From NCBI GenBank assembly GCA_965203175.1, contig OZ241867.1:704001-768000 (forward strand): DNA of 64,000 bases, written 5' to 3'. Position numbers and translations under genes: made by a program. The notes under the pieces were generated by a model, which ran no database searches, was not told the origin of the DNA, and worked only from the letters and a program-made list of their open reading frames with translations. This document shows positions 1 to 64,000 of this stretch, one piece after another. Numbering within the stretch: the first letter of the stretch is position 1; each line of letters starts with the position of its first letter. This DNA is from Candidatus Latescibacterota bacterium (GTDB taxonomy: Bacteria; Latescibacterota; UBA2968; UBA8231).

Positions 1-331
1 TGCGCGCGACGAGATCGTAGCCTGCGCGAAAGAGCTGCTTCAGCCCCGGAATGCGGTACACCCCGGTAAATAGATTCCAAGGAGGAAGCCGGCGGTAAAT
101 CTGGTACACAGCATCCGCCCCGACATCGATCTGCCCGCCAGCGTGAATGAGGCGCAGGCCGGTGTTAAAATCAGAACTGGAGAGGATGGGAAACCGCTCT
201 TCAATGCCGGTCGTTTGGCGCGGCAAGTACTCAAAGCGGTCATTGCGGTCAAAGCGGCGAATGCGGCCGACACTCCACAGGCAGAAGCGGCATTCGCCGT
301 CGTACACGATTACGGGACGGGTTTCGCTCAT
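1..331 (-). CDS. DCC1-like thiol-disulfide oxidoreductase (DUF393 family), runs off the window edge
   Basis: Manual translation of the minus strand from ATG at 331 gives MSETRPVIVYDGECRFCLWSV..., with the DGxCxxC signature. It is absent from the ORF track because it has no stop in the window. Confidence 0.85.
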   Translation of the reverse strand, partial: MSETRPVIVYDGECRFCLWSVGRIRRFDRNDRFEYLPRQTTGIEERFPILSSSDFNTGLRLIHAGGQIDVGADAVYQIYRRLPPWNLFTGVYRIPGLKQLFRAGYDLVAR

Positions 332-367
332 ATTTCTAAGATTCCTTCTACATTGCAAGTATTTATG

Positions 368-394
368 ATTATACAACAGAAGTAGTAACGTCAA
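368..394 (-). promoter_or_regulatory. sigma70-like promoter for the DCC1-like gene
   Basis: Minus strand TTGACG (394-389), a 15-nt spacer, then TATAAT (373-368). The spacer is shorter than the canonical 17. Confidence 0.45.
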
Positions 395-559
395 CAAACG
401 CGTTGTGTAGGTGCTGAGTTTATGAGAAATTACAAAAAAAGACTATTCGCTGCGCATTATGAGACATGCTGTAAGTGAGACTATGGCAAAAACGGAAAAC
501 AGCTTCTTGGATTCTAATAGTGGCCCAATTCGCTGTTCTGACGAAAGGCAAGGCTGACG

Positions 560-1366
560 ATGATGACCGAAGAACAACGCTATCTTTTTGATCTATGCGG
601 TTTTCTGCACCTGAAAAACGTCCTGACCCCGGAGGAACTGGATGCGGCTGCGGATGCCGCTAGTCGCTACATCAACAGCGCACCGGAAGACCTGCCGCCG
701 CATTTCGGACGATCAGAAAGTCTCAAGGGCTTTGCTCACGGCTTCGCCTTCGACCGGGCGTTGGAAAAGCTGGTCTTTCTGCCGGCCGTCTGGCCCATCG
801 TGCTGGAGCTGACCAACGGCAAACCCATGCTCGCTAGCGGTACCATGATGCTCGACTCTCCCGACGGACATACCGAGGCAGTGCAACTGCATTGTGCCCG
901 CGACGACTACGGCTTTGAGAGCGCCCGTTACGAGGTGCGCCAAGGCCGTATCTACTGCGACGACTTTGTAGTGTTTCCCTACCTGGACGATGTGCATCCC
1001 GGTGATGGCGGGCTACTATTGGTGCCGGGGTCGCACAAAAGCGAGTTCGACCGGCCGCCGCAGCTTTTTAATCAGGGTCGCATCGAAGGGGAGGTCCCGC
1101 CGGGTATCGTCAATATCACGCCTGCGGCTGGAGATGTGGTGATCATGCCCGAATGCGTAACCCACGGGGTTCTACCCTGGCGAGCCCCCGACCGCCAGCG
1201 CCGGGTGCTGACGCTGCGCTACCGGCCACACCACCGCCAAGCCGGCCCCATTCCGGAGGCAGTCAAAGAGCGGCTGGCACCCGAAACGCTCGAATTGGTC
1301 GAATCAGCGCACTATACCCAAGAAAAGAAAATCGCCACTCAGCAACGGGTGTGCCTCAGCCAGTAA
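560..1366 (+). CDS. PhyH-family Fe(II)/2-oxoglutarate oxygenase with H-x-A motif
   Basis: FDLCGFLHL start, LLLVPGSHK, AGDVVI...THG and RR motifs. LHCA stands where HxD is expected. Confidence 0.85.
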   Translation: MMTEEQRYLFDLCGFLHLKNVLTPEELDAAADAASRYINSAPEDLPPHFGRSESLKGFAHGFAFDRALEKLVFLPAVWPIVLELTNGKPMLASGTMMLDSPDGHTEAVQLHCARDDYGFESARYEVRQGRIYCDDFVVFPYLDDVHPGDGGLLLVPGSHKSEFDRPPQLFNQGRIEGEVPPGIVNITPAAGDVVIMPECVTHGVLPWRAPDRQRRVLTLRYRPHHRQAGPIPEAVKERLAPETLELVESAHYTQEKKIATQQRVCLSQ

Positions 1367-1425
1367 TGGAGTCCAATGCTGTTCGGAACCGAAAATCAGA
1401 GAAAAATTGTTGAGGAGGATTCAGA

Positions 1426-1797
1426 ATGGAGCTGATTCGCTCGCCGGACATTCAGGTGTTCTGTAATTCTGGAATAGAATCTCGACAACTGCTATTTCCC
1501 GAGAACTCTTCTTCGGAAAGGATCGCGATTACACACGTCACCATCCCACCTGGAGGTAAAAACCCTGCACATCGACATAAAACATCAGAACAGATTTGGA
1601 TTGCCTTGCAAGGTTCTGGAAATTTGATCCTGGAAAACGAGACGGTAGAGAAATTCGCTGCCGGTGACGTTGTTCGATTCGAGGACGGTGACCTTCATGG
1701 GTTTGTCAACTCGGGAACCCAGCCCTTTACCTATATGTCAGTCACATCGCCGCCCTTAAATTTTCGTGCGGCCTATGACAGTGGTTGGTCAACGTGA
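1426..1797 (+). CDS. cupin-domain protein
   Basis: PAHRHKTSEQIW...G and GDLHGF cupin motifs; GAGGAGG RBS. Confidence 0.85.
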   Translation: MELIRSPDIQVFCNSGIESRQLLFPENSSSERIAITHVTIPPGGKNPAHRHKTSEQIWIALQGSGNLILENETVEKFAAGDVVRFEDGDLHGFVNSGTQPFTYMSVTSPPLNFRAAYDSGWST

Positions 1798-1842
1798 TTG
1801 CACTGAAATGGATTGCCCTAACAGTATGTATCATTTGCAACG

Positions 1843-2748
1843 ATGACCGCAAAAGAACCACAAATAGAGCAGCTGCTTGATCATCGCGATGAGATCGAGG
1901 CCAGCGTCAGTGCCTATCTGGGACACGAGTGGGGTGTCAGTGAAATTCAAGACCTAGCGAAAAAGTCTTCTCACCCTTCCGCCGTCCTTTCAGACGGGGA
2001 GTTCGGGGTGTTTGCAAAACTCGGACGTGGCCGCTACGCCGCCGAGCAGTTTCGCTGCGAGACTGTAGGATTGTCGGCAATGTCTGCCATGGCTGGTGTC
2101 CTGACTCCCATCGTCGTCGACTGCTTGTCGATACCCAATGGCGCGCTGTTGGTGCTGAAAGCCGTGCGTATCATCGAACGCACGAAGACAGCGTGGGAGG
2201 AGGCGGGGCGTTCGTTGGCACGGCTCCATGCTGTCAGAGGGCCTATATTCGGGTTCGACGAGGATAGCTACTGGGGCGATTTCCGGCAGAACAATCGACC
2301 GCTCGACAGTTGGGACGCGTTTTTCTGGGAACGCTGGATCGAACCCAGAATTGCGTACGGCCTAGATAAAGGACACTTGACAGTCGATTTTGCAAGGGAA
2401 GTTGAGCGGCTGGCGCACCGTCTCGATACAGTCTGCGGATCCCGAGTAGAACCCTCGCTTGTGCACGGAGACGCGCACCAAAACAACATCCTCAGTACCC
2501 CTGAGGGTCCCGTGTTCGTCGACCCGAATGTCCACTTCGGCCATCCTGAACTTGACTTGGCATTCGTCGACTACTTCCAACCGGTGCCGGAGGTCTTGTT
2601 TTCGGCCTACGCCGAGATATTGCCCATCGATACAGATTTTCCCAACCGGCGCGAGTTATGGCGTATGCCGTTCTACCTAGCAATGGTCGAAGGTCACGAG
2701 GGCATTCCTCAGGACCAAATTCGCGCAGTGCTGGATCAATTCTTATGA
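1843..2748 (+). CDS. fructosamine kinase / APH-like phosphotransferase
   Basis: FGF..D.Y, PSLVHGDAHQNN and FVDP..HFGHPELDLA motifs. Confidence 0.85.
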   Translation: MTAKEPQIEQLLDHRDEIEASVSAYLGHEWGVSEIQDLAKKSSHPSAVLSDGEFGVFAKLGRGRYAAEQFRCETVGLSAMSAMAGVLTPIVVDCLSIPNGALLVLKAVRIIERTKTAWEEAGRSLARLHAVRGPIFGFDEDSYWGDFRQNNRPLDSWDAFFWERWIEPRIAYGLDKGHLTVDFAREVERLAHRLDTVCGSRVEPSLVHGDAHQNNILSTPEGPVFVDPNVHFGHPELDLAFVDYFQPVPEVLFSAYAEILPIDTDFPNRRELWRMPFYLAMVEGHEGIPQDQIRAVLDQFL

Positions 2749-2824
2749 ACTTTGATGTCGAAGGCTAGGCCGGAATAACCGCCAAGCCAATCAACCTACT
2801 CGATTTTAACAAGGAGTTTTCGAT

Positions 2825-3568
2825 GTGCCAGGTGTCATGTCATGGGAGGAAATGAACTGGCTTTTGCCTGATTTTGATGAGACCGGGTTGATCTATCACG
2901 GAAGTCAGCCCGAGAACCTCATTAGTATCTTCCAAAATGGACTGATTCCCCGGTACAAAAGTCCAAGGGACGGTGCTGAAACTATCTACAATGCGCACTA
3001 CCGGCACCGGCCGAAGTCCATTCCTGACTGGGTAGATCCGCGGCAATGCATTTTCGGTTACATGAACAGGGTCAGGCAAGGAGGCTCTGACGGCATTGTA
3101 GATGGCAAAGTCAACGGAGTGACATTTGGCATTGAAGCGACCGCTCGTGTACGTAGTCGGACTTGGACAGCCTGCTTTCTGTTTTCAGATATGGTGTACT
3201 GTCCAGAGGAAGGGGGGTACTTCGACACGCAGGAGAGAAAAACCTTCTTTGAGGAGAGGATTGAGCCGATTTCCTGTGAAGCATACTGGAAAACCAGCCT
3301 CTCCTTCGACGAAAACTTGAAGATTCGCTGGGATCACCTGTTCACAATGCAGGAATATCATGAGCTATTGATCTGTATGGAGATCGATCCTGAGTTACTA
3401 AGTCTCCAAGGATTCAGGGTGCGGGGGACCAATGGGATACGCGAGGTTCTCAGGAGTGACCTGCGCGAGGTGTTTTTGAATGCCGAGGAGAAGCTCCGGA
3501 ACAACGCGGAGATCGTGCGGGAACTGAAGGAAGTCGCCGAGTTCTGCGGGAGTTCCGTCAGCACCTAA
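2825..3568 (+). CDS. hypothetical protein, possible ADP-ribosyltransferase fold
   Basis: IYHGS...NLISIFQNGL resembles the first strand of His-type ARTs, and there is a late ELLI. AAGGAG RBS. Confidence 0.55.
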   Translation: MPGVMSWEEMNWLLPDFDETGLIYHGSQPENLISIFQNGLIPRYKSPRDGAETIYNAHYRHRPKSIPDWVDPRQCIFGYMNRVRQGGSDGIVDGKVNGVTFGIEATARVRSRTWTACFLFSDMVYCPEEGGYFDTQERKTFFEERIEPISCEAYWKTSLSFDENLKIRWDHLFTMQEYHELLICMEIDPELLSLQGFRVRGTNGIREVLRSDLREVFLNAEEKLRNNAEIVRELKEVAEFCGSSVST

Positions 3569-3653
3569 CGACACGGCTTGCGCTGTGGCCCATGTACGCC
3601 TCGTCCTACGCCCAACCGCTGCGCGGTTCCTCCATAGAAAGGTATAGAAAAAA

Positions 3654-4535
3654 ATGCGTCTCCTACCGATTTTAGGAATCTTGGCCGTTTCAACAAATTT
3701 CCAATGTCAGCCGCAGGCAGATTTCAATCGTCAGCCTGTATCCGAAGAGGTGTTCGCAACGATTGCCGACCGCTACGAGTACGACCGGTCTCAGCCTCTG
3801 GACACATCTGTCATAGGCGTTTGGCCTCATAGGCGACCGTATATTATCGAAAAAGTAGAATTTAGTAGCATTAACAATGAGCGCGTGCCCGCCTACTTTA
3901 CTTATCCTAAAGATTCTATTTTTTCGATCGCAACGCGCCATCCAGCCGTTCTGCTGCTTCACGGAGCCAACGATTTCTGGGGCAAGAACGAGGACTGGTC
4001 GCTCGAGTGGATGGATATTCTCTCGCGCGAGGGGTGGTGTGTGTTGGTCGCTGATTTTTATGGCTTCGGCGAACGGAAAAAGGCTGGACAGAAGCCCCAG
4101 TGGTGGGTATCAGGCTCCTACATTCAAGCCGTGACCGACCAGAGACGGGGCATTGACTTTTTGTTTTCCCGTCCAGAAGTGGACACGACCAAGGTCGCCT
4201 TGATGGGTGGGAGCATGGGCGGTTATTTCGGTACTTTCGTAGCGGGTCTTGAAAGCCGATTCACTACTGTCGTCCTGACAGTGACCGGGACCTCGTCGGT
4301 AGGGGCGACAGACGATGCATTGCATCGATTTAGGCATATACTGAATTTTGCCCCTCGGGTTAGTGCACCAGTACTTATGGTCAATGCGACCGGAGATGGT
4401 CGTCCATTTGGCGAAGAGCTCTATAACGCAATGCCAGAACCCAAGCAGCAAATCTGGTATGAAAGTGAGCATTATTTACCGCCAAGAGAATACAACGAGG
4501 ATATACTTAACTGGCTCCACGAACACCTTGATTAA
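3654..4535 (+). CDS. exported alpha/beta hydrolase
   Basis: N-terminal hydrophobic segment, LLHG, GGSMGG nucleophile elbow and a C-terminal His. Confidence 0.85.
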   Translation: MRLLPILGILAVSTNFQCQPQADFNRQPVSEEVFATIADRYEYDRSQPLDTSVIGVWPHRRPYIIEKVEFSSINNERVPAYFTYPKDSIFSIATRHPAVLLLHGANDFWGKNEDWSLEWMDILSREGWCVLVADFYGFGERKKAGQKPQWWVSGSYIQAVTDQRRGIDFLFSRPEVDTTKVALMGGSMGGYFGTFVAGLESRFTTVVLTVTGTSSVGATDDALHRFRHILNFAPRVSAPVLMVNATGDGRPFGEELYNAMPEPKQQIWYESEHYLPPREYNEDILNWLHEHLD

Positions 4536-4625
4536 GTTGGAGAGGCCTTCTGAGGTAGGTCCTTATCTGGACCCTACCCGGCTGGCAAATCCTATAACAT
4601 GTAACAGTACGATAGACCACTCACA

Positions 4626-5414
4626 ATGATTAATGATTCTTACAGTTCGGGAGCGAAGCACTACGACGCGGCATACAGCGTCAAAGAAGATTTGGTGGAC
4701 AGGGACTTTTATCTCGATCTAGCCAATGAGTATGGCGGACCGGTCCTCGAATTTGGCTGCGGCACAGGGAGAATCACCCTGCCGTTGGCGCGACAAGGTG
4801 TTGATGTCACGGGGATGGATGCTTCTCATTCCATGCTGGAGGTCTTGCGCGCCAAGCTCACCAAAGAAAGTGAATGCGTACGACGGAGAACACGAGTTAT
4901 AGAAGGAGATTTTCGCACCCATTATCTGGACGATCAATTTTCCTTGGTAGTAATCCCATTCAGACCCATGCAGCACATGTACACTGCGGAAGATCAACTG
5001 GCGGCCCTGCAAAACGCTAGGAAACACTTGGCCGAGGGTGGTATTCTCGCGTTTGACGTATTCAATCCCAATTTCGCCAAAATTCTAACGGGCGTCGGCG
5101 AAGAATACTTGGACCTGGAGTGGCCCGCGCAAGATGGGACGGATCGGATGGTCCGACGGTACTTTGTAAAGGACGAGATTGACTTGATCAACCTGAATTT
5201 CTCGGGCAGGTTCATCTTCCGATTGTGTGAGGGTGATAAAGTTCTGTCTGAGGAAGCACAGCCATTGAAGATGAGTTTCTATACGTATCCTCACCTCAAA
5301 GCTCTTTTCTACGCCGCAGGTCTTGAGAGTGTCGGAGAATTCGGATCATTTGATCGGAGACCAATCGGACCTGACGCGCCCGAAATGATATTCCTACTGA
5401 AGCGCCGGCAATAG
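4626..5414 (+). CDS. class I SAM-dependent methyltransferase
   Basis: VLEFGCGTGR, GMDAS and GGILAFD motifs. Confidence 0.9.
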   Translation: MINDSYSSGAKHYDAAYSVKEDLVDRDFYLDLANEYGGPVLEFGCGTGRITLPLARQGVDVTGMDASHSMLEVLRAKLTKESECVRRRTRVIEGDFRTHYLDDQFSLVVIPFRPMQHMYTAEDQLAALQNARKHLAEGGILAFDVFNPNFAKILTGVGEEYLDLEWPAQDGTDRMVRRYFVKDEIDLINLNFSGRFIFRLCEGDKVLSEEAQPLKMSFYTYPHLKALFYAAGLESVGEFGSFDRRPIGPDAPEMIFLLKRRQ

Positions 5415-5448
5415 GTACGCACTGAGACGCAGAGGGAAAGAACGAGCC

Positions 5449-6585
5449 ATGAAAACAAGTACTTTACTCGACCATTTCGTCTCTATGCTAAAAGCTAACC
5501 AGTGCCTGAAGTCGGCAAGACTGGAGCACGCGGTGCGAGCTGTCCCGCGCCAATGGTTCGTCGACCGGATGCACACACAATCAAGGTACTTCCGTTTAAT
5601 CAACGTAAATACATCTCGTCCCACGAGGCACCAGCTCGAGCGCATCTACTCAGATGAAGCACTGCTCAGTCACCGAGATCCGCCGAGTTCCACGTCACAG
5701 CCGTCGCTGGTGATGGACATGCTTGAGGCGCTAGACGTTCGTCCTAGAGCGCGAGTGCTCGAAATCGGTGCAGGCACCGGATGGAACGCCGCGTTGATGG
5801 CTCACCTAGTGGAATCATCTGGGTCCGTAGTCAGCATCGACAACCAGCCCGATGTAGCGCGAAGTGCACGGCGGCACCTCAAGCGTACTGGACTGAAGAA
5901 CGTCCACATAGTTACCGGCGACGGCGCCAACGGGCATCCAAAATCAGCGCCATACGACCGCCTGATCACCACCGTCAGTTGTCCAGATGTCTTCCCGGCT
6001 TGGCTGCAACAACTCAAGCCTGGCGGCATTGCCGTAATCACATTGAGCGAGCTTCCCGGTGAGAGTTGGTGCTTGATGCTCAAGCTGCGCAAAACGAAAA
6101 CTCACCTGACAGGAGAGGTGGTTAGCCTGCCTGGATTCATGCTGTTTACGGGTAAGCATGGCAGTCCACCGACTGCGAGCCAGGCCCAGCAGCACCTTGA
6201 CGAGCACACTGGGGCCAAGGTTCGAAAACACCGCGCTGTGTGGGCGATTTTTTCGGGTCAGGGCAACATCGCGATGCGGCGCGACTTGGCTTTTTTCGCC
6301 CATCTGGAAGGACTGCGCGTGGAGTCTCTGGGGAACCGATTCGTCCTATCTGCACCTGACGCCAAGGGACTCTGCGTTCTGGATGACACACATATCGATG
6401 TGCTTGGTGGCACCGAGTGCTACAGTCTGTATGAGAAAATCCAAGATCGGTGGCTGAACCTAGGCGCCCCAAAGCGCCTGCAATACCGCGTGGAAGTGTG
6501 GCCGCTGGCCGTGCAGAAACGCCAGCCTCGCAATGGCTGGCTAACGCGCAGATCGCACTGCCAGTTAATATTCCGACTCAAGTAA
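5449..6585 (+). CDS. protein-L-isoaspartate O-methyltransferase-like, with C-terminal extension
   Basis: SSTSQPSLV, VLEIGAGTGWNAA, APYDR and QLKPGG motifs; 378 aa. Confidence 0.85.
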   Translation: MKTSTLLDHFVSMLKANQCLKSARLEHAVRAVPRQWFVDRMHTQSRYFRLINVNTSRPTRHQLERIYSDEALLSHRDPPSSTSQPSLVMDMLEALDVRPRARVLEIGAGTGWNAALMAHLVESSGSVVSIDNQPDVARSARRHLKRTGLKNVHIVTGDGANGHPKSAPYDRLITTVSCPDVFPAWLQQLKPGGIAVITLSELPGESWCLMLKLRKTKTHLTGEVVSLPGFMLFTGKHGSPPTASQAQQHLDEHTGAKVRKHRAVWAIFSGQGNIAMRRDLAFFAHLEGLRVESLGNRFVLSAPDAKGLCVLDDTHIDVLGGTECYSLYEKIQDRWLNLGAPKRLQYRVEVWPLAVQKRQPRNGWLTRRSHCQLIFRLK

Positions 6586-6601
6586 GGGAACTCGTCATAC
6601 C

Positions 6602-7417
6602 GTGCAACACTTGACCGACGACATGAGACACAACTGGGTGGAAAAGGGCTATATTCTGCTCAAGGGTGCCCTCACCCGCGACCAAGTCGCAGGCTATCTG
6701 GCCGCTACCGACGAAGTGATCACCAAATACCGCGAGACCCATCCCGAGGCCCGCGAGCAGGACGCCCTCAACATCATCCAGACAGTCGAGCGGTCCCCAA
6801 ATTTCGATTCGCTGATCGACCATCCTAACACCTTCGGCGTCATCGTCGACCTGATGGGCCCCTATCTCCAGATCATGGGCACGGTGATTTACGTCCGCTA
6901 TCCCAGTAGGGACATGCCCTTCGGCTGGCACACCGACGGAGGAGCCTCATTGCGCGAGTTCCGCGTCGCGCCGGACAGCTGCCCCCTCAACTTCAAGATC
7001 CAGTATTTCCTGACCGACATCCCCGCAGACAACCGGGCCAACTTCTGCTTCGTGCCCGGCAGCCATCGCCGGGATTTTCCAGAGGAGGGTTTTGCCAAGG
7101 GAGCATGGCCAGAAGGCGGCGTCCAGCTAGTCGCCGAAGCCGGCGACGCCATCATCTTCACCTACGGCCTGTGGCACGGCGTGGCCCCAAATGAGGGAGA
7201 GGACGTCCGGCGCAGCCTTACCTTTCGCTACGGGCAACTATGGTCACGGCCGTGGGACTACGATAAAGCACCGCCCGAAGTGCTGGCGCGCATGACGCCG
7301 CGCCAGCGACGCCTGATGGGCGACATCGGCCCTAATAGTGCGCCCGGCGCGTACTATGCGCCCCAGGACCAGCTCGACATCATCCTCGACGGCATTGAAG
7401 AACAGCCGGCGGGGTGA
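6602..7417 (+). CDS. PhyH-family Fe/2OG dioxygenase
   Basis: WHTD, VPGSH and AGDAIIF...WHG motifs. Confidence 0.9.
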   Translation: MQHLTDDMRHNWVEKGYILLKGALTRDQVAGYLAATDEVITKYRETHPEAREQDALNIIQTVERSPNFDSLIDHPNTFGVIVDLMGPYLQIMGTVIYVRYPSRDMPFGWHTDGGASLREFRVAPDSCPLNFKIQYFLTDIPADNRANFCFVPGSHRRDFPEEGFAKGAWPEGGVQLVAEAGDAIIFTYGLWHGVAPNEGEDVRRSLTFRYGQLWSRPWDYDKAPPEVLARMTPRQRRLMGDIGPNSAPGAYYAPQDQLDIILDGIEEQPAG

Positions 7418-7962
7418 GCACTTCGTCTAACAAGCTTCCACTTAGAGTGCAGACGACGCGGTTGACCACCTTCGAGCGCGAACGTCACACTTGGCCCATC
7501 TCCCTGCGCCGAAAGTACTCGGTGGATCCGGGGCGAACTTGGGTCTTCACGGATGGTGGCGGTGATGGGAGGTTCTCGGCTGTCGTCGTGCGTCCGCGAA
7601 TCGAAGAGCACCGAATAGCAGGACAGCGCGAATCGCGGTCCAACAGCGTGGTTGCTGAACTCGATGGCGTCGTATTGGGCCTGGAGAATTGCCTACCGGG
7701 TGAGAGAATCGCGATCGTGTCGGACTACCTGTGGACAGCATACTACATCAATGGCTGGCGCCGCGTGCATCACCCTCGGCTGCGTGAAGGGGTTTTACAG
7801 GCGAGGACTTGTCTCGAAAAGCTACGGAGTGCCGTGTTCGTGCATTACGACCTGGAAACCGGAGGCGAATGTGCCTTCAGACGATGGAACGCTGTCGCTC
7901 ATGGCCTGTGTCAAAAGGACATGGTCGGGACCAACTCGCGTACGCGTTGCGAAATCGCTTAA
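7414..7962 (+). CDS. RNase HI-like fold protein
   Basis: VFTDGG, NSVVAELDG, IVSDY and N..AH pattern of the RNase HI active site. The start is uncertain (GTGA overlap). Confidence 0.6.
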   Translation: MSTSSNKLPLRVQTTRLTTFERERHTWPISLRRKYSVDPGRTWVFTDGGGDGRFSAVVVRPRIEEHRIAGQRESRSNSVVAELDGVVLGLENCLPGERIAIVSDYLWTAYYINGWRRVHHPRLREGVLQARTCLEKLRSAVFVHYDLETGGECAFRRWNAVAHGLCQKDMVGTNSRTRCEIA

Positions 7963-8019
7963 CATCGTGCCCCGGCTCTATACCATCGGGGCACTAGTGC
8001 TACAACTCACCGAGTCCGC

Positions 8020-8991
8020 ATGAACAATCGCTGGAACGACATCGCCACCGCCGCCTACGGTCTCACTGATCTGCAGTTGACTGAATCGCGAGCGCATTTC
8101 AGCACTCACTTCTTCATAGAATCGTCTCAGGGACAATTCGTCCTGTCCTGCTCTCCGTTCCAAGCAGACAGAATGGTAAAGAGCTATCAGTTCCAGCTAA
8201 TGGAAGTCCTCAAAGACAACGGTTTTAGACAAGTTTCATTGCCGGTGCAGACGCTGGATGGAAGGTACTGCTACTGGGGAGGGGAAGACTGGTGGGTGTT
8301 GAACCCCTACATGCCATTCGACGAGAATCCTCCGTGGGACTCCCGTGATCTGATTGTTGAGGCAGCCCAGACGCTAGCGGCACTGCACTCGACAGGTCGC
8401 AAATACGGGGATGAACTCCGAGTTGAATCGGCAAGAGAGGACTTGGGTTGGTACTACGTACCTTCGACCAGATGGGCTGAATTGTCGCCAAAAATTGCTG
8501 GCGCTTTCCAGTGGAGCAAGCTGAGTGAAGATGACACAACATTCCTTCGATCTCAACTCCATTTCGTACAATCCAACGCCGCCGCAGTGAAATCACTATG
8601 CGATGAGCGGGGAATGCTGTCGATCACACACCAAGACTACCGCCCTGTTAACTTGCGGATATGGGAGTCGAAGATAGCCACAGTGTGGGACTTCGACATG
8701 GCCGTCATTGACTACTCGCTCTACGATGTGGCATTCGCGTCGCTCCAATTCGGCGGTCGGGAATGCCTCTTCCCCGAAGTATCGCTGGACCTCGCCAAGC
8801 AATTTATCGAGGCGTATATAGCGGCAACAGATACGCCCGAACCCGTTGGGGAAGAGGATGTCTTCCGGTGGTTTCTAACAGTAGCTGTGCTACGACGACT
8901 TCTATTGAACTATCACATCCCAGAGAGGATGGAGTTGCTACGGAAAATTGCGAGTTGGGATTGGCTGAATCGCATTGGCACTCTGACATGA
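8020..8991 (+). CDS. homoserine kinase type II / APH-like phosphotransferase
   Basis: LAALH, THQDYRPVNL, WDFD and YDVA motifs. Confidence 0.8.
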   Translation: MNNRWNDIATAAYGLTDLQLTESRAHFSTHFFIESSQGQFVLSCSPFQADRMVKSYQFQLMEVLKDNGFRQVSLPVQTLDGRYCYWGGEDWWVLNPYMPFDENPPWDSRDLIVEAAQTLAALHSTGRKYGDELRVESAREDLGWYYVPSTRWAELSPKIAGAFQWSKLSEDDTTFLRSQLHFVQSNAAAVKSLCDERGMLSITHQDYRPVNLRIWESKIATVWDFDMAVIDYSLYDVAFASLQFGGRECLFPEVSLDLAKQFIEAYIAATDTPEPVGEEDVFRWFLTVAVLRRLLLNYHIPERMELLRKIASWDWLNRIGTLT

Positions 8992-10052
8992 TAAAAATTC
9001 TCTCAGAAGATCAGTTGAAAGCCATTTCTCGGGCTTATTCAGGATTGTCCCGTGAACGACTCAGATTATCATCATCTGAAGTACAAGAACTATTGATGCA
9101 GGATTTGCCAGACGTTCAAGTATCTCAGCTAAAGCAATTTCCGCTAGGCGGCCCCAATGAATTATATCGGCTTCTTCTGGAAGACTCAGAACGAGAATTG
9201 TCTCTTAAAATTGTAAACAAAGGCGCAGAGTCTAAACATGATGGTTATCTCTGTGCCCGAGAAGCCTTTGCTCTTACTCTGGCATCAAATGCTCAGGTGC
9301 CTGTCCCCTCAGTCTACGTTTCCCATTCTGGCGGTAAGAATCTTGGGCGTCCATATTTAGTTACCGAATGTGTAAGGGGTGAGCCGCTGGTAATGATTCT
9401 TTCGAAACTTTCAGAAAATTGTCTTCGGCAAATCGGATACGAAGTGGGCGAAGCTGTTGCAACACTCCATAGCATAACCTTTCGTTTCCATGGAGATCTA
9501 CCGATCCCTGATTGGTCTTTGCCGATTCCACATTTCAAACCTGTTCTTTGGAGTATTGAAGGAACCTCTGATGAGGTATTTATACACAGGGTTACTTTCA
9601 TCCTCGACTTGTATAGGAAACACGGCATTCTGTCGAAGGATGACTGTGAAAATTTGGAGCATTGTTTTCAAAAAAGAGCTAGGACATTACTGTCTTCAGA
9701 AGCATCTTCTTGTCTTGTTCAAGCAGATATCGATCCCAAGAATATCCTGATTTCTCAAGGGAAAGATGGGTGGAGCTTTGCGGGCTTGGTAGACTTCGAC
9801 CGCGCATTAGCTTTGCTCCCAGAGGCGGATCTTGGAATTATGAAAAATCGTTGGATCGCTGGTGCCTCTGAGGATCGAGTGAAGGCATTCAACAATTTCC
9901 AAGAGAGCTTTCTGGAGGGCTATCGGTCGGATGTCAATCTCTTGCCGGGATGGCAAGAAAGAGCAGAGCTTTTCTTTGCGTTGGAGTCTTTGGAGAGAAT
10001 CTACAGTAAGGATGCTAGAGATTATCTATCCAACTATGCAAAACTAGATTGA
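8988..10052 (+). CDS. aminoglycoside phosphotransferase-family protein
   Basis: VPVP, RPYLVTE, LVQADIDPKNIL and LVDFD motifs. ATG at 8988 overlaps the upstream TGA. Confidence 0.8.
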   Translation: MIKILSEDQLKAISRAYSGLSRERLRLSSSEVQELLMQDLPDVQVSQLKQFPLGGPNELYRLLLEDSERELSLKIVNKGAESKHDGYLCAREAFALTLASNAQVPVPSVYVSHSGGKNLGRPYLVTECVRGEPLVMILSKLSENCLRQIGYEVGEAVATLHSITFRFHGDLPIPDWSLPIPHFKPVLWSIEGTSDEVFIHRVTFILDLYRKHGILSKDDCENLEHCFQKRARTLLSSEASSCLVQADIDPKNILISQGKDGWSFAGLVDFDRALALLPEADLGIMKNRWIAGASEDRVKAFNNFQESFLEGYRSDVNLLPGWQERAELFFALESLERIYSKDARDYLSNYAKLD

Positions 10053-10146
10053 GGGAAGAAAGCCCTCTTCGCGTACCGCCCTAGCACGCCTATCTCACCC
10101 CAGCGTACATCATCGCTTAACACGTCCGTTTCGGTAATAAATATAA

Positions 10147-11046
10147 ATGACAGAGATTCGTCTCAAATCGCTTCCTGATACTGATGATTACTGGCAATAC
10201 CAGTTTGATGACATGGTATTTCGCACGGAATCCTTGTCTAAATCGGATCACCAACGAATTATCCCTCTGGGACAAGCCAGCGGCATCCTAATGGCTTACA
10301 TGGCGCGGCATCGCGATCTCTTGCAAGGGAAAAGAGTTATTGAGCCTTTTGCAGGCAGTGGTCCACTAGGTCTTTTAGCGCTTCACCTAGGTGCAGAATC
10401 GGCTCATTTTGTCGATCTCAATCCCAGAGTCAGCGATTTTATTCATCACAATGCAATGGAAAACGGGATTCCCGATCATCGCTATGCAGTCCATATATCT
10501 GGTATAGAGCGGTTTCATCTCCAGAAGCCGTTCGATTGGCTCTTTGCCAATCCCCCTTTCGTCCCCACTCCTCCCAAGGTCCCAGGCGTCCTTCATTCAT
10601 CGGCTGGGCCGGATGGGAATCGTTTAGCGGAAGTTCTGATACGACGGATTCCACAATTACTTCACACGACCGGCGAAGCCTTAATCTATCTCCTGCAATT
10701 GGAAGTAGATGGACGCCCATTAGCATCCTTCGCTTGCGAGGAATTTTTGCCGGATCGGTCCGTCGAATTTACTAGGGGCTGGCAGTATCAACTCCCCTTC
10801 GAGAGCCTAGTTACAGCCTACCTCGACCAACTCCCCGAACAAAAATCCGCGATCGATGAGTGGTCTTCTTCTATAGCGGAAAAATGGGGAGAAGAGCTGA
10901 CCTTAGATTCGTATGTGATCCACATTGGGCCTATGGGAGCGCAGCCTGGAATACGCATCCGCAACTATGACGGAACAAAGTATGGCAGTGGTTTTTTTAA
11001 TTCTCGTGATTCTTTGCAAGAGGTTGTTGCGGAGAACTTAATTTGA
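10147..11046 (+). CDS. HemK-like N-methyltransferase
   Basis: EPFAGSG SAM motif and NPPF motif. Confidence 0.75.
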   Translation: MTEIRLKSLPDTDDYWQYQFDDMVFRTESLSKSDHQRIIPLGQASGILMAYMARHRDLLQGKRVIEPFAGSGPLGLLALHLGAESAHFVDLNPRVSDFIHHNAMENGIPDHRYAVHISGIERFHLQKPFDWLFANPPFVPTPPKVPGVLHSSAGPDGNRLAEVLIRRIPQLLHTTGEALIYLLQLEVDGRPLASFACEEFLPDRSVEFTRGWQYQLPFESLVTAYLDQLPEQKSAIDEWSSSIAEKWGEELTLDSYVIHIGPMGAQPGIRIRNYDGTKYGSGFFNSRDSLQEVVAENLI

Positions 11047-11133
11047 CGAGCCGTCACTATAGTTCTACAGCTTGATACCTGCTATATTGCATCAAACACT
11101 AAAGTGCCTATTTTCCGCAAACCGGAGCCGCCC

Positions 11134-12402
11134 ATGACATCCAATACCGCTACCGTCCATCGACGACGCGAGCACGCGCGCTACGGGGCCGCATCCCAGC
11201 AGAAGTTCGACGGACCGCTGCCGCAGCCCTTTCCCCGCGAGATCGGCCCGCGCGCCATAGAATACCTAGCCGAGGTCGTCGATTCCGGTCTCACCTGCGA
11301 CATGGTGGGCCGGTTCGAGCAAGCCTTCGCCGAAACCCACGGCGTCGCACACTGCATCGCCACGCCGGGCTGCACGCCAGCCTTGGCCGTGCTGGCCGCA
11401 GCCTTCGGCTTCGAGCCCGGCGACGAAATCGTAGTCAGCTCGGTCAGCGACTACGGCACCGTGCAGGGCCTGATCAGCGCCGGCTACATCCCCGTGTTTG
11501 CCGACGCCGCACCCGGCACCATCAACGTCAATGCCGAGACCATTGAGGCGTGCATTTCCGAGCGCACGCGGGCGATCCTCGTCGTGCACCTGACCGGCCT
11601 GATCTGCGACATGGACGCCATCAACGAAGTCGCCGCGCGCCGCGGCCTAGTGGTCTATGAGGACGCCTGCCAAGCGGTCTTCGGCCGCTACAAGGGCCGC
11701 TACGCCGGCACCCTATCGACAGCGGGTGCCTTTTCCTTCGACTCGGAGAAAACCATGGGCTCCGACGTGGGCGGCTGCATCCTCACCAACGACGACGCGC
11801 TAGCCGAGCGGGCACGCTTCGTCGGCCAGAGCCGCGGCGGAGAGATGGTCGAGCACTTCGGGCGCGTACACACGGTCAACGGCTTCGCCCACCGCATGAC
11901 CCAATCGACCGCGGCGATCTGCCTAGCCCAGCTAGAAATCATCCAGCCGCAGGTAGAGAAGCGCGATCGCATGATCCGTCTGCTAAGCACACTCCTCGAT
12001 GAAATTCCAGGCGTGTCGGCGTTGCCGATCCCACCGGAGACCGAGGTCTATTCCTGCTGGATGGCAGGATTTGCCATCGACCTCGACCAGTTCCGGTGTG
12101 ACGCAGAGGAGTTCGGCGCGCAGGTAGCAGCCGCCGGCATCCCAGGAGCGAGCCAAGCGCGCTACTATCTGCTGCCAGCGGCCCTGCCCTATCTCACCGA
12201 AGCAGCCGAGCGCCAGCGTTTCCCGTACTCGCAACCACCGGCGTCGCGCACCTACCGCTACGACGCAACGTGCTGTCCAAATGCACACAAACTGCTAGAG
12301 CGCTTCATCCGCTGGAGCACGTTCTGCGATAAGTACGAGCCCTACCACTGCGAGCAGGCGGCCGCAATCGTGCGCCGCGTCGCCGACGAGTACCGGCTAT
12401 GA
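11134..12402 (+). CDS. DegT/DnrJ/EryC1/StrS PLP aminotransferase
   Basis: EDACQA and FSFDSEK (PLP Lys) motifs. ATG at 11134 has a GGAG RBS. Confidence 0.9.
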   Translation: MTSNTATVHRRREHARYGAASQQKFDGPLPQPFPREIGPRAIEYLAEVVDSGLTCDMVGRFEQAFAETHGVAHCIATPGCTPALAVLAAAFGFEPGDEIVVSSVSDYGTVQGLISAGYIPVFADAAPGTINVNAETIEACISERTRAILVVHLTGLICDMDAINEVAARRGLVVYEDACQAVFGRYKGRYAGTLSTAGAFSFDSEKTMGSDVGGCILTNDDALAERARFVGQSRGGEMVEHFGRVHTVNGFAHRMTQSTAAICLAQLEIIQPQVEKRDRMIRLLSTLLDEIPGVSALPIPPETEVYSCWMAGFAIDLDQFRCDAEEFGAQVAAAGIPGASQARYYLLPAALPYLTEAAERQRFPYSQPPASRTYRYDATCCPNAHKLLERFIRWSTFCDKYEPYHCEQAAAIVRRVADEYRL

Positions 12403-13175
12403 CAGATAACGCGCTACAACTCGCCGCCCGTTACTACCGGGCCTTGCCGATTGATCGCCCTGGATACGAACAGGTCACCTTGTCGCTGCCAGTGGACAAG
12501 ACAGCCTTGGTGGGCATGCACTGCTGGAACATCGGCTGCCCCGACGGGCCGCCCGTGGACGTCAACTACTGCGTCGGCATGGGTTGGCCCCAGTCAACAG
12601 AGGAGGCCGGGCGCATCATGGCCGAGGTCATCCGCCCGGCCATGGACGCGGCCCGCGCAATTGGGATGCCGGTCTGCCACGTCGAGACGGACTGGATGGA
12701 CCACCAGTATCCCCACATCGAGTCGCGGCGCTCGGGGGAGTCGGGATCCGTGCACCCACACCAACAGGAAATGCTCGAACGAGCCCACGGCGTCGGCTAC
12801 ATGGAGCGCTCACCGCTAGCGCAGATGCGGCGCGCCGAAATCGTTTCCCCGGTTGGAGACGAGCCCCTCTTTTTCTACTCCGACGTGCTAGACGAATACC
12901 TGCGCAGCCGCGGCGTGGATACACTGATCTACATGGGGTTCGCAGCCGACATGTGCCTGCTCGGTGCCGAGGGGGGAGCGCGGCCCATGCTGGCGCGCGG
13001 CTATCGCTGCGTGGTGATACGCGATGCGACTGTCGGAGTGGAGACGCCAGCGTCGTTCCCGCAGCGATTATCGACCAACTACGCCCTCCACATCTTCGAG
13101 TGGACCTTGGGCTTCGGCTGCACCTTCGCGCAATTCCAACAAGCCATCGATCAGATGAAAGGTAAGCAGCCATGA
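12399..13175 (+). CDS. isochorismatase-like cysteine hydrolase
   Basis: LIYMGFAADMC and RDAT motifs; ATGA-coupled to the upstream gene. Confidence 0.8.
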   Translation: MTDNALQLAARYYRALPIDRPGYEQVTLSLPVDKTALVGMHCWNIGCPDGPPVDVNYCVGMGWPQSTEEAGRIMAEVIRPAMDAARAIGMPVCHVETDWMDHQYPHIESRRSGESGSVHPHQQEMLERAHGVGYMERSPLAQMRRAEIVSPVGDEPLFFYSDVLDEYLRSRGVDTLIYMGFAADMCLLGAEGGARPMLARGYRCVVIRDATVGVETPASFPQRLSTNYALHIFEWTLGFGCTFAQFQQAIDQMKGKQP

Positions 13176-14176
13176 GCTTGAGCATCTGTCCGTGGAAGTA
13201 CGGCAAGCGCTGGGTTTACTCGATCACCTACGACGAGGCCCTAGCCGACCTGCACCGCTTCGCCATCCCCATGCACGAGGAGTACAGCATCCCCGGCCAC
13301 GTAGAACTGCTCGTCGGCCAGATGGGTGAGATTCGCAAAGCCGGCAACTCCAGCTACAACGGCTACCGCCACATGAACGCAGACGAGTTGCGCGACCTAC
13401 TCGCCCGCGGCTGGGGCGTGGGCAACCACTCGTGGACCCACGAAATCATCACTCCAGAGATGGTGGATCAGGAAATCGGCCACGCCAAGCAAGTGCTGGA
13501 GGAAACCCTCGGCGAACCGATAATCCTCTACTGCTCGCCCGGCAACAACACGAACATGGCCGACCACGTCCTCGAAGCCTGCCGCCGCTACGGCTACCTA
13601 GGCGCCATGAGCCTGACGGACGCGCTCAACCTGCCCGAGGACGAGCTGTTCTGGATCAACCGCACAGCGCTGCACGACCACTACTACGAGCCGTTCTACA
13701 GCGCCTACGACCCGTACCGCAACATCCGCCAAGCACAAGCCGTGCAGGGCTGGCTCATCGACTATTGCCACTGTCCGCTGGAAACAGCCGTGCATCCCAA
13801 CAAGGATTGCTCCGAGGCCCAGCTACGGCAGCGCTTTGAGACGGTGCTGTCCGAGGGAGGCGATGCGGTCTGGTGCGCAGTGCCCGAAGAGGCGCTCAGC
13901 TACCATCTGATGCGGCGTCACGCTCAGATCGAAGCCGTGGACGGCGGTGCCGAAGCGCAGCACTTTCGCATCGGCCTGCCGGAGTTGCCCGGGCAGGTGC
14001 CGTACCGCACCCTGACTCTAGAGGCTAACGTACCAGCGGCTTGGTGCCGCGACCCCCGCGTAGTAGTGGACGGGCGGGAGCTAGGAGCGGAGGTCGTGCG
14101 ACCCGGCGTGTTGCGGGTGACGACGCCGGTGCGGGACGGAACTCAGGTCGAGGTGCGGGCTACGCCGCGCCCTTGA
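13172..14176 (+). CDS. polysaccharide deacetylase (NodB-like) domain protein
   Basis: SITYDE and VGNHSWTH motifs; ATGA-coupled. Confidence 0.8.
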   Translation: MSLSICPWKYGKRWVYSITYDEALADLHRFAIPMHEEYSIPGHVELLVGQMGEIRKAGNSSYNGYRHMNADELRDLLARGWGVGNHSWTHEIITPEMVDQEIGHAKQVLEETLGEPIILYCSPGNNTNMADHVLEACRRYGYLGAMSLTDALNLPEDELFWINRTALHDHYYEPFYSAYDPYRNIRQAQAVQGWLIDYCHCPLETAVHPNKDCSEAQLRQRFETVLSEGGDAVWCAVPEEALSYHLMRRHAQIEAVDGGAEAQHFRIGLPELPGQVPYRTLTLEANVPAAWCRDPRVVVDGRELGAEVVRPGVLRVTTPVRDGTQVEVRATPRP

Positions 14177-14199
14177 CAGATTTCTCTACTCGTTATACT
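14173..14199 (+). promoter_or_regulatory. sigma70-like promoter overlapping the upstream stop codon
   Basis: TTGACA (14173-14178), a 15-nt spacer, then TATACT (14194-14199). Confidence 0.4.
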
Positions 14200-14247
14200 C
14201 GGATATCAGCAGTTAACTGAAAGCAGCAAAAAAGAAAGGAATTCAGA

Positions 14248-15360
14248 ATGGGTTACCCCGCAATTGACCAACCGGCCCCCGCGATCGAGGTCAGTGAATG
14301 GATTAGCGGTAAGCCAGAAAAAGAAAATGGATTTTCTGGCAAGAATGTAATCCTTGAATTCTGGGGCACTCATTGTGGACCGTGTATCGCCGCCATACCT
14401 CATCTCAATGAACTCGTCGCCACGTATGGCAGTAAGGACACCCTTTTTGTCTCGTTGACCCGTGAAGAGCCCCACATCATAGAACGCTTCCTGGAAAAAA
14501 GGCCGATAAAGGGCGGAGTCGCCACAGATCGAGAGGATGCAACGTTCAATGCCTATGGGATACAAAGTATCCCTCATACCTTTCTCATAGACTCACAAGG
14601 TTTACTTCGTTGGCACGGTCATCCAGCTTTTTTTACCGCAGAATTGTTAGAAGAGTTTCTCCAGACGGACAACGTGCCCAAAGTAGACGAACCAACCACC
14701 TCTTCAGAAACCGTGCCGGCGGTCACTCCAGACACCCTGTTTTTTCTAAAAATTGATCGAAATGCTTCCGATCGCAGAGAGGCTAGTTTGGGTATTGGCG
14801 ACGAGCAATTCGAGGCAGAATTTTACGGGCATCGAGTGATCGATGTGATTCGCTGGCTATTGGATCGTCCCCTCTCCCGGATGCGGATTGAAGGGGAAGA
14901 GCCAGAAGAGCTGTTGGACATTGAGTTGCGTTCTTTCCATCCCTTGAAAACAAAGGCGGCAAGAGAAAGAGCGGTAGACGTGCTGTGCGACATGTTTGGC
15001 ATCGCGATTTGTCGTGTTGTGGAACAACGGGAAGGATGGACGCTAACCTGTTCTAACCCTCAATTGACGGATGTATCTGACTTGGGCGGCGGCATGTCCA
15101 CGGGCGGGTTCAATAATAAGTTTACCGGCTCCAATCTCACGATAAATCAGCTTACCGATTACCTTGAGAGTTCGATGAAATGCATATTTTTCAACGAAAC
15201 ACACTTGGCAGGGAAATATGACTTTGTATTGCCGGTTAAAACCTTTGATCAGACACGGCGAGCTTTAGAAGAAGAGTACGGCATCAAAGTCGAATCGGCA
15301 GTACGCGAAGTAGAAATAGTGATTCTGCGCATGACGGATGCCGCTATCAGGGCTTCCTGA
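14248..15360 (+). CDS. TlpA/redoxin domain fused to a DUF3738-like C-terminal domain
   Basis: EFWGTHCGPC thioredoxin motif; C-terminal NETHLAGKYDFVL. Confidence 0.75.
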   Translation: MGYPAIDQPAPAIEVSEWISGKPEKENGFSGKNVILEFWGTHCGPCIAAIPHLNELVATYGSKDTLFVSLTREEPHIIERFLEKRPIKGGVATDREDATFNAYGIQSIPHTFLIDSQGLLRWHGHPAFFTAELLEEFLQTDNVPKVDEPTTSSETVPAVTPDTLFFLKIDRNASDRREASLGIGDEQFEAEFYGHRVIDVIRWLLDRPLSRMRIEGEEPEELLDIELRSFHPLKTKAARERAVDVLCDMFGIAICRVVEQREGWTLTCSNPQLTDVSDLGGGMSTGGFNNKFTGSNLTINQLTDYLESSMKCIFFNETHLAGKYDFVLPVKTFDQTRRALEEEYGIKVESAVREVEIVILRMTDAAIRAS

Positions 15361-15372
15361 CCGACAGAACTC

Positions 15373-16059
15373 ATGTCAAACGACTTTGATTTTGACGGAG
15401 CCGTCCCGCCATGGGGCCGTAGCGCAGCCGAATACGAGGCGTTCTTCGCCTTATCTGACGTTCCGCCATCTGCGCGCATATTGGACTGCGGGGGTGGACC
15501 GTCGTCGTTCGCTGCGGAATGGAGTAGAAATGGACGATACGTCGTCGCCGCTGACCCCATGTACAGGTTTCCCGCCAGAGATTTTCTAGCCGACTTCGAT
15601 CTCACAGCGGCACAGATGCTCGCGGGAATGCAGAAGGCCCGGAACAGGTTCAAGTGGGATTACTACGGCAGCCCAGAAAATGTCGTCCAACGCCGGCGCG
15701 ACGTTCTCACATCCTTCATTGCCGATTTTCAGGCGGCGACGCGGAGGGGTCGCTACGTATCTGCCTGCCTACCGGAATTGCCTTTCCTGTCGGAATCCTT
15801 CGATCTCGTACTTTGTTCTCATCTACTATTTCTCTACTCTGCCGAATTCGACGCAGCAACCCACCTCTCCTTCCTGCGGGAATTGCTTCGCGTAGGTCGA
15901 GAGGTTCGCGTATTTCCATTGCTCGACATGGATGGGAACCCTTCCGCGCATTTGGATAACACCATTCAGGCCCTGCGAGCGTCAACACGCGTTGAGCTTG
16001 TTCCACTGTCTTTCGAGTTTCGGTCTGGCGATTCGAAAATGCTGCGTTTAAAGCCTTAG
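15373..16059 (+). CDS. SAM-dependent methyltransferase
   Basis: ILDCGGGPSSF and FDLVLCSHLLFLY motifs. Confidence 0.85.
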   Translation: MSNDFDFDGAVPPWGRSAAEYEAFFALSDVPPSARILDCGGGPSSFAAEWSRNGRYVVAADPMYRFPARDFLADFDLTAAQMLAGMQKARNRFKWDYYGSPENVVQRRRDVLTSFIADFQAATRRGRYVSACLPELPFLSESFDLVLCSHLLFLYSAEFDAATHLSFLRELLRVGREVRVFPLLDMDGNPSAHLDNTIQALRASTRVELVPLSFEFRSGDSKMLRLKP

Positions 16060-16078
16060 CGGAATGTCGCTAAGGCCC

Positions 16079-18586
16079 TCAGCGGGGGCGCAGGATGGCA
16101 CCGCCTCGCCGGACCACGTCGAAGGCAAACTCCCGATCACCAGCGCGCAGCCGGAACCGGTCACCCTCCTGTACAACCCGAGCCTTCGCCGAGCGGCTGC
16201 AAAAAGCGAGGACGAGAACACCGTCATCCGTACCCGCCACTATACGCGTTGACGCCTCAGCAGCACCCGGCAGAAAGCTGACGAGGCTACCGGCAGCCAG
16301 TCCAGAAGGCGCAAAGGGCACCTCTTCGGTCCGCAGTCGAAGACCCTTTCCAAACACCGTCATCACCTCCACCACGCGCGGCCCAGCACCAAGACGGGCG
16401 CGTGCCTTACTCAGACCCCGCAGGTCCACCGGATTCAGTTTATAAGCCAACTCTCCACCACCCATCTCCGGTCCCAGTCCCTTATCCGGATCCACGGTCA
16501 GCCGCCGACGGCCCAGACAGCGCAGGTCAATAAGAGCTATATCGCAGTCCGCAGAGACACCGGGCGTCTGCACGGCACCGCCGAAGGCGAGGGTGGAGTG
16601 AGGCCACACGTAAAAGGTGCGCGGTTCCTGCCGCGAGGCGAGTCCCTGAGAGTCACGGCCCACCTCGCCGAAGGTAGCCGGATCGTCGATACATTTCGCC
16701 TCGCCATCGACAGCAATCTCCATCCACGGCCTGCCCGCGCGCCGATTGAAGCCACCCCATCCAATCTCAACCTCATGCCAAACTCCAGCGTCCACTCTAC
16801 TCGGTGCACACACGGTAACTTCGTGGCCGTTCTGACTCTGTACGCTGAAGCGCATCCTACCGTCCGTTTCAGCGACGAGAGCAAAGGTATTGACCCTCGT
16901 CCCCCCGATCCCACCGACGCCGTTCCCCGTGTTGAACAACACCCGAGGACCGTCCTCGTGCCCTCGCAATCGGAAGCGCATACGCAGGCGGCCGCCGTTG
17001 GAACAGAACCAAGGCCGGGCCTCGTACTGCAAGGCGTCGCCCCCACTCAGCCGGACGATGCCATCGACGAGCCGGAGACCGCGCGGTCGGCGACGCAGCA
17101 CCACGAGAACAACCGGATGCTCTCCGGTCAACAGCCAGTATTCCTGCTCGGTGCGCCGAGCGGAGACGCGCAACCGCTGCCAATCCTGCGTGCTCTCCAA
17201 ACCGCCCGGCACGGCGACGATCTCGTTCTGGCCGCCCACGCAGGGCAGGCTGCCGCAACTCACCGGCTGGGCCTCGGCCGCACTGATCGCGCGCAGCACG
17301 GGATTGCCCGCCCACTGCACGTGCAAGTTCATAAAGCCGTGGGCCACATCGCCGTCGTACCCACTGACCCAGAGAATCGCCGCGTCGGGTCCGTGGTCGC
17401 TGCGCATTATAGCAGAGCGGTCGCCGCGCGCCGCGAAACGACGTACCAACGGAGCCGGCCGGCGCTGCTTGGCCGCCCGGAAGTCGGGATCGTAAAAGCA
17501 GTAGGCGTAGGGCCCGTAGGAGATCATACACTCCGCGGTCGAGCCTTTGACGCCACCACCGAAGCGATAGATCCGGCCTAGACGCGGGTCGGCGAGAGCG
17601 GCGTCGCGCAGCATCTCGTCGCCAGCCTCTTGGGCCAGCCGCAGGAGCGCGGGAGAGCTGGCGTTGAGCTGGGTGCCGAGTACGTTGGCGTTGGCGGGAT
17701 AGTAGAGCTGGTCGGGAATCTTGCGCGGAGCTGCCCAGTGGGCGCGGAACCAAATCAGCGGCCGCCGCAGCCGGGCCGGAACCTCGCGGCCGAGATCAAT
17801 GCCAGTGACATTGCGCAACGCGTCGGCAAACTGCAGAAGCCAGAGGTTCTCCCAAGGCCAAAAGGAAGGGCCGTCCACTGGCTCGCCAGCGGGGCCGCAG
17901 CCGTGGGGCAAGATGGCGGCGCGGAAGCGATCGATAACCGCCTGCACCCACGCCTCCGCCTTGGGATGTTCGCCCAGCAGGTGCAGAGCAGCCACGCCAA
18001 AGTGCCCGTTGTCCACAACGGCGTGGTGCCCACCTTCCTCCGAGTGGCGTTGCTCCTCCACATCAGGCCACCAGCGCTCCAACTGCCGCACGAGACATGC
18101 GCGGACTTGACGCTTCTCAGTGGCCGTCAACTCCCCGTCCAGCAGATCGAGAGCCAAGGCAAAAGCCTGCATGTAGCGGTTGGCTGTGTAGAAGTGCTCC
18201 TCCACCCGGTCGTCGTGATCCCAATCAGCCGCCGCCCGCAGCCAGATGTGGGCCCGGTCTAGCCAGCGCTGGTCGCCGGTCAACCGCCAAGCAAAGGCGT
18301 AGTTCTCGATCAAAGCCGTAGCCTGCATGGCAGTGTAGAAGGTCAGATAAAGCTGGTGGTACGGGTGAGGACTGTCCGGCCGCCTTGGAATCCGCGGCCA
18401 CGGTCGCTGTCCAGCATACAACTCGCAGTCGTCTAGGAGATTGGCGAGGATGCGCCGACGCACGGGATCAGTCGGCGGCTCAAAGCGGAAGTGGGGATCG
18501 TCGAAGGGCCGCAGCAGCCGGGGCCGCTCGCGGCGGATGACCGGGAGCTGGACCTGCTTTGGGGAGTTGGCCGGACGCACGGACAT
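16079..18586 (-). CDS. heparinase II/III / alginate-lyase-like protein with LamG-like insertion
   Basis: AFAWRLTGD..WL.RA toroid motif, DGPSFW and GVWHEV. ATG at 18586 overlaps the upstream TGA. Confidence 0.55.
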   Translation of the reverse strand: MSVRPANSPKQVQLPVIRRERPRLLRPFDDPHFRFEPPTDPVRRRILANLLDDCELYAGQRPWPRIPRRPDSPHPYHQLYLTFYTAMQATALIENYAFAWRLTGDQRWLDRAHIWLRAAADWDHDDRVEEHFYTANRYMQAFALALDLLDGELTATEKRQVRACLVRQLERWWPDVEEQRHSEEGGHHAVVDNGHFGVAALHLLGEHPKAEAWVQAVIDRFRAAILPHGCGPAGEPVDGPSFWPWENLWLLQFADALRNVTGIDLGREVPARLRRPLIWFRAHWAAPRKIPDQLYYPANANVLGTQLNASSPALLRLAQEAGDEMLRDAALADPRLGRIYRFGGGVKGSTAECMISYGPYAYCFYDPDFRAAKQRRPAPLVRRFAARGDRSAIMRSDHGPDAAILWVSGYDGDVAHGFMNLHVQWAGNPVLRAISAAEAQPVSCGSLPCVGGQNEIVAVPGGLESTQDWQRLRVSARRTEQEYWLLTGEHPVVLVVLRRRPRGLRLVDGIVRLSGGDALQYEARPWFCSNGGRLRMRFRLRGHEDGPRVLFNTGNGVGGIGGTRVNTFALVAETDGRMRFSVQSQNGHEVTVCAPSRVDAGVWHEVEIGWGGFNRRAGRPWMEIAVDGEAKCIDDPATFGEVGRDSQGLASRQEPRTFYVWPHSTLAFGGAVQTPGVSADCDIALIDLRCLGRRRLTVDPDKGLGPEMGGGELAYKLNPVDLRGLSKARARLGAGPRVVEVMTVFGKGLRLRTEEVPFAPSGLAAGSLVSFLPGAAEASTRIVAGTDDGVLVLAFCSRSAKARVVQEGDRFRLRAGDREFAFDVVRRGGAILRPR

Positions 18587-19677
18587 CAGAAATGGTCGGG
18601 TTCCCAGAAGATGACCTCGCGGCGGGGAAACCACTCCTCAAGTTGGCGAGCTTCCCCAGCCTCCAGCGAGATCCCTCGGGCGCGGAGGATGGGTTCCAAG
18701 TCGCGGCCAGAGGACTCGCCAAACAGGAGCCGGCATATCAGATCGTCCGGCAGCCCGCGGACCGATTCCGCCGCTTCGGGCACGGCCTTGGCAACCAGCG
18801 CGCCGAGGTCGAAGGGCAGGGCCATCATCGAACTGTCGCCCGTGAGCCCCAGATCGGCGTCAGCGGTAGCGACTAGGGCATCGACAAAAGGGTGGGTGTA
18901 GGGGATCTCGCCGTGGATCTGCGTAACTCCAGCCGCCGCGCACTCATCGAGCAGGTACTGCACGAGGGCATCGAGGGCCGGGCCGCTCTCGTAAGCAACT
19001 TCATACACCTCGGCACCGTCGTCGTCGCCCTCCCAGTTGATATACCCGCTGAGCCCCGCCGGGCCACGAACGACGGCGGTGGGCAGCACGCCCCGCACGC
19101 GGGAGGGGGCGTAGTCCCAGTACGGACGCGGACGCAACAGACTACCGCTGCGGCCAGCATTGTATCGCTGGTAGAGCGCTACCGTCTCCTCCAAGTCGCG
19201 GCTCTCGTCAAACGGCAGCACCTCAAGTGCAGATCGCCCCGGCTGCGGAGGACGACTCAGCCTAGCGTGAAATCCCATGAGTGGCACGCAACTCCATCCG
19301 AGACGCCGGTAAAAGCCCGCCGCGATCATTGTGAACAGCAGACCTAAGTCGTAGCCATCGTCGCGCATGTACTCAGCCGCATGCTCCATGAGCCGCGTCG
19401 CTATGCCGCGTTGCCGGTAGTCGGGATGCGTGGTGACGCCGCCGATGCCGCCCATGCGGACGGGCGTGGCGCCGAGGTGGACCCAGCGGTCCCAGATGCG
19501 CAGCGTCGATACGATGCGGCCTTCGACGACGATGACCGGCGTCTGCGACGGGCACCAAGTCGGGTCGCCTTCCATGTACCCTCGGTAGCGCTCGTAGCCC
19601 TCAGGGTTGTGCACGGCGCAGAGCAGGTCGATGAGTTCGTCGAGTTCCGACTCGCGGATGGGGCGAATGGTTTCCAT
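18586..19677 (-). CDS. Eis-like GNAT acetyltransferase
   Basis: GGIGGVTTHPDYRQRGIA and FYRRLGW motifs; two-domain length. Confidence 0.85.
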   Translation of the reverse strand: METIRPIRESELDELIDLLCAVHNPEGYERYRGYMEGDPTWCPSQTPVIVVEGRIVSTLRIWDRWVHLGATPVRMGGIGGVTTHPDYRQRGIATRLMEHAAEYMRDDGYDLGLLFTMIAAGFYRRLGWSCVPLMGFHARLSRPPQPGRSALEVLPFDESRDLEETVALYQRYNAGRSGSLLRPRPYWDYAPSRVRGVLPTAVVRGPAGLSGYINWEGDDDGAEVYEVAYESGPALDALVQYLLDECAAAGVTQIHGEIPYTHPFVDALVATADADLGLTGDSSMMALPFDLGALVAKAVPEAAESVRGLPDDLICRLLFGESSGRDLEPILRARGISLEAGEARQLEEWFPRREVIFWEPDHF

Positions 19678-19699
19678 AGTATCCCGATAAACTAATCAA

Positions 19700-20473
19700 T
19701 CAGTTCAGACGCCGCAGCCGAATCATCCGCAGCACCCAATAGGCACCCAAGGCAGCGAACAAATGCTTGCATGTATGACCGCTGATGATTCCCCCAACCG
19801 TGTAGAAGGCCTGGTCAAACACCTCTGCGGCTTTCGCAAGCAAATAAAACAGGCCGGCGATGTAGAGGTCAGACCCACGCGTGTACGGCGACGGCAGCAG
19901 ACGCACCATGAGAGGCACGAACAAAATCGGATAGCCTTGGGCGACGATATAATAACGGAGGTCTCCGGCCCCAGCCTGCTCGGTATAATACCAGTACAAC
20001 ACGCTAAAAACGCCGAACGCAATCAGCGGCAGCAAGGTGATGATGCCAGCGCGCCGGTCCAGGCGCTCGGTGATCGCAGTAGCGAGAAACGCCATAAAGG
20101 CAATGCTCATCGGCAGGCGATCCCACAAGAGCGTTCCGTTGCTAGGGGCCAAGTGATAATAGGCAGAGCCAAGGCCAACCAGCGCGACCGCAAGGAAGAG
20201 GATCTGATACGCCAGCGAATCGGCCGGGCGCACAAACGCCTGCTGCGCGGGATCTGTGGCGAGGCGGAAAACAACACTGAATCCCCACAGCCCTACCAAC
20301 AGAAAGGGCAGATTGGAGATCACGTTCAGGAAATGGGGGATGCCCAACAGGGTGCGCTGATCGGCAAACTGGTGATAGGCGGGGTCTTGCGGAATGGGTG
20401 CCTGCAGGAAAATAATCGCCCAGAAGGTAATCGTCAGATAGGCGAGAATCCGGAGGCGGTAATTGCGTTTCAT
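19700..20473 (-). CDS. alkaline phytoceramidase-like (CREST) membrane hydrolase
   Basis: QDPAYHQFAD, SNLPF, SAYYH, WDRLPM and GHTCKH motifs. ATG at 20473 has a GAGGTG RBS. Confidence 0.8.
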   Translation of the reverse strand: MKRNYRLRILAYLTITFWAIIFLQAPIPQDPAYHQFADQRTLLGIPHFLNVISNLPFLLVGLWGFSVVFRLATDPAQQAFVRPADSLAYQILFLAVALVGLGSAYYHLAPSNGTLLWDRLPMSIAFMAFLATAITERLDRRAGIITLLPLIAFGVFSVLYWYYTEQAGAGDLRYYIVAQGYPILFVPLMVRLLPSPYTRGSDLYIAGLFYLLAKAAEVFDQAFYTVGGIISGHTCKHLFAALGAYWVLRMIRLRRLN

Positions 20474-20480
20474 AATCACC

Positions 20481-21029
20481 TCAACATCGGGCTGATTCGT
20501 TTCTACTGCTTTTCCATTCACGCCTCAATATAGCCATGATATAGAAACTCCAATATCCATCGTCGGCCTTTCGGCATTCTCTGAGGTGTCCTTCCTTCAC
20601 AAACCCGACCTTCTCGTAGCAGCGTATGGCACTTGTGTTGAAGTCGAACACGGCTAGCTCAATGCGATGAAGACCAAGCTGACAAAAGCCGATCTCAACG
20701 ATCTTCTCCATCATAACCGTTCCGATGCCCTTCCCTCTGTAAGCAGGGTCGCCGACGAGTACTCGACACACGCGGGCGCTTCCGTTGCGACGGTCAATCG
20801 CCGCTAGCTCAATGTGCCCAATTACCGTCCTATTCTCACTATCCACGGCCTTGTAGATCAGCTTGCTCGGCAAATCGCCCTGAGCGCCCGTCAGATATTC
20901 GCTTAGCCGTTCGCGATTAAGCGGATACTCAAAGTCCGGCCCCGCCCATTGTAAAAGAAAGCCACTGGACGGGATCCAACCAATCAACCTGTCGAAGTCC
21001 GCTTCAGTGAATGGCTCTAGGACTACCAT
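20481..21029 (-). CDS. RimJ/RimL-type GNAT acetyltransferase
   Basis: YRGKGIG and N..AIRCYEKVGF motifs. Confidence 0.9.
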   Translation of the reverse strand: MVVLEPFTEADFDRLIGWIPSSGFLLQWAGPDFEYPLNRERLSEYLTGAQGDLPSKLIYKAVDSENRTVIGHIELAAIDRRNGSARVCRVLVGDPAYRGKGIGTVMMEKIVEIGFCQLGLHRIELAVFDFNTSAIRCYEKVGFVKEGHLRECRKADDGYWSFYIMAILRREWKSSRNESARC

Positions 21030-21054
21030 TTTCTTTTTGTGTCTTGAGACGCGT

Positions 21055-21396
21055 TCATGCTTCCAGATGAGAAAGTTCTGTCAATGCCATTGGTACCGTT
21101 GAGGTCATAAAGGACTCGTCCGTCTCCGTGAAGAGCGGATCCAACTCCTGTCGTCGATACTCTTGAGCCGCAATCGAATCGGCATCCTTAGCGACCAAGC
21201 TCTGCACTTCCTGGTAATGGTCAAAGCTCTGATAAACCCACACAGCGACGATCTGGAGCCCATCGTCTGTTTGGAAACGACCGACGAGACGGGCCCCGTA
21301 CCTCTTCTGAACGGGAAACAGTCTCGTTAAGAAGAAGTCGTTGAACGCTTCCGTCTTGCCGGGGACGACCTGATATCTCCGAATCCTAAACATCAT
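21055..21396 (-). CDS. NIPSNAP-family protein
   Basis: RRYQVVPGK...YGARLVG pattern; 113 aa. Confidence 0.75.
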   Translation of the reverse strand: MMFRIRRYQVVPGKTEAFNDFFLTRLFPVQKRYGARLVGRFQTDDGLQIVAVWVYQSFDHYQEVQSLVAKDADSIAAQEYRRQELDPLFTETDESFMTSTVPMALTELSHLEA

Positions 21397-21446
21397 CTCG
21401 ACAAAATCCTCTCCTCTTCATTGCTGTTCCGATACCGAGTGGCGAT

Positions 21447-22022
21447 TCATGCGATTCCATTTTGCGCAGCCATTCGCTCAAATACGCTAGGGGGTTGGCG
21501 GGATTCCCAAGCAGCGACTAGCGTGTTTACATTGGTCTGACACGGCTGCATCGAGTCAATTTCCAGATCGTATGCAGCGAAACTGTGCACCACTTGATAG
21601 TCCGTTCGAGCCTCCCCAACTGTCCGATTCCCTCTTTCGCGCTCCCTGCGCTCAAGCTCGGGAAGCGGACAGTGCACGCCAACAAAGAATACGTCCAAAC
21701 CGGCAAGTAATTTCACCAGATCCCACATCCATATCTCATTTTCAATAATGTGATCGACGATGAGATTGTTGCCCGCCTCAGCTAAAACGGGCAAACACCG
21801 ATGAAACCCATCGAAGACGGCAGGCCTCATAGCGGACCAATCAATTTCACCGCTGCGAACGCGTTCCATCGGCAGGGCGTTAGAATCGCGCAAGTGATCA
21901 AACGAAAAATGCCAGAATGGGATCGGTAGCGTCTGCTGTAGCTGGCGTGCAAGCGTCGACTTCCCCGAACTCGACGCACCGTTGATGAGGATAATCTTCC
22001 CTAGTTCGCGATTGGTGTCCAT
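21447..22022 (-). CDS. chloramphenicol phosphotransferase-like kinase
   Basis: NGASSSGKST, GNNLIVD, CPLPELERRERERG and YDLEID motifs. Confidence 0.85.
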   Translation of the reverse strand: MDTNRELGKIILINGASSSGKSTLARQLQQTLPIPFWHFSFDHLRDSNALPMERVRSGEIDWSAMRPAVFDGFHRCLPVLAEAGNNLIVDHIIENEIWMWDLVKLLAGLDVFFVGVHCPLPELERRERERGNRTVGEARTDYQVVHSFAAYDLEIDSMQPCQTNVNTLVAAWESRQPPSVFERMAAQNGIA

Positions 22023-22136
22023 TGGACTATCTTGTCCCAACTTCTCTGCTAAACTACCTTAAATCGCCGTAAACGCCAGACCGTGCGGCGCTTTCTCGCC
22101 AGCGAGCCCTCGACAAAGACAAGGTATACTCAGAGG

Positions 22137-23792
22137 ATGCGCATTCAGCTCGATATTTCAATACCCATGCGCGACGGGGTGCGGCTCTACGGAGCCCTGT
22201 ACCGGCCGGACGCAGGGGAGCGCTTCCCCGTGCTGCTGATCCGCTCGCCCTACAGCACTCAGCATCCCCGCTACGTGGAGTGGGCCCGGCGCTTTGTGGC
22301 GGAAGGGTACGCCGTGCTCATGCAGGACAGCCGGGGCCGGTACGAGTCGGAGGACGAATGGCGTCCCTATGTCGACGAGCGAGACGACGGGTACGATACG
22401 CAGCAGTGGATCGGCCAGCAGCCCTGGTGCGACGGCACCATCGGCACCTTTGGAGTGTCCTATCCGGGTTTCACCCAGATCCTGCCGGCACCGCTGCGCA
22501 GCCCTTATGTCAAAGCCCTCGTGCCCATCGCCAACCAAGAGGACAACTACGGCCACATGCGCTACAACGGCGTTTTGCAACTGCAGAACGCCATGAATTT
22601 CATCTGGCTGGGCCAGCGCACCAACCAGAACGCCCCCAGAGATCTAATCGACTGGGATCAGGTCTACCGCCGCCTGCCGCTGTTGACAGCGCTCGACGAC
22701 ATAGGCGAACGGCCCTTCTACCGGGAGATCATTCGCCACCCCTGCTTCGACGAGTTCTGGGCTTCGTACAGCATGAAGGGCCGGTATAGCGAGGTGGAAA
22801 CGCCCGCCTATTTCATCACGGGCTGGTACGACAATTTGCTGCACGAAGGTTTCAAGTGCTTCAAGGGCTGGCGGCAACAAGCCAGGGGGCGGGAAGCCCG
22901 CGAGCAATCGCGCCTCATGGTGGGGCCGTGGACCCATACGCAGATCGGCAGCGACGATCCCTTCGGCGATGTGGACTTTGGACCTGCGGCCCGGGTGGAT
23001 ATGCCGCAGGCGCATTTGCGCTGGTACGATCAGCGCCTCAAGGGCCTAGACAGCGGCATCGACCGGGAGGCGCCGGTGCAGTTGTTCGTCATGGGGGAAA
23101 ATGTTTGGCGGGGCGAAGAGGCGTGGCCCCTAGAGCGGACCCAGTACACCCGCTTCTTTTTGCACAGCGGCGGGCGGGCCAACTCAATGCACGGCGATGG
23201 ACGGCTGAGCCCTCAGGAGCCTGGAGACGAGCCGTGCGACGGCTATACCTACGATCCAGACGATCCAGTGCCCACCCTCGGAGGACAGAGCATGTTCATC
23301 GACAACACCGGACCCAAGGACCGCCGGCCGGTGGAGCAGCGCGACGACGTGCTGATCTACACCACCGAGCCGCTGGCTGCGGACGTGGAAGTTACCGGGC
23401 CGGTGGAACTAGTGCTGCACGCAGCCTCCAGCGCGGTGGAGACCGATTTTACCGCTACCCTAGTCGACGTACACCCCGGGGGCAAGGCCATCCACTTGTG
23501 CGAGGGAATTGTGCGGACCTGCTTCCGCGACTCCTACCAAGACCCCAGCCCCATCGAACCAGATCAGGTGTACGTCTATCGGATCGAGCTGTGGGAGACC
23601 AGCAACCTCTTCCGGGCCGGGCACTGCATCCGGCTGGAGGTCTCCAGCAGCAATTTCCCGCGCTTTGACCGCAGCCTCAACACCGGCCATCCGCACGGTT
23701 TGGACGACGAGATGCAAGTGGCCCAGCAGCGGATCTACCACGACCGAGCCCATCCCTCCCACCTGATCCTGCCGGTGATACCGCGCCCATGA
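22137..23792 (+). CDS. CocE/NonD-family hydrolase
   Basis: MRDGVRL, GVSYPG, GWYD, GPWTH and SSNFPRFDR motifs. Confidence 0.92.
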   Translation: MRIQLDISIPMRDGVRLYGALYRPDAGERFPVLLIRSPYSTQHPRYVEWARRFVAEGYAVLMQDSRGRYESEDEWRPYVDERDDGYDTQQWIGQQPWCDGTIGTFGVSYPGFTQILPAPLRSPYVKALVPIANQEDNYGHMRYNGVLQLQNAMNFIWLGQRTNQNAPRDLIDWDQVYRRLPLLTALDDIGERPFYREIIRHPCFDEFWASYSMKGRYSEVETPAYFITGWYDNLLHEGFKCFKGWRQQARGREAREQSRLMVGPWTHTQIGSDDPFGDVDFGPAARVDMPQAHLRWYDQRLKGLDSGIDREAPVQLFVMGENVWRGEEAWPLERTQYTRFFLHSGGRANSMHGDGRLSPQEPGDEPCDGYTYDPDDPVPTLGGQSMFIDNTGPKDRRPVEQRDDVLIYTTEPLAADVEVTGPVELVLHAASSAVETDFTATLVDVHPGGKAIHLCEGIVRTCFRDSYQDPSPIEPDQVYVYRIELWETSNLFRAGHCIRLEVSSSNFPRFDRSLNTGHPHGLDDEMQVAQQRIYHDRAHPSHLILPVIPRP

Positions 23793-25864
23793 TCCGCATT
23801 GGCGCCGATGTGGGAGGCACTTTCACCGACGTGGTGACCCTCGACGATCAGGGCGGCATCTGGACCCACAAAGTGCCGTCGACCCCACCCCATTTCGAGC
23901 GCGCCGTGCTGGCTGCCCTCGACCAGCTCACACCCCACTTCAGCGCTGCGGACCGGACCGTATCCGAAGTGGCACACGGCACCACTGTGGCCACCAACGC
24001 GGTACTCGAACACCGGGGCGCGCGCACGGCCCTAATCACCACCCGGGGTTTTCGCGATGTGCTGGAGCTGCGCCGCGTCCGGGCCCCTCAGCTCTACGAT
24101 TTGTTCTTCGACAAACCCCGACCCCTAGTCGAGCGCCGCCTGCGCCTCGAAGTGGACGAGCGGGTGGCGGCCGACGGCGAGGTCCTGGTCTCCCTCGAAG
24201 AGCGAGAACTCGAGCGGCTCGGCGAGCGGCTCGAAGCCGAAGGGGTAGAAGCAGTAGCCGTATGCCTACTGCACGCGTACGCCTTTCCACAGCACGAACT
24301 CCGCCTGGGACAGTATTTGCGCGAGCGCTTGCCTGAGGTACCAGTGTCGCTGTCGTCAGAAGTGCTGCCCGAGCGCCGCGAGTACGAGCGCAGCGCCACC
24401 ACCGCGGTCAACGCCTATGTCCAGCCCGTGGTGCAGCGCTATCTGGGTGCCCTGCGCCACGGGCTGGAGCAGCGCGGCGTGGACGCGCCGCTGCTGATCA
24501 TGCAGTCAACCGGCGGGCTAGCCCCAGACTGGGAGGCGGCCCGCCGGCCGGTCTTTGCCCTCGAATCGGGTCCCGCAGCCGGGGTCCTCGGTGCCAGTTT
24601 CGCCGCCGGGCAACTGGGATTGGACCAAGTCATCACCCTAGATATGGGCGGCACCACGGCCAAGGCGGCTATGATCGAAGAGGGCCGCATCGCCCACAGT
24701 CCCGAGTACGAGGTGGGTGCCTCGCTGTCCGCGGGCAACCGGCTCATCGGCGGCGGGGGCGAGTTGATCCGGGCACCCAGCATCGATATCGCCGAAGTGG
24801 GGGCAGGAGGTGGTAGCATCGCCTTTTTGGACCAGGCCGGCGGTTTGCGGGTGGGGCCGCGCAGCGCCGGGGCCGTGCCGGGGCCGGCCTGCTATCAGCG
24901 AGGAGGGATCGAGCCGACGCTCACCGACGCCAATGTGGTGCTGGGCTATATCCGCCCCGGGGACCTGGCCGACGGCGAGGTATCGATCGACGTGGAGGCT
25001 GCGCAGCAGGCGGTGCACGACCGCATTGCCGCGCCCCTCGGACTAGATTTGCTGCAGGCGGCCGAAGGCATCCACCGCATTGCCAATGCCCGCACCATGC
25101 GGGCCCTGCGGGCCGTGTCCACCGAGCGGGGGCGGGACCCGCGCGACTTCGCTCTGATGGCTTTTGGCGGGTCCGGGCCCATCCACGCCGCGGGCCTAGC
25201 TCAGGACCTAGCCATTGGCCAGGTCGTGGTGCCGCCGCTGCCGGGTCTGTTCAGCGCCCTCGGGCTTTTGTGTTCCGGGGTGGAGCACCACGATGTGCGC
25301 AGTTGCCTGCTGGGGGGAGAGGATCTTCAAGCCCCGGCTCTGGAGCAGATCCGGGCCCAGATGCAGGAGCAGCAGTTGGCCCAGTTCGCCGCCGAAGGGT
25401 TCGGGGCCGACCAAGTCGGGCTGCGCTGCAGTGCCGACGTGCGCTTTAGAGGGCAGACCTCGGAGATCGGCATCGACCTAGCCGACGGGCCCATAACCCC
25501 GGAGGGAGTCGCCCGCTTGCACGCCGACTTTGTGCGCGAGCACGAGCGCCTGTACGGGCATCGCTCCGACCCGGACAACCCCGTGGAAGTGGTGGCCGTG
25601 CGCCTAGTCGGCCAGGCCGGAGTGCGCGGTCTGGGCCATGGCCTGGAAACAGCGGTCCAGTCTGTTGCGGGCGAGGGCAGTCGGACGGCCTATTTCGCTG
25701 GCGAGACCTTGGCCGTCCCCCTAGTCGACCGCCGGGACCTCGACCAAGGAGCCGAGGGGCCCCTGCTCATCGACGAGCTCGATTCCACCATTGTAGTGCC
25801 GCCGAATATGCGCGCCCGGCTGCACCCTCTGGGCCACCTCCTCATCGAAGTGCGCTCCAGCTAG
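23789..25864 (+). CDS. hydantoinase/oxoprolinase, ATP-binding subunit A
   Basis: DVGGTFTD, HGTTVATN, ESGPAAG and DMGGTT motifs. Confidence 0.92.
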   Translation: MIRIGADVGGTFTDVVTLDDQGGIWTHKVPSTPPHFERAVLAALDQLTPHFSAADRTVSEVAHGTTVATNAVLEHRGARTALITTRGFRDVLELRRVRAPQLYDLFFDKPRPLVERRLRLEVDERVAADGEVLVSLEERELERLGERLEAEGVEAVAVCLLHAYAFPQHELRLGQYLRERLPEVPVSLSSEVLPERREYERSATTAVNAYVQPVVQRYLGALRHGLEQRGVDAPLLIMQSTGGLAPDWEAARRPVFALESGPAAGVLGASFAAGQLGLDQVITLDMGGTTAKAAMIEEGRIAHSPEYEVGASLSAGNRLIGGGGELIRAPSIDIAEVGAGGGSIAFLDQAGGLRVGPRSAGAVPGPACYQRGGIEPTLTDANVVLGYIRPGDLADGEVSIDVEAAQQAVHDRIAAPLGLDLLQAAEGIHRIANARTMRALRAVSTERGRDPRDFALMAFGGSGPIHAAGLAQDLAIGQVVVPPLPGLFSALGLLCSGVEHHDVRSCLLGGEDLQAPALEQIRAQMQEQQLAQFAAEGFGADQVGLRCSADVRFRGQTSEIGIDLADGPITPEGVARLHADFVREHERLYGHRSDPDNPVEVVAVRLVGQAGVRGLGHGLETAVQSVAGEGSRTAYFAGETLAVPLVDRRDLDQGAEGPLLIDELDSTIVVPPNMRARLHPLGHLLIEVRSS

Positions 25865-25878
25865 CGAGGAGTAAAGCG

Positions 25879-27606
25879 ATGGCGGCCATAGATCCGATCA
25901 CGCGCGAAATCGTGCGCAACGCCCTAGCTTCGGCGGCCGACGAAATGGCCATGGCGCTCTACCGCACGGCCTATTCGACTATTGTGCGGGACTGTCTGGA
26001 CTACTCGACTTCCCTGTGCGATGCCGAGGGCCAGATGATCGCCCAAGGCGTCACCATTCCGCTGCATTTGGGCTCGGTGCCCTTTGCCATGGCGACCCTG
26101 CTGGCCAAGTACGGCGACGATATAGAAGAGGGCGATGTCTTCATCCTCAACGATCCTTTTGAAGGAGGCATGCACATCCCAGACATCTTCATTGTCCAGC
26201 CCGTCTTCTCGGAGGGCCGGCGCGTGGCCTTTGCCGTGAGCACGGCCCATCACCTGGACCTGGGAGGCCGTTTGCCGGGAAGTTCGGCCTGCGACAATAC
26301 GGAGATTTTTCAGGAAGGTTTGCGCATCCCCTGGCTCAAGCTCTACCGCCGGGGCGAGGCCGACGAGGCCCTGTTCGCCCTGATCCGCGCCAATGTGCGG
26401 GTGCCGCAGATGACCATCGGCGACTTGCGGGCCCAACTCGCGGCCTGCCACATCGGTGCCCGGGCCATCGGCGAGTTGATCGGCCGCTACGGCCCCGACA
26501 CCTTTGCGCGCTGCACCGCGGATTTGATCGACTATACCGAGCGGCTGGTGCGGTCCGAAATCGCCTCCTGGCCCGACGGCAGCCACACCTTTGTCGACTA
26601 TATGGACAGCGACGGGGTGGGAGGGCCGCCGGTGCGTTTGCAGGTGGAGATCACCGTGGCGGGAGACAAACTGCGGGCCGACTTCACCGGCACGGATCCG
26701 CAGGTGAGCGGGGCTATCAACAACACGCTTTCCTTCACGTCTTCGGTGGTGGCCCTGTGCGTGCGATCCGTGCTGCGCGAGGATATTCCCAACACCGCGG
26801 GCATGTTCCGCCCCCTCGAGATTGTCGCCCCGCCCGGCACTGTGGTCAACGGAGTCATGCCCGCGGCTTCGTCCATGCGCGGCATCACCGGCTTCCGCCT
26901 AGCCGATACGATCTTCGGAGCACTGTCCGGACTGCTCCCCGATCGGGTCCTGGCCGCCGGCGAAGGGGGCAATACCCTGGTGATTATCGGGGGGCAGCGG
27001 TCCGACCGCCAGCCCTACGTGTACTACGAGCTGCTATCGGGGACCTGGGGCGGACGGCCAGACCGCGACGGCAACGACGGCCTGTGCAATCCGGCCAATG
27101 TCGCCAGCAATATCCCCGTGGAGCAAGCCGAATCCGAGTACCCAGTGCGGGTGGAGCGCTATGGGCTGGTGAACGACAGCGGCGGGGCGGGCCGTTTTCG
27201 CGGTGGTCTAGCCATCGAGCGGTCGTGGCGTCTGCTCAATGGCCAAGCGCACCTAGCCATCCGCTCGGACCGGCGCGACCACCTGCCCTACGGCCTGTAC
27301 GGAGGCGGACCCGGCACGGCTTCGATCAATACGCTGTACCGCAACGGCGAGGCCGAGACCCTGCCGACGATGATATCCACCACCATGGCCGCTGGCGAAG
27401 TGATCTACCACCGCCAGGCCGGCGGCGGCGGCTGGGGCGACCCCCTAGAGCGCGACCCCGAAGCCGTGGCCCAGGACGTGGGCAACGACAAGGTTTCGCT
27501 CGCCGCGGCCCGGGACCAGTACGGGGTGGTCCTCGACGAGTCCCTAGCCGTAGATCACGAGGCTACGGCCACCCTGCGGGCGCAACGGGCAGCCGAGAGC
27601 ACATGA
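25879..27606 (+). CDS. hydantoinase B/oxoprolinase subunit
   Basis: NDPFEGGMHIPD, HHLD, EIFQEG and GGGGWGDP motifs. Confidence 0.92.
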   Translation: MAAIDPITREIVRNALASAADEMAMALYRTAYSTIVRDCLDYSTSLCDAEGQMIAQGVTIPLHLGSVPFAMATLLAKYGDDIEEGDVFILNDPFEGGMHIPDIFIVQPVFSEGRRVAFAVSTAHHLDLGGRLPGSSACDNTEIFQEGLRIPWLKLYRRGEADEALFALIRANVRVPQMTIGDLRAQLAACHIGARAIGELIGRYGPDTFARCTADLIDYTERLVRSEIASWPDGSHTFVDYMDSDGVGGPPVRLQVEITVAGDKLRADFTGTDPQVSGAINNTLSFTSSVVALCVRSVLREDIPNTAGMFRPLEIVAPPGTVVNGVMPAASSMRGITGFRLADTIFGALSGLLPDRVLAAGEGGNTLVIIGGQRSDRQPYVYYELLSGTWGGRPDRDGNDGLCNPANVASNIPVEQAESEYPVRVERYGLVNDSGGAGRFRGGLAIERSWRLLNGQAHLAIRSDRRDHLPYGLYGGGPGTASINTLYRNGEAETLPTMISTTMAAGEVIYHRQAGGGGWGDPLERDPEAVAQDVGNDKVSLAAARDQYGVVLDESLAVDHEATATLRAQRAAEST

Positions 27607-29210
27607 GCCCAGCGCCAGCGGACCTGCTCATCCGGGGCGGCACCGTAATCGACGGCACGGGGAAAGAGCCCCTGAGCGCGGATGTGGCGATCAAAGACGG
27701 TCGCATTGCGCACGTGGAACCTCACTGGCCCGGGACCGCGGACCGGGTGCTAGAGGCGGCGGGTCTGTGGGTCGCACCGGGTTTTATCGACATCCACAGT
27801 CATTCCGATTTTACCTTGCTGGCCGACCCTCGGGCGATGAGTTCAATTGCCCAAGGGGTAACCCTCGAAGTGGTGGGCAACTGCGGCCACGGCTGCGCCC
27901 CCCTAACCGATCCGGCCACCGCCCAGATGAATATGTACGGGTACGCGGCCGACTATCCCATTGACTGGCGCAGCGTGGGCCAGTACCTCGAACGGCTGCA
28001 AGAGCGCCAGCCCGCGGTCAACGTGCTGACCCTGGTGCCCAACGGCCGACTGCGCCTAGCCGTGGCCGGTCTGGTGGACCGGCCTTCCACACCGGATGAG
28101 TTGAGGCGCATGAAGGACCTGCTGCAGGCGAGCCTAGAGGAGGGTGCCTTTGGCTTTTCCACGGGTCTGGAATACGGGCCAGAGCGGGCCTGCTCCGAAG
28201 AGGAAATCGCTGAGTTGTGCGGCGTGGTGGCCGAGTGCGGGGGCTTGTACGCCACCCATACGCGCAATCGGGCGGGCGAGGACCAGGAGAGCATCGCCGA
28301 GGCCATCCGCACGGCTCAAACCGCAGGCGTGGCCCTGCAGATTTCCCATATCTCGGTGGTGGCACGGCTAGCCGCAGACGGCGTCCGCGCCGTGGACGAG
28401 GCCCTAGAGCAGGTGGACCGGGCGCGGCAGGCCGGGCTAGACGTGGATTTCGATATGCACACGCGGTTGTTCGGCACGACGAATCTGAGCGCGGCGCTGC
28501 CGCCCGAGGTGCTGGAGGGCGACCAAGCCGCGGTGGCGGCGCGGCTGCGCGATCCCGAGGTGCGGCGGCGAGTGGGGGCGTACCGCAGTATTGTGGCGGG
28601 GCTGGCCCAAGGCGACTGGCAGCGGATTCTCCTGTCGCAGTACGGACCCCGTCCCGAGCTGGCCGGACAGAGTCTGGCCGATATTGGCCGGGATATGGGG
28701 CTGGAGCCCACCGACCTTATCTGCGAGTTGTTGCTGGCGGCGCAGGACCGAGTCCACGAGCCGATGATCTTAGCCTTTTGCTACCGGGAAGACGAGGCGC
28801 GCCGGGTGTTCGCCCACCCGCGCTGCATGGTCGGCTCGGACGCCACGGCCCTATGCCCCGACGGTCCGCTGCAGGGGGCCGTCTTTCACGGAGCCTATAC
28901 TTGGGCGGGCTGGTTTTTCCGGCATTTTGTGCGCGATACGGGTCTTTTGTCCCCGGAGGCAGCCGTCCACCGTCTCACCGGACTGCCAGCCGGGCGCCTA
29001 GGTCTGAAAGATCGGGGGACGATCCGCCCAGGCGCCTGGGCCGACCTAGTGGTGTTCGACGGCCAGACCTTCCGCGAACGGGGCACAATCGCCGCGCCCA
29101 ATCTCATTGCCCAAGGCATGGTCCACGTGCTGGTCAACGGCGTGCCCACCCTCGAAGACGGGGCGTGGACCGGGGCGCGGGGCGGGCAGGTGCTGCGCCG
29201 GGGCGGGTGA
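27603..29210 (+). CDS. N-acyl-D-amino-acid deacylase (amidohydrolase)
   Basis: PGFIDIHSHSD, GNCG, STGLEY and GSD motifs. ATG at 27603 overlaps the upstream TGA. Confidence 0.9.
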   Translation: MSPAPADLLIRGGTVIDGTGKEPLSADVAIKDGRIAHVEPHWPGTADRVLEAAGLWVAPGFIDIHSHSDFTLLADPRAMSSIAQGVTLEVVGNCGHGCAPLTDPATAQMNMYGYAADYPIDWRSVGQYLERLQERQPAVNVLTLVPNGRLRLAVAGLVDRPSTPDELRRMKDLLQASLEEGAFGFSTGLEYGPERACSEEEIAELCGVVAECGGLYATHTRNRAGEDQESIAEAIRTAQTAGVALQISHISVVARLAADGVRAVDEALEQVDRARQAGLDVDFDMHTRLFGTTNLSAALPPEVLEGDQAAVAARLRDPEVRRRVGAYRSIVAGLAQGDWQRILLSQYGPRPELAGQSLADIGRDMGLEPTDLICELLLAAQDRVHEPMILAFCYREDEARRVFAHPRCMVGSDATALCPDGPLQGAVFHGAYTWAGWFFRHFVRDTGLLSPEAAVHRLTGLPAGRLGLKDRGTIRPGAWADLVVFDGQTFRERGTIAAPNLIAQGMVHVLVNGVPTLEDGAWTGARGGQVLRRGG

Positions 29211-29222
29211 GGGCGTTAGCAC

Positions 29223-30011
29223 TTATTTCACAGAATCGCCATACCGTAAACTCAACCACCAATCAGCGTGTGGCATCCCACTCTCGTGCGTTTTTTTCAC
29301 CAGTACATCGATATCTATCGGCACGCGACGCAACTCGATGCGAAGGCCCCTATCCTCCCATGCAATAACTCCATACTCTGCCCAAGGAGGATACTCCCTA
29401 TCGTGCAGATCACTCAATGGACGTTGAGAAACTCGGCGTATGCGCTCGTGCGCAGTAATAGGAGCACCAACACTTCCAGGATTGATTATCGTGCTATCTT
29501 CATGATAACGGATCATCTGCGTGTGCGTATGTCCTCCAGCCAATACCATAGCGCGATAACCAGACAGCATGCGTTCCATTTCCTCATCTGGAGTGGTTGA
29601 AACAATTGCATCTTCATTGGATTGTGGCGAACCGTGATAGCAAAGAAGACTGGTAGTCGCATCGAGGGGTATCTCGACCGTTGACTGGAACGTACGCATG
29701 TAGTCGAGATCGTCAGGTGATAGCTTACCGACATCCCAGGATCGAACTTCATTTCCTCGCTTGGCGTTCTTGCTCTTTCCTTCATCTGGATATGGGTTGA
29801 GACACCTCGTGTCCATGTTGCCCATGACGACCGGACAATTCAGCGTCTTCAATTGGGCAATGACCTCACCTGGTTGGGGGCCTCCGGAGACGACATCACC
29901 CAAGCACACAATGCGATCAATGTGTTCTGTTTTGAGATCGTTCAAGACAGTTTCTAATGCCACGAAATTCCCATGAATATCAGAGATGATGGCGATTCGC
30001 ATGCGCTTCAT
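29223..30011 (-). CDS. metallophosphoesterase
   Basis: DIHGN, GD, GNMD, HGS, GHTH and NPGSVG motifs. Confidence 0.9.
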   Translation of the reverse strand: MKRMRIAIISDIHGNFVALETVLNDLKTEHIDRIVCLGDVVSGGPQPGEVIAQLKTLNCPVVMGNMDTRCLNPYPDEGKSKNAKRGNEVRSWDVGKLSPDDLDYMRTFQSTVEIPLDATTSLLCYHGSPQSNEDAIVSTTPDEEMERMLSGYRAMVLAGGHTHTQMIRYHEDSTIINPGSVGAPITAHERIRRVSQRPLSDLHDREYPPWAEYGVIAWEDRGLRIELRRVPIDIDVLVKKTHESGMPHADWWLSLRYGDSVK

Positions 30012-30074
30012 ACCTCCATTGTAGTGAGAAAGATCATCCTCTTAACCTTGCACAGACCTGTCCGAATCCGCACG

Positions 30075-31217
30075 CTACTCTGTCCCTTCCCTTAATATCT
30101 CCAAATACCGCTCTCCATATCCCTCATAATCCAATCCCTCACTAAACGCCTTCCCCGTCTCGCTGCCATCCAACCGAGTCACTCCCCCCTCTTCAACCGG
30201 CTCAATCTGCGTATCCTCGTGCCACTCATTCCACGAAGTAACCATCAGCATTCGCCCCGTCGATTCATCCGCATACTTTACAGCCTGCGCCAGCATCGCC
30301 CGAAATAGCGATCCAAATTCGGCTTCTTCACTCAACTTCCGCGAGACCGCCTCATGTCCATTGCGCACACCTTTATCGTTAAATCCCGGCGTCGCAGCGG
30401 GTATAAACGCTGTCCCTTCAGCATGAGCCAGTTCTCGCCAACTCGCCTGCGCCGCATAATACCAATCCACTGCCGCCTGTCCCGCATAACCCTTTGCCCC
30501 CATACTGCCGTACACGTCGTAGTTCGTCACGGCATCCAGTAGCCCAATCGCCTCAGAAGACGTCGGCGGTTGTCCAAAAACCTCATCGCCGACGATGTAT
30601 ATATCGTGTCCCGCCTCTCTAGCCGTTGCGCGCATCGCCTCCACCACCTCAGTCAGCGTCCCATTGCGCGATAGTACCCGCGTCAAATAGACAAAGAGCA
30701 CTGGCCGTCCATCGATCCGCAGATAGTTGGGGTGGTCGAAATAGCGTTCGGCTATATAGACGATGTCCGGTGCGACGCGATTGAACACTGAAAAATCCCT
30801 TGTGCGCCCTGTAGTCTCATAAAACAGCGCAATCTGCATATCGTCTAATTCATCGTGCGGCAGAATATGCTGTAGCAGAGTCTGATCTTCGCGAGAATCG
30901 GGACCCCACCAACTCGCCACCCACAGCGATATATTGGCCTGTCGGCTCCACTTGAGATGCTGGGCGATCACCGCGGGATCGCGATCGTCGTACTCGCCCA
31001 GCATCGGCAACTGCGGCGGTATCAACTCTTTGCGCATATAGCGGCCGCCGTGAAAATCGCCGCTGTACCAGGGGTAATAATAGACGCCTACGGTATAAGG
31101 TGAATCCATTTGGTCTTTATCTGGACTACTCATAGGATCTTCGCCGTTACATGCATTGGGAAACACGAGGAGGATGCTGCATAAAACAGCCAGAAGGAAT
31201 GGCCTACTAAAAAACAT
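30075..31217 (-). CDS. GH99-like glycoside hydrolase, exported
   Basis: YYPWY, SWW, FYE and SWNEWHEDTQIEP motifs; N-terminal signal-like segment. The start is approximate. Confidence 0.75.
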   Translation of the reverse strand: MFFSRPFLLAVLCSILLVFPNACNGEDPMSSPDKDQMDSPYTVGVYYYPWYSGDFHGGRYMRKELIPPQLPMLGEYDDRDPAVIAQHLKWSRQANISLWVASWWGPDSREDQTLLQHILPHDELDDMQIALFYETTGRTRDFSVFNRVAPDIVYIAERYFDHPNYLRIDGRPVLFVYLTRVLSRNGTLTEVVEAMRATAREAGHDIYIVGDEVFGQPPTSSEAIGLLDAVTNYDVYGSMGAKGYAGQAAVDWYYAAQASWRELAHAEGTAFIPAATPGFNDKGVRNGHEAVSRKLSEEAEFGSLFRAMLAQAVKYADESTGRMLMVTSWNEWHEDTQIEPVEEGGVTRLDGSETGKAFSEGLDYEGYGERYLEILREGTE

Positions 31218-31770
31218 GGGTACGCTCAATCCACTTGTCCCGATCCAAGAGAAATACACACCGCTCGGGCAATATGCGGTCCGCAAATTCGCCTTTACCC
31301 GGTCCGGGCGGTATGCGCTCCGTCTCCTCGAAACCTAGCCGGTGGAGAAGCCGGACAGACCGTTTGTTTGCAATAACGCATCTGGCTTCAATCTCGTCTA
31401 GATCCAAATCTTCAAAACCTACCTGCAGGATGACCCGGATCGCCTCCGACGCAAAGCCCTGACCCCAATAAACGGGCGACAACTCGTAGCCGATGTCACC
31501 CCGCCGGCTCTCAATGCTTTCTGTGCGCACTCCGCAGTCACCGAGTAATACCCCATTTGAGCGGTCCGTGATGGCTAGCTGGAATTTGCACCTCGGATTT
31601 TCCTTAGACAGTGCGATGCACTTGTCTACAAAGCGGGCACACGCCTCTCTAGTGTAGGGAGGCCGGTAGTAGTATTCCAGATACCTTGGATCTCTCCTAA
31701 ACTCGGCGACGGCGTCCACGTCTTGTCTGGTGAACTCCCTCAGGAGCAGGCGTTCAGTCAGCTTCTCCAT
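31207..31770 (-). CDS. RimJ/RimL-type GNAT acetyltransferase
   Basis: TERLLLR, IGYEL..YWGQGFA and N.RS..LL.RLGF motifs. Confidence 0.88.
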   Translation of the reverse strand: MEKLTERLLLREFTRQDVDAVAEFRRDPRYLEYYYRPPYTREACARFVDKCIALSKENPRCKFQLAITDRSNGVLLGDCGVRTESIESRRGDIGYELSPVYWGQGFASEAIRVILQVGFEDLDLDEIEARCVIANKRSVRLLHRLGFEETERIPPGPGKGEFADRILPERCVFLLDRDKWIERTHVF

Positions 31771-31783
31771 TGCGGTTGGTGTT

Positions 31784-33217
31784 CTACTTGGAGTAGGGCT
31801 TCTGAAGGTCAGTACTGAGCGCGTGAGCCAGTTCCCGCAGCACATCGACCGCCATAAGCACGTCTTCCCTTCTACAGTCGAACTGCCCGACTTGGAAGCG
31901 GATGACAAACTGGCCCTCGTGGATTGTCTGCGTCAGGTAAATCCGGCCGTCGTCGTTGACCGCGCGGAGCAAGCGCTCGGTGGCGTCGTTGGCGTTCTCG
32001 CCATCGGGGGCATACTGGAATGTGAAGAGCGAAAGATGGCAGTTAGTCGTCAGACGAAAGCCGTCCAGCAATGCGATCGCCGCGGCGGCCTCCTCAGCCC
32101 AGGCAATGTGGTTCCGGATGCGCTGGCGGAGGTCTTCGAGACCGTGCGCGCGCAACAGGAACCAGAGCTTGAGAGCGCGGAACCGGCGTCCCAAGGGGAT
32201 CGTCCACTCGCTGTAATTGGTGATCTCGGTTTGGCCGAGGGTTTGCAGGTAATCTGGACGGACGCCGAGGGTGCGAACCTGCGGTTCTGGGTCCGCAAGA
32301 AACTGGATCGAGCAATCGAACTGCGCACCGAGCCACTTGTGGGGATTAAAGGCGATGCTGTCGGCTCCCTCGACGCCCTCCCACAACGCCCGTAGCTCAG
32401 GACAAATCATTGCAGAACCAGCCCACGCGGCATCGACATGAACGTAGAGATCGTGCTCCCGTGCCACTTCGATGGTCTGATGCACGCGGTCAGACGCGCC
32501 GATCGACGTGCCCCCAACACAAAGGACGACACCGGCCGGGAGGAAACCCGCCACGCGGTCCGCGTCGATCGCCCGGCGCAACGCCTCCGGATCGAGCGCC
32601 CAAGAACCATCGGTCGGGACTTTGACGAGATGCTGTTGGCCGATACCGGCGATTCGGATCGCCTTGTCAACCGACGAGTGGGTCTCCGGCGAGGCATAGA
32701 CCCGGACCTGTTTCTCCCCCACCATGCCAGAATCGATCCCGCGCCAGCCGAGCGCGCGTTCGCGCATCGTCAGTACGGCACAGACATTGGCCGACGTCCC
32801 CGAGTCTTGGATAACGCCTTGGAACCCCTCCGGTAGCCCAAGGGCCTGACGCATCCAATCGACCATCCGGGTCTCAATCTCCGTAGCGGCAGGAGAAGTC
32901 TGCCAGAGCATACACTGGGCCGCCATAACCGCCGTCAAATTCTCTGCGATCATCGAAACCGGCGCGGCGTTGGCGCTGAAGTACGCAAAGAAACGCCGGT
33001 GTTGCCAGTGCGTCATGCCGTCGGGTACGATGCGCTCAAAGTCAGCGAAGATCGTCTCCATATCCACCGGCTCTTCCGGCGGCGCTAACGGCAGCATCGC
33101 AGCGATCTCACCCGGTGCAGTCTGCGCCCGAACAGGCCGCTCATCGAGCGTGTCCAGGTACTCGGCACCCCACCGAGCAGCTCGCTCAGCCCAGCGAAAG
33201 TAGTCTTCTCGTTTCAT
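31784..33217 (-). CDS. aromatic-L-amino-acid decarboxylase (group II PLP)
   Basis: THWQH..FFAYF, SPAATE, HVDAAWAG, FNPHKW and LGRRFRALK motifs. Confidence 0.9.
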   Translation of the reverse strand: MKREDYFRWAERAARWGAEYLDTLDERPVRAQTAPGEIAAMLPLAPPEEPVDMETIFADFERIVPDGMTHWQHRRFFAYFSANAAPVSMIAENLTAVMAAQCMLWQTSPAATEIETRMVDWMRQALGLPEGFQGVIQDSGTSANVCAVLTMRERALGWRGIDSGMVGEKQVRVYASPETHSSVDKAIRIAGIGQQHLVKVPTDGSWALDPEALRRAIDADRVAGFLPAGVVLCVGGTSIGASDRVHQTIEVAREHDLYVHVDAAWAGSAMICPELRALWEGVEGADSIAFNPHKWLGAQFDCSIQFLADPEPQVRTLGVRPDYLQTLGQTEITNYSEWTIPLGRRFRALKLWFLLRAHGLEDLRQRIRNHIAWAEEAAAAIALLDGFRLTTNCHLSLFTFQYAPDGENANDATERLLRAVNDDGRIYLTQTIHEGQFVIRFQVGQFDCRREDVLMAVDVLRELAHALSTDLQKPYSK

Positions 33218-33250
33218 AAGACGGTCTGAATGAGATTGATAGTATCGCCT

Positions 33251-34177
33251 CTAAAGACCCTCAATCCGCCCAAATTCTTTTAACGCTTTTAGTATCTCAA
33301 CGGTCAAACAACTCTTCCAATGCAGTTCGGCTTGCTCCCAGACTTCTGGATACTGGCCATACCAGGACCAAGTAGGGGACCAAGAGCCATCTGAATTTTG
33401 ATGCTCAATATCAAAATCTAAATTCATATCTACTTCGCTCTTCAATGTCTCTGCTAGCAACGAGATGGGCGTAGCAGCTAACCAGAGCGGTCTGGCAGAG
33501 GGTTGCATCAATTCTTCCGGCGTATGAGCGACGACGGAGTGCGCTCTCTGAATTAGTATTTCCGCTAGCGTATCTTTCGCGGATTGGGGCAGGGCAGCCG
33601 TCTCAACCAGATGAACACAGCAAATAAAGTCGTACATGTTCATTTGATCTGATAATGTCTTTATATGCTCTATGACCTCTACCGTGAGCTGTTTAATCAG
33701 GTCTGTAGGTGCCAACTCGTGATGTTCATGTAGATAGCCCACGACCTCCGCACGAGGATTGGCCAGAAAATTGCCAAAAGTATCCGCCGTATTCTCAAAA
33801 TCCCACCACGGCGCATGGGGGTATTCATCCACCGCTTGCGGGACGATAGGCCATCTGCTCTGGGCCGAATCGTATTCAGCTAACAAATACTGGATTGCTT
33901 TCTGAACGATCTCATCATTACTCGTCGCTTTGACCTCTCTGAGAATGCGCAGCGCAATGGTCGTCGTGATAACGGATGAATCGGGCATTTGGATATCGGG
34001 TTCAAGGCCATTGCCGAAACCGCCATCCTGATTCTGATAGTTAGCAAGTTCGTCCAGGACCGCAGCTGGAGTTCCATCATCGAAATGATAAGATAGAAGC
34101 CGTCTTTCTAATTCCCGGCCCTGCTCCATCACGAAAGTCCTTGCTTTTTCGAATGAGTCACCAGTCAACAGCTTCAT
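33251..34177 (-). CDS. prenyltransferase/squalene-cyclase-repeat alpha-alpha toroid protein
   Basis: YQNQDGGFG and QNSDGSW repeats; HAPWW. Confidence 0.7.
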   Translation of the reverse strand: MKLLTGDSFEKARTFVMEQGRELERRLLSYHFDDGTPAAVLDELANYQNQDGGFGNGLEPDIQMPDSSVITTTIALRILREVKATSNDEIVQKAIQYLLAEYDSAQSRWPIVPQAVDEYPHAPWWDFENTADTFGNFLANPRAEVVGYLHEHHELAPTDLIKQLTVEVIEHIKTLSDQMNMYDFICCVHLVETAALPQSAKDTLAEILIQRAHSVVAHTPEELMQPSARPLWLAATPISLLAETLKSEVDMNLDFDIEHQNSDGSWSPTWSWYGQYPEVWEQAELHWKSCLTVEILKALKEFGRIEGL

Positions 34178-34216
34178 CTCTCTTAACTCCTACAAATAGA
34201 TAGTCTTGAGCATTGC

Positions 34217-34963
34217 TTATTTGAAATCCAAATACATAAAAGTACACACACCGCTGGGATGCACCTCAAATGTACCTCTAGAAAGTACTTCGTCGATTGC
34301 AGCCTTGGGATTAGTCAGGGGGAGCGGATTATGACCATTGAGAATAAGGTCTATATCGAACGAGTCGAGTCGTTCGTACCTACGGCGCAGTTCAGTGCGT
34401 GATGGCGTGCCCGTGGCTCGTAGGCGGATACCCTTTTCCTGCATCCAGTACGAAACATTGCGTCCCCCCATACCACCTTGCTCATTCTGGCCGTAAATGG
34501 TGTCGGCATTGATTAGTACTTTCTTGCCTTTGGGAGTCTGCCAATACAACCATATTTCGCCGTTCTCATCCCCTGATTCAATGGTCTGTATCCCACCGGG
34601 TAGTGGTTGGGCTGCACCATAGCGTGCATTGAGCTTACGACCATACTTCGTGGTTTTCTTAGCCGAGGGAGGACCATAGACCGGTGCTCTATAGCGTCTA
34701 GCGGCTTCAGAAATATGCCGCTCGTGCAAAGGGGAAAGACTGAGAATGGCAGCTACCCGACCAGCACGCCGCTTGAGTACCTTCAGCGCTTCGCCCTGTT
34801 GTGGGAGCACCGGGTCTGTGATAAGCGTACCTTCAGGCGTATGCAACATAAAAGACTGCTGTAAATCGCCATTTCCCCATGAAGTCCACCGCGTGATTTC
34901 AGGCTCTTCTGGGGAGCCGACTTCTACAGAAAAGCCGGTGCCATGTTTGATAACGTATTCCAT
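34217..34963 (-). CDS. divergent metallo-beta-lactamase-fold protein
   Basis: LITDP, LHERH, NADT and LNGHN pattern. Confidence 0.5.
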   Translation of the reverse strand: MEYVIKHGTGFSVEVGSPEEPEITRWTSWGNGDLQQSFMLHTPEGTLITDPVLPQQGEALKVLKRRAGRVAAILSLSPLHERHISEAARRYRAPVYGPPSAKKTTKYGRKLNARYGAAQPLPGGIQTIESGDENGEIWLYWQTPKGKKVLINADTIYGQNEQGGMGGRNVSYWMQEKGIRLRATGTPSRTELRRRYERLDSFDIDLILNGHNPLPLTNPKAAIDEVLSRGTFEVHPSGVCTFMYLDFK

Positions 34964-34971
34964 GTCTTCTC

Positions 34972-35676
34972 CTACAAATACGTTTGCGCCAACTCCAGAA
35001 ATTCCTCCCAGCTCCTAATCTCTGCATCAACAGGAATATCCGCAGGCGCTTGTTGTCGCCTGTTATACCAGATTGCACTCATATGGCACTGCTTCGCCCC
35101 CACCATATCGGTCTCCAACGTGTCTCCTACATACCATATCTCTGAAGGTGCCATGCCCAATCGGGTGGCCGCTGAGGTAAAAATCAGGGGATGGGGCTTT
35201 CTTATGCCATAATCGGCGCTAGAGATAACAAATTCAAAATAGTTGAGCAGTTCATGACGTTGAAGTTCCCAGGAGAGGAGCGTTCCAGACCCTGGATGGT
35301 TGCTTACTACCCCCATCCTCAAATTATGGGCAGATAAGGCGGTCAATACATCGGCAATGCCGGGCTCAGGAGAGAAAAGCATACATTCTTTCCAGAATTC
35401 CAGTTCGAGTACCTCCATGGGTTCACGAAAGGTGATGCCGAGTCGATCAAAGAGTAGTCGATTAAACTGATGATGCGTGAATTCGATGATTGAATTATCC
35501 GCAACAGCGACCTCACTATCGAGCCTTTTTGCTTCAGTCGTTACCTCTTCAGGTGATATACCTTTTCGATCCACTGCATATTCGAGCAGACGAGCGTTAC
35601 CTGCGATAGGATCGAATCTCATATTGCGTACGAGAGTATTTATGAAATCGAAGAGAATAGCCTGTGGCCTATTCAT
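34972..35676 (-). CDS. HAD-family hydrolase
   Basis: FDFINTL, VVSN, RKP and VGD...D motifs. Confidence 0.88.
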   Translation of the reverse strand: MNRPQAILFDFINTLVRNMRFDPIAGNARLLEYAVDRKGISPEEVTTEAKRLDSEVAVADNSIIEFTHHQFNRLLFDRLGITFREPMEVLELEFWKECMLFSPEPGIADVLTALSAHNLRMGVVSNHPGSGTLLSWELQRHELLNYFEFVISSADYGIRKPHPLIFTSAATRLGMAPSEIWYVGDTLETDMVGAKQCHMSAIWYNRRQQAPADIPVDAEIRSWEEFLELAQTYL

Positions 35677-35762
35677 CTATGTGCTCCATTGGGGTATCCA
35701 ATGTCGTGTAACTGATTGTACCCGAACTAGTTCTCCATGGACAGACAATCTCAGGCGACGCA

Positions 35763-36746
35763 TTAGGTATTGAGAGCAGGCCCCCAATATTTCCAGAGGT
35801 TCCGTGGCACGTCGTATCGCGTGAGCTCCCGGCCTGGATGCCCCGGCGGTAGAAAGCCTGTCGGGGTGTTGCCTACGTACTCGGGCGGTGACGGCTTCGG
35901 GGGCGACCATGGCGTGCCATCCTTGTCGGGAAACATGACCATGGGTGCCTGCTCGCGCATTTCCCTGTGGGAGTACCGTGCAAACTGCGCCACCCTCGGT
36001 TGCTTTGACCCCGCCGCATTAGCCGAGTTGACGTGCGTAGTGAGGCCATGGAGCAGCATTGCGTCGCCAGCTCGCCCCGTCATACATACCACCTCGCCCA
36101 CACTGGGGTCCCCCTCCAAGATCGCCCGGTGCCCACCGCTCCGCACGGGCTCCGTGAAGAGGTACGAGCCGTCGATTTGCTCGGGATGTTCAAGGAAGTA
36201 TCGGTGGTTCGCCAGGTGCGACCTCGGCCAATAGGCCGTGCCCCCGCCCGTGGGGCTGCTGACGTCCCAGAACAGCACGACGAAGAACGCCATGAACCCA
36301 CCGCCCCAGCCTGTCGCATACCCATCGAGGTGACCATCGGCAGGAGGTGCCCACTCCGTACCCTGAGCGCTCGGCAGGATCACCCGCGTCATTGGAGTCT
36401 GCGGCGTCCACGGCTGCCCCGCCGGATGGGTGGGGGCAAAAGCGCCGCCACCGATCTGCTCCACGATGGACTGCAGACTCGATAAATCGTACAGGTTGGG
36501 ACTGAGCTTAGGCCAACCATCCTCGGGTGTGTACCGCCCGGCAGGCCAGGTGTTGGGATCATCGAGGTCCACGCCGCCAGAGCAAGCGGCGCGCATCTGG
36601 TCCTGCCATCCGTTAAGCACATCAGGAGGTACCAATCCCGGAATAGCGAGTACCCCCTCTGCTTTGAACTCATCTAGCTGCGCCGGTGACAGCAGCATAC
36701 TCGGCTTGGGGTCGGGTCCGTAACTGTCTGACTTATTCATTATCAC
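35763..36746 (-). CDS. PhyH-family Fe/2OG dioxygenase
   Basis: GHLD, YWPRSH and AGDAMLLH...H motifs. Confidence 0.8.
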   Translation of the reverse strand: MIMNKSDSYGPDPKPSMLLSPAQLDEFKAEGVLAIPGLVPPDVLNGWQDQMRAACSGGVDLDDPNTWPAGRYTPEDGWPKLSPNLYDLSSLQSIVEQIGGGAFAPTHPAGQPWTPQTPMTRVILPSAQGTEWAPPADGHLDGYATGWGGGFMAFFVVLFWDVSSPTGGGTAYWPRSHLANHRYFLEHPEQIDGSYLFTEPVRSGGHRAILEGDPSVGEVVCMTGRAGDAMLLHGLTTHVNSANAAGSKQPRVAQFARYSHREMREQAPMVMFPDKDGTPWSPPKPSPPEYVGNTPTGFLPPGHPGRELTRYDVPRNLWKYWGPALNT

Positions 36747-36752
36747 AGCCTT

Positions 36753-37520
36753 GTTAAGAAAAACACGTCCAATCTAATTGTTTGAGACCTGGCTTTAGAT
36801 CAAACAAGGATCGGATAACCAGTTCCGCACTCACATCCACGTGGCCCATGCGGTCTATGAGCACAGGAATCATTTTCGCTCGTTTCGCGCCCACAGTGTC
36901 CCACCTTGGATTATCTCCGATAAACAGGCACTCTTCTGGTTTGCATCCGAAATGATCCAATGCGCGGCGAAACATAGGTTGGGCAGGCTTCCGCCAACCC
37001 ACATCTGAACAAAAGATAGCCACCTCGCATCGCGTCGAAAGGCCATGTCGCCGCAGTTCTTCAAACCAAGGCTCACTCGGTGAACCCCAGGGACAGTTCG
37101 ATAGGATTCCTACGCGGTAGCCATCCGCCAGGTACGCATCCAGAGCCGGAAGGGTGTCTTCATAGATCTTGGCAATAGAAAAGATAGGCGCGAGGAAGGC
37201 ACGACAGATCGGCAGCCACTCTTCCTCCGAAACGCAAGGTGCGACCGCAAAGATACGACCAAGCCTCTTGTGGAGTGGACGAACGCGACTGTTTTTGGCT
37301 TCGTAGTTCTCAGCCGCGACACCGCGCTCGATCTCAGAATCCGAAGGCAAATCGTGTCCCGAACGCTCCAGTGCCTCTTTGGCTGCGTGAATCCCTGCCC
37401 GCAGCAAAGGAGGAAACTCTTCCCTGCGATAGTACTGGACAAGGGTGTCGCCAAGGTCAAACAGAAGAACTGGTCTCAAACCTGAAACTCCTACTCGTCT
37501 CTTAAAGTATTTCTCTTAAC
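36753..37520 (-). mobile_element. relic integron gene cassette carrying the HAD gene
   Basis: On the gene strand it begins GTTAAGA (37520-37514) and has the complementary TCTTAAC (36759-36753) overlapping the TAA stop. The rest of its attC is missing. Confidence 0.55.
36754..37479 (-). CDS. HAD-family hydrolase (integron-cassette-like)
   Basis: FDLGDTL, LSN, RKP and IGDN..WD motifs; TTG start with AGGAG RBS. Confidence 0.88.
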   Translation of the reverse strand: MRPVLLFDLGDTLVQYYRREEFPPLLRAGIHAAKEALERSGHDLPSDSEIERGVAAENYEAKNSRVRPLHKRLGRIFAVAPCVSEEEWLPICRAFLAPIFSIAKIYEDTLPALDAYLADGYRVGILSNCPWGSPSEPWFEELRRHGLSTRCEVAIFCSDVGWRKPAQPMFRRALDHFGCKPEECLFIGDNPRWDTVGAKRAKMIPVLIDRMGHVDVSAELVIRSLFDLKPGLKQLDWTCFS

Positions 37521-37601
37521 GTTTCAGGGGTTGCGAACCCCGAAGGGATTGCCCGAAAAGCCAAGCGGCGAATGCGGTGTAGTGTGAAGCCAATGTTATT
37601 G
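37514..37601 (-). mobile_element. attC-like recombination site (degenerate or hybrid)
   Basis: Minus strand CAATAAC-ATTGGCTTCAC...CCCTTCGGG...GCAACCCC-TGAAAC-GTTAAGA, 88 bp, starting 14 nt after a stop. The AAC/GTT ends are present but the inner L boxes do not pair. Confidence 0.55.
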
Positions 37602-37615
37602 GAAGTGGAATAGGG

Positions 37616-38218
37616 TCAATCTAGACGATGACATCCTTGGCTGTCATACAGGACGAACAGCGCGGTTTCTTTGTCGTAGGACGCTGCTTTCTCCCAAGCA
37701 TGGTATATAGATAGCTGTTTTCTCCATAGATTGTCGAAAAATATCAAGACAAAAAGCAGTGTCGAAGCAGAGTCAACAGCATCTATGGCTCCAATATATG
37801 CTTGGACTCCGGCGGTCTTAAAAGCTTGAGCCATATGCTCTAAGCCTCCCTCACAGCACGTATTTACAACGAGCCGATCTGGCAGCCGGGCTTTCTGCGC
37901 GATATACTCCGAAGGTAGACTACCATCTCTCAGCATACTTGTGTCTATTTCATCAGCGAAATCGCCAAAGACAAAGCCCGTTTCATCGCCGTGGCCGCAA
38001 ATAACCAGATCTCGCGGCATTTCACTAGGGTCAGACAGCACACTTAGAAAGTCGCCAGGGCATCCTACCCCGTAATAACGGGTCACGGCATCTAAATGAT
38101 ACACGAAGTCATCAATTTTTTTAGCTTCACCACTACTACCCATAATGTCGATAATGGCTATAGGGTGACATGGGATATGAAACTGCGTTTCTACGGGAGT
38201 CCAGAAAGAAAAAGACAT
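37616..38218 (-). CDS. stand-alone caspase/CHAT-like fold protein
   Basis: LVICGHG and VVNTCCEGG candidate His/Cys dyad, plus AYIG. ATG at 38218 has a GAGGT RBS. Confidence 0.55.
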   Translation of the reverse strand: MSFSFWTPVETQFHIPCHPIAIIDIMGSSGEAKKIDDFVYHLDAVTRYYGVGCPGDFLSVLSDPSEMPRDLVICGHGDETGFVFGDFADEIDTSMLRDGSLPSEYIAQKARLPDRLVVNTCCEGGLEHMAQAFKTAGVQAYIGAIDAVDSASTLLFVLIFFDNLWRKQLSIYHAWEKAASYDKETALFVLYDSQGCHRLD

Positions 38219-38305
38219 ATCTACCTCATGTGATATTGAGATATAACGATTGCAAAATCCGATATACGGCGGTGCGAAGGCCATAATGCCTAGGGACAAC
38301 CTATC

Positions 38306-39310
38306 TCAAGCGACGCGATACCTCTCCACCACCTCCATATCAACCTTGATCCCCAACCCCGACCCTGTCGGCACGGCAAAGTGCCCCTTCTCCAGCGCCA
38401 ACCCCTCGGCCACAACATCGGCCTCCCGCGTAAAAGGCAACTCGTCGCAAGGCAACGTGGCATTGGGCAGCGTCGCCTGCAAATGCACCGAGTAAGCCGC
38501 CATCACCCCAGTACACAACCCGCCCATCTGAATCCAGCAGGGCACATCCGCAGCCTCCGCCAGCGCCGCCGCCTTCCGCACCACCATCGCCGAACCGCTC
38601 AAGTTCACGTAGTCAATGCACTCGGCCCTGAGCGCCGCCAGCACGCCGGACGGCGCTCCCAAGTGCAGGGCGATAGGGATGTGGGTCTTCTCGCGCAGGA
38701 TGCGGTACCATTCGAGGTTGTTTTTGAGGATGGGATCTTCAAAAACCGATACCGTGCCAAAAGGCTCCAACTCGCTCGCCAAGCGCGCACCAGTGGGCAG
38801 CAGAGCGAATTCAGTATTGGGATCAACGCCGACCGTGTAGTCGGCACCCACCGCTTCTTTCATCAGCCGCACCGTCTCGACAATATTCCACGAGCGCGCC
38901 TTGAGCTTATGGTTGCTAAAACCCAGCCCGGCCCCTATTTCCGCCTCGGCCGCAGTCTCTTCTGGCGTCATGGGGCACGACCAGTACGACACCGGCACCT
39001 TATCGCGCACCTGCGCCCCAAAGAAGCGGTGCAGCGGAATGCCGTAGGCTTGACCCGCAATGTCGAGCAGCGCACAGGTGAAAGCATCGGGACGATTGTA
39101 CGGATCCAACGCCAACGGATCCTGCCCCACAAGAGCGTCGGCTTGCTCCTGACCAGCAGGCTTTTTGCTGAGGAACTCGCCCCAGCCCTCCAAGCCCTCA
39201 TCCGTCTGCACGCGGCAGAGGGTAATGTCATAGATCTTGGGATAGTAGCGGGCGATGGCCGGGATCGGCGGAATCTCAACTTCGTACAGCTCTACTTGGG
39301 TGATTTTCAC
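38306..39310 (-). CDS. mandelate racemase/muconate lactonizing enzyme family
   Basis: TDEGLEGWGE, KLK, VDPN, FEDP and P.GSGLG motifs. Confidence 0.88.
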   Translation of the reverse strand: MKITQVELYEVEIPPIPAIARYYPKIYDITLCRVQTDEGLEGWGEFLSKKPAGQEQADALVGQDPLALDPYNRPDAFTCALLDIAGQAYGIPLHRFFGAQVRDKVPVSYWSCPMTPEETAAEAEIGAGLGFSNHKLKARSWNIVETVRLMKEAVGADYTVGVDPNTEFALLPTGARLASELEPFGTVSVFEDPILKNNLEWYRILREKTHIPIALHLGAPSGVLAALRAECIDYVNLSGSAMVVRKAAALAEAADVPCWIQMGGLCTGVMAAYSVHLQATLPNATLPCDELPFTREADVVAEGLALEKGHFAVPTGSGLGIKVDMEVVERYRVA

Positions 39311-39339
39311 AGGAGGCCTCCTCTGCCATAAGGTTTCCG

Positions 39340-39368
39340 TTGCGCGTCGTTTGTCGAAGAGCTAGAAT
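39340..39368 (+). promoter_or_regulatory. sigma70-like promoter
   Basis: TTGCGC-N17-TAGAAT upstream of ATG 39436. Confidence 0.45.
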
Positions 39369-39435
39369 GATACCAAATTGGCGAGGGATCACAAAGGGAT
39401 CTATCGATCCCGCCGAAAACCGCGAGGAGGACCTC

Positions 39436-40962
39436 ATGGACGACAAGACGATGACCAACGAAGAAAACTACCGCTTCGACGTGGCGGGGTATATGATTGT
39501 CCCCGGCGTCCTGACGGCAGCCGAACTGAACGCCTGCAATCAGGCCCTGGACCAGCTAGCGTCTAACAACGGGCCGCTGCGCTGGACGTCGCCCGTTTGC
39601 AATCCCCTGCGCGCCCTGCGCGAGCATCCAGTGCTAATGCAGTATCTGGAGCAGATTTGCGGCGAGGGCTTCCGGGTCGACGAATCGCCGCGACTCGTCG
39701 AATCATGTACCGAAGCGACAGATCTGTCGGGAGGCGACGAGTGGGTGGATTGGTCGCGGGCGTACCGCCAGTACAACGGGCATCGCTTCTGTCAGGGAGT
39801 GCGGGCCTTCTGGGCGCTGGCGGACGTGGGCGCAGAAGACGGGGGGTTGGTCGTAGTACGAGCCAGCCACAACAGCACAGTGCCAGCCCCGCAAGACCTA
39901 GTGGACGGAACCGACCCGATGGGACTCGTCGAGCAGCCGGTCTTGCAGGCGGGCGACCTCCTGCTCTGCACCGACTCGCTGATGCGCGGCGTGCGGCCTT
40001 GGCAGGGCGCGGGGCCGCAACGCCTGCTCGAATGCGGGTACATTAGCACTGGCGTGCGGCCGGGGGCGGCGTCCGAAATCCACGGCGAAGACAGCGCGTT
40101 GCCCGAGTGGGCCGGCGAGCTGACCGATATTGAGCGCGCCGTCTTGCACAATCCCAACCGCCCGTACCCACCGCCAGTCGTGCATTCGGACGGCGAAAAG
40201 GTTTGGCTAGCGGAGGAACCAGGAGTTTTCCATCCCTCGGTCTACATCCGCGACCCAGATTCCGAGATTGACGAAAAGGAATTTTTCCACTGGGATCTGT
40301 GCGGCCACCTCGTTTTGCGGGGCGTGATGGACGAGGAATGGCTGACCGCGGCCAACGAAGCCATCGACAAAAATCCCGACCGGATCAGCCACGGCGGATC
40401 GGCTGCCGGCGATTCAACGCCTTTGGCCGGTACTGGAGTCGGCCGCTCGTCCATGGGCAACCCGTGGGCGTTGCCCGCGCCATACGGCGAGCCGTTCCAG
40501 CGCATGATCGCCAATCCAGCGCTCGTCCAGCGCCTGAACTGGATCATGGGCAGCGGCTTCGAGTGCATGATGTGCAGCGGCTTCCTGTCCGGGAAAGGGT
40601 CGTCCGGGCACTTTCTCCACTCGCCCGCCACGCCAGCCAAGGTGGGCAATCACTACCGCCAACAGAACGGCCGCGTGTACGCCGAATCCCTCAACGTGGC
40701 TTGGCAATTGCGCGATGTGACGCGGGCCGATGGGGGCTTTGTCTGCGTGCCCGGCTCGCACAAAACCGCCTATCCCATGCCCGACGGCATCCGCACCTGC
40801 GATAATGAAATGGGCCTAGTTAAACACATAGAGATGAAGGCGGGCGACGTGCTGCTGTTCCTCGCGTCGGCGCAGGCGCACGGGGCGTATCCGTGGACGG
40901 GAGAACAGAATCGGCGGATGATATTTTTCCAGTACCGGTCGCGCAATATGTACGCGCCTTGA
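39436..40962 (+). CDS. tandem double-domain PhyH-family protein
   Basis: Two PhyH-like repeats (FDVAGY...RASH...AGDLL; WDLCGH...VPGSHK...AGDVL..AHG); GAGGAGG RBS. Confidence 0.85.
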   Translation: MDDKTMTNEENYRFDVAGYMIVPGVLTAAELNACNQALDQLASNNGPLRWTSPVCNPLRALREHPVLMQYLEQICGEGFRVDESPRLVESCTEATDLSGGDEWVDWSRAYRQYNGHRFCQGVRAFWALADVGAEDGGLVVVRASHNSTVPAPQDLVDGTDPMGLVEQPVLQAGDLLLCTDSLMRGVRPWQGAGPQRLLECGYISTGVRPGAASEIHGEDSALPEWAGELTDIERAVLHNPNRPYPPPVVHSDGEKVWLAEEPGVFHPSVYIRDPDSEIDEKEFFHWDLCGHLVLRGVMDEEWLTAANEAIDKNPDRISHGGSAAGDSTPLAGTGVGRSSMGNPWALPAPYGEPFQRMIANPALVQRLNWIMGSGFECMMCSGFLSGKGSSGHFLHSPATPAKVGNHYRQQNGRVYAESLNVAWQLRDVTRADGGFVCVPGSHKTAYPMPDGIRTCDNEMGLVKHIEMKAGDVLLFLASAQAHGAYPWTGEQNRRMIFFQYRSRNMYAP

Positions 40963-41079
40963 CGAAGCATAGAGACTCGAATTGGAATTCGGCGGTAACA
41001 ACATCACCGACACCGTCGAATTCCGCGACTACTTTGCCTAATCGCGGTTGAATGCAATCGAGAATTACCCTAAGATCGA

Positions 41080-41105
41080 GGAACCTCTCGGCGAGTCAGG
41101 GCGTC
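41080..41105 (+). promoter_or_regulatory. putative ECF-sigma promoter
   Basis: GGAACC-N16-CGTC upstream of the exported thioredoxin. Confidence 0.4.
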
Positions 41106-41163
41106 TTTCGACGGACTGACCTCAACCCGACCACACCACAACTTTTTTAAATAGGAGCAAATC

Positions 41164-41607
41164 ATGCTGAAGTACGTCCTCACCCTCACCGCTCTAGCCC
41201 TTTTACTAGCCCCGCCCCCCACTCTCGCCGGCACTGTCCCAGTAGAAGGCGAAGGCGACCCAGCCTTGTATGTAGTCAAAGTCCACGCCGATTGGTGCGG
41301 CTCCTGCACAACCCTTGAGCCAATCCTCCAAGAAGTCCAAGCCGGCGTGGCCGATCATCCCGTCCTCTTCGTCCAATTGGACGTCACCGACTCAACGCTG
41401 ACATCCCAAGCCCGCCTGCTTGCCGCGGCCCTCGACGTAGAAGACCACTTCAAGGCCAACAACAAGACCGGCCTCGTCCTGCTCATCAACGCCCAAGACC
41501 ACACCCTGCTGGAAACGGTGACCAAGCAAAACTCCGCCGCTGAGATCGTCGGCAAAATCAAAACCCACCTTGCCGCACAAGCCAAGCAAGAAGAGGCTGC
41601 CGAGTAG
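41164..41607 (+). CDS. exported thioredoxin-like protein
   Basis: Signal peptide, HADWCGSC motif and AGGAG RBS. Confidence 0.85.
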   Translation: MLKYVLTLTALALLLAPPPTLAGTVPVEGEGDPALYVVKVHADWCGSCTTLEPILQEVQAGVADHPVLFVQLDVTDSTLTSQARLLAAALDVEDHFKANNKTGLVLLINAQDHTLLETVTKQNSAAEIVGKIKTHLAAQAKQEEAAE

Positions 41608-41608
41608 G

Positions 41609-42037
41609 CTAACCGTTCAGCTTGTATTCGTCCACCAAGGCGCGCAACCGCGCTAAAAACGGGTCGATATCCTGCGGTTGATTGGCCGCGTTGTGGAGGA
41701 CTATATCCTCACCCGTCTCCGCGTGGAACACCGTCGCGGCCGGCGATAGGCTCACCTTTTCGACCTCGGCCCACGCCAGCGTCTGCCGACCAAACAGGCC
41801 CTCTTCAACGGTCACGCCTTCCGGTCCCAGCCAGACCAAGCGCCGATGGAGGCGGTGGACGAAGAACGCCGCCGCGCAAAACGCCGCGATCCCGCCGCCG
41901 AGCACTGCGAGTCCATACGCGAAGCCGCCGCGCTGGAACGCAATGGTGCTCAATATCAACTGGCAGACGCCCAATAGGGCGAAAACTAGGCGCTGGCTGG
42001 CACCGGGACTGGTGGATAAATCGAACTGTTCAGCCAT
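41609..42037 (-). CDS. hypothetical membrane protein (2 TM plus bacterial PH-like domain)
   Basis: Two hydrophobic segments followed by ...LAWAEVEKV; lies just downstream of the dehydratase. Confidence 0.55.
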   Translation of the reverse strand: MAEQFDLSTSPGASQRLVFALLGVCQLILSTIAFQRGGFAYGLAVLGGGIAAFCAAAFFVHRLHRRLVWLGPEGVTVEEGLFGRQTLAWAEVEKVSLSPAATVFHAETGEDIVLHNAANQPQDIDPFLARLRALVDEYKLNG

Positions 42038-42040
42038 ACC

Positions 42041-43201
42041 TCATCGCGGTGCGATCCAGTCTTCGTCTATTTCCATGCCAAAACCCGGCGCGTCCGAAGG
42101 AACCAAGCGCCCATCTTGAGGCACGGCCATGCCCGGTATGGCGGGTACTTCGTCTAGGGGAATGCCCGGCGCCGAGCCAAGCCAGTACTCGGCCATCGGC
42201 GACTCGGGAAAGGCAAAGGCAAAGTGTTGTCCGAAGATACTGTTGCCTCCGCCGTGGGGGATGGTGACGAGGCCGGTGGCTTCGGCAATGTAGTAGATCT
42301 TGACCGCCTCGGAGAGACCGCCGCACCAATTGAGGTCCGGTTGCAGCACATCGACGCAGCGGTGTTCCACCAGCTGGCGGAAGGCCTGACGACCGTGGTG
42401 ATCCTCGCCGGTGGCAATGGGCACGTATGGAGCGGCGCGCTTGAGCGCGATGTGACCTTCGAGATCCGTGGGAATCAGCGGTTCCTCAATCCAGCGCATC
42501 TGATAGGGCCTGAGCCGCTCGGCGACTTGGACGGCGTATTCGACGTTGTAGGACATGACCGCGTTGAGCATCAGCTCGCAGTCCGGGCCAATGGTCTCGC
42601 GCGCTTGAGCGATTTTGTCTTCGAGGCGGTTGAGCCCTTCCTGCCCCTCGCGGTAGTGAATCGGATTGGTAACCTTGAAGGCGCTAAACCCCAGTTCGAG
42701 ACCCCAGTCGAGGTCGTCGCCAGTAGCGTAGAGTTCGAGATGGTCGCGGCAGGGGCCGCCGAGCAAGCGGTACACGGGCAGACCCAGCAACTTGCCCTTG
42801 AGGTCCCAAAGCGCCAGATCAATCCCGCTTTGAGCAACGGCTGCGGTGCCAGCATGACCGAGGCGCTGAGCGGCGCGCCACATCAGGTCGTTGAGGAATT
42901 CCGTAGCCAGACAATCGCGGCCCATCAGTAAGGGCGCGAAAACCTGCTCGACGATGGCGGCAACCGGCGCGCCAAAGGAGCAGTTGCCCAAACCCCAAGT
43001 ACCGTCTTCAGCCGTGATCTGTACCCAGACGGGACCGCCACCCATGCCCGGCATCTGGCCGGGTAGGCGCGAAAATTCCGGATACTTGTTGATCGGCAGC
43101 GAACGCGGCGCACTCTGATTCCAAGAGGGGCGACGGGGCGCTGTTTTGGGCGGGTTGTGCGGAATCTTGAGATCAACTACGCGGATGGATTGTATTTGCA
43201 C
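42041..43201 (-). CDS. L-rhamnonate dehydratase-like enolase-superfamily enzyme
   Basis: SGIDLALWDLKGK, YATG, WIEEPL, ATGEDH, QPD..WCGG and IPH motifs. Confidence 0.85.
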   Translation of the reverse strand: MQIQSIRVVDLKIPHNPPKTAPRRPSWNQSAPRSLPINKYPEFSRLPGQMPGMGGGPVWVQITAEDGTWGLGNCSFGAPVAAIVEQVFAPLLMGRDCLATEFLNDLMWRAAQRLGHAGTAAVAQSGIDLALWDLKGKLLGLPVYRLLGGPCRDHLELYATGDDLDWGLELGFSAFKVTNPIHYREGQEGLNRLEDKIAQARETIGPDCELMLNAVMSYNVEYAVQVAERLRPYQMRWIEEPLIPTDLEGHIALKRAAPYVPIATGEDHHGRQAFRQLVEHRCVDVLQPDLNWCGGLSEAVKIYYIAEATGLVTIPHGGGNSIFGQHFAFAFPESPMAEYWLGSAPGIPLDEVPAIPGMAVPQDGRLVPSDAPGFGMEIDEDWIAPR

Positions 43202-43258
43202 GTCTAAAACCTTCTCAAATCTACATCGGGCGTTTTTCGCTACGTAAAAGGGGGATAC

Positions 43259-43287
43259 ATTATATCGCCGGGCGTTGGTAGCAGCAA
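43259..43287 (-). promoter_or_regulatory. sigma70-like promoter for the dehydratase
   Basis: Minus strand TTGCTG-N17-TATAAT. Confidence 0.55.
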
Positions 43288-43309
43288 GGTTGGCAGCGCG
43301 GTCAGGCCA

Positions 43310-44437
43310 TCAAAAGGAGTATTGTAGTTGCATCGAGTAAGTGTTGTCGGCGTAGCTCTGGATGGGGTCGTTCGAATCGTTGGTCGCAAACGCGTATTCC
43401 AGCCGCGCCGCAAGATTGTCGCGGAGATCCTGCTTAAAGCCGAAGCGCAACAGGGTGAGGTTGTCGCGCCGTTTGGAGCCGGTCCCAGGCACGATCCAAT
43501 CCTGGTACAACTTGAAATGATGGCGCGCAGCAAGGCTCGCGCTGGAACGCGGCGCGAGTCGCCAGATGAAAAAAGACCCTATGCGGTGGTTGGCGAAGTT
43601 GAAATCGACATCGTCCTCGTCGCCATCGTGATGGCCGAATTCACCCCTTTGCTCAGGCTCGCGAGAAAGGGGTTCGTGGCGCGGGAGTTCGCGGGAGGCT
43701 AGATCGATTTCGAACTGATATTTCAAATTCAGCAACACTCGCCCCAAGGCCATGCCCTCAAACCCGAGGCTAGCGGTCTGGCGAATCCCGCCCACGTTCT
43801 CGTTGAGTTCAGATGTAATGATTCTCGGGTCGATAACGCCCCGGTACGCGCGCACCTGATAGCCAGCGGAAACATGTGCAATCGCGCTGAGCTGCCGTCT
43901 GAGCCCGCCTTCGACCATGACACTGCTATACGTACTGCCTTCGTTGTTGGGAAAGTACTTGTTCCGCAGCTCGGCCCCGAACCGGGACGACCACGACGGG
44001 TTCCACCGTATCTGGAGTTGACCACTGATATCTTGCTTGAAGTACTCGTTGATGCGGTCATTGGGTTGGTGCCGCAGGCCGAGGTTGGCGACGGTTAGGA
44101 GCGTGGCATCGCCGGAAAGCCTGCGGTGCCAAAGACCTGACAGCAGGTGATCGTAGCGATTCTTCTCGGTTACGTCGGCAAAGCGACGCGGGGCCATCTC
44201 ATAGCGCACGGCGATGCGCGTACGAGGATCAAGCGCGGCCCTGACATGGACCCCTGCCCATATATACGCGGCAAAATCCCGTTGTTCGCCCAAGTCCTTC
44301 GGCACCTGCAAGACATTGTCTTCGTACTGGTAGCGGCAGTCAAAAAAGGGCTTGATCCGCAACGAAGACTCGGCGAAAACTAGGTACGGGGTGCTCAGCG
44401 CGAGCAACCATATCACAGCTACAATTCTCAATGACAC
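43310..44437 (-). CDS. outer-membrane beta-barrel protein with His/acidic loop
   Basis: Signal peptide, alternating amphipathic strands, C-terminal LQYSF and loop GEFGHHDGDEDD. Confidence 0.7.
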   Translation of the reverse strand: MSLRIVAVIWLLALSTPYLVFAESSLRIKPFFDCRYQYEDNVLQVPKDLGEQRDFAAYIWAGVHVRAALDPRTRIAVRYEMAPRRFADVTEKNRYDHLLSGLWHRRLSGDATLLTVANLGLRHQPNDRINEYFKQDISGQLQIRWNPSWSSRFGAELRNKYFPNNEGSTYSSVMVEGGLRRQLSAIAHVSAGYQVRAYRGVIDPRIITSELNENVGGIRQTASLGFEGMALGRVLLNLKYQFEIDLASRELPRHEPLSREPEQRGEFGHHDGDEDDVDFNFANHRIGSFFIWRLAPRSSASLAARHHFKLYQDWIVPGTGSKRRDNLTLLRFGFKQDLRDNLAARLEYAFATNDSNDPIQSYADNTYSMQLQYSF

Positions 44438-44449
44438 GTGGGGATACCG

Positions 44450-45343
44450 TCACTTTCCTTGGAGCATATTCTCGAGTTCCCGGGCGAGTTGTATCGCTTT
44501 CTCACCGTGGATTTTTTCTTTGGCGTACCAGCTCTCCCGTTTGGCGCGCCAAATTTCCAGCGCCGATTCCGCATCCGCAATCTGTCCTTCCAACTCGGCG
44601 ATATCGAGGCTGCGGTCGAGATCAAACTCGTCTTCTTCCCCGCGGCGAATGTCGCGGAGCAACTCTAGCATATTGCGCCGCAAATCGAGTGCTTTACTGG
44701 TTTCGCGGATCTGCCGGTCGAGCTCTTCGATTTTGCTCCGTATAATATCCTGTTGGTCTTGCAGCACGGCCAATTTCTGCTGGATCTCATCGGGGCCGTC
44801 GGTTTGCGCCGGGGCGACATCCAACGACAACAGCAACTCGCTCGACTCTCTGGCCATTTGCCCCCGGTAGGTTTCTGCTTCTTCCTGAAGTTTTAGCACC
44901 TCGGCAAGGGTCCGGGTCTTGGTCTTGGCGTCTTTGGCGACGCGGGCTTCCCCAGAAAGCCGCTCAATCTCGTCATTCAGCATGCCCACGAGCGTGCGTT
45001 GCTTGGCGACCGATTCCTCGGTGAGCGCATAGATCTGGTTGTCGAGCGCTTGGATCCGGTCCGATAATTCCCGGGACGCCTGTAGGTCGTCCTGCAACTG
45101 TCGCTCAAGCAGTCGGCTGCCGCCTTGTTGCAGGTCTTGTTTGGCCGTGCGGATCCTATCGGTCAACTGCTTGTTTTCGCGCAGCAGCTTGTTGCTCTCC
45201 GCCGAGATGCCGGCGACCTGTTCGGCGAGTTGTTCAATCTGTATTCTCAAGTTTTGTAGAGTTAGCTCCTGCGTAAACGCCGCTGGCACCGCCCCGATTG
45301 AGATGGCGCAAAACAGCAGGAGATACCGCCAGCTAAAAAGCAT
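44450..45343 (-). CDS. exported coiled-coil protein
   Basis: Signal peptide followed by heptad-rich Q/E/L/R helices. Confidence 0.75.
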   Translation of the reverse strand: MLFSWRYLLLFCAISIGAVPAAFTQELTLQNLRIQIEQLAEQVAGISAESNKLLRENKQLTDRIRTAKQDLQQGGSRLLERQLQDDLQASRELSDRIQALDNQIYALTEESVAKQRTLVGMLNDEIERLSGEARVAKDAKTKTRTLAEVLKLQEEAETYRGQMARESSELLLSLDVAPAQTDGPDEIQQKLAVLQDQQDIIRSKIEELDRQIRETSKALDLRRNMLELLRDIRRGEEDEFDLDRSLDIAELEGQIADAESALEIWRAKRESWYAKEKIHGEKAIQLARELENMLQGK

Positions 45344-45366
45344 GGTCCTGAACGCTCGCCGAGAGA

Positions 45367-46704
45367 CTAGAGTTCATACTTTTCAAATTTGTAGCGGAAA
45401 GTGGTTCGTTCGATACCCAGCAACTTCGCGGCGTCAGCTTTGACCTTGTTTGCCTTTAGATAGGCATCCCACAAAAGCTGCTTTTCAAAAGCCTCGACGC
45501 GCTCCGTCAATGTGCCGCTTTCTAGGTGGTGTTCAGGCGATTGAGCATTTAGTGAGAGGTCATCAGGCGCAATCTCGTTGCCCTGCGCCAACACTACAGC
45601 GCGTTCGATGGCGTTTTCGAGTTCCCTGACATTGCCGGCCCAAGCGTGCGTCGTCAGCAATTCCATTGCGCTGGGATGCACTGACGACACCTTCTTGCCG
45701 ATCTCGGCGTTGTACTTGAGTAGGAAATGGGCCACCAGCAGCGGAATGTCTTCGCGGCGTTCGCGCAAGGGCGGGACCTCGATGGGCACCACGTTGAGGC
45801 GATAGTACAGATCCTCGCGGAATGTCCCTTCCCTGATGCAGTCGGGCAAGTTTTGGTTAGTCGCAGCGACGAGCCGGACATCGACCGCGATCGAGCGGGT
45901 TCCCCCGACCCGCTCAAATTCCCGTTCCTGCAAGACGCGCAGCAGTTTGACCTGCATCGCCGGCGTGCTCTCGCCGATCTCATCGAGAAACAACGTACCG
46001 CCATCGGCGATCTCAAAACGACCGGGTTTCATCTTCACGGCTTGGGTAAATGAGCCTTTCTCATGGCCGAAGAGTTCGCTTTCCAGCACGCCCTCTGCCA
46101 GCGCCGCGCAATTGACTTTGACGAAGGGTTTTTCTCGGCGCGTACTGTGCTGGTGGATCGCTCGGGCAATTAGCTCTTTCCCAGTGCCGCTTTCCCCGCC
46201 GATGAGCACGGTCGAATGGGTTGGCGCGGCGGTTTGTATCCTGCGAAAGACCGCTTGCATCTGCGGGCTTTCACCCATGATCTCGTCAAAGCTGTAGCGC
46301 AGCTCGTCTTCTCGGCGCAGGTAGGCGTTTTCCTGACTGAGACGGCGTCCGGCAAGCGCCTGTTCAATTTTTACTTCGATCTGTTCGAGCGTGTACGGTT
46401 TGGTTATAAAGTCCACCGCTCCCTTCTGCATGGCCTCAACGGCCAACTCGATCGTGCCAAAAGCTGTCATCATTACGACACTCGTTTCGGGCGAGATCTC
46501 AGCAAAGGCTTCGAGGACTTCAATCCCGGTCTTCTTTGGCATCTGGATATCGACCATGGCCAAATCGAAGGAGTACTTCTCGACCGCGGCGATCGCATCC
46601 TCTCCGTCAAATGCAACATGGGTCGAATACCCCAATCCCCCAAGCGCGAGGGCGAGCCCTTCTCTGGTGCTTTTATGATCGTCGGCGATCAGTATCCGGC
46701 TCAT
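45367..46704 (-). CDS. sigma-54-dependent response regulator (NtrC/ZraR/AtoC type)
   Basis: Receiver domain (ADD, VDIQMP, TA, KP), GESGTGKE, ESELFGHEKGSFTQA, FREDLYYRL and a Fis-type HTH. Confidence 0.95.
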   Translation of the reverse strand: MSRILIADDHKSTREGLALALGGLGYSTHVAFDGEDAIAAVEKYSFDLAMVDIQMPKKTGIEVLEAFAEISPETSVVMMTAFGTIELAVEAMQKGAVDFITKPYTLEQIEVKIEQALAGRRLSQENAYLRREDELRYSFDEIMGESPQMQAVFRRIQTAAPTHSTVLIGGESGTGKELIARAIHQHSTRREKPFVKVNCAALAEGVLESELFGHEKGSFTQAVKMKPGRFEIADGGTLFLDEIGESTPAMQVKLLRVLQEREFERVGGTRSIAVDVRLVAATNQNLPDCIREGTFREDLYYRLNVVPIEVPPLRERREDIPLLVAHFLLKYNAEIGKKVSSVHPSAMELLTTHAWAGNVRELENAIERAVVLAQGNEIAPDDLSLNAQSPEHHLESGTLTERVEAFEKQLLWDAYLKANKVKADAAKLLGIERTTFRYKFEKYEL

Positions 46705-48161
46705 GCCTGTCTTTCTCGCTCCATAGTCGTCGGCAGTTTGAGGGCAAACGTCGTACCATCGCCTTGCTTACTCGTGCATTCGATTGTTCCGCGGTGATGC
46801 TCGACCAGCCGTTTGACGATGGCCAACCCAAGCCCCGTACCCTGGTCTTTCGTGGTAAAAAACGGGATAAAAGCGCGATCCGCCGTCTCGGGGGACATAC
46901 CCACTCCGGTATCCCGAACCTCGATGCGGATGGCATCGGCGTCCGCATCGACAAAACCTTCGATGGCGATGGTTCCGCCCCGGTCAATTGCTTGTGCGGC
47001 ATTCTTGACCAGATTGGTGAACACCCACTTGAGTTGGTCAGCGTCTGCTTCGATGGTGGGCAAGGTGTCCAAGTTTACCGTTTGAACCTCGACAGCGCAC
47101 GCACGCAACTCCGCATCGAGTAGCGCCAGTACTGAAGCGACTACGTCCGCCAAATCCACCGGCCCGGTCTGCAACGGCGTCGGACGCGCAAAGTCGAGAA
47201 ATTCGCTGACTAGCTGATTCAATGACTGCACTTCGCCATCCACTTGTTCAATCAGTTGCTCCGCTTTCGGGTCGGCGGAGATTTGGCGTTTGAGCAAGCC
47301 CAGAAAAATCCGCATCCCGTTAAGCGGGTTTCTGACTTCATGGGCGAGCCCAGCCGATAACTGTCGAAGCTCCTCGGCCAGCCGCGATACCTGCTGGTCC
47401 CGCTCTTGAATCGCGATACTCATCTCGTTGAATGTCATGGCTAGTTCGCCGACTTCGTCTTTGCTGCGCGTTTCAACCTGCGTCCCGAACGCCCCGGCCT
47501 TGATTTGTTGGGTCGCTTGCGAAAGTCTTTTAATCGGCACGACGATCGACCGAGCTAAAAAGATGCTGAGAACAACTGCAAAAACCGTACCAACGACGCC
47601 GATGAGTACCATATTGCGGCTCATTCCCGCAAGGCTTTCGAGGAACAGCACACTCGCATCCACGGCGAGAATGGCGACAATATCACCGTCTTCGTCGCGA
47701 ATGGGCGCATAAGCCGATCGGTAAAAAGCATCGTCTTTGCCGTGGAAAGCGACGGAGGCAGCCCCTATCCCTCGTTTGGCCTGGTCAATATGGATTCTGT
47801 CTTCGCCCAGTGAGTGGTATTGACTGCCAATGGGAACGTCGAGGCGGGAATCGACGAGGCTTTTGTATTCAAGGTCGAACACGTACATCGCCCGCGCTTC
47901 GGAAGCATCGCGCATGGACTGCAGCTTCTTTTGCAGCGTCGGGTACAAATTCCTGCCTTCGTCGCCCGGCTGAAGTGCGCTGAAGTAGCTTCCATTGAGT
48001 TGCGCTGCAGAGGTCTTGGCGACTACCACGAGCCGTTCGCCCATCTCGGCGTCGAGCGCACGTTTTGCCGTGTCGTAGAATAGATAACTACTAGCCGTCA
48101 AAACCAAGACCACCAGCAGCGCAATGGTGAGGGTCGTCTTGGTTTGGAGTCGGATCTTCAT
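46701..48161 (-). CDS. HAMP-domain sensor histidine kinase
   Basis: Two TM segments, periplasmic domain, DEVGELA HAMP, AHEVRNPL, N box, DTGVG and GTGLGL. Confidence 0.95.
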   Translation of the reverse strand: MKIRLQTKTTLTIALLVVLVLTASSYLFYDTAKRALDAEMGERLVVVAKTSAAQLNGSYFSALQPGDEGRNLYPTLQKKLQSMRDASEARAMYVFDLEYKSLVDSRLDVPIGSQYHSLGEDRIHIDQAKRGIGAASVAFHGKDDAFYRSAYAPIRDEDGDIVAILAVDASVLFLESLAGMSRNMVLIGVVGTVFAVVLSIFLARSIVVPIKRLSQATQQIKAGAFGTQVETRSKDEVGELAMTFNEMSIAIQERDQQVSRLAEELRQLSAGLAHEVRNPLNGMRIFLGLLKRQISADPKAEQLIEQVDGEVQSLNQLVSEFLDFARPTPLQTGPVDLADVVASVLALLDAELRACAVEVQTVNLDTLPTIEADADQLKWVFTNLVKNAAQAIDRGGTIAIEGFVDADADAIRIEVRDTGVGMSPETADRAFIPFFTTKDQGTGLGLAIVKRLVEHHRGTIECTSKQGDGTTFALKLPTTMERERQA

Positions 48162-48270
48162 GCGCTTTTTCGCACGTAGTAATTAATGAATAGCGACCTG
48201 AGAAAAAATTGGTCCATGGCGTGGGCCGTGTGTTGAGCCTCCACTGAATTTATCGGAAAAATGCCTTCCC

Positions 48271-48328
48271 CGGCAAATTTCTGCCGTCCTCGACGAAAAT
48301 TTGCCGCGTCCCGTGCCAAAATCTGCCC
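48271..48328 (+). promoter_or_regulatory. putative enhancer (UAS) sites for the sigma-54 activator
   Basis: Palindrome CGGCAAATTTCTGCCG (48271-48286), inverted partner AAATTTGCCG (48297-48306) and similar GTGCCAAAATCTGCCC (48313-48328). Confidence 0.55.
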
Positions 48329-48359
48329 CAAACCCCCTTTGATTCAGTGCCTTTTTCGT

Positions 48360-48375
48360 TGGCACGGAAATTGCA
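48360..48375 (+). promoter_or_regulatory. sigma-54 (-24/-12) promoter
   Basis: TGGCAC-GGAAA-TTGCA, an exact consensus match, about 95 nt upstream of ATG 48471. Confidence 0.85.
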
Positions 48376-48470
48376 GAGTGCATAGGTGTCCAATGCCATG
48401 GCAAAAAATGCACAATGCAGCAACGCGGTGTTCATAGTTTGAACTACCCGCTTAACTCGGAGGAGAGACC

Positions 48471-50078
48471 ATGAAACTCAACATGAGCAAACCAATCGTT
48501 GCGGTGCTTATTCCCGCACTTATTGGAATAATCAGCTGTTCTGATAATCCAATAAAGTCCGGCGGCGAAAACGCTGAATCGGGCAGGTCTGAGTCGGCCG
48601 GAGAACATAGCGGTAACGCAGAAGGCGCAGGCCACGAAGGTCGTGAAGGTAGCGAAGGCGGAGCAGGCCGTTTAGTCGCCAGTTCAGGCGGTGGTGAAGG
48701 CGGAGAGGGCGGCGGTGAGCACGGGAGCGGTGCAGGTGGTGGCGAAGGCGGTGAAAGCCACGCCGGCAGCGAAGGCGGCGATGCTGGCGGCGAAGGACAG
48801 CCACTAGCCCCCGACCAGCGCTACGACCAGACGCGCAACGGCGCACGGTTAGTCATGGTGTACGATTCCACCAGAAATGCGTTCTACGGCCTAGTGAAGA
48901 ATACGACCAATCAAACGTTGACCCGGGTGCGGGTGGAAATACATCTGTCTGACGCAGCCAACGCAATCATCGCGGAGTTGGGGCCCACCACGCCGACGGA
49001 CCTCGCGCCGGGTGGGATGCTGCCCATCACTCTGTCAGCCGCCGGCCAGACTTTTACTGCCTGGTCGCCCCATGTGGAAGTCGGCTCTGGCGAAGGCGGT
49101 GAAGGCAGCGGTGAGCACGGAAGTGGTACAGGTGGTAGCGAAGGTGGTGAAGGCGGCGGAGGCGAGGGTAATGAGACCAGCGGCCATGCCGAAGGCCCCG
49201 AAGGCGGCGGAGGCGATCCATCGAGCCCAATCCTCGCGCTCGACGAGTCGTTTGACGGCGTCGTCAACGGCGTGCGCGTGGCCATGTCCTATGACCCGGT
49301 CAGGCGCTCGTTCTCGGGCACCGTCGAGAACGCGATGGCGCTGACTGCCTGCTCCGTCCAGATCGAACTCAACCTCAAGCAGGGCACGCGCACGGTCGTC
49401 GAGTTGGGGCCGTCCCCAGTCGGCGATTTAGCACCGGGTGCCAGTGCGACCACTGAACTGTTGGTCGACGACGAGCCGCTGGCGGCGGGAGTAGCTTTCG
49501 ACGCCTGGGAGATCCATCCGGAGGTGTTTGACTGCAACTGCCCCGTTCCCAACTCCTCAAGTGGCGAAGGCGGCGAAGGCGGTGAAAGCCACGCCGGTAG
49601 GGAAGGTAGTGAAGGCAGCGAAGGCGGCGACATAGCTCAGCAACTGGCCCCCGACCAGTCCTACGACCAGACGCGCAACGGCGCACGGTTAACCATGTCG
49701 TATAGCCCCAGCCAGGATGCGTTCTACGGCACAGTGGAGAATACGACCAACCAAACGTTGACCCGGGTGCGGGTGGAAATACATCTGACGGACCAGTCCG
49801 GCGCGATCATCGCGGAGTTGGGGCCCACCACGCCGACGGACCTCGCGCCGGGTGGGATGCTGCTCATCACTCTGCCAGCCGCTGGCCAAGCTTTTACTGG
49901 CTGGTCGCCCCATGCGGAGGTCGGCTCTGGCGAAGGCGGAGAGGGCGGAGGCAGTGAAAGTGGCGGTGAGCACGGGAGCGGTGCAGGTGGCGGCGAAGGC
50001 GGCGGTGAGCACGGGAGCGGTGCAGGTGGTGGCGAAGGTGGTGAAAGCCACGCCGGCCGTGAAGGCGGCAGCGGGTGA
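48471..50078 (+). CDS. lipoprotein with three Ig-like (FxLYD-like) repeats and Gly/Glu/His linkers
   Basis: IISC lipobox, three copies of G.VxN...VEI.L...ELGP...DLAPG, and GGEGGE/GEHG/ESHAG linkers; GGAGG RBS. Confidence 0.8.
   Translation: MKLNMSKPIVAVLIPALIGIISCSDNPIKSGGENAESGRSESAGEHSGNAEGAGHEGREGSEGGAGRLVASSGGGEGGEGGGEHGSGAGGGEGGESHAGSEGGDAGGEGQPLAPDQRYDQTRNGARLVMVYDSTRNAFYGLVKNTTNQTLTRVRVEIHLSDAANAIIAELGPTTPTDLAPGGMLPITLSAAGQTFTAWSPHVEVGSGEGGEGSGEHGSGTGGSEGGEGGGGEGNETSGHAEGPEGGGGDPSSPILALDESFDGVVNGVRVAMSYDPVRRSFSGTVENAMALTACSVQIELNLKQGTRTVVELGPSPVGDLAPGASATTELLVDDEPLAAGVAFDAWEIHPEVFDCNCPVPNSSSGEGGEGGESHAGREGSEGSEGGDIAQQLAPDQSYDQTRNGARLTMSYSPSQDAFYGTVENTTNQTLTRVRVEIHLTDQSGAIIAELGPTTPTDLAPGGMLLITLPAAGQAFTGWSPHAEVGSGEGGEGGGSESGGEHGSGAGGGEGGGEHGSGAGGGEGGESHAGREGGSG
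48807..49939 (+). repeat. intragenic ~290-bp direct repeat (domain duplication)
   Basis: About 48807-49099 and 49647-49939 are near-identical at the DNA level (offset 840). The linker unit GGCGGTGAGCACGGGAGCGGTGCAGGTGG recurs at about 48711, 49962 and 50001. Confidence 0.9.
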
Positions 50079-50129
50079 AATTTCATAGTTGCCAACTCGC
50101 CCACTCGGCGAGATAGCGAAAGCAAGGGT

Positions 50130-50165
50130 AAAGCTGGCCGGTTGTACATTCAATCGGCCAGCTTT
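50130..50165. terminator. bidirectional terminator-like hairpin
   Basis: 15-bp stem AAAGCTGGCCGGTTG / CAATCGGCCAGCTTT between convergent genes. Confidence 0.7.
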
Positions 50166-50176
50166 CTCTATTTCTT

Positions 50177-51397
50177 CTACCTCCCCAAGTGGCGGTCGGC
50201 AAAGTCCAAGTACTGCTCCCAATCGTACTCGGCGAGGTCGTGACCGCCGCTGCGGATGTGGTAGCCGATTTGGCCCATGACCGGCTGATCGACGGCGGGC
50301 ATCTGCGCAGCCGGCAAGCCATCGGTCCCGAGCAGGCGATAGACGGGATCGGCGGCGAGGGCAGAGAGAAATTCGCCGCGCGGATCGGCCCAGCCGTCCT
50401 CGACAGCGCTAGCTACGTACAGAGGACGCGGCGCGCAAAGTGCCAATAGCTGATGCTGATCTACGGGCAGCTCGTCTTCGGCATCGTTATAGCGTCTGAA
50501 ATTGTCGCAGAACCAGTGCGGGAACGCATGATTAATACGCGCAACGGTCTCGCCGTAGCGCCGCCGCGAGAGCGCGGCCCCACCGCAGCCAGAGTCGTTG
50601 GAAATGACCAAGGCAAAGCGCAGGTCGCAGGCCCCGGCCCACAGCGCGGTCTTGCCCAGCCGCGAGTGGCCGAGCACGGCGACCCGTTCGTGGTCGCAGT
50701 CCGGGTCGATTTGCAGATAATCCACAACCCGGCTCAAACCCCACGCCCAAGCGCCGATAGCACCCCACTCGTCAGGGGCGGGCCGGTTTTGTCCCTCTTG
50801 GTAGAACAGCGGATGGACGCCGTTTTGATAGCCGTCGTCGTAGTCGGGGTCGAGGTCGCCGCAGTACATGGTGGCCAAGCCGTAGCCGCGCGCGATGATC
50901 TTGGCGACGGGCCAGCGTCTTTCCAAGCAGCCGCGCGAGTTGAAAGTGGCGCGGTGATTGACGATGCCGTTTTGCGCCTCGGCGCGCATCCAGCGGGTGT
51001 TGAGGTGGATCGCGGGATCGCGTTGGATGGAGTGATTGCCAAAGAAGTTGAGACCCAAGAAGACCGGCACCGGGCCAGACGCATCGGCGGGTCGATAGAG
51101 CAGGATGTCCATGCTCGGGCCGTTATGGTCATCGGTAAAGCACACGCGGACTTGGCGTCTCAGAGCACTACCTGAAAGAGCCTCACCCTCTTCGGTGGTA
51201 ACGAAGTGGATGCTGGGCAGAGGACCGAGCATCTCGCCGAAGACATGCGTCTTGAAGAGCTGAAGAATCTCCGGGCGGCGCACCTCAGTCCAAGTAGCCG
51301 CGTCGGCCACGGGTTCGCCGCTGGCCATCGTCAGCGGGTCGGGCAACGCGTACGAGGGGACTTTGGCTTCGTCGTAATTGGCTTCGCTTGGGGGCAT
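50177..51397 (-). CDS. CE15 glucuronoyl esterase-like protein
   Basis: [34 protein letters not shown] and GGHD motifs. Confidence 0.88.
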
Positions 51398-51437
51398 AGT
51401 CGCTGGTATGAGGGGGTGCGAGACTTTGGGCCGTGGT

Positions 51438-52319
51438 TCAGTCGTCGAAGTTATAGACGAAGGAGAGCCAGGGGATGGGAAATCCCTCTTTGAGGACCTC
51501 GCCGATGATAATGACACCGGCATCAACAGCTATCCTAGGACCGAAAAAGCGGAGGGCGAGGCCCAACGGCTGTTGGTCGAGCCCGAGATCTTCGCCGGTA
51601 ATGAGCCAGTTTTCCGAAACCAAGGCCATGCTCTCGGAGAGGCGGATATTGCCGCCGAGGAGGAGAACTGGATGCTCGGCGAAATCCACATCCTCGTCCT
51701 CCTCGGCGATGTAGCCTAGACCGATGCCACAGGTAAAGCTCTCGTCGGGGGTGCCTTTGGACCCTACCACAAAGACCATACCTCCAGCTCCTTCGTTGGC
51801 GACATTCATATAGAGCACGCCCGCGGAAAGGGCGACATCGTCGCTGTCGTAGAGGCTGAACTTGGGAGCCACTGACAGGACTTGGTCGCTCAATCCCAAC
51901 CCAGGGACAACCGACAGACCCGCCGCCACGCCGAGGCGGTCGGTGAAACCGTAGGCCATGCCGGGGAAGAATACGTAGTAATCGAAGAAATAGCGATCTC
52001 CTCGGCGCAATGGCCTGCCAGTAGGTGCGAACATCAGGCGGGTGTAGTTGGGGTCAGGACGGGAGAAAGCACCAGCACGGCGCTTTTTTATCGCAACAAT
52101 GGACGTTCTCGGCACCTTTATTTCTAGGCCCGACAGCGTCTCGACGAGGATGTAGGTTTCGGTCTCCTGAATGATGGCACCTTCAAGTTGGGTGCCGTCG
52201 GTGAGGGAAATGGACGTCAGCGAATCGGCGAGGCTGTCCTGCTCCTCGGCACCCGAGGGCATGGCCACTTGAAGCAAGAGCCAGAGCGCATAAGAAACCC
52301 ATTTGATCTGTGGATTCAC
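51438..52319 (-). CDS. exported hypothetical protein, probable beta-barrel
   Basis: Signal-like N-terminus, [14 protein letters not shown] and C-terminal PWLSFVYNF. The GTG start is inferred. Confidence 0.6.
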
Positions 52320-52335
52320 TGCGTTTTGCGCCGCC

Positions 52336-53136
52336 TCAATCGCCCGCCAGAATCGGGTGCAGCGGATGATCCCAGGGGCCGCCGGCTTCCATCTCGTCGG
52401 CCGCGCCAGCCGCGTCGTGCGTCCCGGTAAACGTGGTGTAATCGGGCATGTAGATAATGGCAAACGCGCGGCGCGGCGCAGCGGTCTGGTTGGGACCGGC
52501 GTAGTGGAAGGTGCAGCCGTGGTGGAAGGTAATGCCGCCGGCTTTCATGTCCATGGTCACCGGCTCGGGCACGTCGTAACCCTGTTCCTTCATTTTATCG
52601 ACGATACTCTCGCCAGCAACGCCTAATTTGATCGGTTCGAGCCGCTCGTACTGGTGCGAACCAGGCACAAAGTGGAGGCAGCCGTTGTCTGCGGTCACGT
52701 CGTCCACTGCAATCCACGCCGACAGCGCGCCGACTGGGTCCATCGGCCAATAGGGAGCGTCCTGATGCCAGTTCGTCTCCTTGCTCGTTTGGCCAGGCGG
52801 CTTGATCATCGCGTGATCGTGGTAGATGCGCACGTGGCGGCAGCCGCTCAGGCGGCGGGCGGTCTCGGCCAAGCGCGAATGGAAGGCGATTTCCTTGGCG
52901 TCCGGATAGTCGGTCCAGAGATTGACCATCTGATTGAAAACGCGCTCGTACTCTTCCGACCCGCGGCCATCATTCTCGGCCCCTCTGATGCGGGCGCGAT
53001 GCGTGTCGATGGCGTGGTCAATGGCTTGGCGCAGCGAAGCGATCTCCTCGGCGGAGAAGAAGTGCTCGTAGCGGATGTAGCCGTTTTGCTGAAAGAATTC
53101 GGCGTCGGCTGGCGTCGCCGGGCTTATTGTAGGCAT
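52336..53136 (-). CDS. PhyH-family Fe/2OG dioxygenase
   Basis: WHQD, NGCLHFVPGSH, TFHYAGPN and RR motifs. Confidence 0.92.
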   Translation of the reverse strand: MPTISPATPADAEFFQQNGYIRYEHFFSAEEIASLRQAIDHAIDTHRARIRGAENDGRGSEEYERVFNQMVNLWTDYPDAKEIAFHSRLAETARRLSGCRHVRIYHDHAMIKPPGQTSKETNWHQDAPYWPMDPVGALSAWIAVDDVTADNGCLHFVPGSHQYERLEPIKLGVAGESIVDKMKEQGYDVPEPVTMDMKAGGITFHHGCTFHYAGPNQTAAPRRAFAIIYMPDYTTFTGTHDAAGAADEMEAGGPWDHPLHPILAGD

Positions 53137-53191
53137 GAAGGCAAGGCCTTAATTTTTGCGGTGGCAATCAAACACTCAACAGGGGTAGAAC

Positions 53192-53539
53192 ATGGCCGAA
53201 GTAACGATGTACCACAACCCACAATGCTCTAAAAGTCGGCAGACGTTGGCTCTATTGTCCGAGCAAGGCGTGGAGGCAAACGTCGTCGAATACTTACAAA
53301 CACCGCCGGACGCCAAAACCCTAGACGAGCTTTTGCAAAAGCTCGGACTGGAACCTCGGGAACTAATGCGCACCAAAGAAGACGAATACCAAGCGCTGGG
53401 GTTGGCCGAGGTGACGGACCGCGCGCAGCTCATTCAGGCGATGGTCGAACACCCCATCTTGATCGAGCGGCCCATCGTCGTCAAGGGAAATCAAGCGCGT
53501 CTCGGGCGACCGCCGGAGCAAGTCCTGGACATCCTCTAG
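53192..53539 (+). CDS. arsC: arsenate reductase (glutaredoxin type)
   Basis: YHNPQCSKSR, LIERPIV and GRPPE motifs. Confidence 0.9.
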   Translation: MAEVTMYHNPQCSKSRQTLALLSEQGVEANVVEYLQTPPDAKTLDELLQKLGLEPRELMRTKEDEYQALGLAEVTDRAQLIQAMVEHPILIERPIVVKGNQARLGRPPEQVLDIL

Positions 53540-54148
53540 ATGCTAAAACTGGGGTTTCTCGCCTCGCACACCGGGTCGAACATGCAGGCGATCATCGATG
53601 CCTGTCAGGCGAGGACGCTAGCGGCCGAACCGCGCGTAGTGATTAGCAACAACTCGCAATCGGGTGCGCTGGTGCGAGCGCGGCAGGCGAACATCGCGGC
53701 GTACCACCTGAGCGAGCGGACGCACAGCGAGGCGCTGGGAGGAGCGATTCTGGCAGCAATGCAGCGGCACGAGGTCGAAGTGATCTGTCTGGCCGGATAC
53801 ATGAAGAAGCTAGGGGCGGAGATTTTGGCAGCCTACGAAGGGCGGATTTTGAATATCCACCCCGCCCTGTTGCCCAAGTTCGGCGGACAGGGCATGTATG
53901 GGATGCGGGTTCACGAGGCCGTATTGGCCGCTGGAGAGCGCGAGAGCGGGGCGACGATCCACCTAGTAGATGAAGAATACGACCACGGACGGATCCTCGC
54001 ACAGGAAAAGGTTCCGGTTAAAGCAGAAGACACGCCCGAGACGTTACAAAAACGGGTGTTAGCAGTGGAACACCAGCTCTACGCGGCGACCCTCGCGCGG
54101 ATCGCGGCCGGCGAAATCACTATTCCTCTTCCTCGCTCCCGCGCATAA
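53540..54148 (+). CDS. purN: phosphoribosylglycinamide formyltransferase
   Basis: GSNMQA, LAGYM, NIHPALLP, G.TIH.V..EYDHG and EH motifs. Confidence 0.93.
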   Translation: MLKLGFLASHTGSNMQAIIDACQARTLAAEPRVVISNNSQSGALVRARQANIAAYHLSERTHSEALGGAILAAMQRHEVEVICLAGYMKKLGAEILAAYEGRILNIHPALLPKFGGQGMYGMRVHEAVLAAGERESGATIHLVDEEYDHGRILAQEKVPVKAEDTPETLQKRVLAVEHQLYAATLARIAAGEITIPLPRSRA

Positions 54149-55601
54149 TGCGTCGCAAGTGCCCAAGCTCCTCGACGATGGTGCGACGCTCTAGCAGCCC
54201 GAGAACAATCCCGTACGCCAACGCCATAATCCCGCTCCGCAAGACAAAATCGCCCACCGCATAATCCAAGACCCAACGGTCGTACAACCACCCGCATACC
54301 GCAGCGGCCAACAATCCCACGGCCGGCGCGGCCAATACCTTGAACCAATTGACGCGCACATAGGCGCGCAAACCAACGCACAGTCCTAAGAAACCCACGC
54401 CAGCCACCGCGCCCATGCTGTACGCCACGCCCTCCGCACCCCACAACACGCCCAGCGCGGGGACGGCAAAAAGAGCCACTACCCCCTGTATCCCCACTAT
54501 GCACGCGGACCGTCGCGTCGCCCCTACGGCCCACAGCAGACTAAACCCATCACTGAGCAGCGGACGCAACAGCGCATACGCCGCCAGCCAAACCACAATG
54601 CGCGATGACGCAGCCCATTGGCCACCTAAGAGGGCGATTACTTCGCGGGCATTAAAAACCAAAATTAGCGACACTGGAGCCGACACTCTCAACACTAGGC
54701 TGATCATCTTGGAGAACAACTCGCCCAATCGCTCGCGCTCGTTCCGATACCGCGAGTACAGGGCACCGCTGTAGTTGAGGATAATATGCGCGATGACCGC
54801 AGTGGGAATCTGCACCAGCCACCAAGCCGTCTCGTAGAGCGCGAGCGCCGTATCGCCGACGACCAAGCGCACGACCAATTTGTCGTACCACCAAATAAAA
54901 ATCTGCAAGACCCAGCCAATCCAGATCCACACGCCATAGCCCAATAAGCGGCGCGCCCAAACCCAGTCGAAGTGCAGCAAGGCGAGGCGCAGGGGTCGGC
55001 TACACCAAGTAGCAGTAGAAAAAAACAGCACGTACACCACGCTGAGCACCGAGTACGTAGTCCACCCCCCCAATATCAAACTCCACTCTTCCCACCCAGC
55101 GCGGGCCGCCAACAGCGCGCAACTCAAGGCCAACAGCGTCCCCACCCCGTGAAACAGGGAGAGCCTGCCAAACTCAAAATCCATCCTCAGCAGGGCCTCT
55201 GAAGTCAGGCTCAGTTGGCGCACAAAGTGCAGCGCCGCCAGTACCCACGCGACTTGGGCAAAGGTCCAGGAAAAATCCTCTGGGAAGAACAACGTCAAGG
55301 CCAAGACGACCCCGCTGGTCAACAAACACGACAGCAAGGTAATGCACGCATTCAGCGCAAAGTGCGTGCCGACGAATTCCTCGACTCGATCCTGAAAGTG
55401 CAACAGCGCGTGCGTCAGGCCGAATTCGCGCAGACTGGACAGCATGGTAAAGACCGTCACGCCCAAAAACACATCGGCAAAAACACTCGGTTCGAGCTGT
55501 CTTTTGATCAGAACCGTCAGTCCCACGCTGCACAGCCTCGCAGCATAGCCCGTGCCCAAGGTATAGAAAAATCCCTTGAACATCTTTTGCGGCGTAATCA
55601 T
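54120..55601 (-). CDS. Wzx-like oligosaccharide flippase (MOP family)
   Basis: Many TM segments with EFGL..AL, F..L and DKLVV patterns; 493 aa. Confidence 0.75.
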   Translation of the reverse strand: MITPQKMFKGFFYTLGTGYAARLCSVGLTVLIKRQLEPSVFADVFLGVTVFTMLSSLREFGLTHALLHFQDRVEEFVGTHFALNACITLLSCLLTSGVVLALTLFFPEDFSWTFAQVAWVLAALHFVRQLSLTSEALLRMDFEFGRLSLFHGVGTLLALSCALLAARAGWEEWSLILGGWTTYSVLSVVYVLFFSTATWCSRPLRLALLHFDWVWARRLLGYGVWIWIGWVLQIFIWWYDKLVVRLVVGDTALALYETAWWLVQIPTAVIAHIILNYSGALYSRYRNERERLGELFSKMISLVLRVSAPVSLILVFNAREVIALLGGQWAASSRIVVWLAAYALLRPLLSDGFSLLWAVGATRRSACIVGIQGVVALFAVPALGVLWGAEGVAYSMGAVAGVGFLGLCVGLRAYVRVNWFKVLAAPAVGLLAAAVCGWLYDRWVLDYAVGDFVLRSGIMALAYGIVLGLLERRTIVEELGHLRRIMRGSEEEE

Positions 55602-55607
55602 GGGTTC

Positions 55608-56960
55608 CTAGCGGACGCGGGCCGCTCCGCATCGGTAGTCGCGTGGGTCGCCGAGGCGGGCTTGTAACGCGTTGCCTGTCATATCAGTATGACGCTGGAC
55701 CCAGTTGACCTCGTCGGCCAATGTGCAGTCGAAAAGGCCGGGATCGTCGGCACCAATGGCCAGTCGGACATCGGAGGCCAAGAAGCGATGCACTGGATGA
55801 TCCTTGGCGTCGGGCACCGCACCGATGCGCAAGTTGGAGGTCGGACAGGTCTCGACGACCGTGCCGAGCGCGATCAAGCGGCTAAGCGCGAAGTCCTGCC
55901 GCCTGCGCACTGCTTCGCGGCGCGGAGGATCGTATGTGCGGCAAACGAGCGCATCGCGAGGCCGCGCCGAGAGGCGGCTGCGTTCCCGCATCAGGGCTTG
56001 GTCATCGACCGGGACGCCGAATTTTTCCAACGCGTCCTTGTGATGCAAATCATAGGCAATCTGGGCCAAGCGTTCGCTAACCCGCTCCCTCTCGTGGGCT
56101 TGGGGCCGGCGAGTCACGGCGATCTCCGGGTCGAGCCCGAGCGCAGTACAGTGCCCCAAGCGATGCGCACCCAACTCTGCCGCTTGGTGGCACCAGCGCA
56201 CTGCGCTTTCAAGCGATTTGTCAAAGTACACTTCGCCCACGTGATAGGCCACGTCGAGCGCGCGCTCCGGGTGCCGCTCGTTGTCGCGGCGCAGGCGGCG
56301 GAAGAAGGCGCGGGTGCTCGCGGGCGGGTAGCCTTCCTCAAAGTGGCAGAAGTCGAGACCGACGATCGCGGGGATCAAATCCTCGTTTTCGTCGAGCAGG
56401 CGTTGAACTAGTCGGTAGCATTCGAGCGGTGCCCAGCGCGGCAGGCTGATGAGATAGCGGGCGGTAAAGTCCGAGGTGCAGGCTTGGGCGATGGCGCGAG
56501 CAGTCAGCTCGTGAAACTGCACGAAGGCTTCGGGCTGAATGTGGTCATAGGGAGCCATGGCGCGGTATTCGACGTAGCGCAGCCCTTCGCGCCGATGGTG
56601 GGCAAAGATCCGGTGCAGTATTTCTTCTGGCTCGCCCAAAACGTTCCACCAATGGCGATAGATGCAGATGGCCAAGTTGAACTTGGCTTGGAAATGGGCA
56701 AAGTCGCCGCCGTCTTCTGCGCCGTACACGCAGTGCGCCTTGAGCGCGTCGAGACATTGGCTGTGAAGCGCCTCGCGGAATAGCGCGACCGGATCGGGAC
56801 GCCGGCCATAGGCGCGTTCGAAGCTATCGACAAACAGCGACCAGTCGATTTTTTCGTAGTGGTCGCGGGCCAAGTCGAGGAGATCGGCGGCAAAGAGGCT
56901 GCCGCCGATGTGGACGTGAAGCTCGCAGGTCTTGGCAGCCTGGAGGGAGGGCTCCGTCAC
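55608..56960 (-). CDS. adenosine/AMP deaminase-family protein
   Basis: ELHVHIGG, HVGE, RLGH, CPTSN and GADDP motifs. Confidence 0.8.
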   Translation of the reverse strand: MTEPSLQAAKTCELHVHIGGSLFAADLLDLARDHYEKIDWSLFVDSFERAYGRRPDPVALFREALHSQCLDALKAHCVYGAEDGGDFAHFQAKFNLAICIYRHWWNVLGEPEEILHRIFAHHRREGLRYVEYRAMAPYDHIQPEAFVQFHELTARAIAQACTSDFTARYLISLPRWAPLECYRLVQRLLDENEDLIPAIVGLDFCHFEEGYPPASTRAFFRRLRRDNERHPERALDVAYHVGEVYFDKSLESAVRWCHQAAELGAHRLGHCTALGLDPEIAVTRRPQAHERERVSERLAQIAYDLHHKDALEKFGVPVDDQALMRERSRLSARPRDALVCRTYDPPRREAVRRRQDFALSRLIALGTVVETCPTSNLRIGAVPDAKDHPVHRFLASDVRLAIGADDPGLFDCTLADEVNWVQRHTDMTGNALQARLGDPRDYRCGAARVR

Positions 56961-56963
56961 CCG

Positions 56964-57980
56964 TCACTCCAGCGCAGGCATATCGACCGCGTCGTCGCGG
57001 CGCTCGTGCATGTTCGCTTCCATGGCCTCTGGGTAGCGATGTGGGAGGTGGGAGACTTCGTCGAGCCGGGCGCGAGCCTCGTCCGGGAGACAAAAGCTGC
57101 CAGCGAGCATGTTGTCGCGCGCCTGCTCGACGGTGCGCGCGCCAATGATGACCGAAGTGATGGCCGGTTGTTCCAACACCCAGCGCAGGGCAACTTGCGC
57201 CGGCGAACGGCCCATCTCGTCGGCTACCGCTATGAGCGTCTCTAAGGTCTGGTCGGCATTGGCGGCAAAATAGCTTTGCGGGTAGGCCCAAGCATCCGCG
57301 GAGCGCGTGCCTTCCAAGGTGCGCTCGCCGGGTTTGTATTTGCCGGAGAGAAAGCCGCCGCCGAGCGGACTCCACACCACCACGCCCAGTCCCTTGAGCT
57401 GACAGACGGGAATCAGCTCCTGCTCGATGTCGCGCACGACCAAGCTGTATTGCGGCTGGAAGCACTCAAAGCGCGCCAATCCATTCGCATCCGATATCCA
57501 CAACGCCTCCATCAAACGCCACGCCTGATAGTTGGAACAGGCGGTATAGCGCACCTTGCCTTGGCGAACCAAATCGTCGAGCGCGCGCAGCATCTCCTCC
57601 AACGAAGTCTGGGTATCCACGTGGTGAATGTAATAGAGGTCGATGTAATCTGTTTGCAATCGCTGGAGGCTGTCCTCAACGGCATTCATAATGCGCACCC
57701 GCGACATCCCCGAGTCGTTGGGGCCAGGCCCCATGGGGTTGAAGAACTTGGTGGCGATGACCGCATCGCGGCGACGGCCCTTGAGCGCCTTGCCGGTGAT
57801 GACCTCGGACTCGCCGCCGCCATACGAATCGGCCGTGTCGAAGAAATTGATACCCGCGTCAAACGCCAGATCAACGATCCGCTTGGCCTCCCGTTCGTCC
57901 GTGCTGTGGCCAAAGGTCATGGTTCCAAGGCAAATTTCCGATACTTTGAGGCCGGTGCGGCCCATTCTGCGGTATTCCAT
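56964..57980 (-). CDS. aldo/keto reductase
   Basis: LGTMTFG, DTADSY, IDLYYIH, GKVRY and WSPL motifs. Confidence 0.93.
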   Translation of the reverse strand: MEYRRMGRTGLKVSEICLGTMTFGHSTDEREAKRIVDLAFDAGINFFDTADSYGGGESEVITGKALKGRRRDAVIATKFFNPMGPGPNDSGMSRVRIMNAVEDSLQRLQTDYIDLYYIHHVDTQTSLEEMLRALDDLVRQGKVRYTACSNYQAWRLMEALWISDANGLARFECFQPQYSLVVRDIEQELIPVCQLKGLGVVVWSPLGGGFLSGKYKPGERTLEGTRSADAWAYPQSYFAANADQTLETLIAVADEMGRSPAQVALRWVLEQPAITSVIIGARTVEQARDNMLAGSFCLPDEARARLDEVSHLPHRYPEAMEANMHERRDDAVDMPALE

Positions 57981-57991
57981 GGTTTTACCTC

Positions 57992-59188
57992 CTAAGCTTC
58001 CACTGCCTCTCGCTGATAGTACTCCGCAAGGATCTCGGCCACCTCCGGCCGCGCAAACTCCGGCGGCAGGGCCTCGCCAGCGGCTAGCATCTCGCGGACT
58101 TGGGTTCCCGACAGGAACAGGTACGCGTCGCCGCTGTCCGGGCAGTCGCGCATCATCACCACCGCGTTGCACTTCTTGCACCAGACCGTGTGATCGCCGC
58201 GGAAAATTTCGATTTCGAGGGCGTCGTCGATATCATCGAAAATGGTCTGCGCGTCAAACGCTCCGTAGTAATCGCCAACGCCCGCGTGGTCGCGGCCTAC
58301 GATCAGATGCGTGCAGCCGCTGTTCTGGCGGAAGATGGCGTGCAGCACGGCTTCGCGTGGACCGGCGTAGAGCATGTCAAAGCCATAGCCGGCGATCATC
58401 ACTGTGTTTTCCGGGAAGTAGAGCTCGACCATCTTGCGGATAGAGGCGTCGCGCACGTCGGCCGGGATGTCGCCGGCCTTGAGCTTGCCCAGCAGCATGT
58501 GGATGAGGATGCCATCGGCCTCGACGGCCTGCTGGGCCATGCGGCACAGCTCCTCGTGGGCGCGGTGCATGGGGTTGCGGGTCTGGAAGGCCACGACCCG
58601 GTCCCAACCGCGCTCGGCGATCTCGGCGCGCAGCTCGACCGCGGTGCGGAAGGTCGCGGGAAAGTCGCCGGGGAAGTACGAGAAGTTGAGCACCTCAATT
58701 GGCCCAGCGATGAGGGTGTCGCCTGCAGCTTTGAACGCCGCGACTCCGGGATGGGCGTCGTCGTCCGTGCCAAAGACTTGGTCAATGATGGCGGCGCGCT
58801 CCGCATCTGACAGCAATTCGACCGCAGTCACTCCCTGGATGGCAATAATGGGATTGCCGTCCACATTGGGATCCAACAAGGCGATGCGACTGCCGGGGAC
58901 CACGCCCTCCGGAACCTGATCGCCGGGGACCATATTGACGACTGGGGTGGGCCACAGCAGGCCGTCGGTCGTGTGCATGTTGGCAGCTACGCTCTTGGCG
59001 TCAGCGGCGTCCATAAAGCCTGTAAGCGGGGTAAAGTATCCCGAGCCGAGCATGACGGCTGAGGATGCAGCAGCGGAAGAGACGACTACAGCGGGCAGGC
59101 CAGCGGCTTCTTCTAAAAGCTGGGCACGCACTGCATCGTCTTCGACGTAGAGCGGTTTGAGTTCTTCTGCGCCGTGGGGTTTAATCAC
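57992..59188 (-). CDS. sat: sulfate adenylyltransferase
   Basis: AFQTRNPMHRAHE, YAGPREAVLHA, GRDHAGVG and SGT.VR motifs; GTG start after AAGGAG. Confidence 0.95.
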   Translation of the reverse strand: MIKPHGAEELKPLYVEDDAVRAQLLEEAAGLPAVVVSSAAASSAVMLGSGYFTPLTGFMDAADAKSVAANMHTTDGLLWPTPVVNMVPGDQVPEGVVPGSRIALLDPNVDGNPIIAIQGVTAVELLSDAERAAIIDQVFGTDDDAHPGVAAFKAAGDTLIAGPIEVLNFSYFPGDFPATFRTAVELRAEIAERGWDRVVAFQTRNPMHRAHEELCRMAQQAVEADGILIHMLLGKLKAGDIPADVRDASIRKMVELYFPENTVMIAGYGFDMLYAGPREAVLHAIFRQNSGCTHLIVGRDHAGVGDYYGAFDAQTIFDDIDDALEIEIFRGDHTVWCKKCNAVVMMRDCPDSGDAYLFLSGTQVREMLAAGEALPPEFARPEVAEILAEYYQREAVEA

Positions 59189-59214
59189 AGTATTCTCCTT
59201 GGTTAGCTGTGCGT

Positions 59215-60078
59215 TTAATGTACGGGAATGCCGGCTTCGGCGAGGATGCGGTGGACATTGGCGGCGGCTCTGGGGTATTTCTCGTTGGGCAAGTGTTCGA
59301 GGAGCATGTAGCCGTCGGGATGGGCGTCGTGCCACAGCTTGAGCGCGGTGGCGACATCGAGTTCGCCGTCACCGGGTATCTCTTCGTCGATGTGGAGCAC
59401 CAAGCCAGGAGACAGCTTGATATCCTTGCAATGCCCGACGCTGGAGATGGGATTCATAATCTCAAATATGTGCTGCAGACGCTCGGTGCTGTTGTACACT
59501 TGGTCCAAGTTCTGAAAATGGTTGACGTAATCCATCACCACGGTCATGCGCTCGGAGCCAACTTCTTGCAGCACGTCGCGGTTTATCTCCGGCGATCCCA
59601 TGATGGTGAGCAGATGCGTCTCAATGACCACCGTGACAGCTTCGGACTCGGCTTTGGCCGCCACGCGCTTGAGGGTCTCGACGAGCAGGGCGCGCGCCTC
59701 GGGCGTGAGATTGAGTGGCGACGGCGAGTACGAGCCGACTGGGTTGCGGCTGCCCGTGCGGATCAGACAGGTGTGGGCAGCCAAGTCGCGGGCGACTTCA
59801 ATGCCGCGCTCGATCTTGCTTACTACTTGGTCGCGCACCGCAGAGTCGGGATCAAACAGGCACTCGGAAAAGCCAATGCCGAACTGGGGTAGCTCCATGC
59901 CCGCGGCCGCAATGGTATCGCGCACCTTGTGGCACTCTGCGGCGGTGATGGCAGATAGATTTTCCCCTGGGGCGTGAAAGGCCGTGCCCGTGAGGTTGAG
60001 CGCCTTGATCGCCGCTAGGTGTTGGTCGCTGATTTCGCGAAAGTCCGAGGGCAACATGCCGACGACGCCGAGCCGCAT
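59215..60078 (-). CDS. sugar phosphate isomerase/epimerase (xylose-isomerase-like TIM barrel)
   Basis: IETH, MDYVN, HCKD, PGDG and LEH motifs. Confidence 0.85.
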   Translation of the reverse strand: MRLGVVGMLPSDFREISDQHLAAIKALNLTGTAFHAPGENLSAITAAECHKVRDTIAAAGMELPQFGIGFSECLFDPDSAVRDQVVSKIERGIEVARDLAAHTCLIRTGSRNPVGSYSPSPLNLTPEARALLVETLKRVAAKAESEAVTVVIETHLLTIMGSPEINRDVLQEVGSERMTVVMDYVNHFQNLDQVYNSTERLQHIFEIMNPISSVGHCKDIKLSPGLVLHIDEEIPGDGELDVATALKLWHDAHPDGYMLLEHLPNEKYPRAAANVHRILAEAGIPVH

Positions 60079-60172
60079 GAGGAAAGCTCCTTGTTGAAAT
60101 TGTGCAGTGAACAGGGGCCGAATCACCTCAAAAACTGACCATTGGTACAGATAACGTCAACACGCGAGCCGT

Positions 60173-60201
60173 TTGCCGAACCGAGGCGAGGAGCCTACTA
60201 T
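60173..60201 (+). promoter_or_regulatory. sigma70-like promoter
   Basis: TTGCCG-N17-TACTAT upstream of ATG 60240. Confidence 0.5.
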
Positions 60202-60239
60202 TTGATGTTTTGACCACTCTAACAACTTCCTAACGAACC

Positions 60240-61040
60240 ATGACCTTCGCCCTGTCGTTTATCACCACCCTCGTCTCCGGCCTCTACACCTGCTTGTGGG
60301 GCGCGTTCAAAGACGCTCCGTATGAGGGCTTCAAGCCCAAGACCTTTCCGCGCAGCATGTACTTCCACATCGCGATCTTTTTGCCGCTGTACTTCATCCC
60401 GTATTTCAGCGCGCAATTCCAGCATCTCGGCCTCGTGCAAATGTTTTTCCTGATCATGGGCCTAGAGCGCTTCCTCGCCGAAATCTACAAGGGCTTCTTC
60501 CGCACTGAAGATCAGCAAAAGTACTTCGTCCCCTCGCGCATAACCTTCTTTGGCCGCCCGATCACCAGCGACCTCGTCCGCCATAGCGCAGGAGTCCTAA
60601 TCGTCGCCATTGTCTTCGCCTTCCTCCTCGTAGCCGCGCCCATCGAGAGCTTCTGGGGCTATCTGGTAACCGGGTATTGCACCGGGCTGCTCGTGGCCTC
60701 GGGGGGTGCTTATAAGGACGCGCCCTTCGAGGGATTCAAGTGGCTCAAATTCCAGCGCTCTGGAGTCGTCTTGGCCGCCTTGAGTCCGCTGTTTTACTTC
60801 CTCGGCAACCCCGAACACCCGGTCGGGCTGGGCTTTCTCATCTACATGAACGGCGGGCTAGAGCGATTCACCGTCGAGTACTACAAGACTTATATCCAGC
60901 GCAATATGTCCGGGAAATTCCAACCCAACCTGCCCCGCATCCAGCGCGAATTGGCCACCCGCGAGAAGTTCCACTACGCGGCCTTGGTGATTATCGCCGG
61001 ACTAGCCGCGCTCTACGCCCATGAACGCGGCGCACTATGA
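60240..61040 (+). CDS. uncharacterised membrane protein with two-fold internal repeat
   Basis: Paired motifs GAFKDAPYEGFK/GAYKDAPFEGFK and GLERF..EIYK/GLERF..EYYK; multiple TM segments. Confidence 0.75.
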   Translation: MTFALSFITTLVSGLYTCLWGAFKDAPYEGFKPKTFPRSMYFHIAIFLPLYFIPYFSAQFQHLGLVQMFFLIMGLERFLAEIYKGFFRTEDQQKYFVPSRITFFGRPITSDLVRHSAGVLIVAIVFAFLLVAAPIESFWGYLVTGYCTGLLVASGGAYKDAPFEGFKWLKFQRSGVVLAALSPLFYFLGNPEHPVGLGFLIYMNGGLERFTVEYYKTYIQRNMSGKFQPNLPRIQRELATREKFHYAALVIIAGLAALYAHERGAL

Positions 61041-62508
61041 CGCAGTAGTCATCGGCTCCGGGTTCGGCGGCTCACTGGTGGCCCACGCGCTGGTGCAAGC
61101 CGGGCTGAAGACCGCGCTGCTAGAGCGGGGCCAATGGGCCAAGCGCGATGCCGCCGACTGGGATCAGCGCACTATCCTGCTGCAAAAGCGCTACCGCTCG
61201 GCCTCGCCCCTTCTGATCAAGCAGTACGGACGCCGCACCTTCCAGCGCACCTATCCCAACGAGGTCGTCGGCGGCAACTCGGTCTTTTTCGGCGGGGCGT
61301 CGCTGCGGCTGCGTCCGGCGGACTTTGCCTGCTGGCCCTTGTCCTATGCAGACCTAGCGCCGTACTATGCCCGCGCCGAACAACTCCTCGGGGTCCACGG
61401 CGAGGTGGGTACCGATCCCTACCAACCCCCGGGGCTGGAGGCCTATCCGCGCCGCGCCGTTGAGCTGAGCGCGCCGGCCCAGCGCATTTACCAAGCGGGG
61501 ACAGACATAGGGCTACAACCGTTCAGGATCCCGCTGGCAATCAACTTTTCCGACCGCACCCGGCCCCTCTGCCTGCGCTGCATCACCTGCGATGGGTTCC
61601 CCTGCAAGGTAGAGGCTAAAAACGACATGGCTTCCACTGTGCTGGCCACTGCTTCGGCGGCCGGACTAGAGATCATCGTCGGCGCGGTAGCACAGCGGCT
61701 AGTGCAACGGAGCGGACGCGTCGAGCAGGTCGAATACGTGGACAGCACTTCCCGGCAGACCCACGCGCTCTCGGCCGACTTAGTGATCCTAGCCGCTGGG
61801 GCGCTCAACAGCCCGGCCCTGATGCTCCGCTCGGGATTCAACCACCCCCTGATTGGGCGCTTTCTCATGCGCCACTGCAACGGGATTGCCAATTGCATCT
61901 TTCCCTTTCGCACCAATCCGCAGCAGGTCTTCCACAAACAACTCTGCTTTTCCGATTTCTACGAAGACCTGCGCGCGGAATTGGGCACGGCCGTGGGCGT
62001 CATCCAAGACATCTACACGCCGGCTCCCCCCATCATCCGGCACCACGCCCCGTGGGGCTTCAAGACGCTCGTCGGGCTGCTGACTGGCTATATGCAGAAC
62101 TTGCTCTGCATTGCCGAGGACGATCCAAGCCGCGACAACCGCGTGTCACTGTCCAACGAGCAGGACATCTTCGGCATGGAACTGGTGCAGGTAGAGCACG
62201 CCTATAGCGACGCCGACTGTCGCCGCCGCGATTACCTGCTGGCCAAAGCAGAAGCCGTATTGCGCCAAGCAGGTGGTCTGCTGCGCTATCGCTACTTGAT
62301 CGATTCCTTCTCTCACGCCATAGGCACCCTGCGCTGCGCCACCGCGCCAGAAGAAGGCGTCCTCGACGTGGATTGCCGCTATTGGGGCAGCGAAAATCTC
62401 TACGTGTCCGACGGCAGCTTCATGCCCTCTTCGGGCGGGGTAAATCCGAGCTTGACCATTGCGGCCAACGCACTGCGGGTCGCCGAGCGGATCTTGGAGC
62501 AGCGATGA
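61021..62508 (+). CDS. GMC-family FAD oxidoreductase
   Basis: IGSGFGG, VGGNS, CLRCITCDGFPC, H.IGT and NPSLTI motifs. Confidence 0.9.
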   Translation: MNAAHYDAVVIGSGFGGSLVAHALVQAGLKTALLERGQWAKRDAADWDQRTILLQKRYRSASPLLIKQYGRRTFQRTYPNEVVGGNSVFFGGASLRLRPADFACWPLSYADLAPYYARAEQLLGVHGEVGTDPYQPPGLEAYPRRAVELSAPAQRIYQAGTDIGLQPFRIPLAINFSDRTRPLCLRCITCDGFPCKVEAKNDMASTVLATASAAGLEIIVGAVAQRLVQRSGRVEQVEYVDSTSRQTHALSADLVILAAGALNSPALMLRSGFNHPLIGRFLMRHCNGIANCIFPFRTNPQQVFHKQLCFSDFYEDLRAELGTAVGVIQDIYTPAPPIIRHHAPWGFKTLVGLLTGYMQNLLCIAEDDPSRDNRVSLSNEQDIFGMELVQVEHAYSDADCRRRDYLLAKAEAVLRQAGGLLRYRYLIDSFSHAIGTLRCATAPEEGVLDVDCRYWGSENLYVSDGSFMPSSGGVNPSLTIAANALRVAERILEQR

Positions 62509-63440
62509 AAAAGGTCTGTCTAATAGGATGCGGCACCATCGGTCGCCTGCACGCGAAAAACCTCGTCGGCAAGGTCGAGCTATCCTTTCACAGCCGCACG
62601 CCGGCCAGCGCAGAGGCCCTCAGCCGCCAATGCGGCGGTGGGCAGATCTTCGCATCGTACGCCGACGTCCTCGACAGCGCAGTGGATGCGGTGCTAATCA
62701 GCTCGCCGCCAGATGCCCATCGGCCGCAGGTCGTCTCCGCATTGGCAGCCGGCAAGGGAGTGCTGGTGGAAAAACCGTTGTGCGCCACAGAAGACGATTT
62801 AGCGGCGATTGGCGCGGCATCAGCAGCCCATCCAGACGCACTGCTGATGATCGCGGAAAACTACTACTACAAGCCCTCGCTCAAGCTCCTCAAGTGGATC
62901 ATCCAACAGGATTTTATCGGCCAAGTGCAACAGGCGACCCTTGGCAAGTGCTTTACCCAGCAGGCCACGGGATGGAAAAGCAGCTATGGCGCACTGCTAG
63001 AGGGAGGGATCCACTTCGTGGCCCTCGGAGCAGACCTTTTCGCCGAGGCACCCCAGCGGGTGACTGCGGAGTTCCCCGGACACCAAGCGGGCGACCCGGA
63101 GCGGAATTCGGTAGTGCGGGTCGAATACCCATCGAGGGCCGAGCTAGTGTTGCGCTACGCTTGGAACGCCTTCAGCTTGACCAAGGGCACCTTTCAGCAC
63201 GCGCGGATTTTGGGGACTGAGGGGCGGATCGTCTTCGAGTGCAATGGGCTATACGTGCGGTTGCGGGGGCGGCGGAAGCGGCTCTACTTTCCGGGCATAG
63301 GGGACTTGATGGGCTACAAAGGCATGATGCAGGATTTCTTGCAGTGCTTGCAGGAGCCGGGGCGACAGCCGTATTCGAACTTGGCTCGGGCTGAGCGAGA
63401 CCTAGGCATTGTATTTACAGCGTATAAAGGATTGAAATAA
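62505..63440 (+). CDS. Gfo/Idh/MocA oxidoreductase
   Basis: IGCGTIG, EKP and EGGIH motifs. ATG at 62505 overlaps the upstream TGA. Confidence 0.9.
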   Translation: MKKVCLIGCGTIGRLHAKNLVGKVELSFHSRTPASAEALSRQCGGGQIFASYADVLDSAVDAVLISSPPDAHRPQVVSALAAGKGVLVEKPLCATEDDLAAIGAASAAHPDALLMIAENYYYKPSLKLLKWIIQQDFIGQVQQATLGKCFTQQATGWKSSYGALLEGGIHFVALGADLFAEAPQRVTAEFPGHQAGDPERNSVVRVEYPSRAELVLRYAWNAFSLTKGTFQHARILGTEGRIVFECNGLYVRLRGRRKRLYFPGIGDLMGYKGMMQDFLQCLQEPGRQPYSNLARAERDLGIVFTAYKGLK

Positions 63441-63441
63441 C

Positions 63442-64000
63442 ATGAGCGAAGCGGAAAAAATCATCTATTCGATGTACAAGGTGAGCAAGCACTACAACCG
63501 GAAGGCGATTATCACCGACATTTCACTGTCGTACTTCTACGGGGCCAAGATCGGCGTGTTAGGCTTGAATGGGTCGGGGAAGAGCACGCTGTTGCGGATT
63601 ATGGCGGGCATCGACGGCGAGTACGAGGGGACCATTAGCATCCAGCCGGGATTTACCGTCGGATTCCTGGAACAGGAGCCCGAGTTAGAAAAAGGCAAGA
63701 CGGTCAAGGAGATCGTCGAGGAAGGGGTACAGGAGACCGTGGATTTGCTGCGCGAGTACGAGGACATCAACGCCCAGTTCGCCGAGCCTATGGACGACGA
63801 CGCCATGAACGCCTTGATCGAGCGGCAGGCCACCGTGGCCGAACAACTCGACGCAGCCGGAGCCTGGGATCTGGACAGTCGGTTAGATATGGCCATGGAC
63901 GCCTTGCGCTGTCCGCCCGAAGACCAGGAAGTCTCCACGCTTTCGGGCGGCGAGCGGCGGCGGGTGGCGCTGTGTCGGTTGTTGCTCCGCCAGCCGGATA
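63442..64000 (+). CDS. ettA: energy-dependent translational throttle ABC-F protein (partial)
   Basis: Manual translation gives MSEAEKIIYSM...SLSYFYGAKIGVLGLNGSGKS...LSGGERRRVALC; it runs off the window. Confidence 0.92.
   Translation, partial: MSEAEKIIYSMYKVSKHYNRKAIITDISLSYFYGAKIGVLGLNGSGKSTLLRIMAGIDGEYEGTISIQPGFTVGFLEQEPELEKGKTVKEIVEEGVQETVDLLREYEDINAQFAEPMDDDAMNALIERQATVAEQLDAAGAWDLDSRLDMAMDALRCPPEDQEVSTLSGGERRRVALCRLLLRQPD

Follow-up and report, generated by a model that had tools for sequence, protein, structure and literature searches.

A HAD hydrolase gene in a Latescibacterota chromosome, very likely an integron cassette fixed with both recombination sites disabled

Results

The HAD gene, its neighbors and its boundaries

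The window analyzed here is a stretch of 64,000 nt from the single-contig, 6.58-Mb genome of a Candidatus Latescibacterota bacterium (hereafter G000). At about 29.2-39.3 kb, it includes a tightly packed block of co-oriented minus-strand genes for a metallophosphoesterase, a GH99-like protein, a PLP-dependent decarboxylase, two unknown proteins, a second HAD protein (34972-35676), a PhyH-like protein, the HAD hydrolase considered here, a protein designated fam11 and an enolase-superfamily protein. This block does not resemble a cassette array. The HAD gene itself (36754..37479, minus strand), the putative cargo of a fossil cassette, is an intact 241-codon ORF (241 aa) read from a TTG start at 37479, with an AGGAG ribosome-binding site at 37492-37488, 8 nt before the start. 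Its product belongs to subfamily IA of the HAD superfamily hydrolases, with matches above the curated cut-offs of PF00702 (51.5 bits, cut-off 26.4), TIGR01509 (34.1 bits, cut-off 29.4) and TIGR01549 (32.7 bits, cut-off 23.3) along with matches to PF13242 and PF13419, and profile searches against Pfam and NCBIfam returned no equivalog-level match. The first HAD motif (residues 8-12, window 37440-37460, minus strand) reads D-L-G-D-T rather than the usual DxDxT, which makes the substrate class of the protein uncertain; the same motif occurs in one translated orthologue.

Upstream, fam11 (37616..38218, minus strand) is present in only 2 of 76 genomes of the order and has no Pfam or NCBIfam match. 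Its start is probably the ATG at 38218, as judged from the alignment with the relative G021, and not the TTG at 38299, which leaves a spacer of ~90 nt after the enolase-like gene. Downstream, the PhyH-like gene (35763..36740, minus strand; weak PhyH match, E 6.9e-4) abuts the HAD gene: its ATG, set at 36740 by orthologue alignment, lies 13 nt past the HAD stop. At locus L071 and in G021, this PhyH-like gene is a separate unit placed after a mini-attC, and the order of such modules varies among relatives.

Both ends of the HAD gene carry short motifs that a sequence-only reading of this DNA had taken as the marks of an integron cassette, and every element it described is present. The heptamer GTTAAGA (37514..37520, minus strand) lies 34 nt before the TTG start and would be the R' core at the 5' boundary of the cassette, with the crossover at G/TT. 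At the other end, a 12-nt stump (36748..36759, minus strand) would be what is left of the cassette's own attC: the R'' motif TCTTAAC (36753-36759 on the plus strand) overlaps the TAA stop (36754-36756) and continues with AAGGC down to 36748, shortly before the next gene.

Taken alone, these motifs are weak evidence and unremarkable. GTTAAGA occurs five times in the window against 3.23 expected, a count reached or exceeded in 24 of 100 shuffles, and the 141-nt intergenic stretch at 37480-37620 folds as single-stranded DNA no better than shuffled sequence (z = 0.02 and -0.21 for the two strands). A BLAST search of this spacer against its own genome found itself and one 39-nt match at 85% identity, and an Rfam search of positions 33000-41500 (E <= 5) gave three chance-level matches only. 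It is only through comparison with relatives that the 7-mer inverted repeat exceeds chance.

A clade-specific family of attC-type repeats

In the relative G040, which belongs to another taxonomic family of the class, the HAD gene is part of a series of ~20 small genes with a common orientation, and the repeats between them read nnnTAAC...GGCAACC-loop-GGTTCGCAA...GAAAC-GTTAnnn. Across 12 of these repeats, TAAC and GTTA are invariant (12/12), sequence conservation is considerable and internal hairpins are conserved; RNAalifold predicted an 11-pair stem just inside the cores with compensatory changes in 9 of the 11 pairs. A bulge in the 5' arm (column 11 of the 12-repeat alignment) is seen and is not conserved. 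Two clade-specific covariance models, distinct from the attC model of IntegronFinder, were built from such repeats: R1, trained on the 12 G040 repeats only and comprising four R-box pairs and the 11-pair stem, and R2, trained on 47 sites including the attC of L071. Run on 79.6 kb of G040 with a cut-off of E <= 1, R1 retrieved 27 sites, of which 15 were outside the training set and none was on the strand opposite to the genes; at least 23 of them, with E < 0.02, are spread over about 41 kb.

The pairing of the two arms is maintained across the family. In the 47-site alignment from six genomes, which was fitted to the model, 90.9% of the cells are paired (vs. 74.5% in shuffles and 27-40% with slid partners), 114 cells are changed on both sides, and the covariation score is 0.430 (vs. 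0.154 in shuffles and at most 0.094 with slid partners). By helix, pairing reaches 97.3% in the R-box over 46 distinct sites, and 82.9% and 89.6% in the L-stem helices.

The repeats further obey the cassette rule, i.e., the start of a site is complementary to the sequence that follows the previous site. Of 53 listed sites, 45 were usable (the other eight, with AAC or GTT not within 12 nt of their ends, were dropped), and these gave 34 consecutive pairs spaced by less than 3 kb. When the 6 nt that precede TAAC are compared with the 6 nt that follow GTTA in the previous site, 4.62 of 6 positions are complementary on average, vs. 2.56 of 6 with the 3' flank of the same site and 2.61 when pairs are drawn at random; the value is greater in 29 pairs, smaller in two and tied in three (sign test, p = 4.6e-7). 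Such complementarity with the previous site is expected from G/TT recombination of circular units made of a gene and its attC, and other ways of spreading repeats would not give it. Inverse cores, L'' and L' arms held together by structure, one co-oriented site 3' of each ORF and the cassette rule are thus combined in this family, which spans two taxonomic families of the class (f4, with G040, and f1, with the window's genus).

A strict scan for RYYYAAC...GTTRRRY (at least 6/7 complementarity, with end pairing) returned only palindromes located inside genes and none of the real sites, because the nnnTAAC/GTTAnnn cores are looser than the textbook consensus. Reading the GGGGTT...AACCCC hairpin as a terminator was likewise set aside, as no T-run and no terminator-like site is found on the gene strand.

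The HAD gene moves as a unit bounded by full attCs

Orthologues of the HAD gene were found at 86-95% identity in 7 of the 40 relatives searched, and in three other Candidatus Latescibacterota genomes an 84-91% identical gene is flanked by full repeats of ~80-90 nt that belong to one family. The cassette origin proposed by the sequence-only reading is borne out by loci L070, L072 and L076, where full attCs stand on both sides of the gene. The preceding site ends at locus position 3966 in all three, 34 nt before the HAD start (R1 scores of 76.5, 56.0 and 67.6 bits, respectively), and a site ending at this same distance is also present in L077, L071 and G040. A full attC also comes after these homologues, at the stop or close to it, as that reading had asked to be checked: the site starts on the stop codon itself in L070 (60.8 bits) and L076 (61.6 bits), and 23 nt later, past a small duplication, in L072 (46.8 bits). 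This duplication (L072 4690-4745) repeats ~23 nt in tandem where the HAD gene ends, and the attC start is moved from 4721 to 4744.

The leader sequence GTTAAG(A/C)G(A)AAT follows six different upstream attCs (L070, L072, L076, L077, L071 and L074), always 34 nt before the start. Since the upstream sites differ by genome and the same sequence comes next, this leader travels with the HAD gene; overall, the sequence after G/TT stays with the downstream gene in seven contexts. The gene's own attC starts with TCTCTTAAC, the complement of this leader. On the bottom strand, the native attCs of the HAD gene show the expected fold, a closed R/L stem that encloses two hairpins (-23.7 and -21.2 kcal/mol). 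Across the loci of close homologues (n = 14), R1 found 37 matches, all on the gene strand. At L070, L076 and L072, the HAD gene is thus organized as a gene cassette, i.e., a single ORF with a short TTRRRY-type leader and its own attC, of which only the 5' boundary and the 12-nt attC stump are left in the window.

Five congeners share the cluster of the window at 92-95% nucleotide identity with a different order of the middle genes. The HAD gene precedes the PhyH-like gene or follows the second HAD gene, and the rest of the gene content between fam7 and the enolase-like gene, the two conserved anchors, varies as well; nine further co-oriented attC matches are associated with the variable genes of the relatives. 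Breakpoints of homology coincide with the two ends of the HAD gene (near 36752 and at 37494-37510), a single gene that shifts position among genomes 93-95% identical. G019 and G040 carry it in a wholly different context.

Both sites of the cassette are damaged in the window

Downstream of the HAD gene, the window keeps TCTTAACAAGGCTG and then lacks 72-73 nt relative to L071, L067 and G021, which confirms that one attC is truncated as had been read from the window itself. The missing stretch corresponds to the rest of a 46-nt mini-attC and the leader of the next unit. The 12-nt stump aligns to the first 12-14 nt of both the full attC (L070, L076) and the 46-nt mini-attC (L071, L067). Across genomes, the site after the HAD gene measures 83-84 nt (L070 and L076), 69 nt (G012), 46 nt (G021, L071 and G002) and 12 nt in the window.

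Upstream, the stop codon of fam11 is followed by an 88-nt element with intact TAAC and GTTA cores (37514..37601, minus strand), noted earlier for two halves that do not pair. R1 was trained on another genome, and in the 64,000 nt of the window it matches this element alone, from one end of the model to the other (27.0 bits, E 0.0014); a second search of 27000-45000 with filters off likewise gave no other match below E = 1. R2 scores it at 34.7 bits (E 1.2e-5), a value inflated by the presence in the training set of the L071 attC, which shares the 3' arm. A 27-bit match would not stand alone at the scale of the whole genome, and the element is absent from the R1 matches at E <= 0.1 in G000, which number at least 11 among 150 of 6693 candidates scored.

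As for its structure, the R-box pairs are all standard (4/4) and only 4 of the 11 L-stem pairs are, the other seven being non-standard. The predicted bottom-strand minimum free energy is -11.4 kcal/mol, about half that of the two native attCs above; per nt, it amounts to -0.13 vs. a family mean of -0.231 (sd 0.064). With arms that do not pair, the folded bottom-strand substrate of a functional site cannot form, and in terms of these models the element appears to be a relic of the attC family and not a working site.

The two arms also have different affinities. The 3' 40 nt are identical at 38 of 40 positions to the attC that precedes the same gene at L071, and the 5' arm is about half identical to it, with the switch at the conserved central CTTGGC. 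G021 shares fam11 and lacks the element, leaving a clean 89-nt gap. These affinities speak for a chimeric site. The other proposed parent, the native attC of fam11, was not found in the two genomes of the order (of 76) that have this gene, and the metagenome relatives of fam11 are only 40-43% identical. This comparison gives good support to a hybrid origin, short of proof, and local divergence or gene conversion of the 5' arm may be another route to the same arrangement.

Integrases and other sites of the family

No intact integron integrase was found in the window's genome, where the best match to TIGR02249 reaches 84.4 bits (cut-off 265), and this genome holds no complete integron, i.e., an intI with the IntI-specific insert next to an attI and an array. 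A 93-aa ORF (G000:C1:1293790-1293981; L002 1453-1734, minus strand), ~550 kb from the HAD locus, covers no more than the first 64 positions of the integron-integrase model (78.5 bits), and a fragment of an IS-type transposase lies close to it; from the sequence of this ORF, we take it to be the N-terminal remnant of a true intI. True IntI is present in 9 of the 76 genomes of the order and in none of the window's genus, in which G015 has a split copy only. Neither R1 nor R2 found any match in 158,770 nt around the true IntI loci of family members, so no tie between the attC family and a canonical IntI was found there. The arrays at these loci carry shorter, classical-looking TAAC...GTTA sites. 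One of them, L057 (G046:C3:186000-205900), is a canonical integron from a family member: its intI scores 366.7 bits, above the cut-off, and is divergent from a co-oriented array of short TAAC...GTTA palindromes of a sequence family other than that of the HAD-cassette attCs.

A short tyrosine recombinase of 270-278 aa is encoded within 1-2 kb of the first attC in the arrays that carry the HAD cassette (L028 1171-1983 in G040, L070 1075-1911 in G092). Its best family matches are the integron-integrase model (181-206 bits in two pieces, cut-off 265) and XerA-type, and it is without the IntI-specific insert. In G040 and G092 it is oriented differently with respect to the array, and both copies look frameshifted. 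This enzyme may not accompany the arrays in general: at E <= 1e-40 it was found in just one of 31 genomes of the genus, and it is absent from that of the window.

G000 carries other members of the same attC family, in two integrase-less arrays (C1:6229230-6235905 and C1:2002380-2005068, both on the plus strand) and as single sites (C1:3564890-3564983 and C1:1431133-1431202).

Discussion

A probable cassette turned into a chromosomal gene

We consider it very likely (a probability of roughly 0.85) that the HAD gene is an integron cassette that became fixed in a Latescibacterota chromosome and whose two recombination sites are both disabled. The sequence-only reading is largely supported in this respect, and neither of the two outcomes it had named as speaking against it is what we found: a clade-specific model of attC type does match, and homologues are cassette-borne.

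In the history that we propose, the HAD cassette would once have been part of an array bounded by the single clade-specific attC family described above, with its TAAC...GTTA cores, its pair of internal hairpins and an L''/L' stem that covaries. A tyrosine recombinase of the integron type, cutting at G/TT, would have moved the unit "TTAAGAG...gene...TCTTAAC...attC...G" between arrays and genomes, and the cassette now occupies a variable slot between conserved genes of the co-oriented cluster. There, a deletion of 72-73 nt has cut its own attC down to R'' and 5 nt and fused it to the next gene. In the mosaic, the 3' arm would derive from the attC that precedes the HAD cassette elsewhere, and the 5' arm from another site. 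Integron integrases exchange strands only at the R' core, and the mosaic can thus not be an integrase product; homologous recombination, deletion or slippage at the conserved centers of two neighboring attCs, with loss of the intervening DNA, would be its most likely cause. That the genes are locked in place, as proposed from the window, fits a site whose arms do not pair, another that is truncated and a genome in which no intact intI was found, from which we infer that the HAD gene is now immobile. It is probably read through as part of the operon-like cluster.

Several other explanations were weighed against this history. The one that departs from it least holds that an integrase inserted one or a few cassettes at a secondary GTT site (attG-type) of an existing operon, with no array ever decaying there. 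It agrees with the gene order of five relatives, in which the decarboxylase, fam6, fam7, the enolase-like gene and the large PhyH gene keep their order and only the middle varies, and passages of 10.1101/2022.09.11.507474 describe integrase-driven insertion outside att sites as well as isolated cassettes (SALINs). We nonetheless think it unlikely, given that the attC before the HAD gene is that of another unit, the one preceding it, and that the same slot holds 3-9 variable genes and several co-oriented attC matches in relatives; both facts imply that at least a small array existed, which an insertion at a secondary site could still have seeded.

Far less probable is that the repeats belong to another structured intergenic family (REP- or MITE-like elements, or structures at transcript ends) and are not attCs. 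One could invoke here the absence of a canonical IntI beside any array examined, the lack of model matches around true IntI loci, and the considerable sequence conservation and conserved internal hairpins of the repeats. However, the spread of REP or MITE elements would not make a site complementary to the previous site rather than to its own flank (29 of 34 pairs), and it leaves unexplained both why the sequence after G/TT travels with the gene in seven contexts and why sites start on stop codons. The lack of a terminator-like T-run on the gene strand and of any Rfam match beyond chance level in 33000-41500 also speaks against this explanation. As for a fortuitous 7-bp inverted repeat next to unrelated hairpins in an ordinary spacer, this is what the unenriched heptamer and the shuffle-like folding of the spacer would suggest if the window were considered by itself; it is already refuted by a model trained on another genome that finds only 37514-37601 in the window and by orthologues that have full attC sites at exactly the same two positions, and we give it next to no weight.

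Comparison with known systems

Clusters of attC sites without an integrase (CALIN) and single sites (SALIN) are described in passages of PMC4889954 and 10.1101/2022.09.11.507474. The locus belongs to this kind, as an attC-type site stands by a cassette-like ORF, intI is lacking in its vicinity, and the genome, in which no intact copy was found, also holds integrase-less arrays in the manner of CALINs. It is unusual in the extent of site decay and in the intermediates preserved among its relatives. Unlike in SALINs and CALINs, the single site is here a non-pairing mosaic and the gene's own site is only 12 nt long, so that a standard attC search might report nothing; and unlike a SALIN, the HAD cassette does not stand alone but is embedded in a conserved and tightly packed cluster.

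Sedentary chromosomal integrons, such as those with the VCR arrays of Vibrio, have arrays with homogeneous attC sites. The long run of small, unrelated and co-oriented genes in G040, each followed by a repeat of one family, is similar to these. In contrast to sedentary integrons, no canonical IntI heads the arrays examined here, and the attC family spans two taxonomic families yet was not found beside the true IntI of the window's own family. At the level of the site itself, the inverse AAC/GTT cores, the imperfect palindrome, the G/TT crossover and the complementarity of R'' to the cassette start are those of a classical attC (59-base element), whereas the cores are nnnTAAC/GTTAnnn instead of RYYYAAC/GTTRRRY, and two conserved internal hairpins form a three-way junction in the predicted fold.

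This locus and its relatives would offer a base-by-base natural series of a mobile cassette losing its sites and becoming an ordinary chromosomal gene, and relics of such kind would escape standard integron searches. They also show that a candidate phylum has a distinct attC family and cassette arrays that lack an integrase; a full-text search under the name "Latescibacter" alone gave no paper that, by its title or abstract, deals with integrons of this phylum. It is tempting, if rather doubtful, to speculate further that the variable slot reflects operon building by an integron-type system, in which tailoring enzymes (the two HADs, the PhyH-like dioxygenase and others) would be plugged in as cassettes, shuffled between the species of the genus and hard-wired stepwise through attC erosion. 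The recombinase of such a system might be the short IntI/Xer-like enzyme without the IntI-specific insert found beside the G040 and G092 arrays.

Other candidate relics in the window

Three further places in the window may hold relics of the same kind. Past the PhyH-like gene, a degenerate spacer (35703..35765, minus strand) ends in GTTACACGAC, which is the conserved 5' boundary of the second HAD gene, and in G012 (L073) GTTACACGAG and a leader come after a genuine attC of the HAD cassette. Although neither R1 nor R2 matches this spacer, its sequence suggests that it is probably another relic attC. The junction between the enolase-superfamily gene and fam11 (38238..38282, minus strand) reads GGCCTTCGCACCGCC...CGTTATATCTC, and the module junctions of L021, L022 and L025 show a similar string; this could be a further relic, though the evidence is weak, and R1 and R2 do not match there either.

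At the other end of the window, positions 3563-3647 (plus strand) match R2 with 16.1 bits (E 0.33) and look like a second relic of the attC family, with an R' core mutated to GGTA. This site starts on the stop codon of the ORF at 2825-3568 and ends just before the ORF at 3654-4535, within a series of co-oriented and unrelated small enzymes (PhyH, cupin, fructosamine kinase, alpha/beta hydrolase, methyltransferases and APH). The GC content around it swings from 45% to 65%, and the run may be another fossil array.
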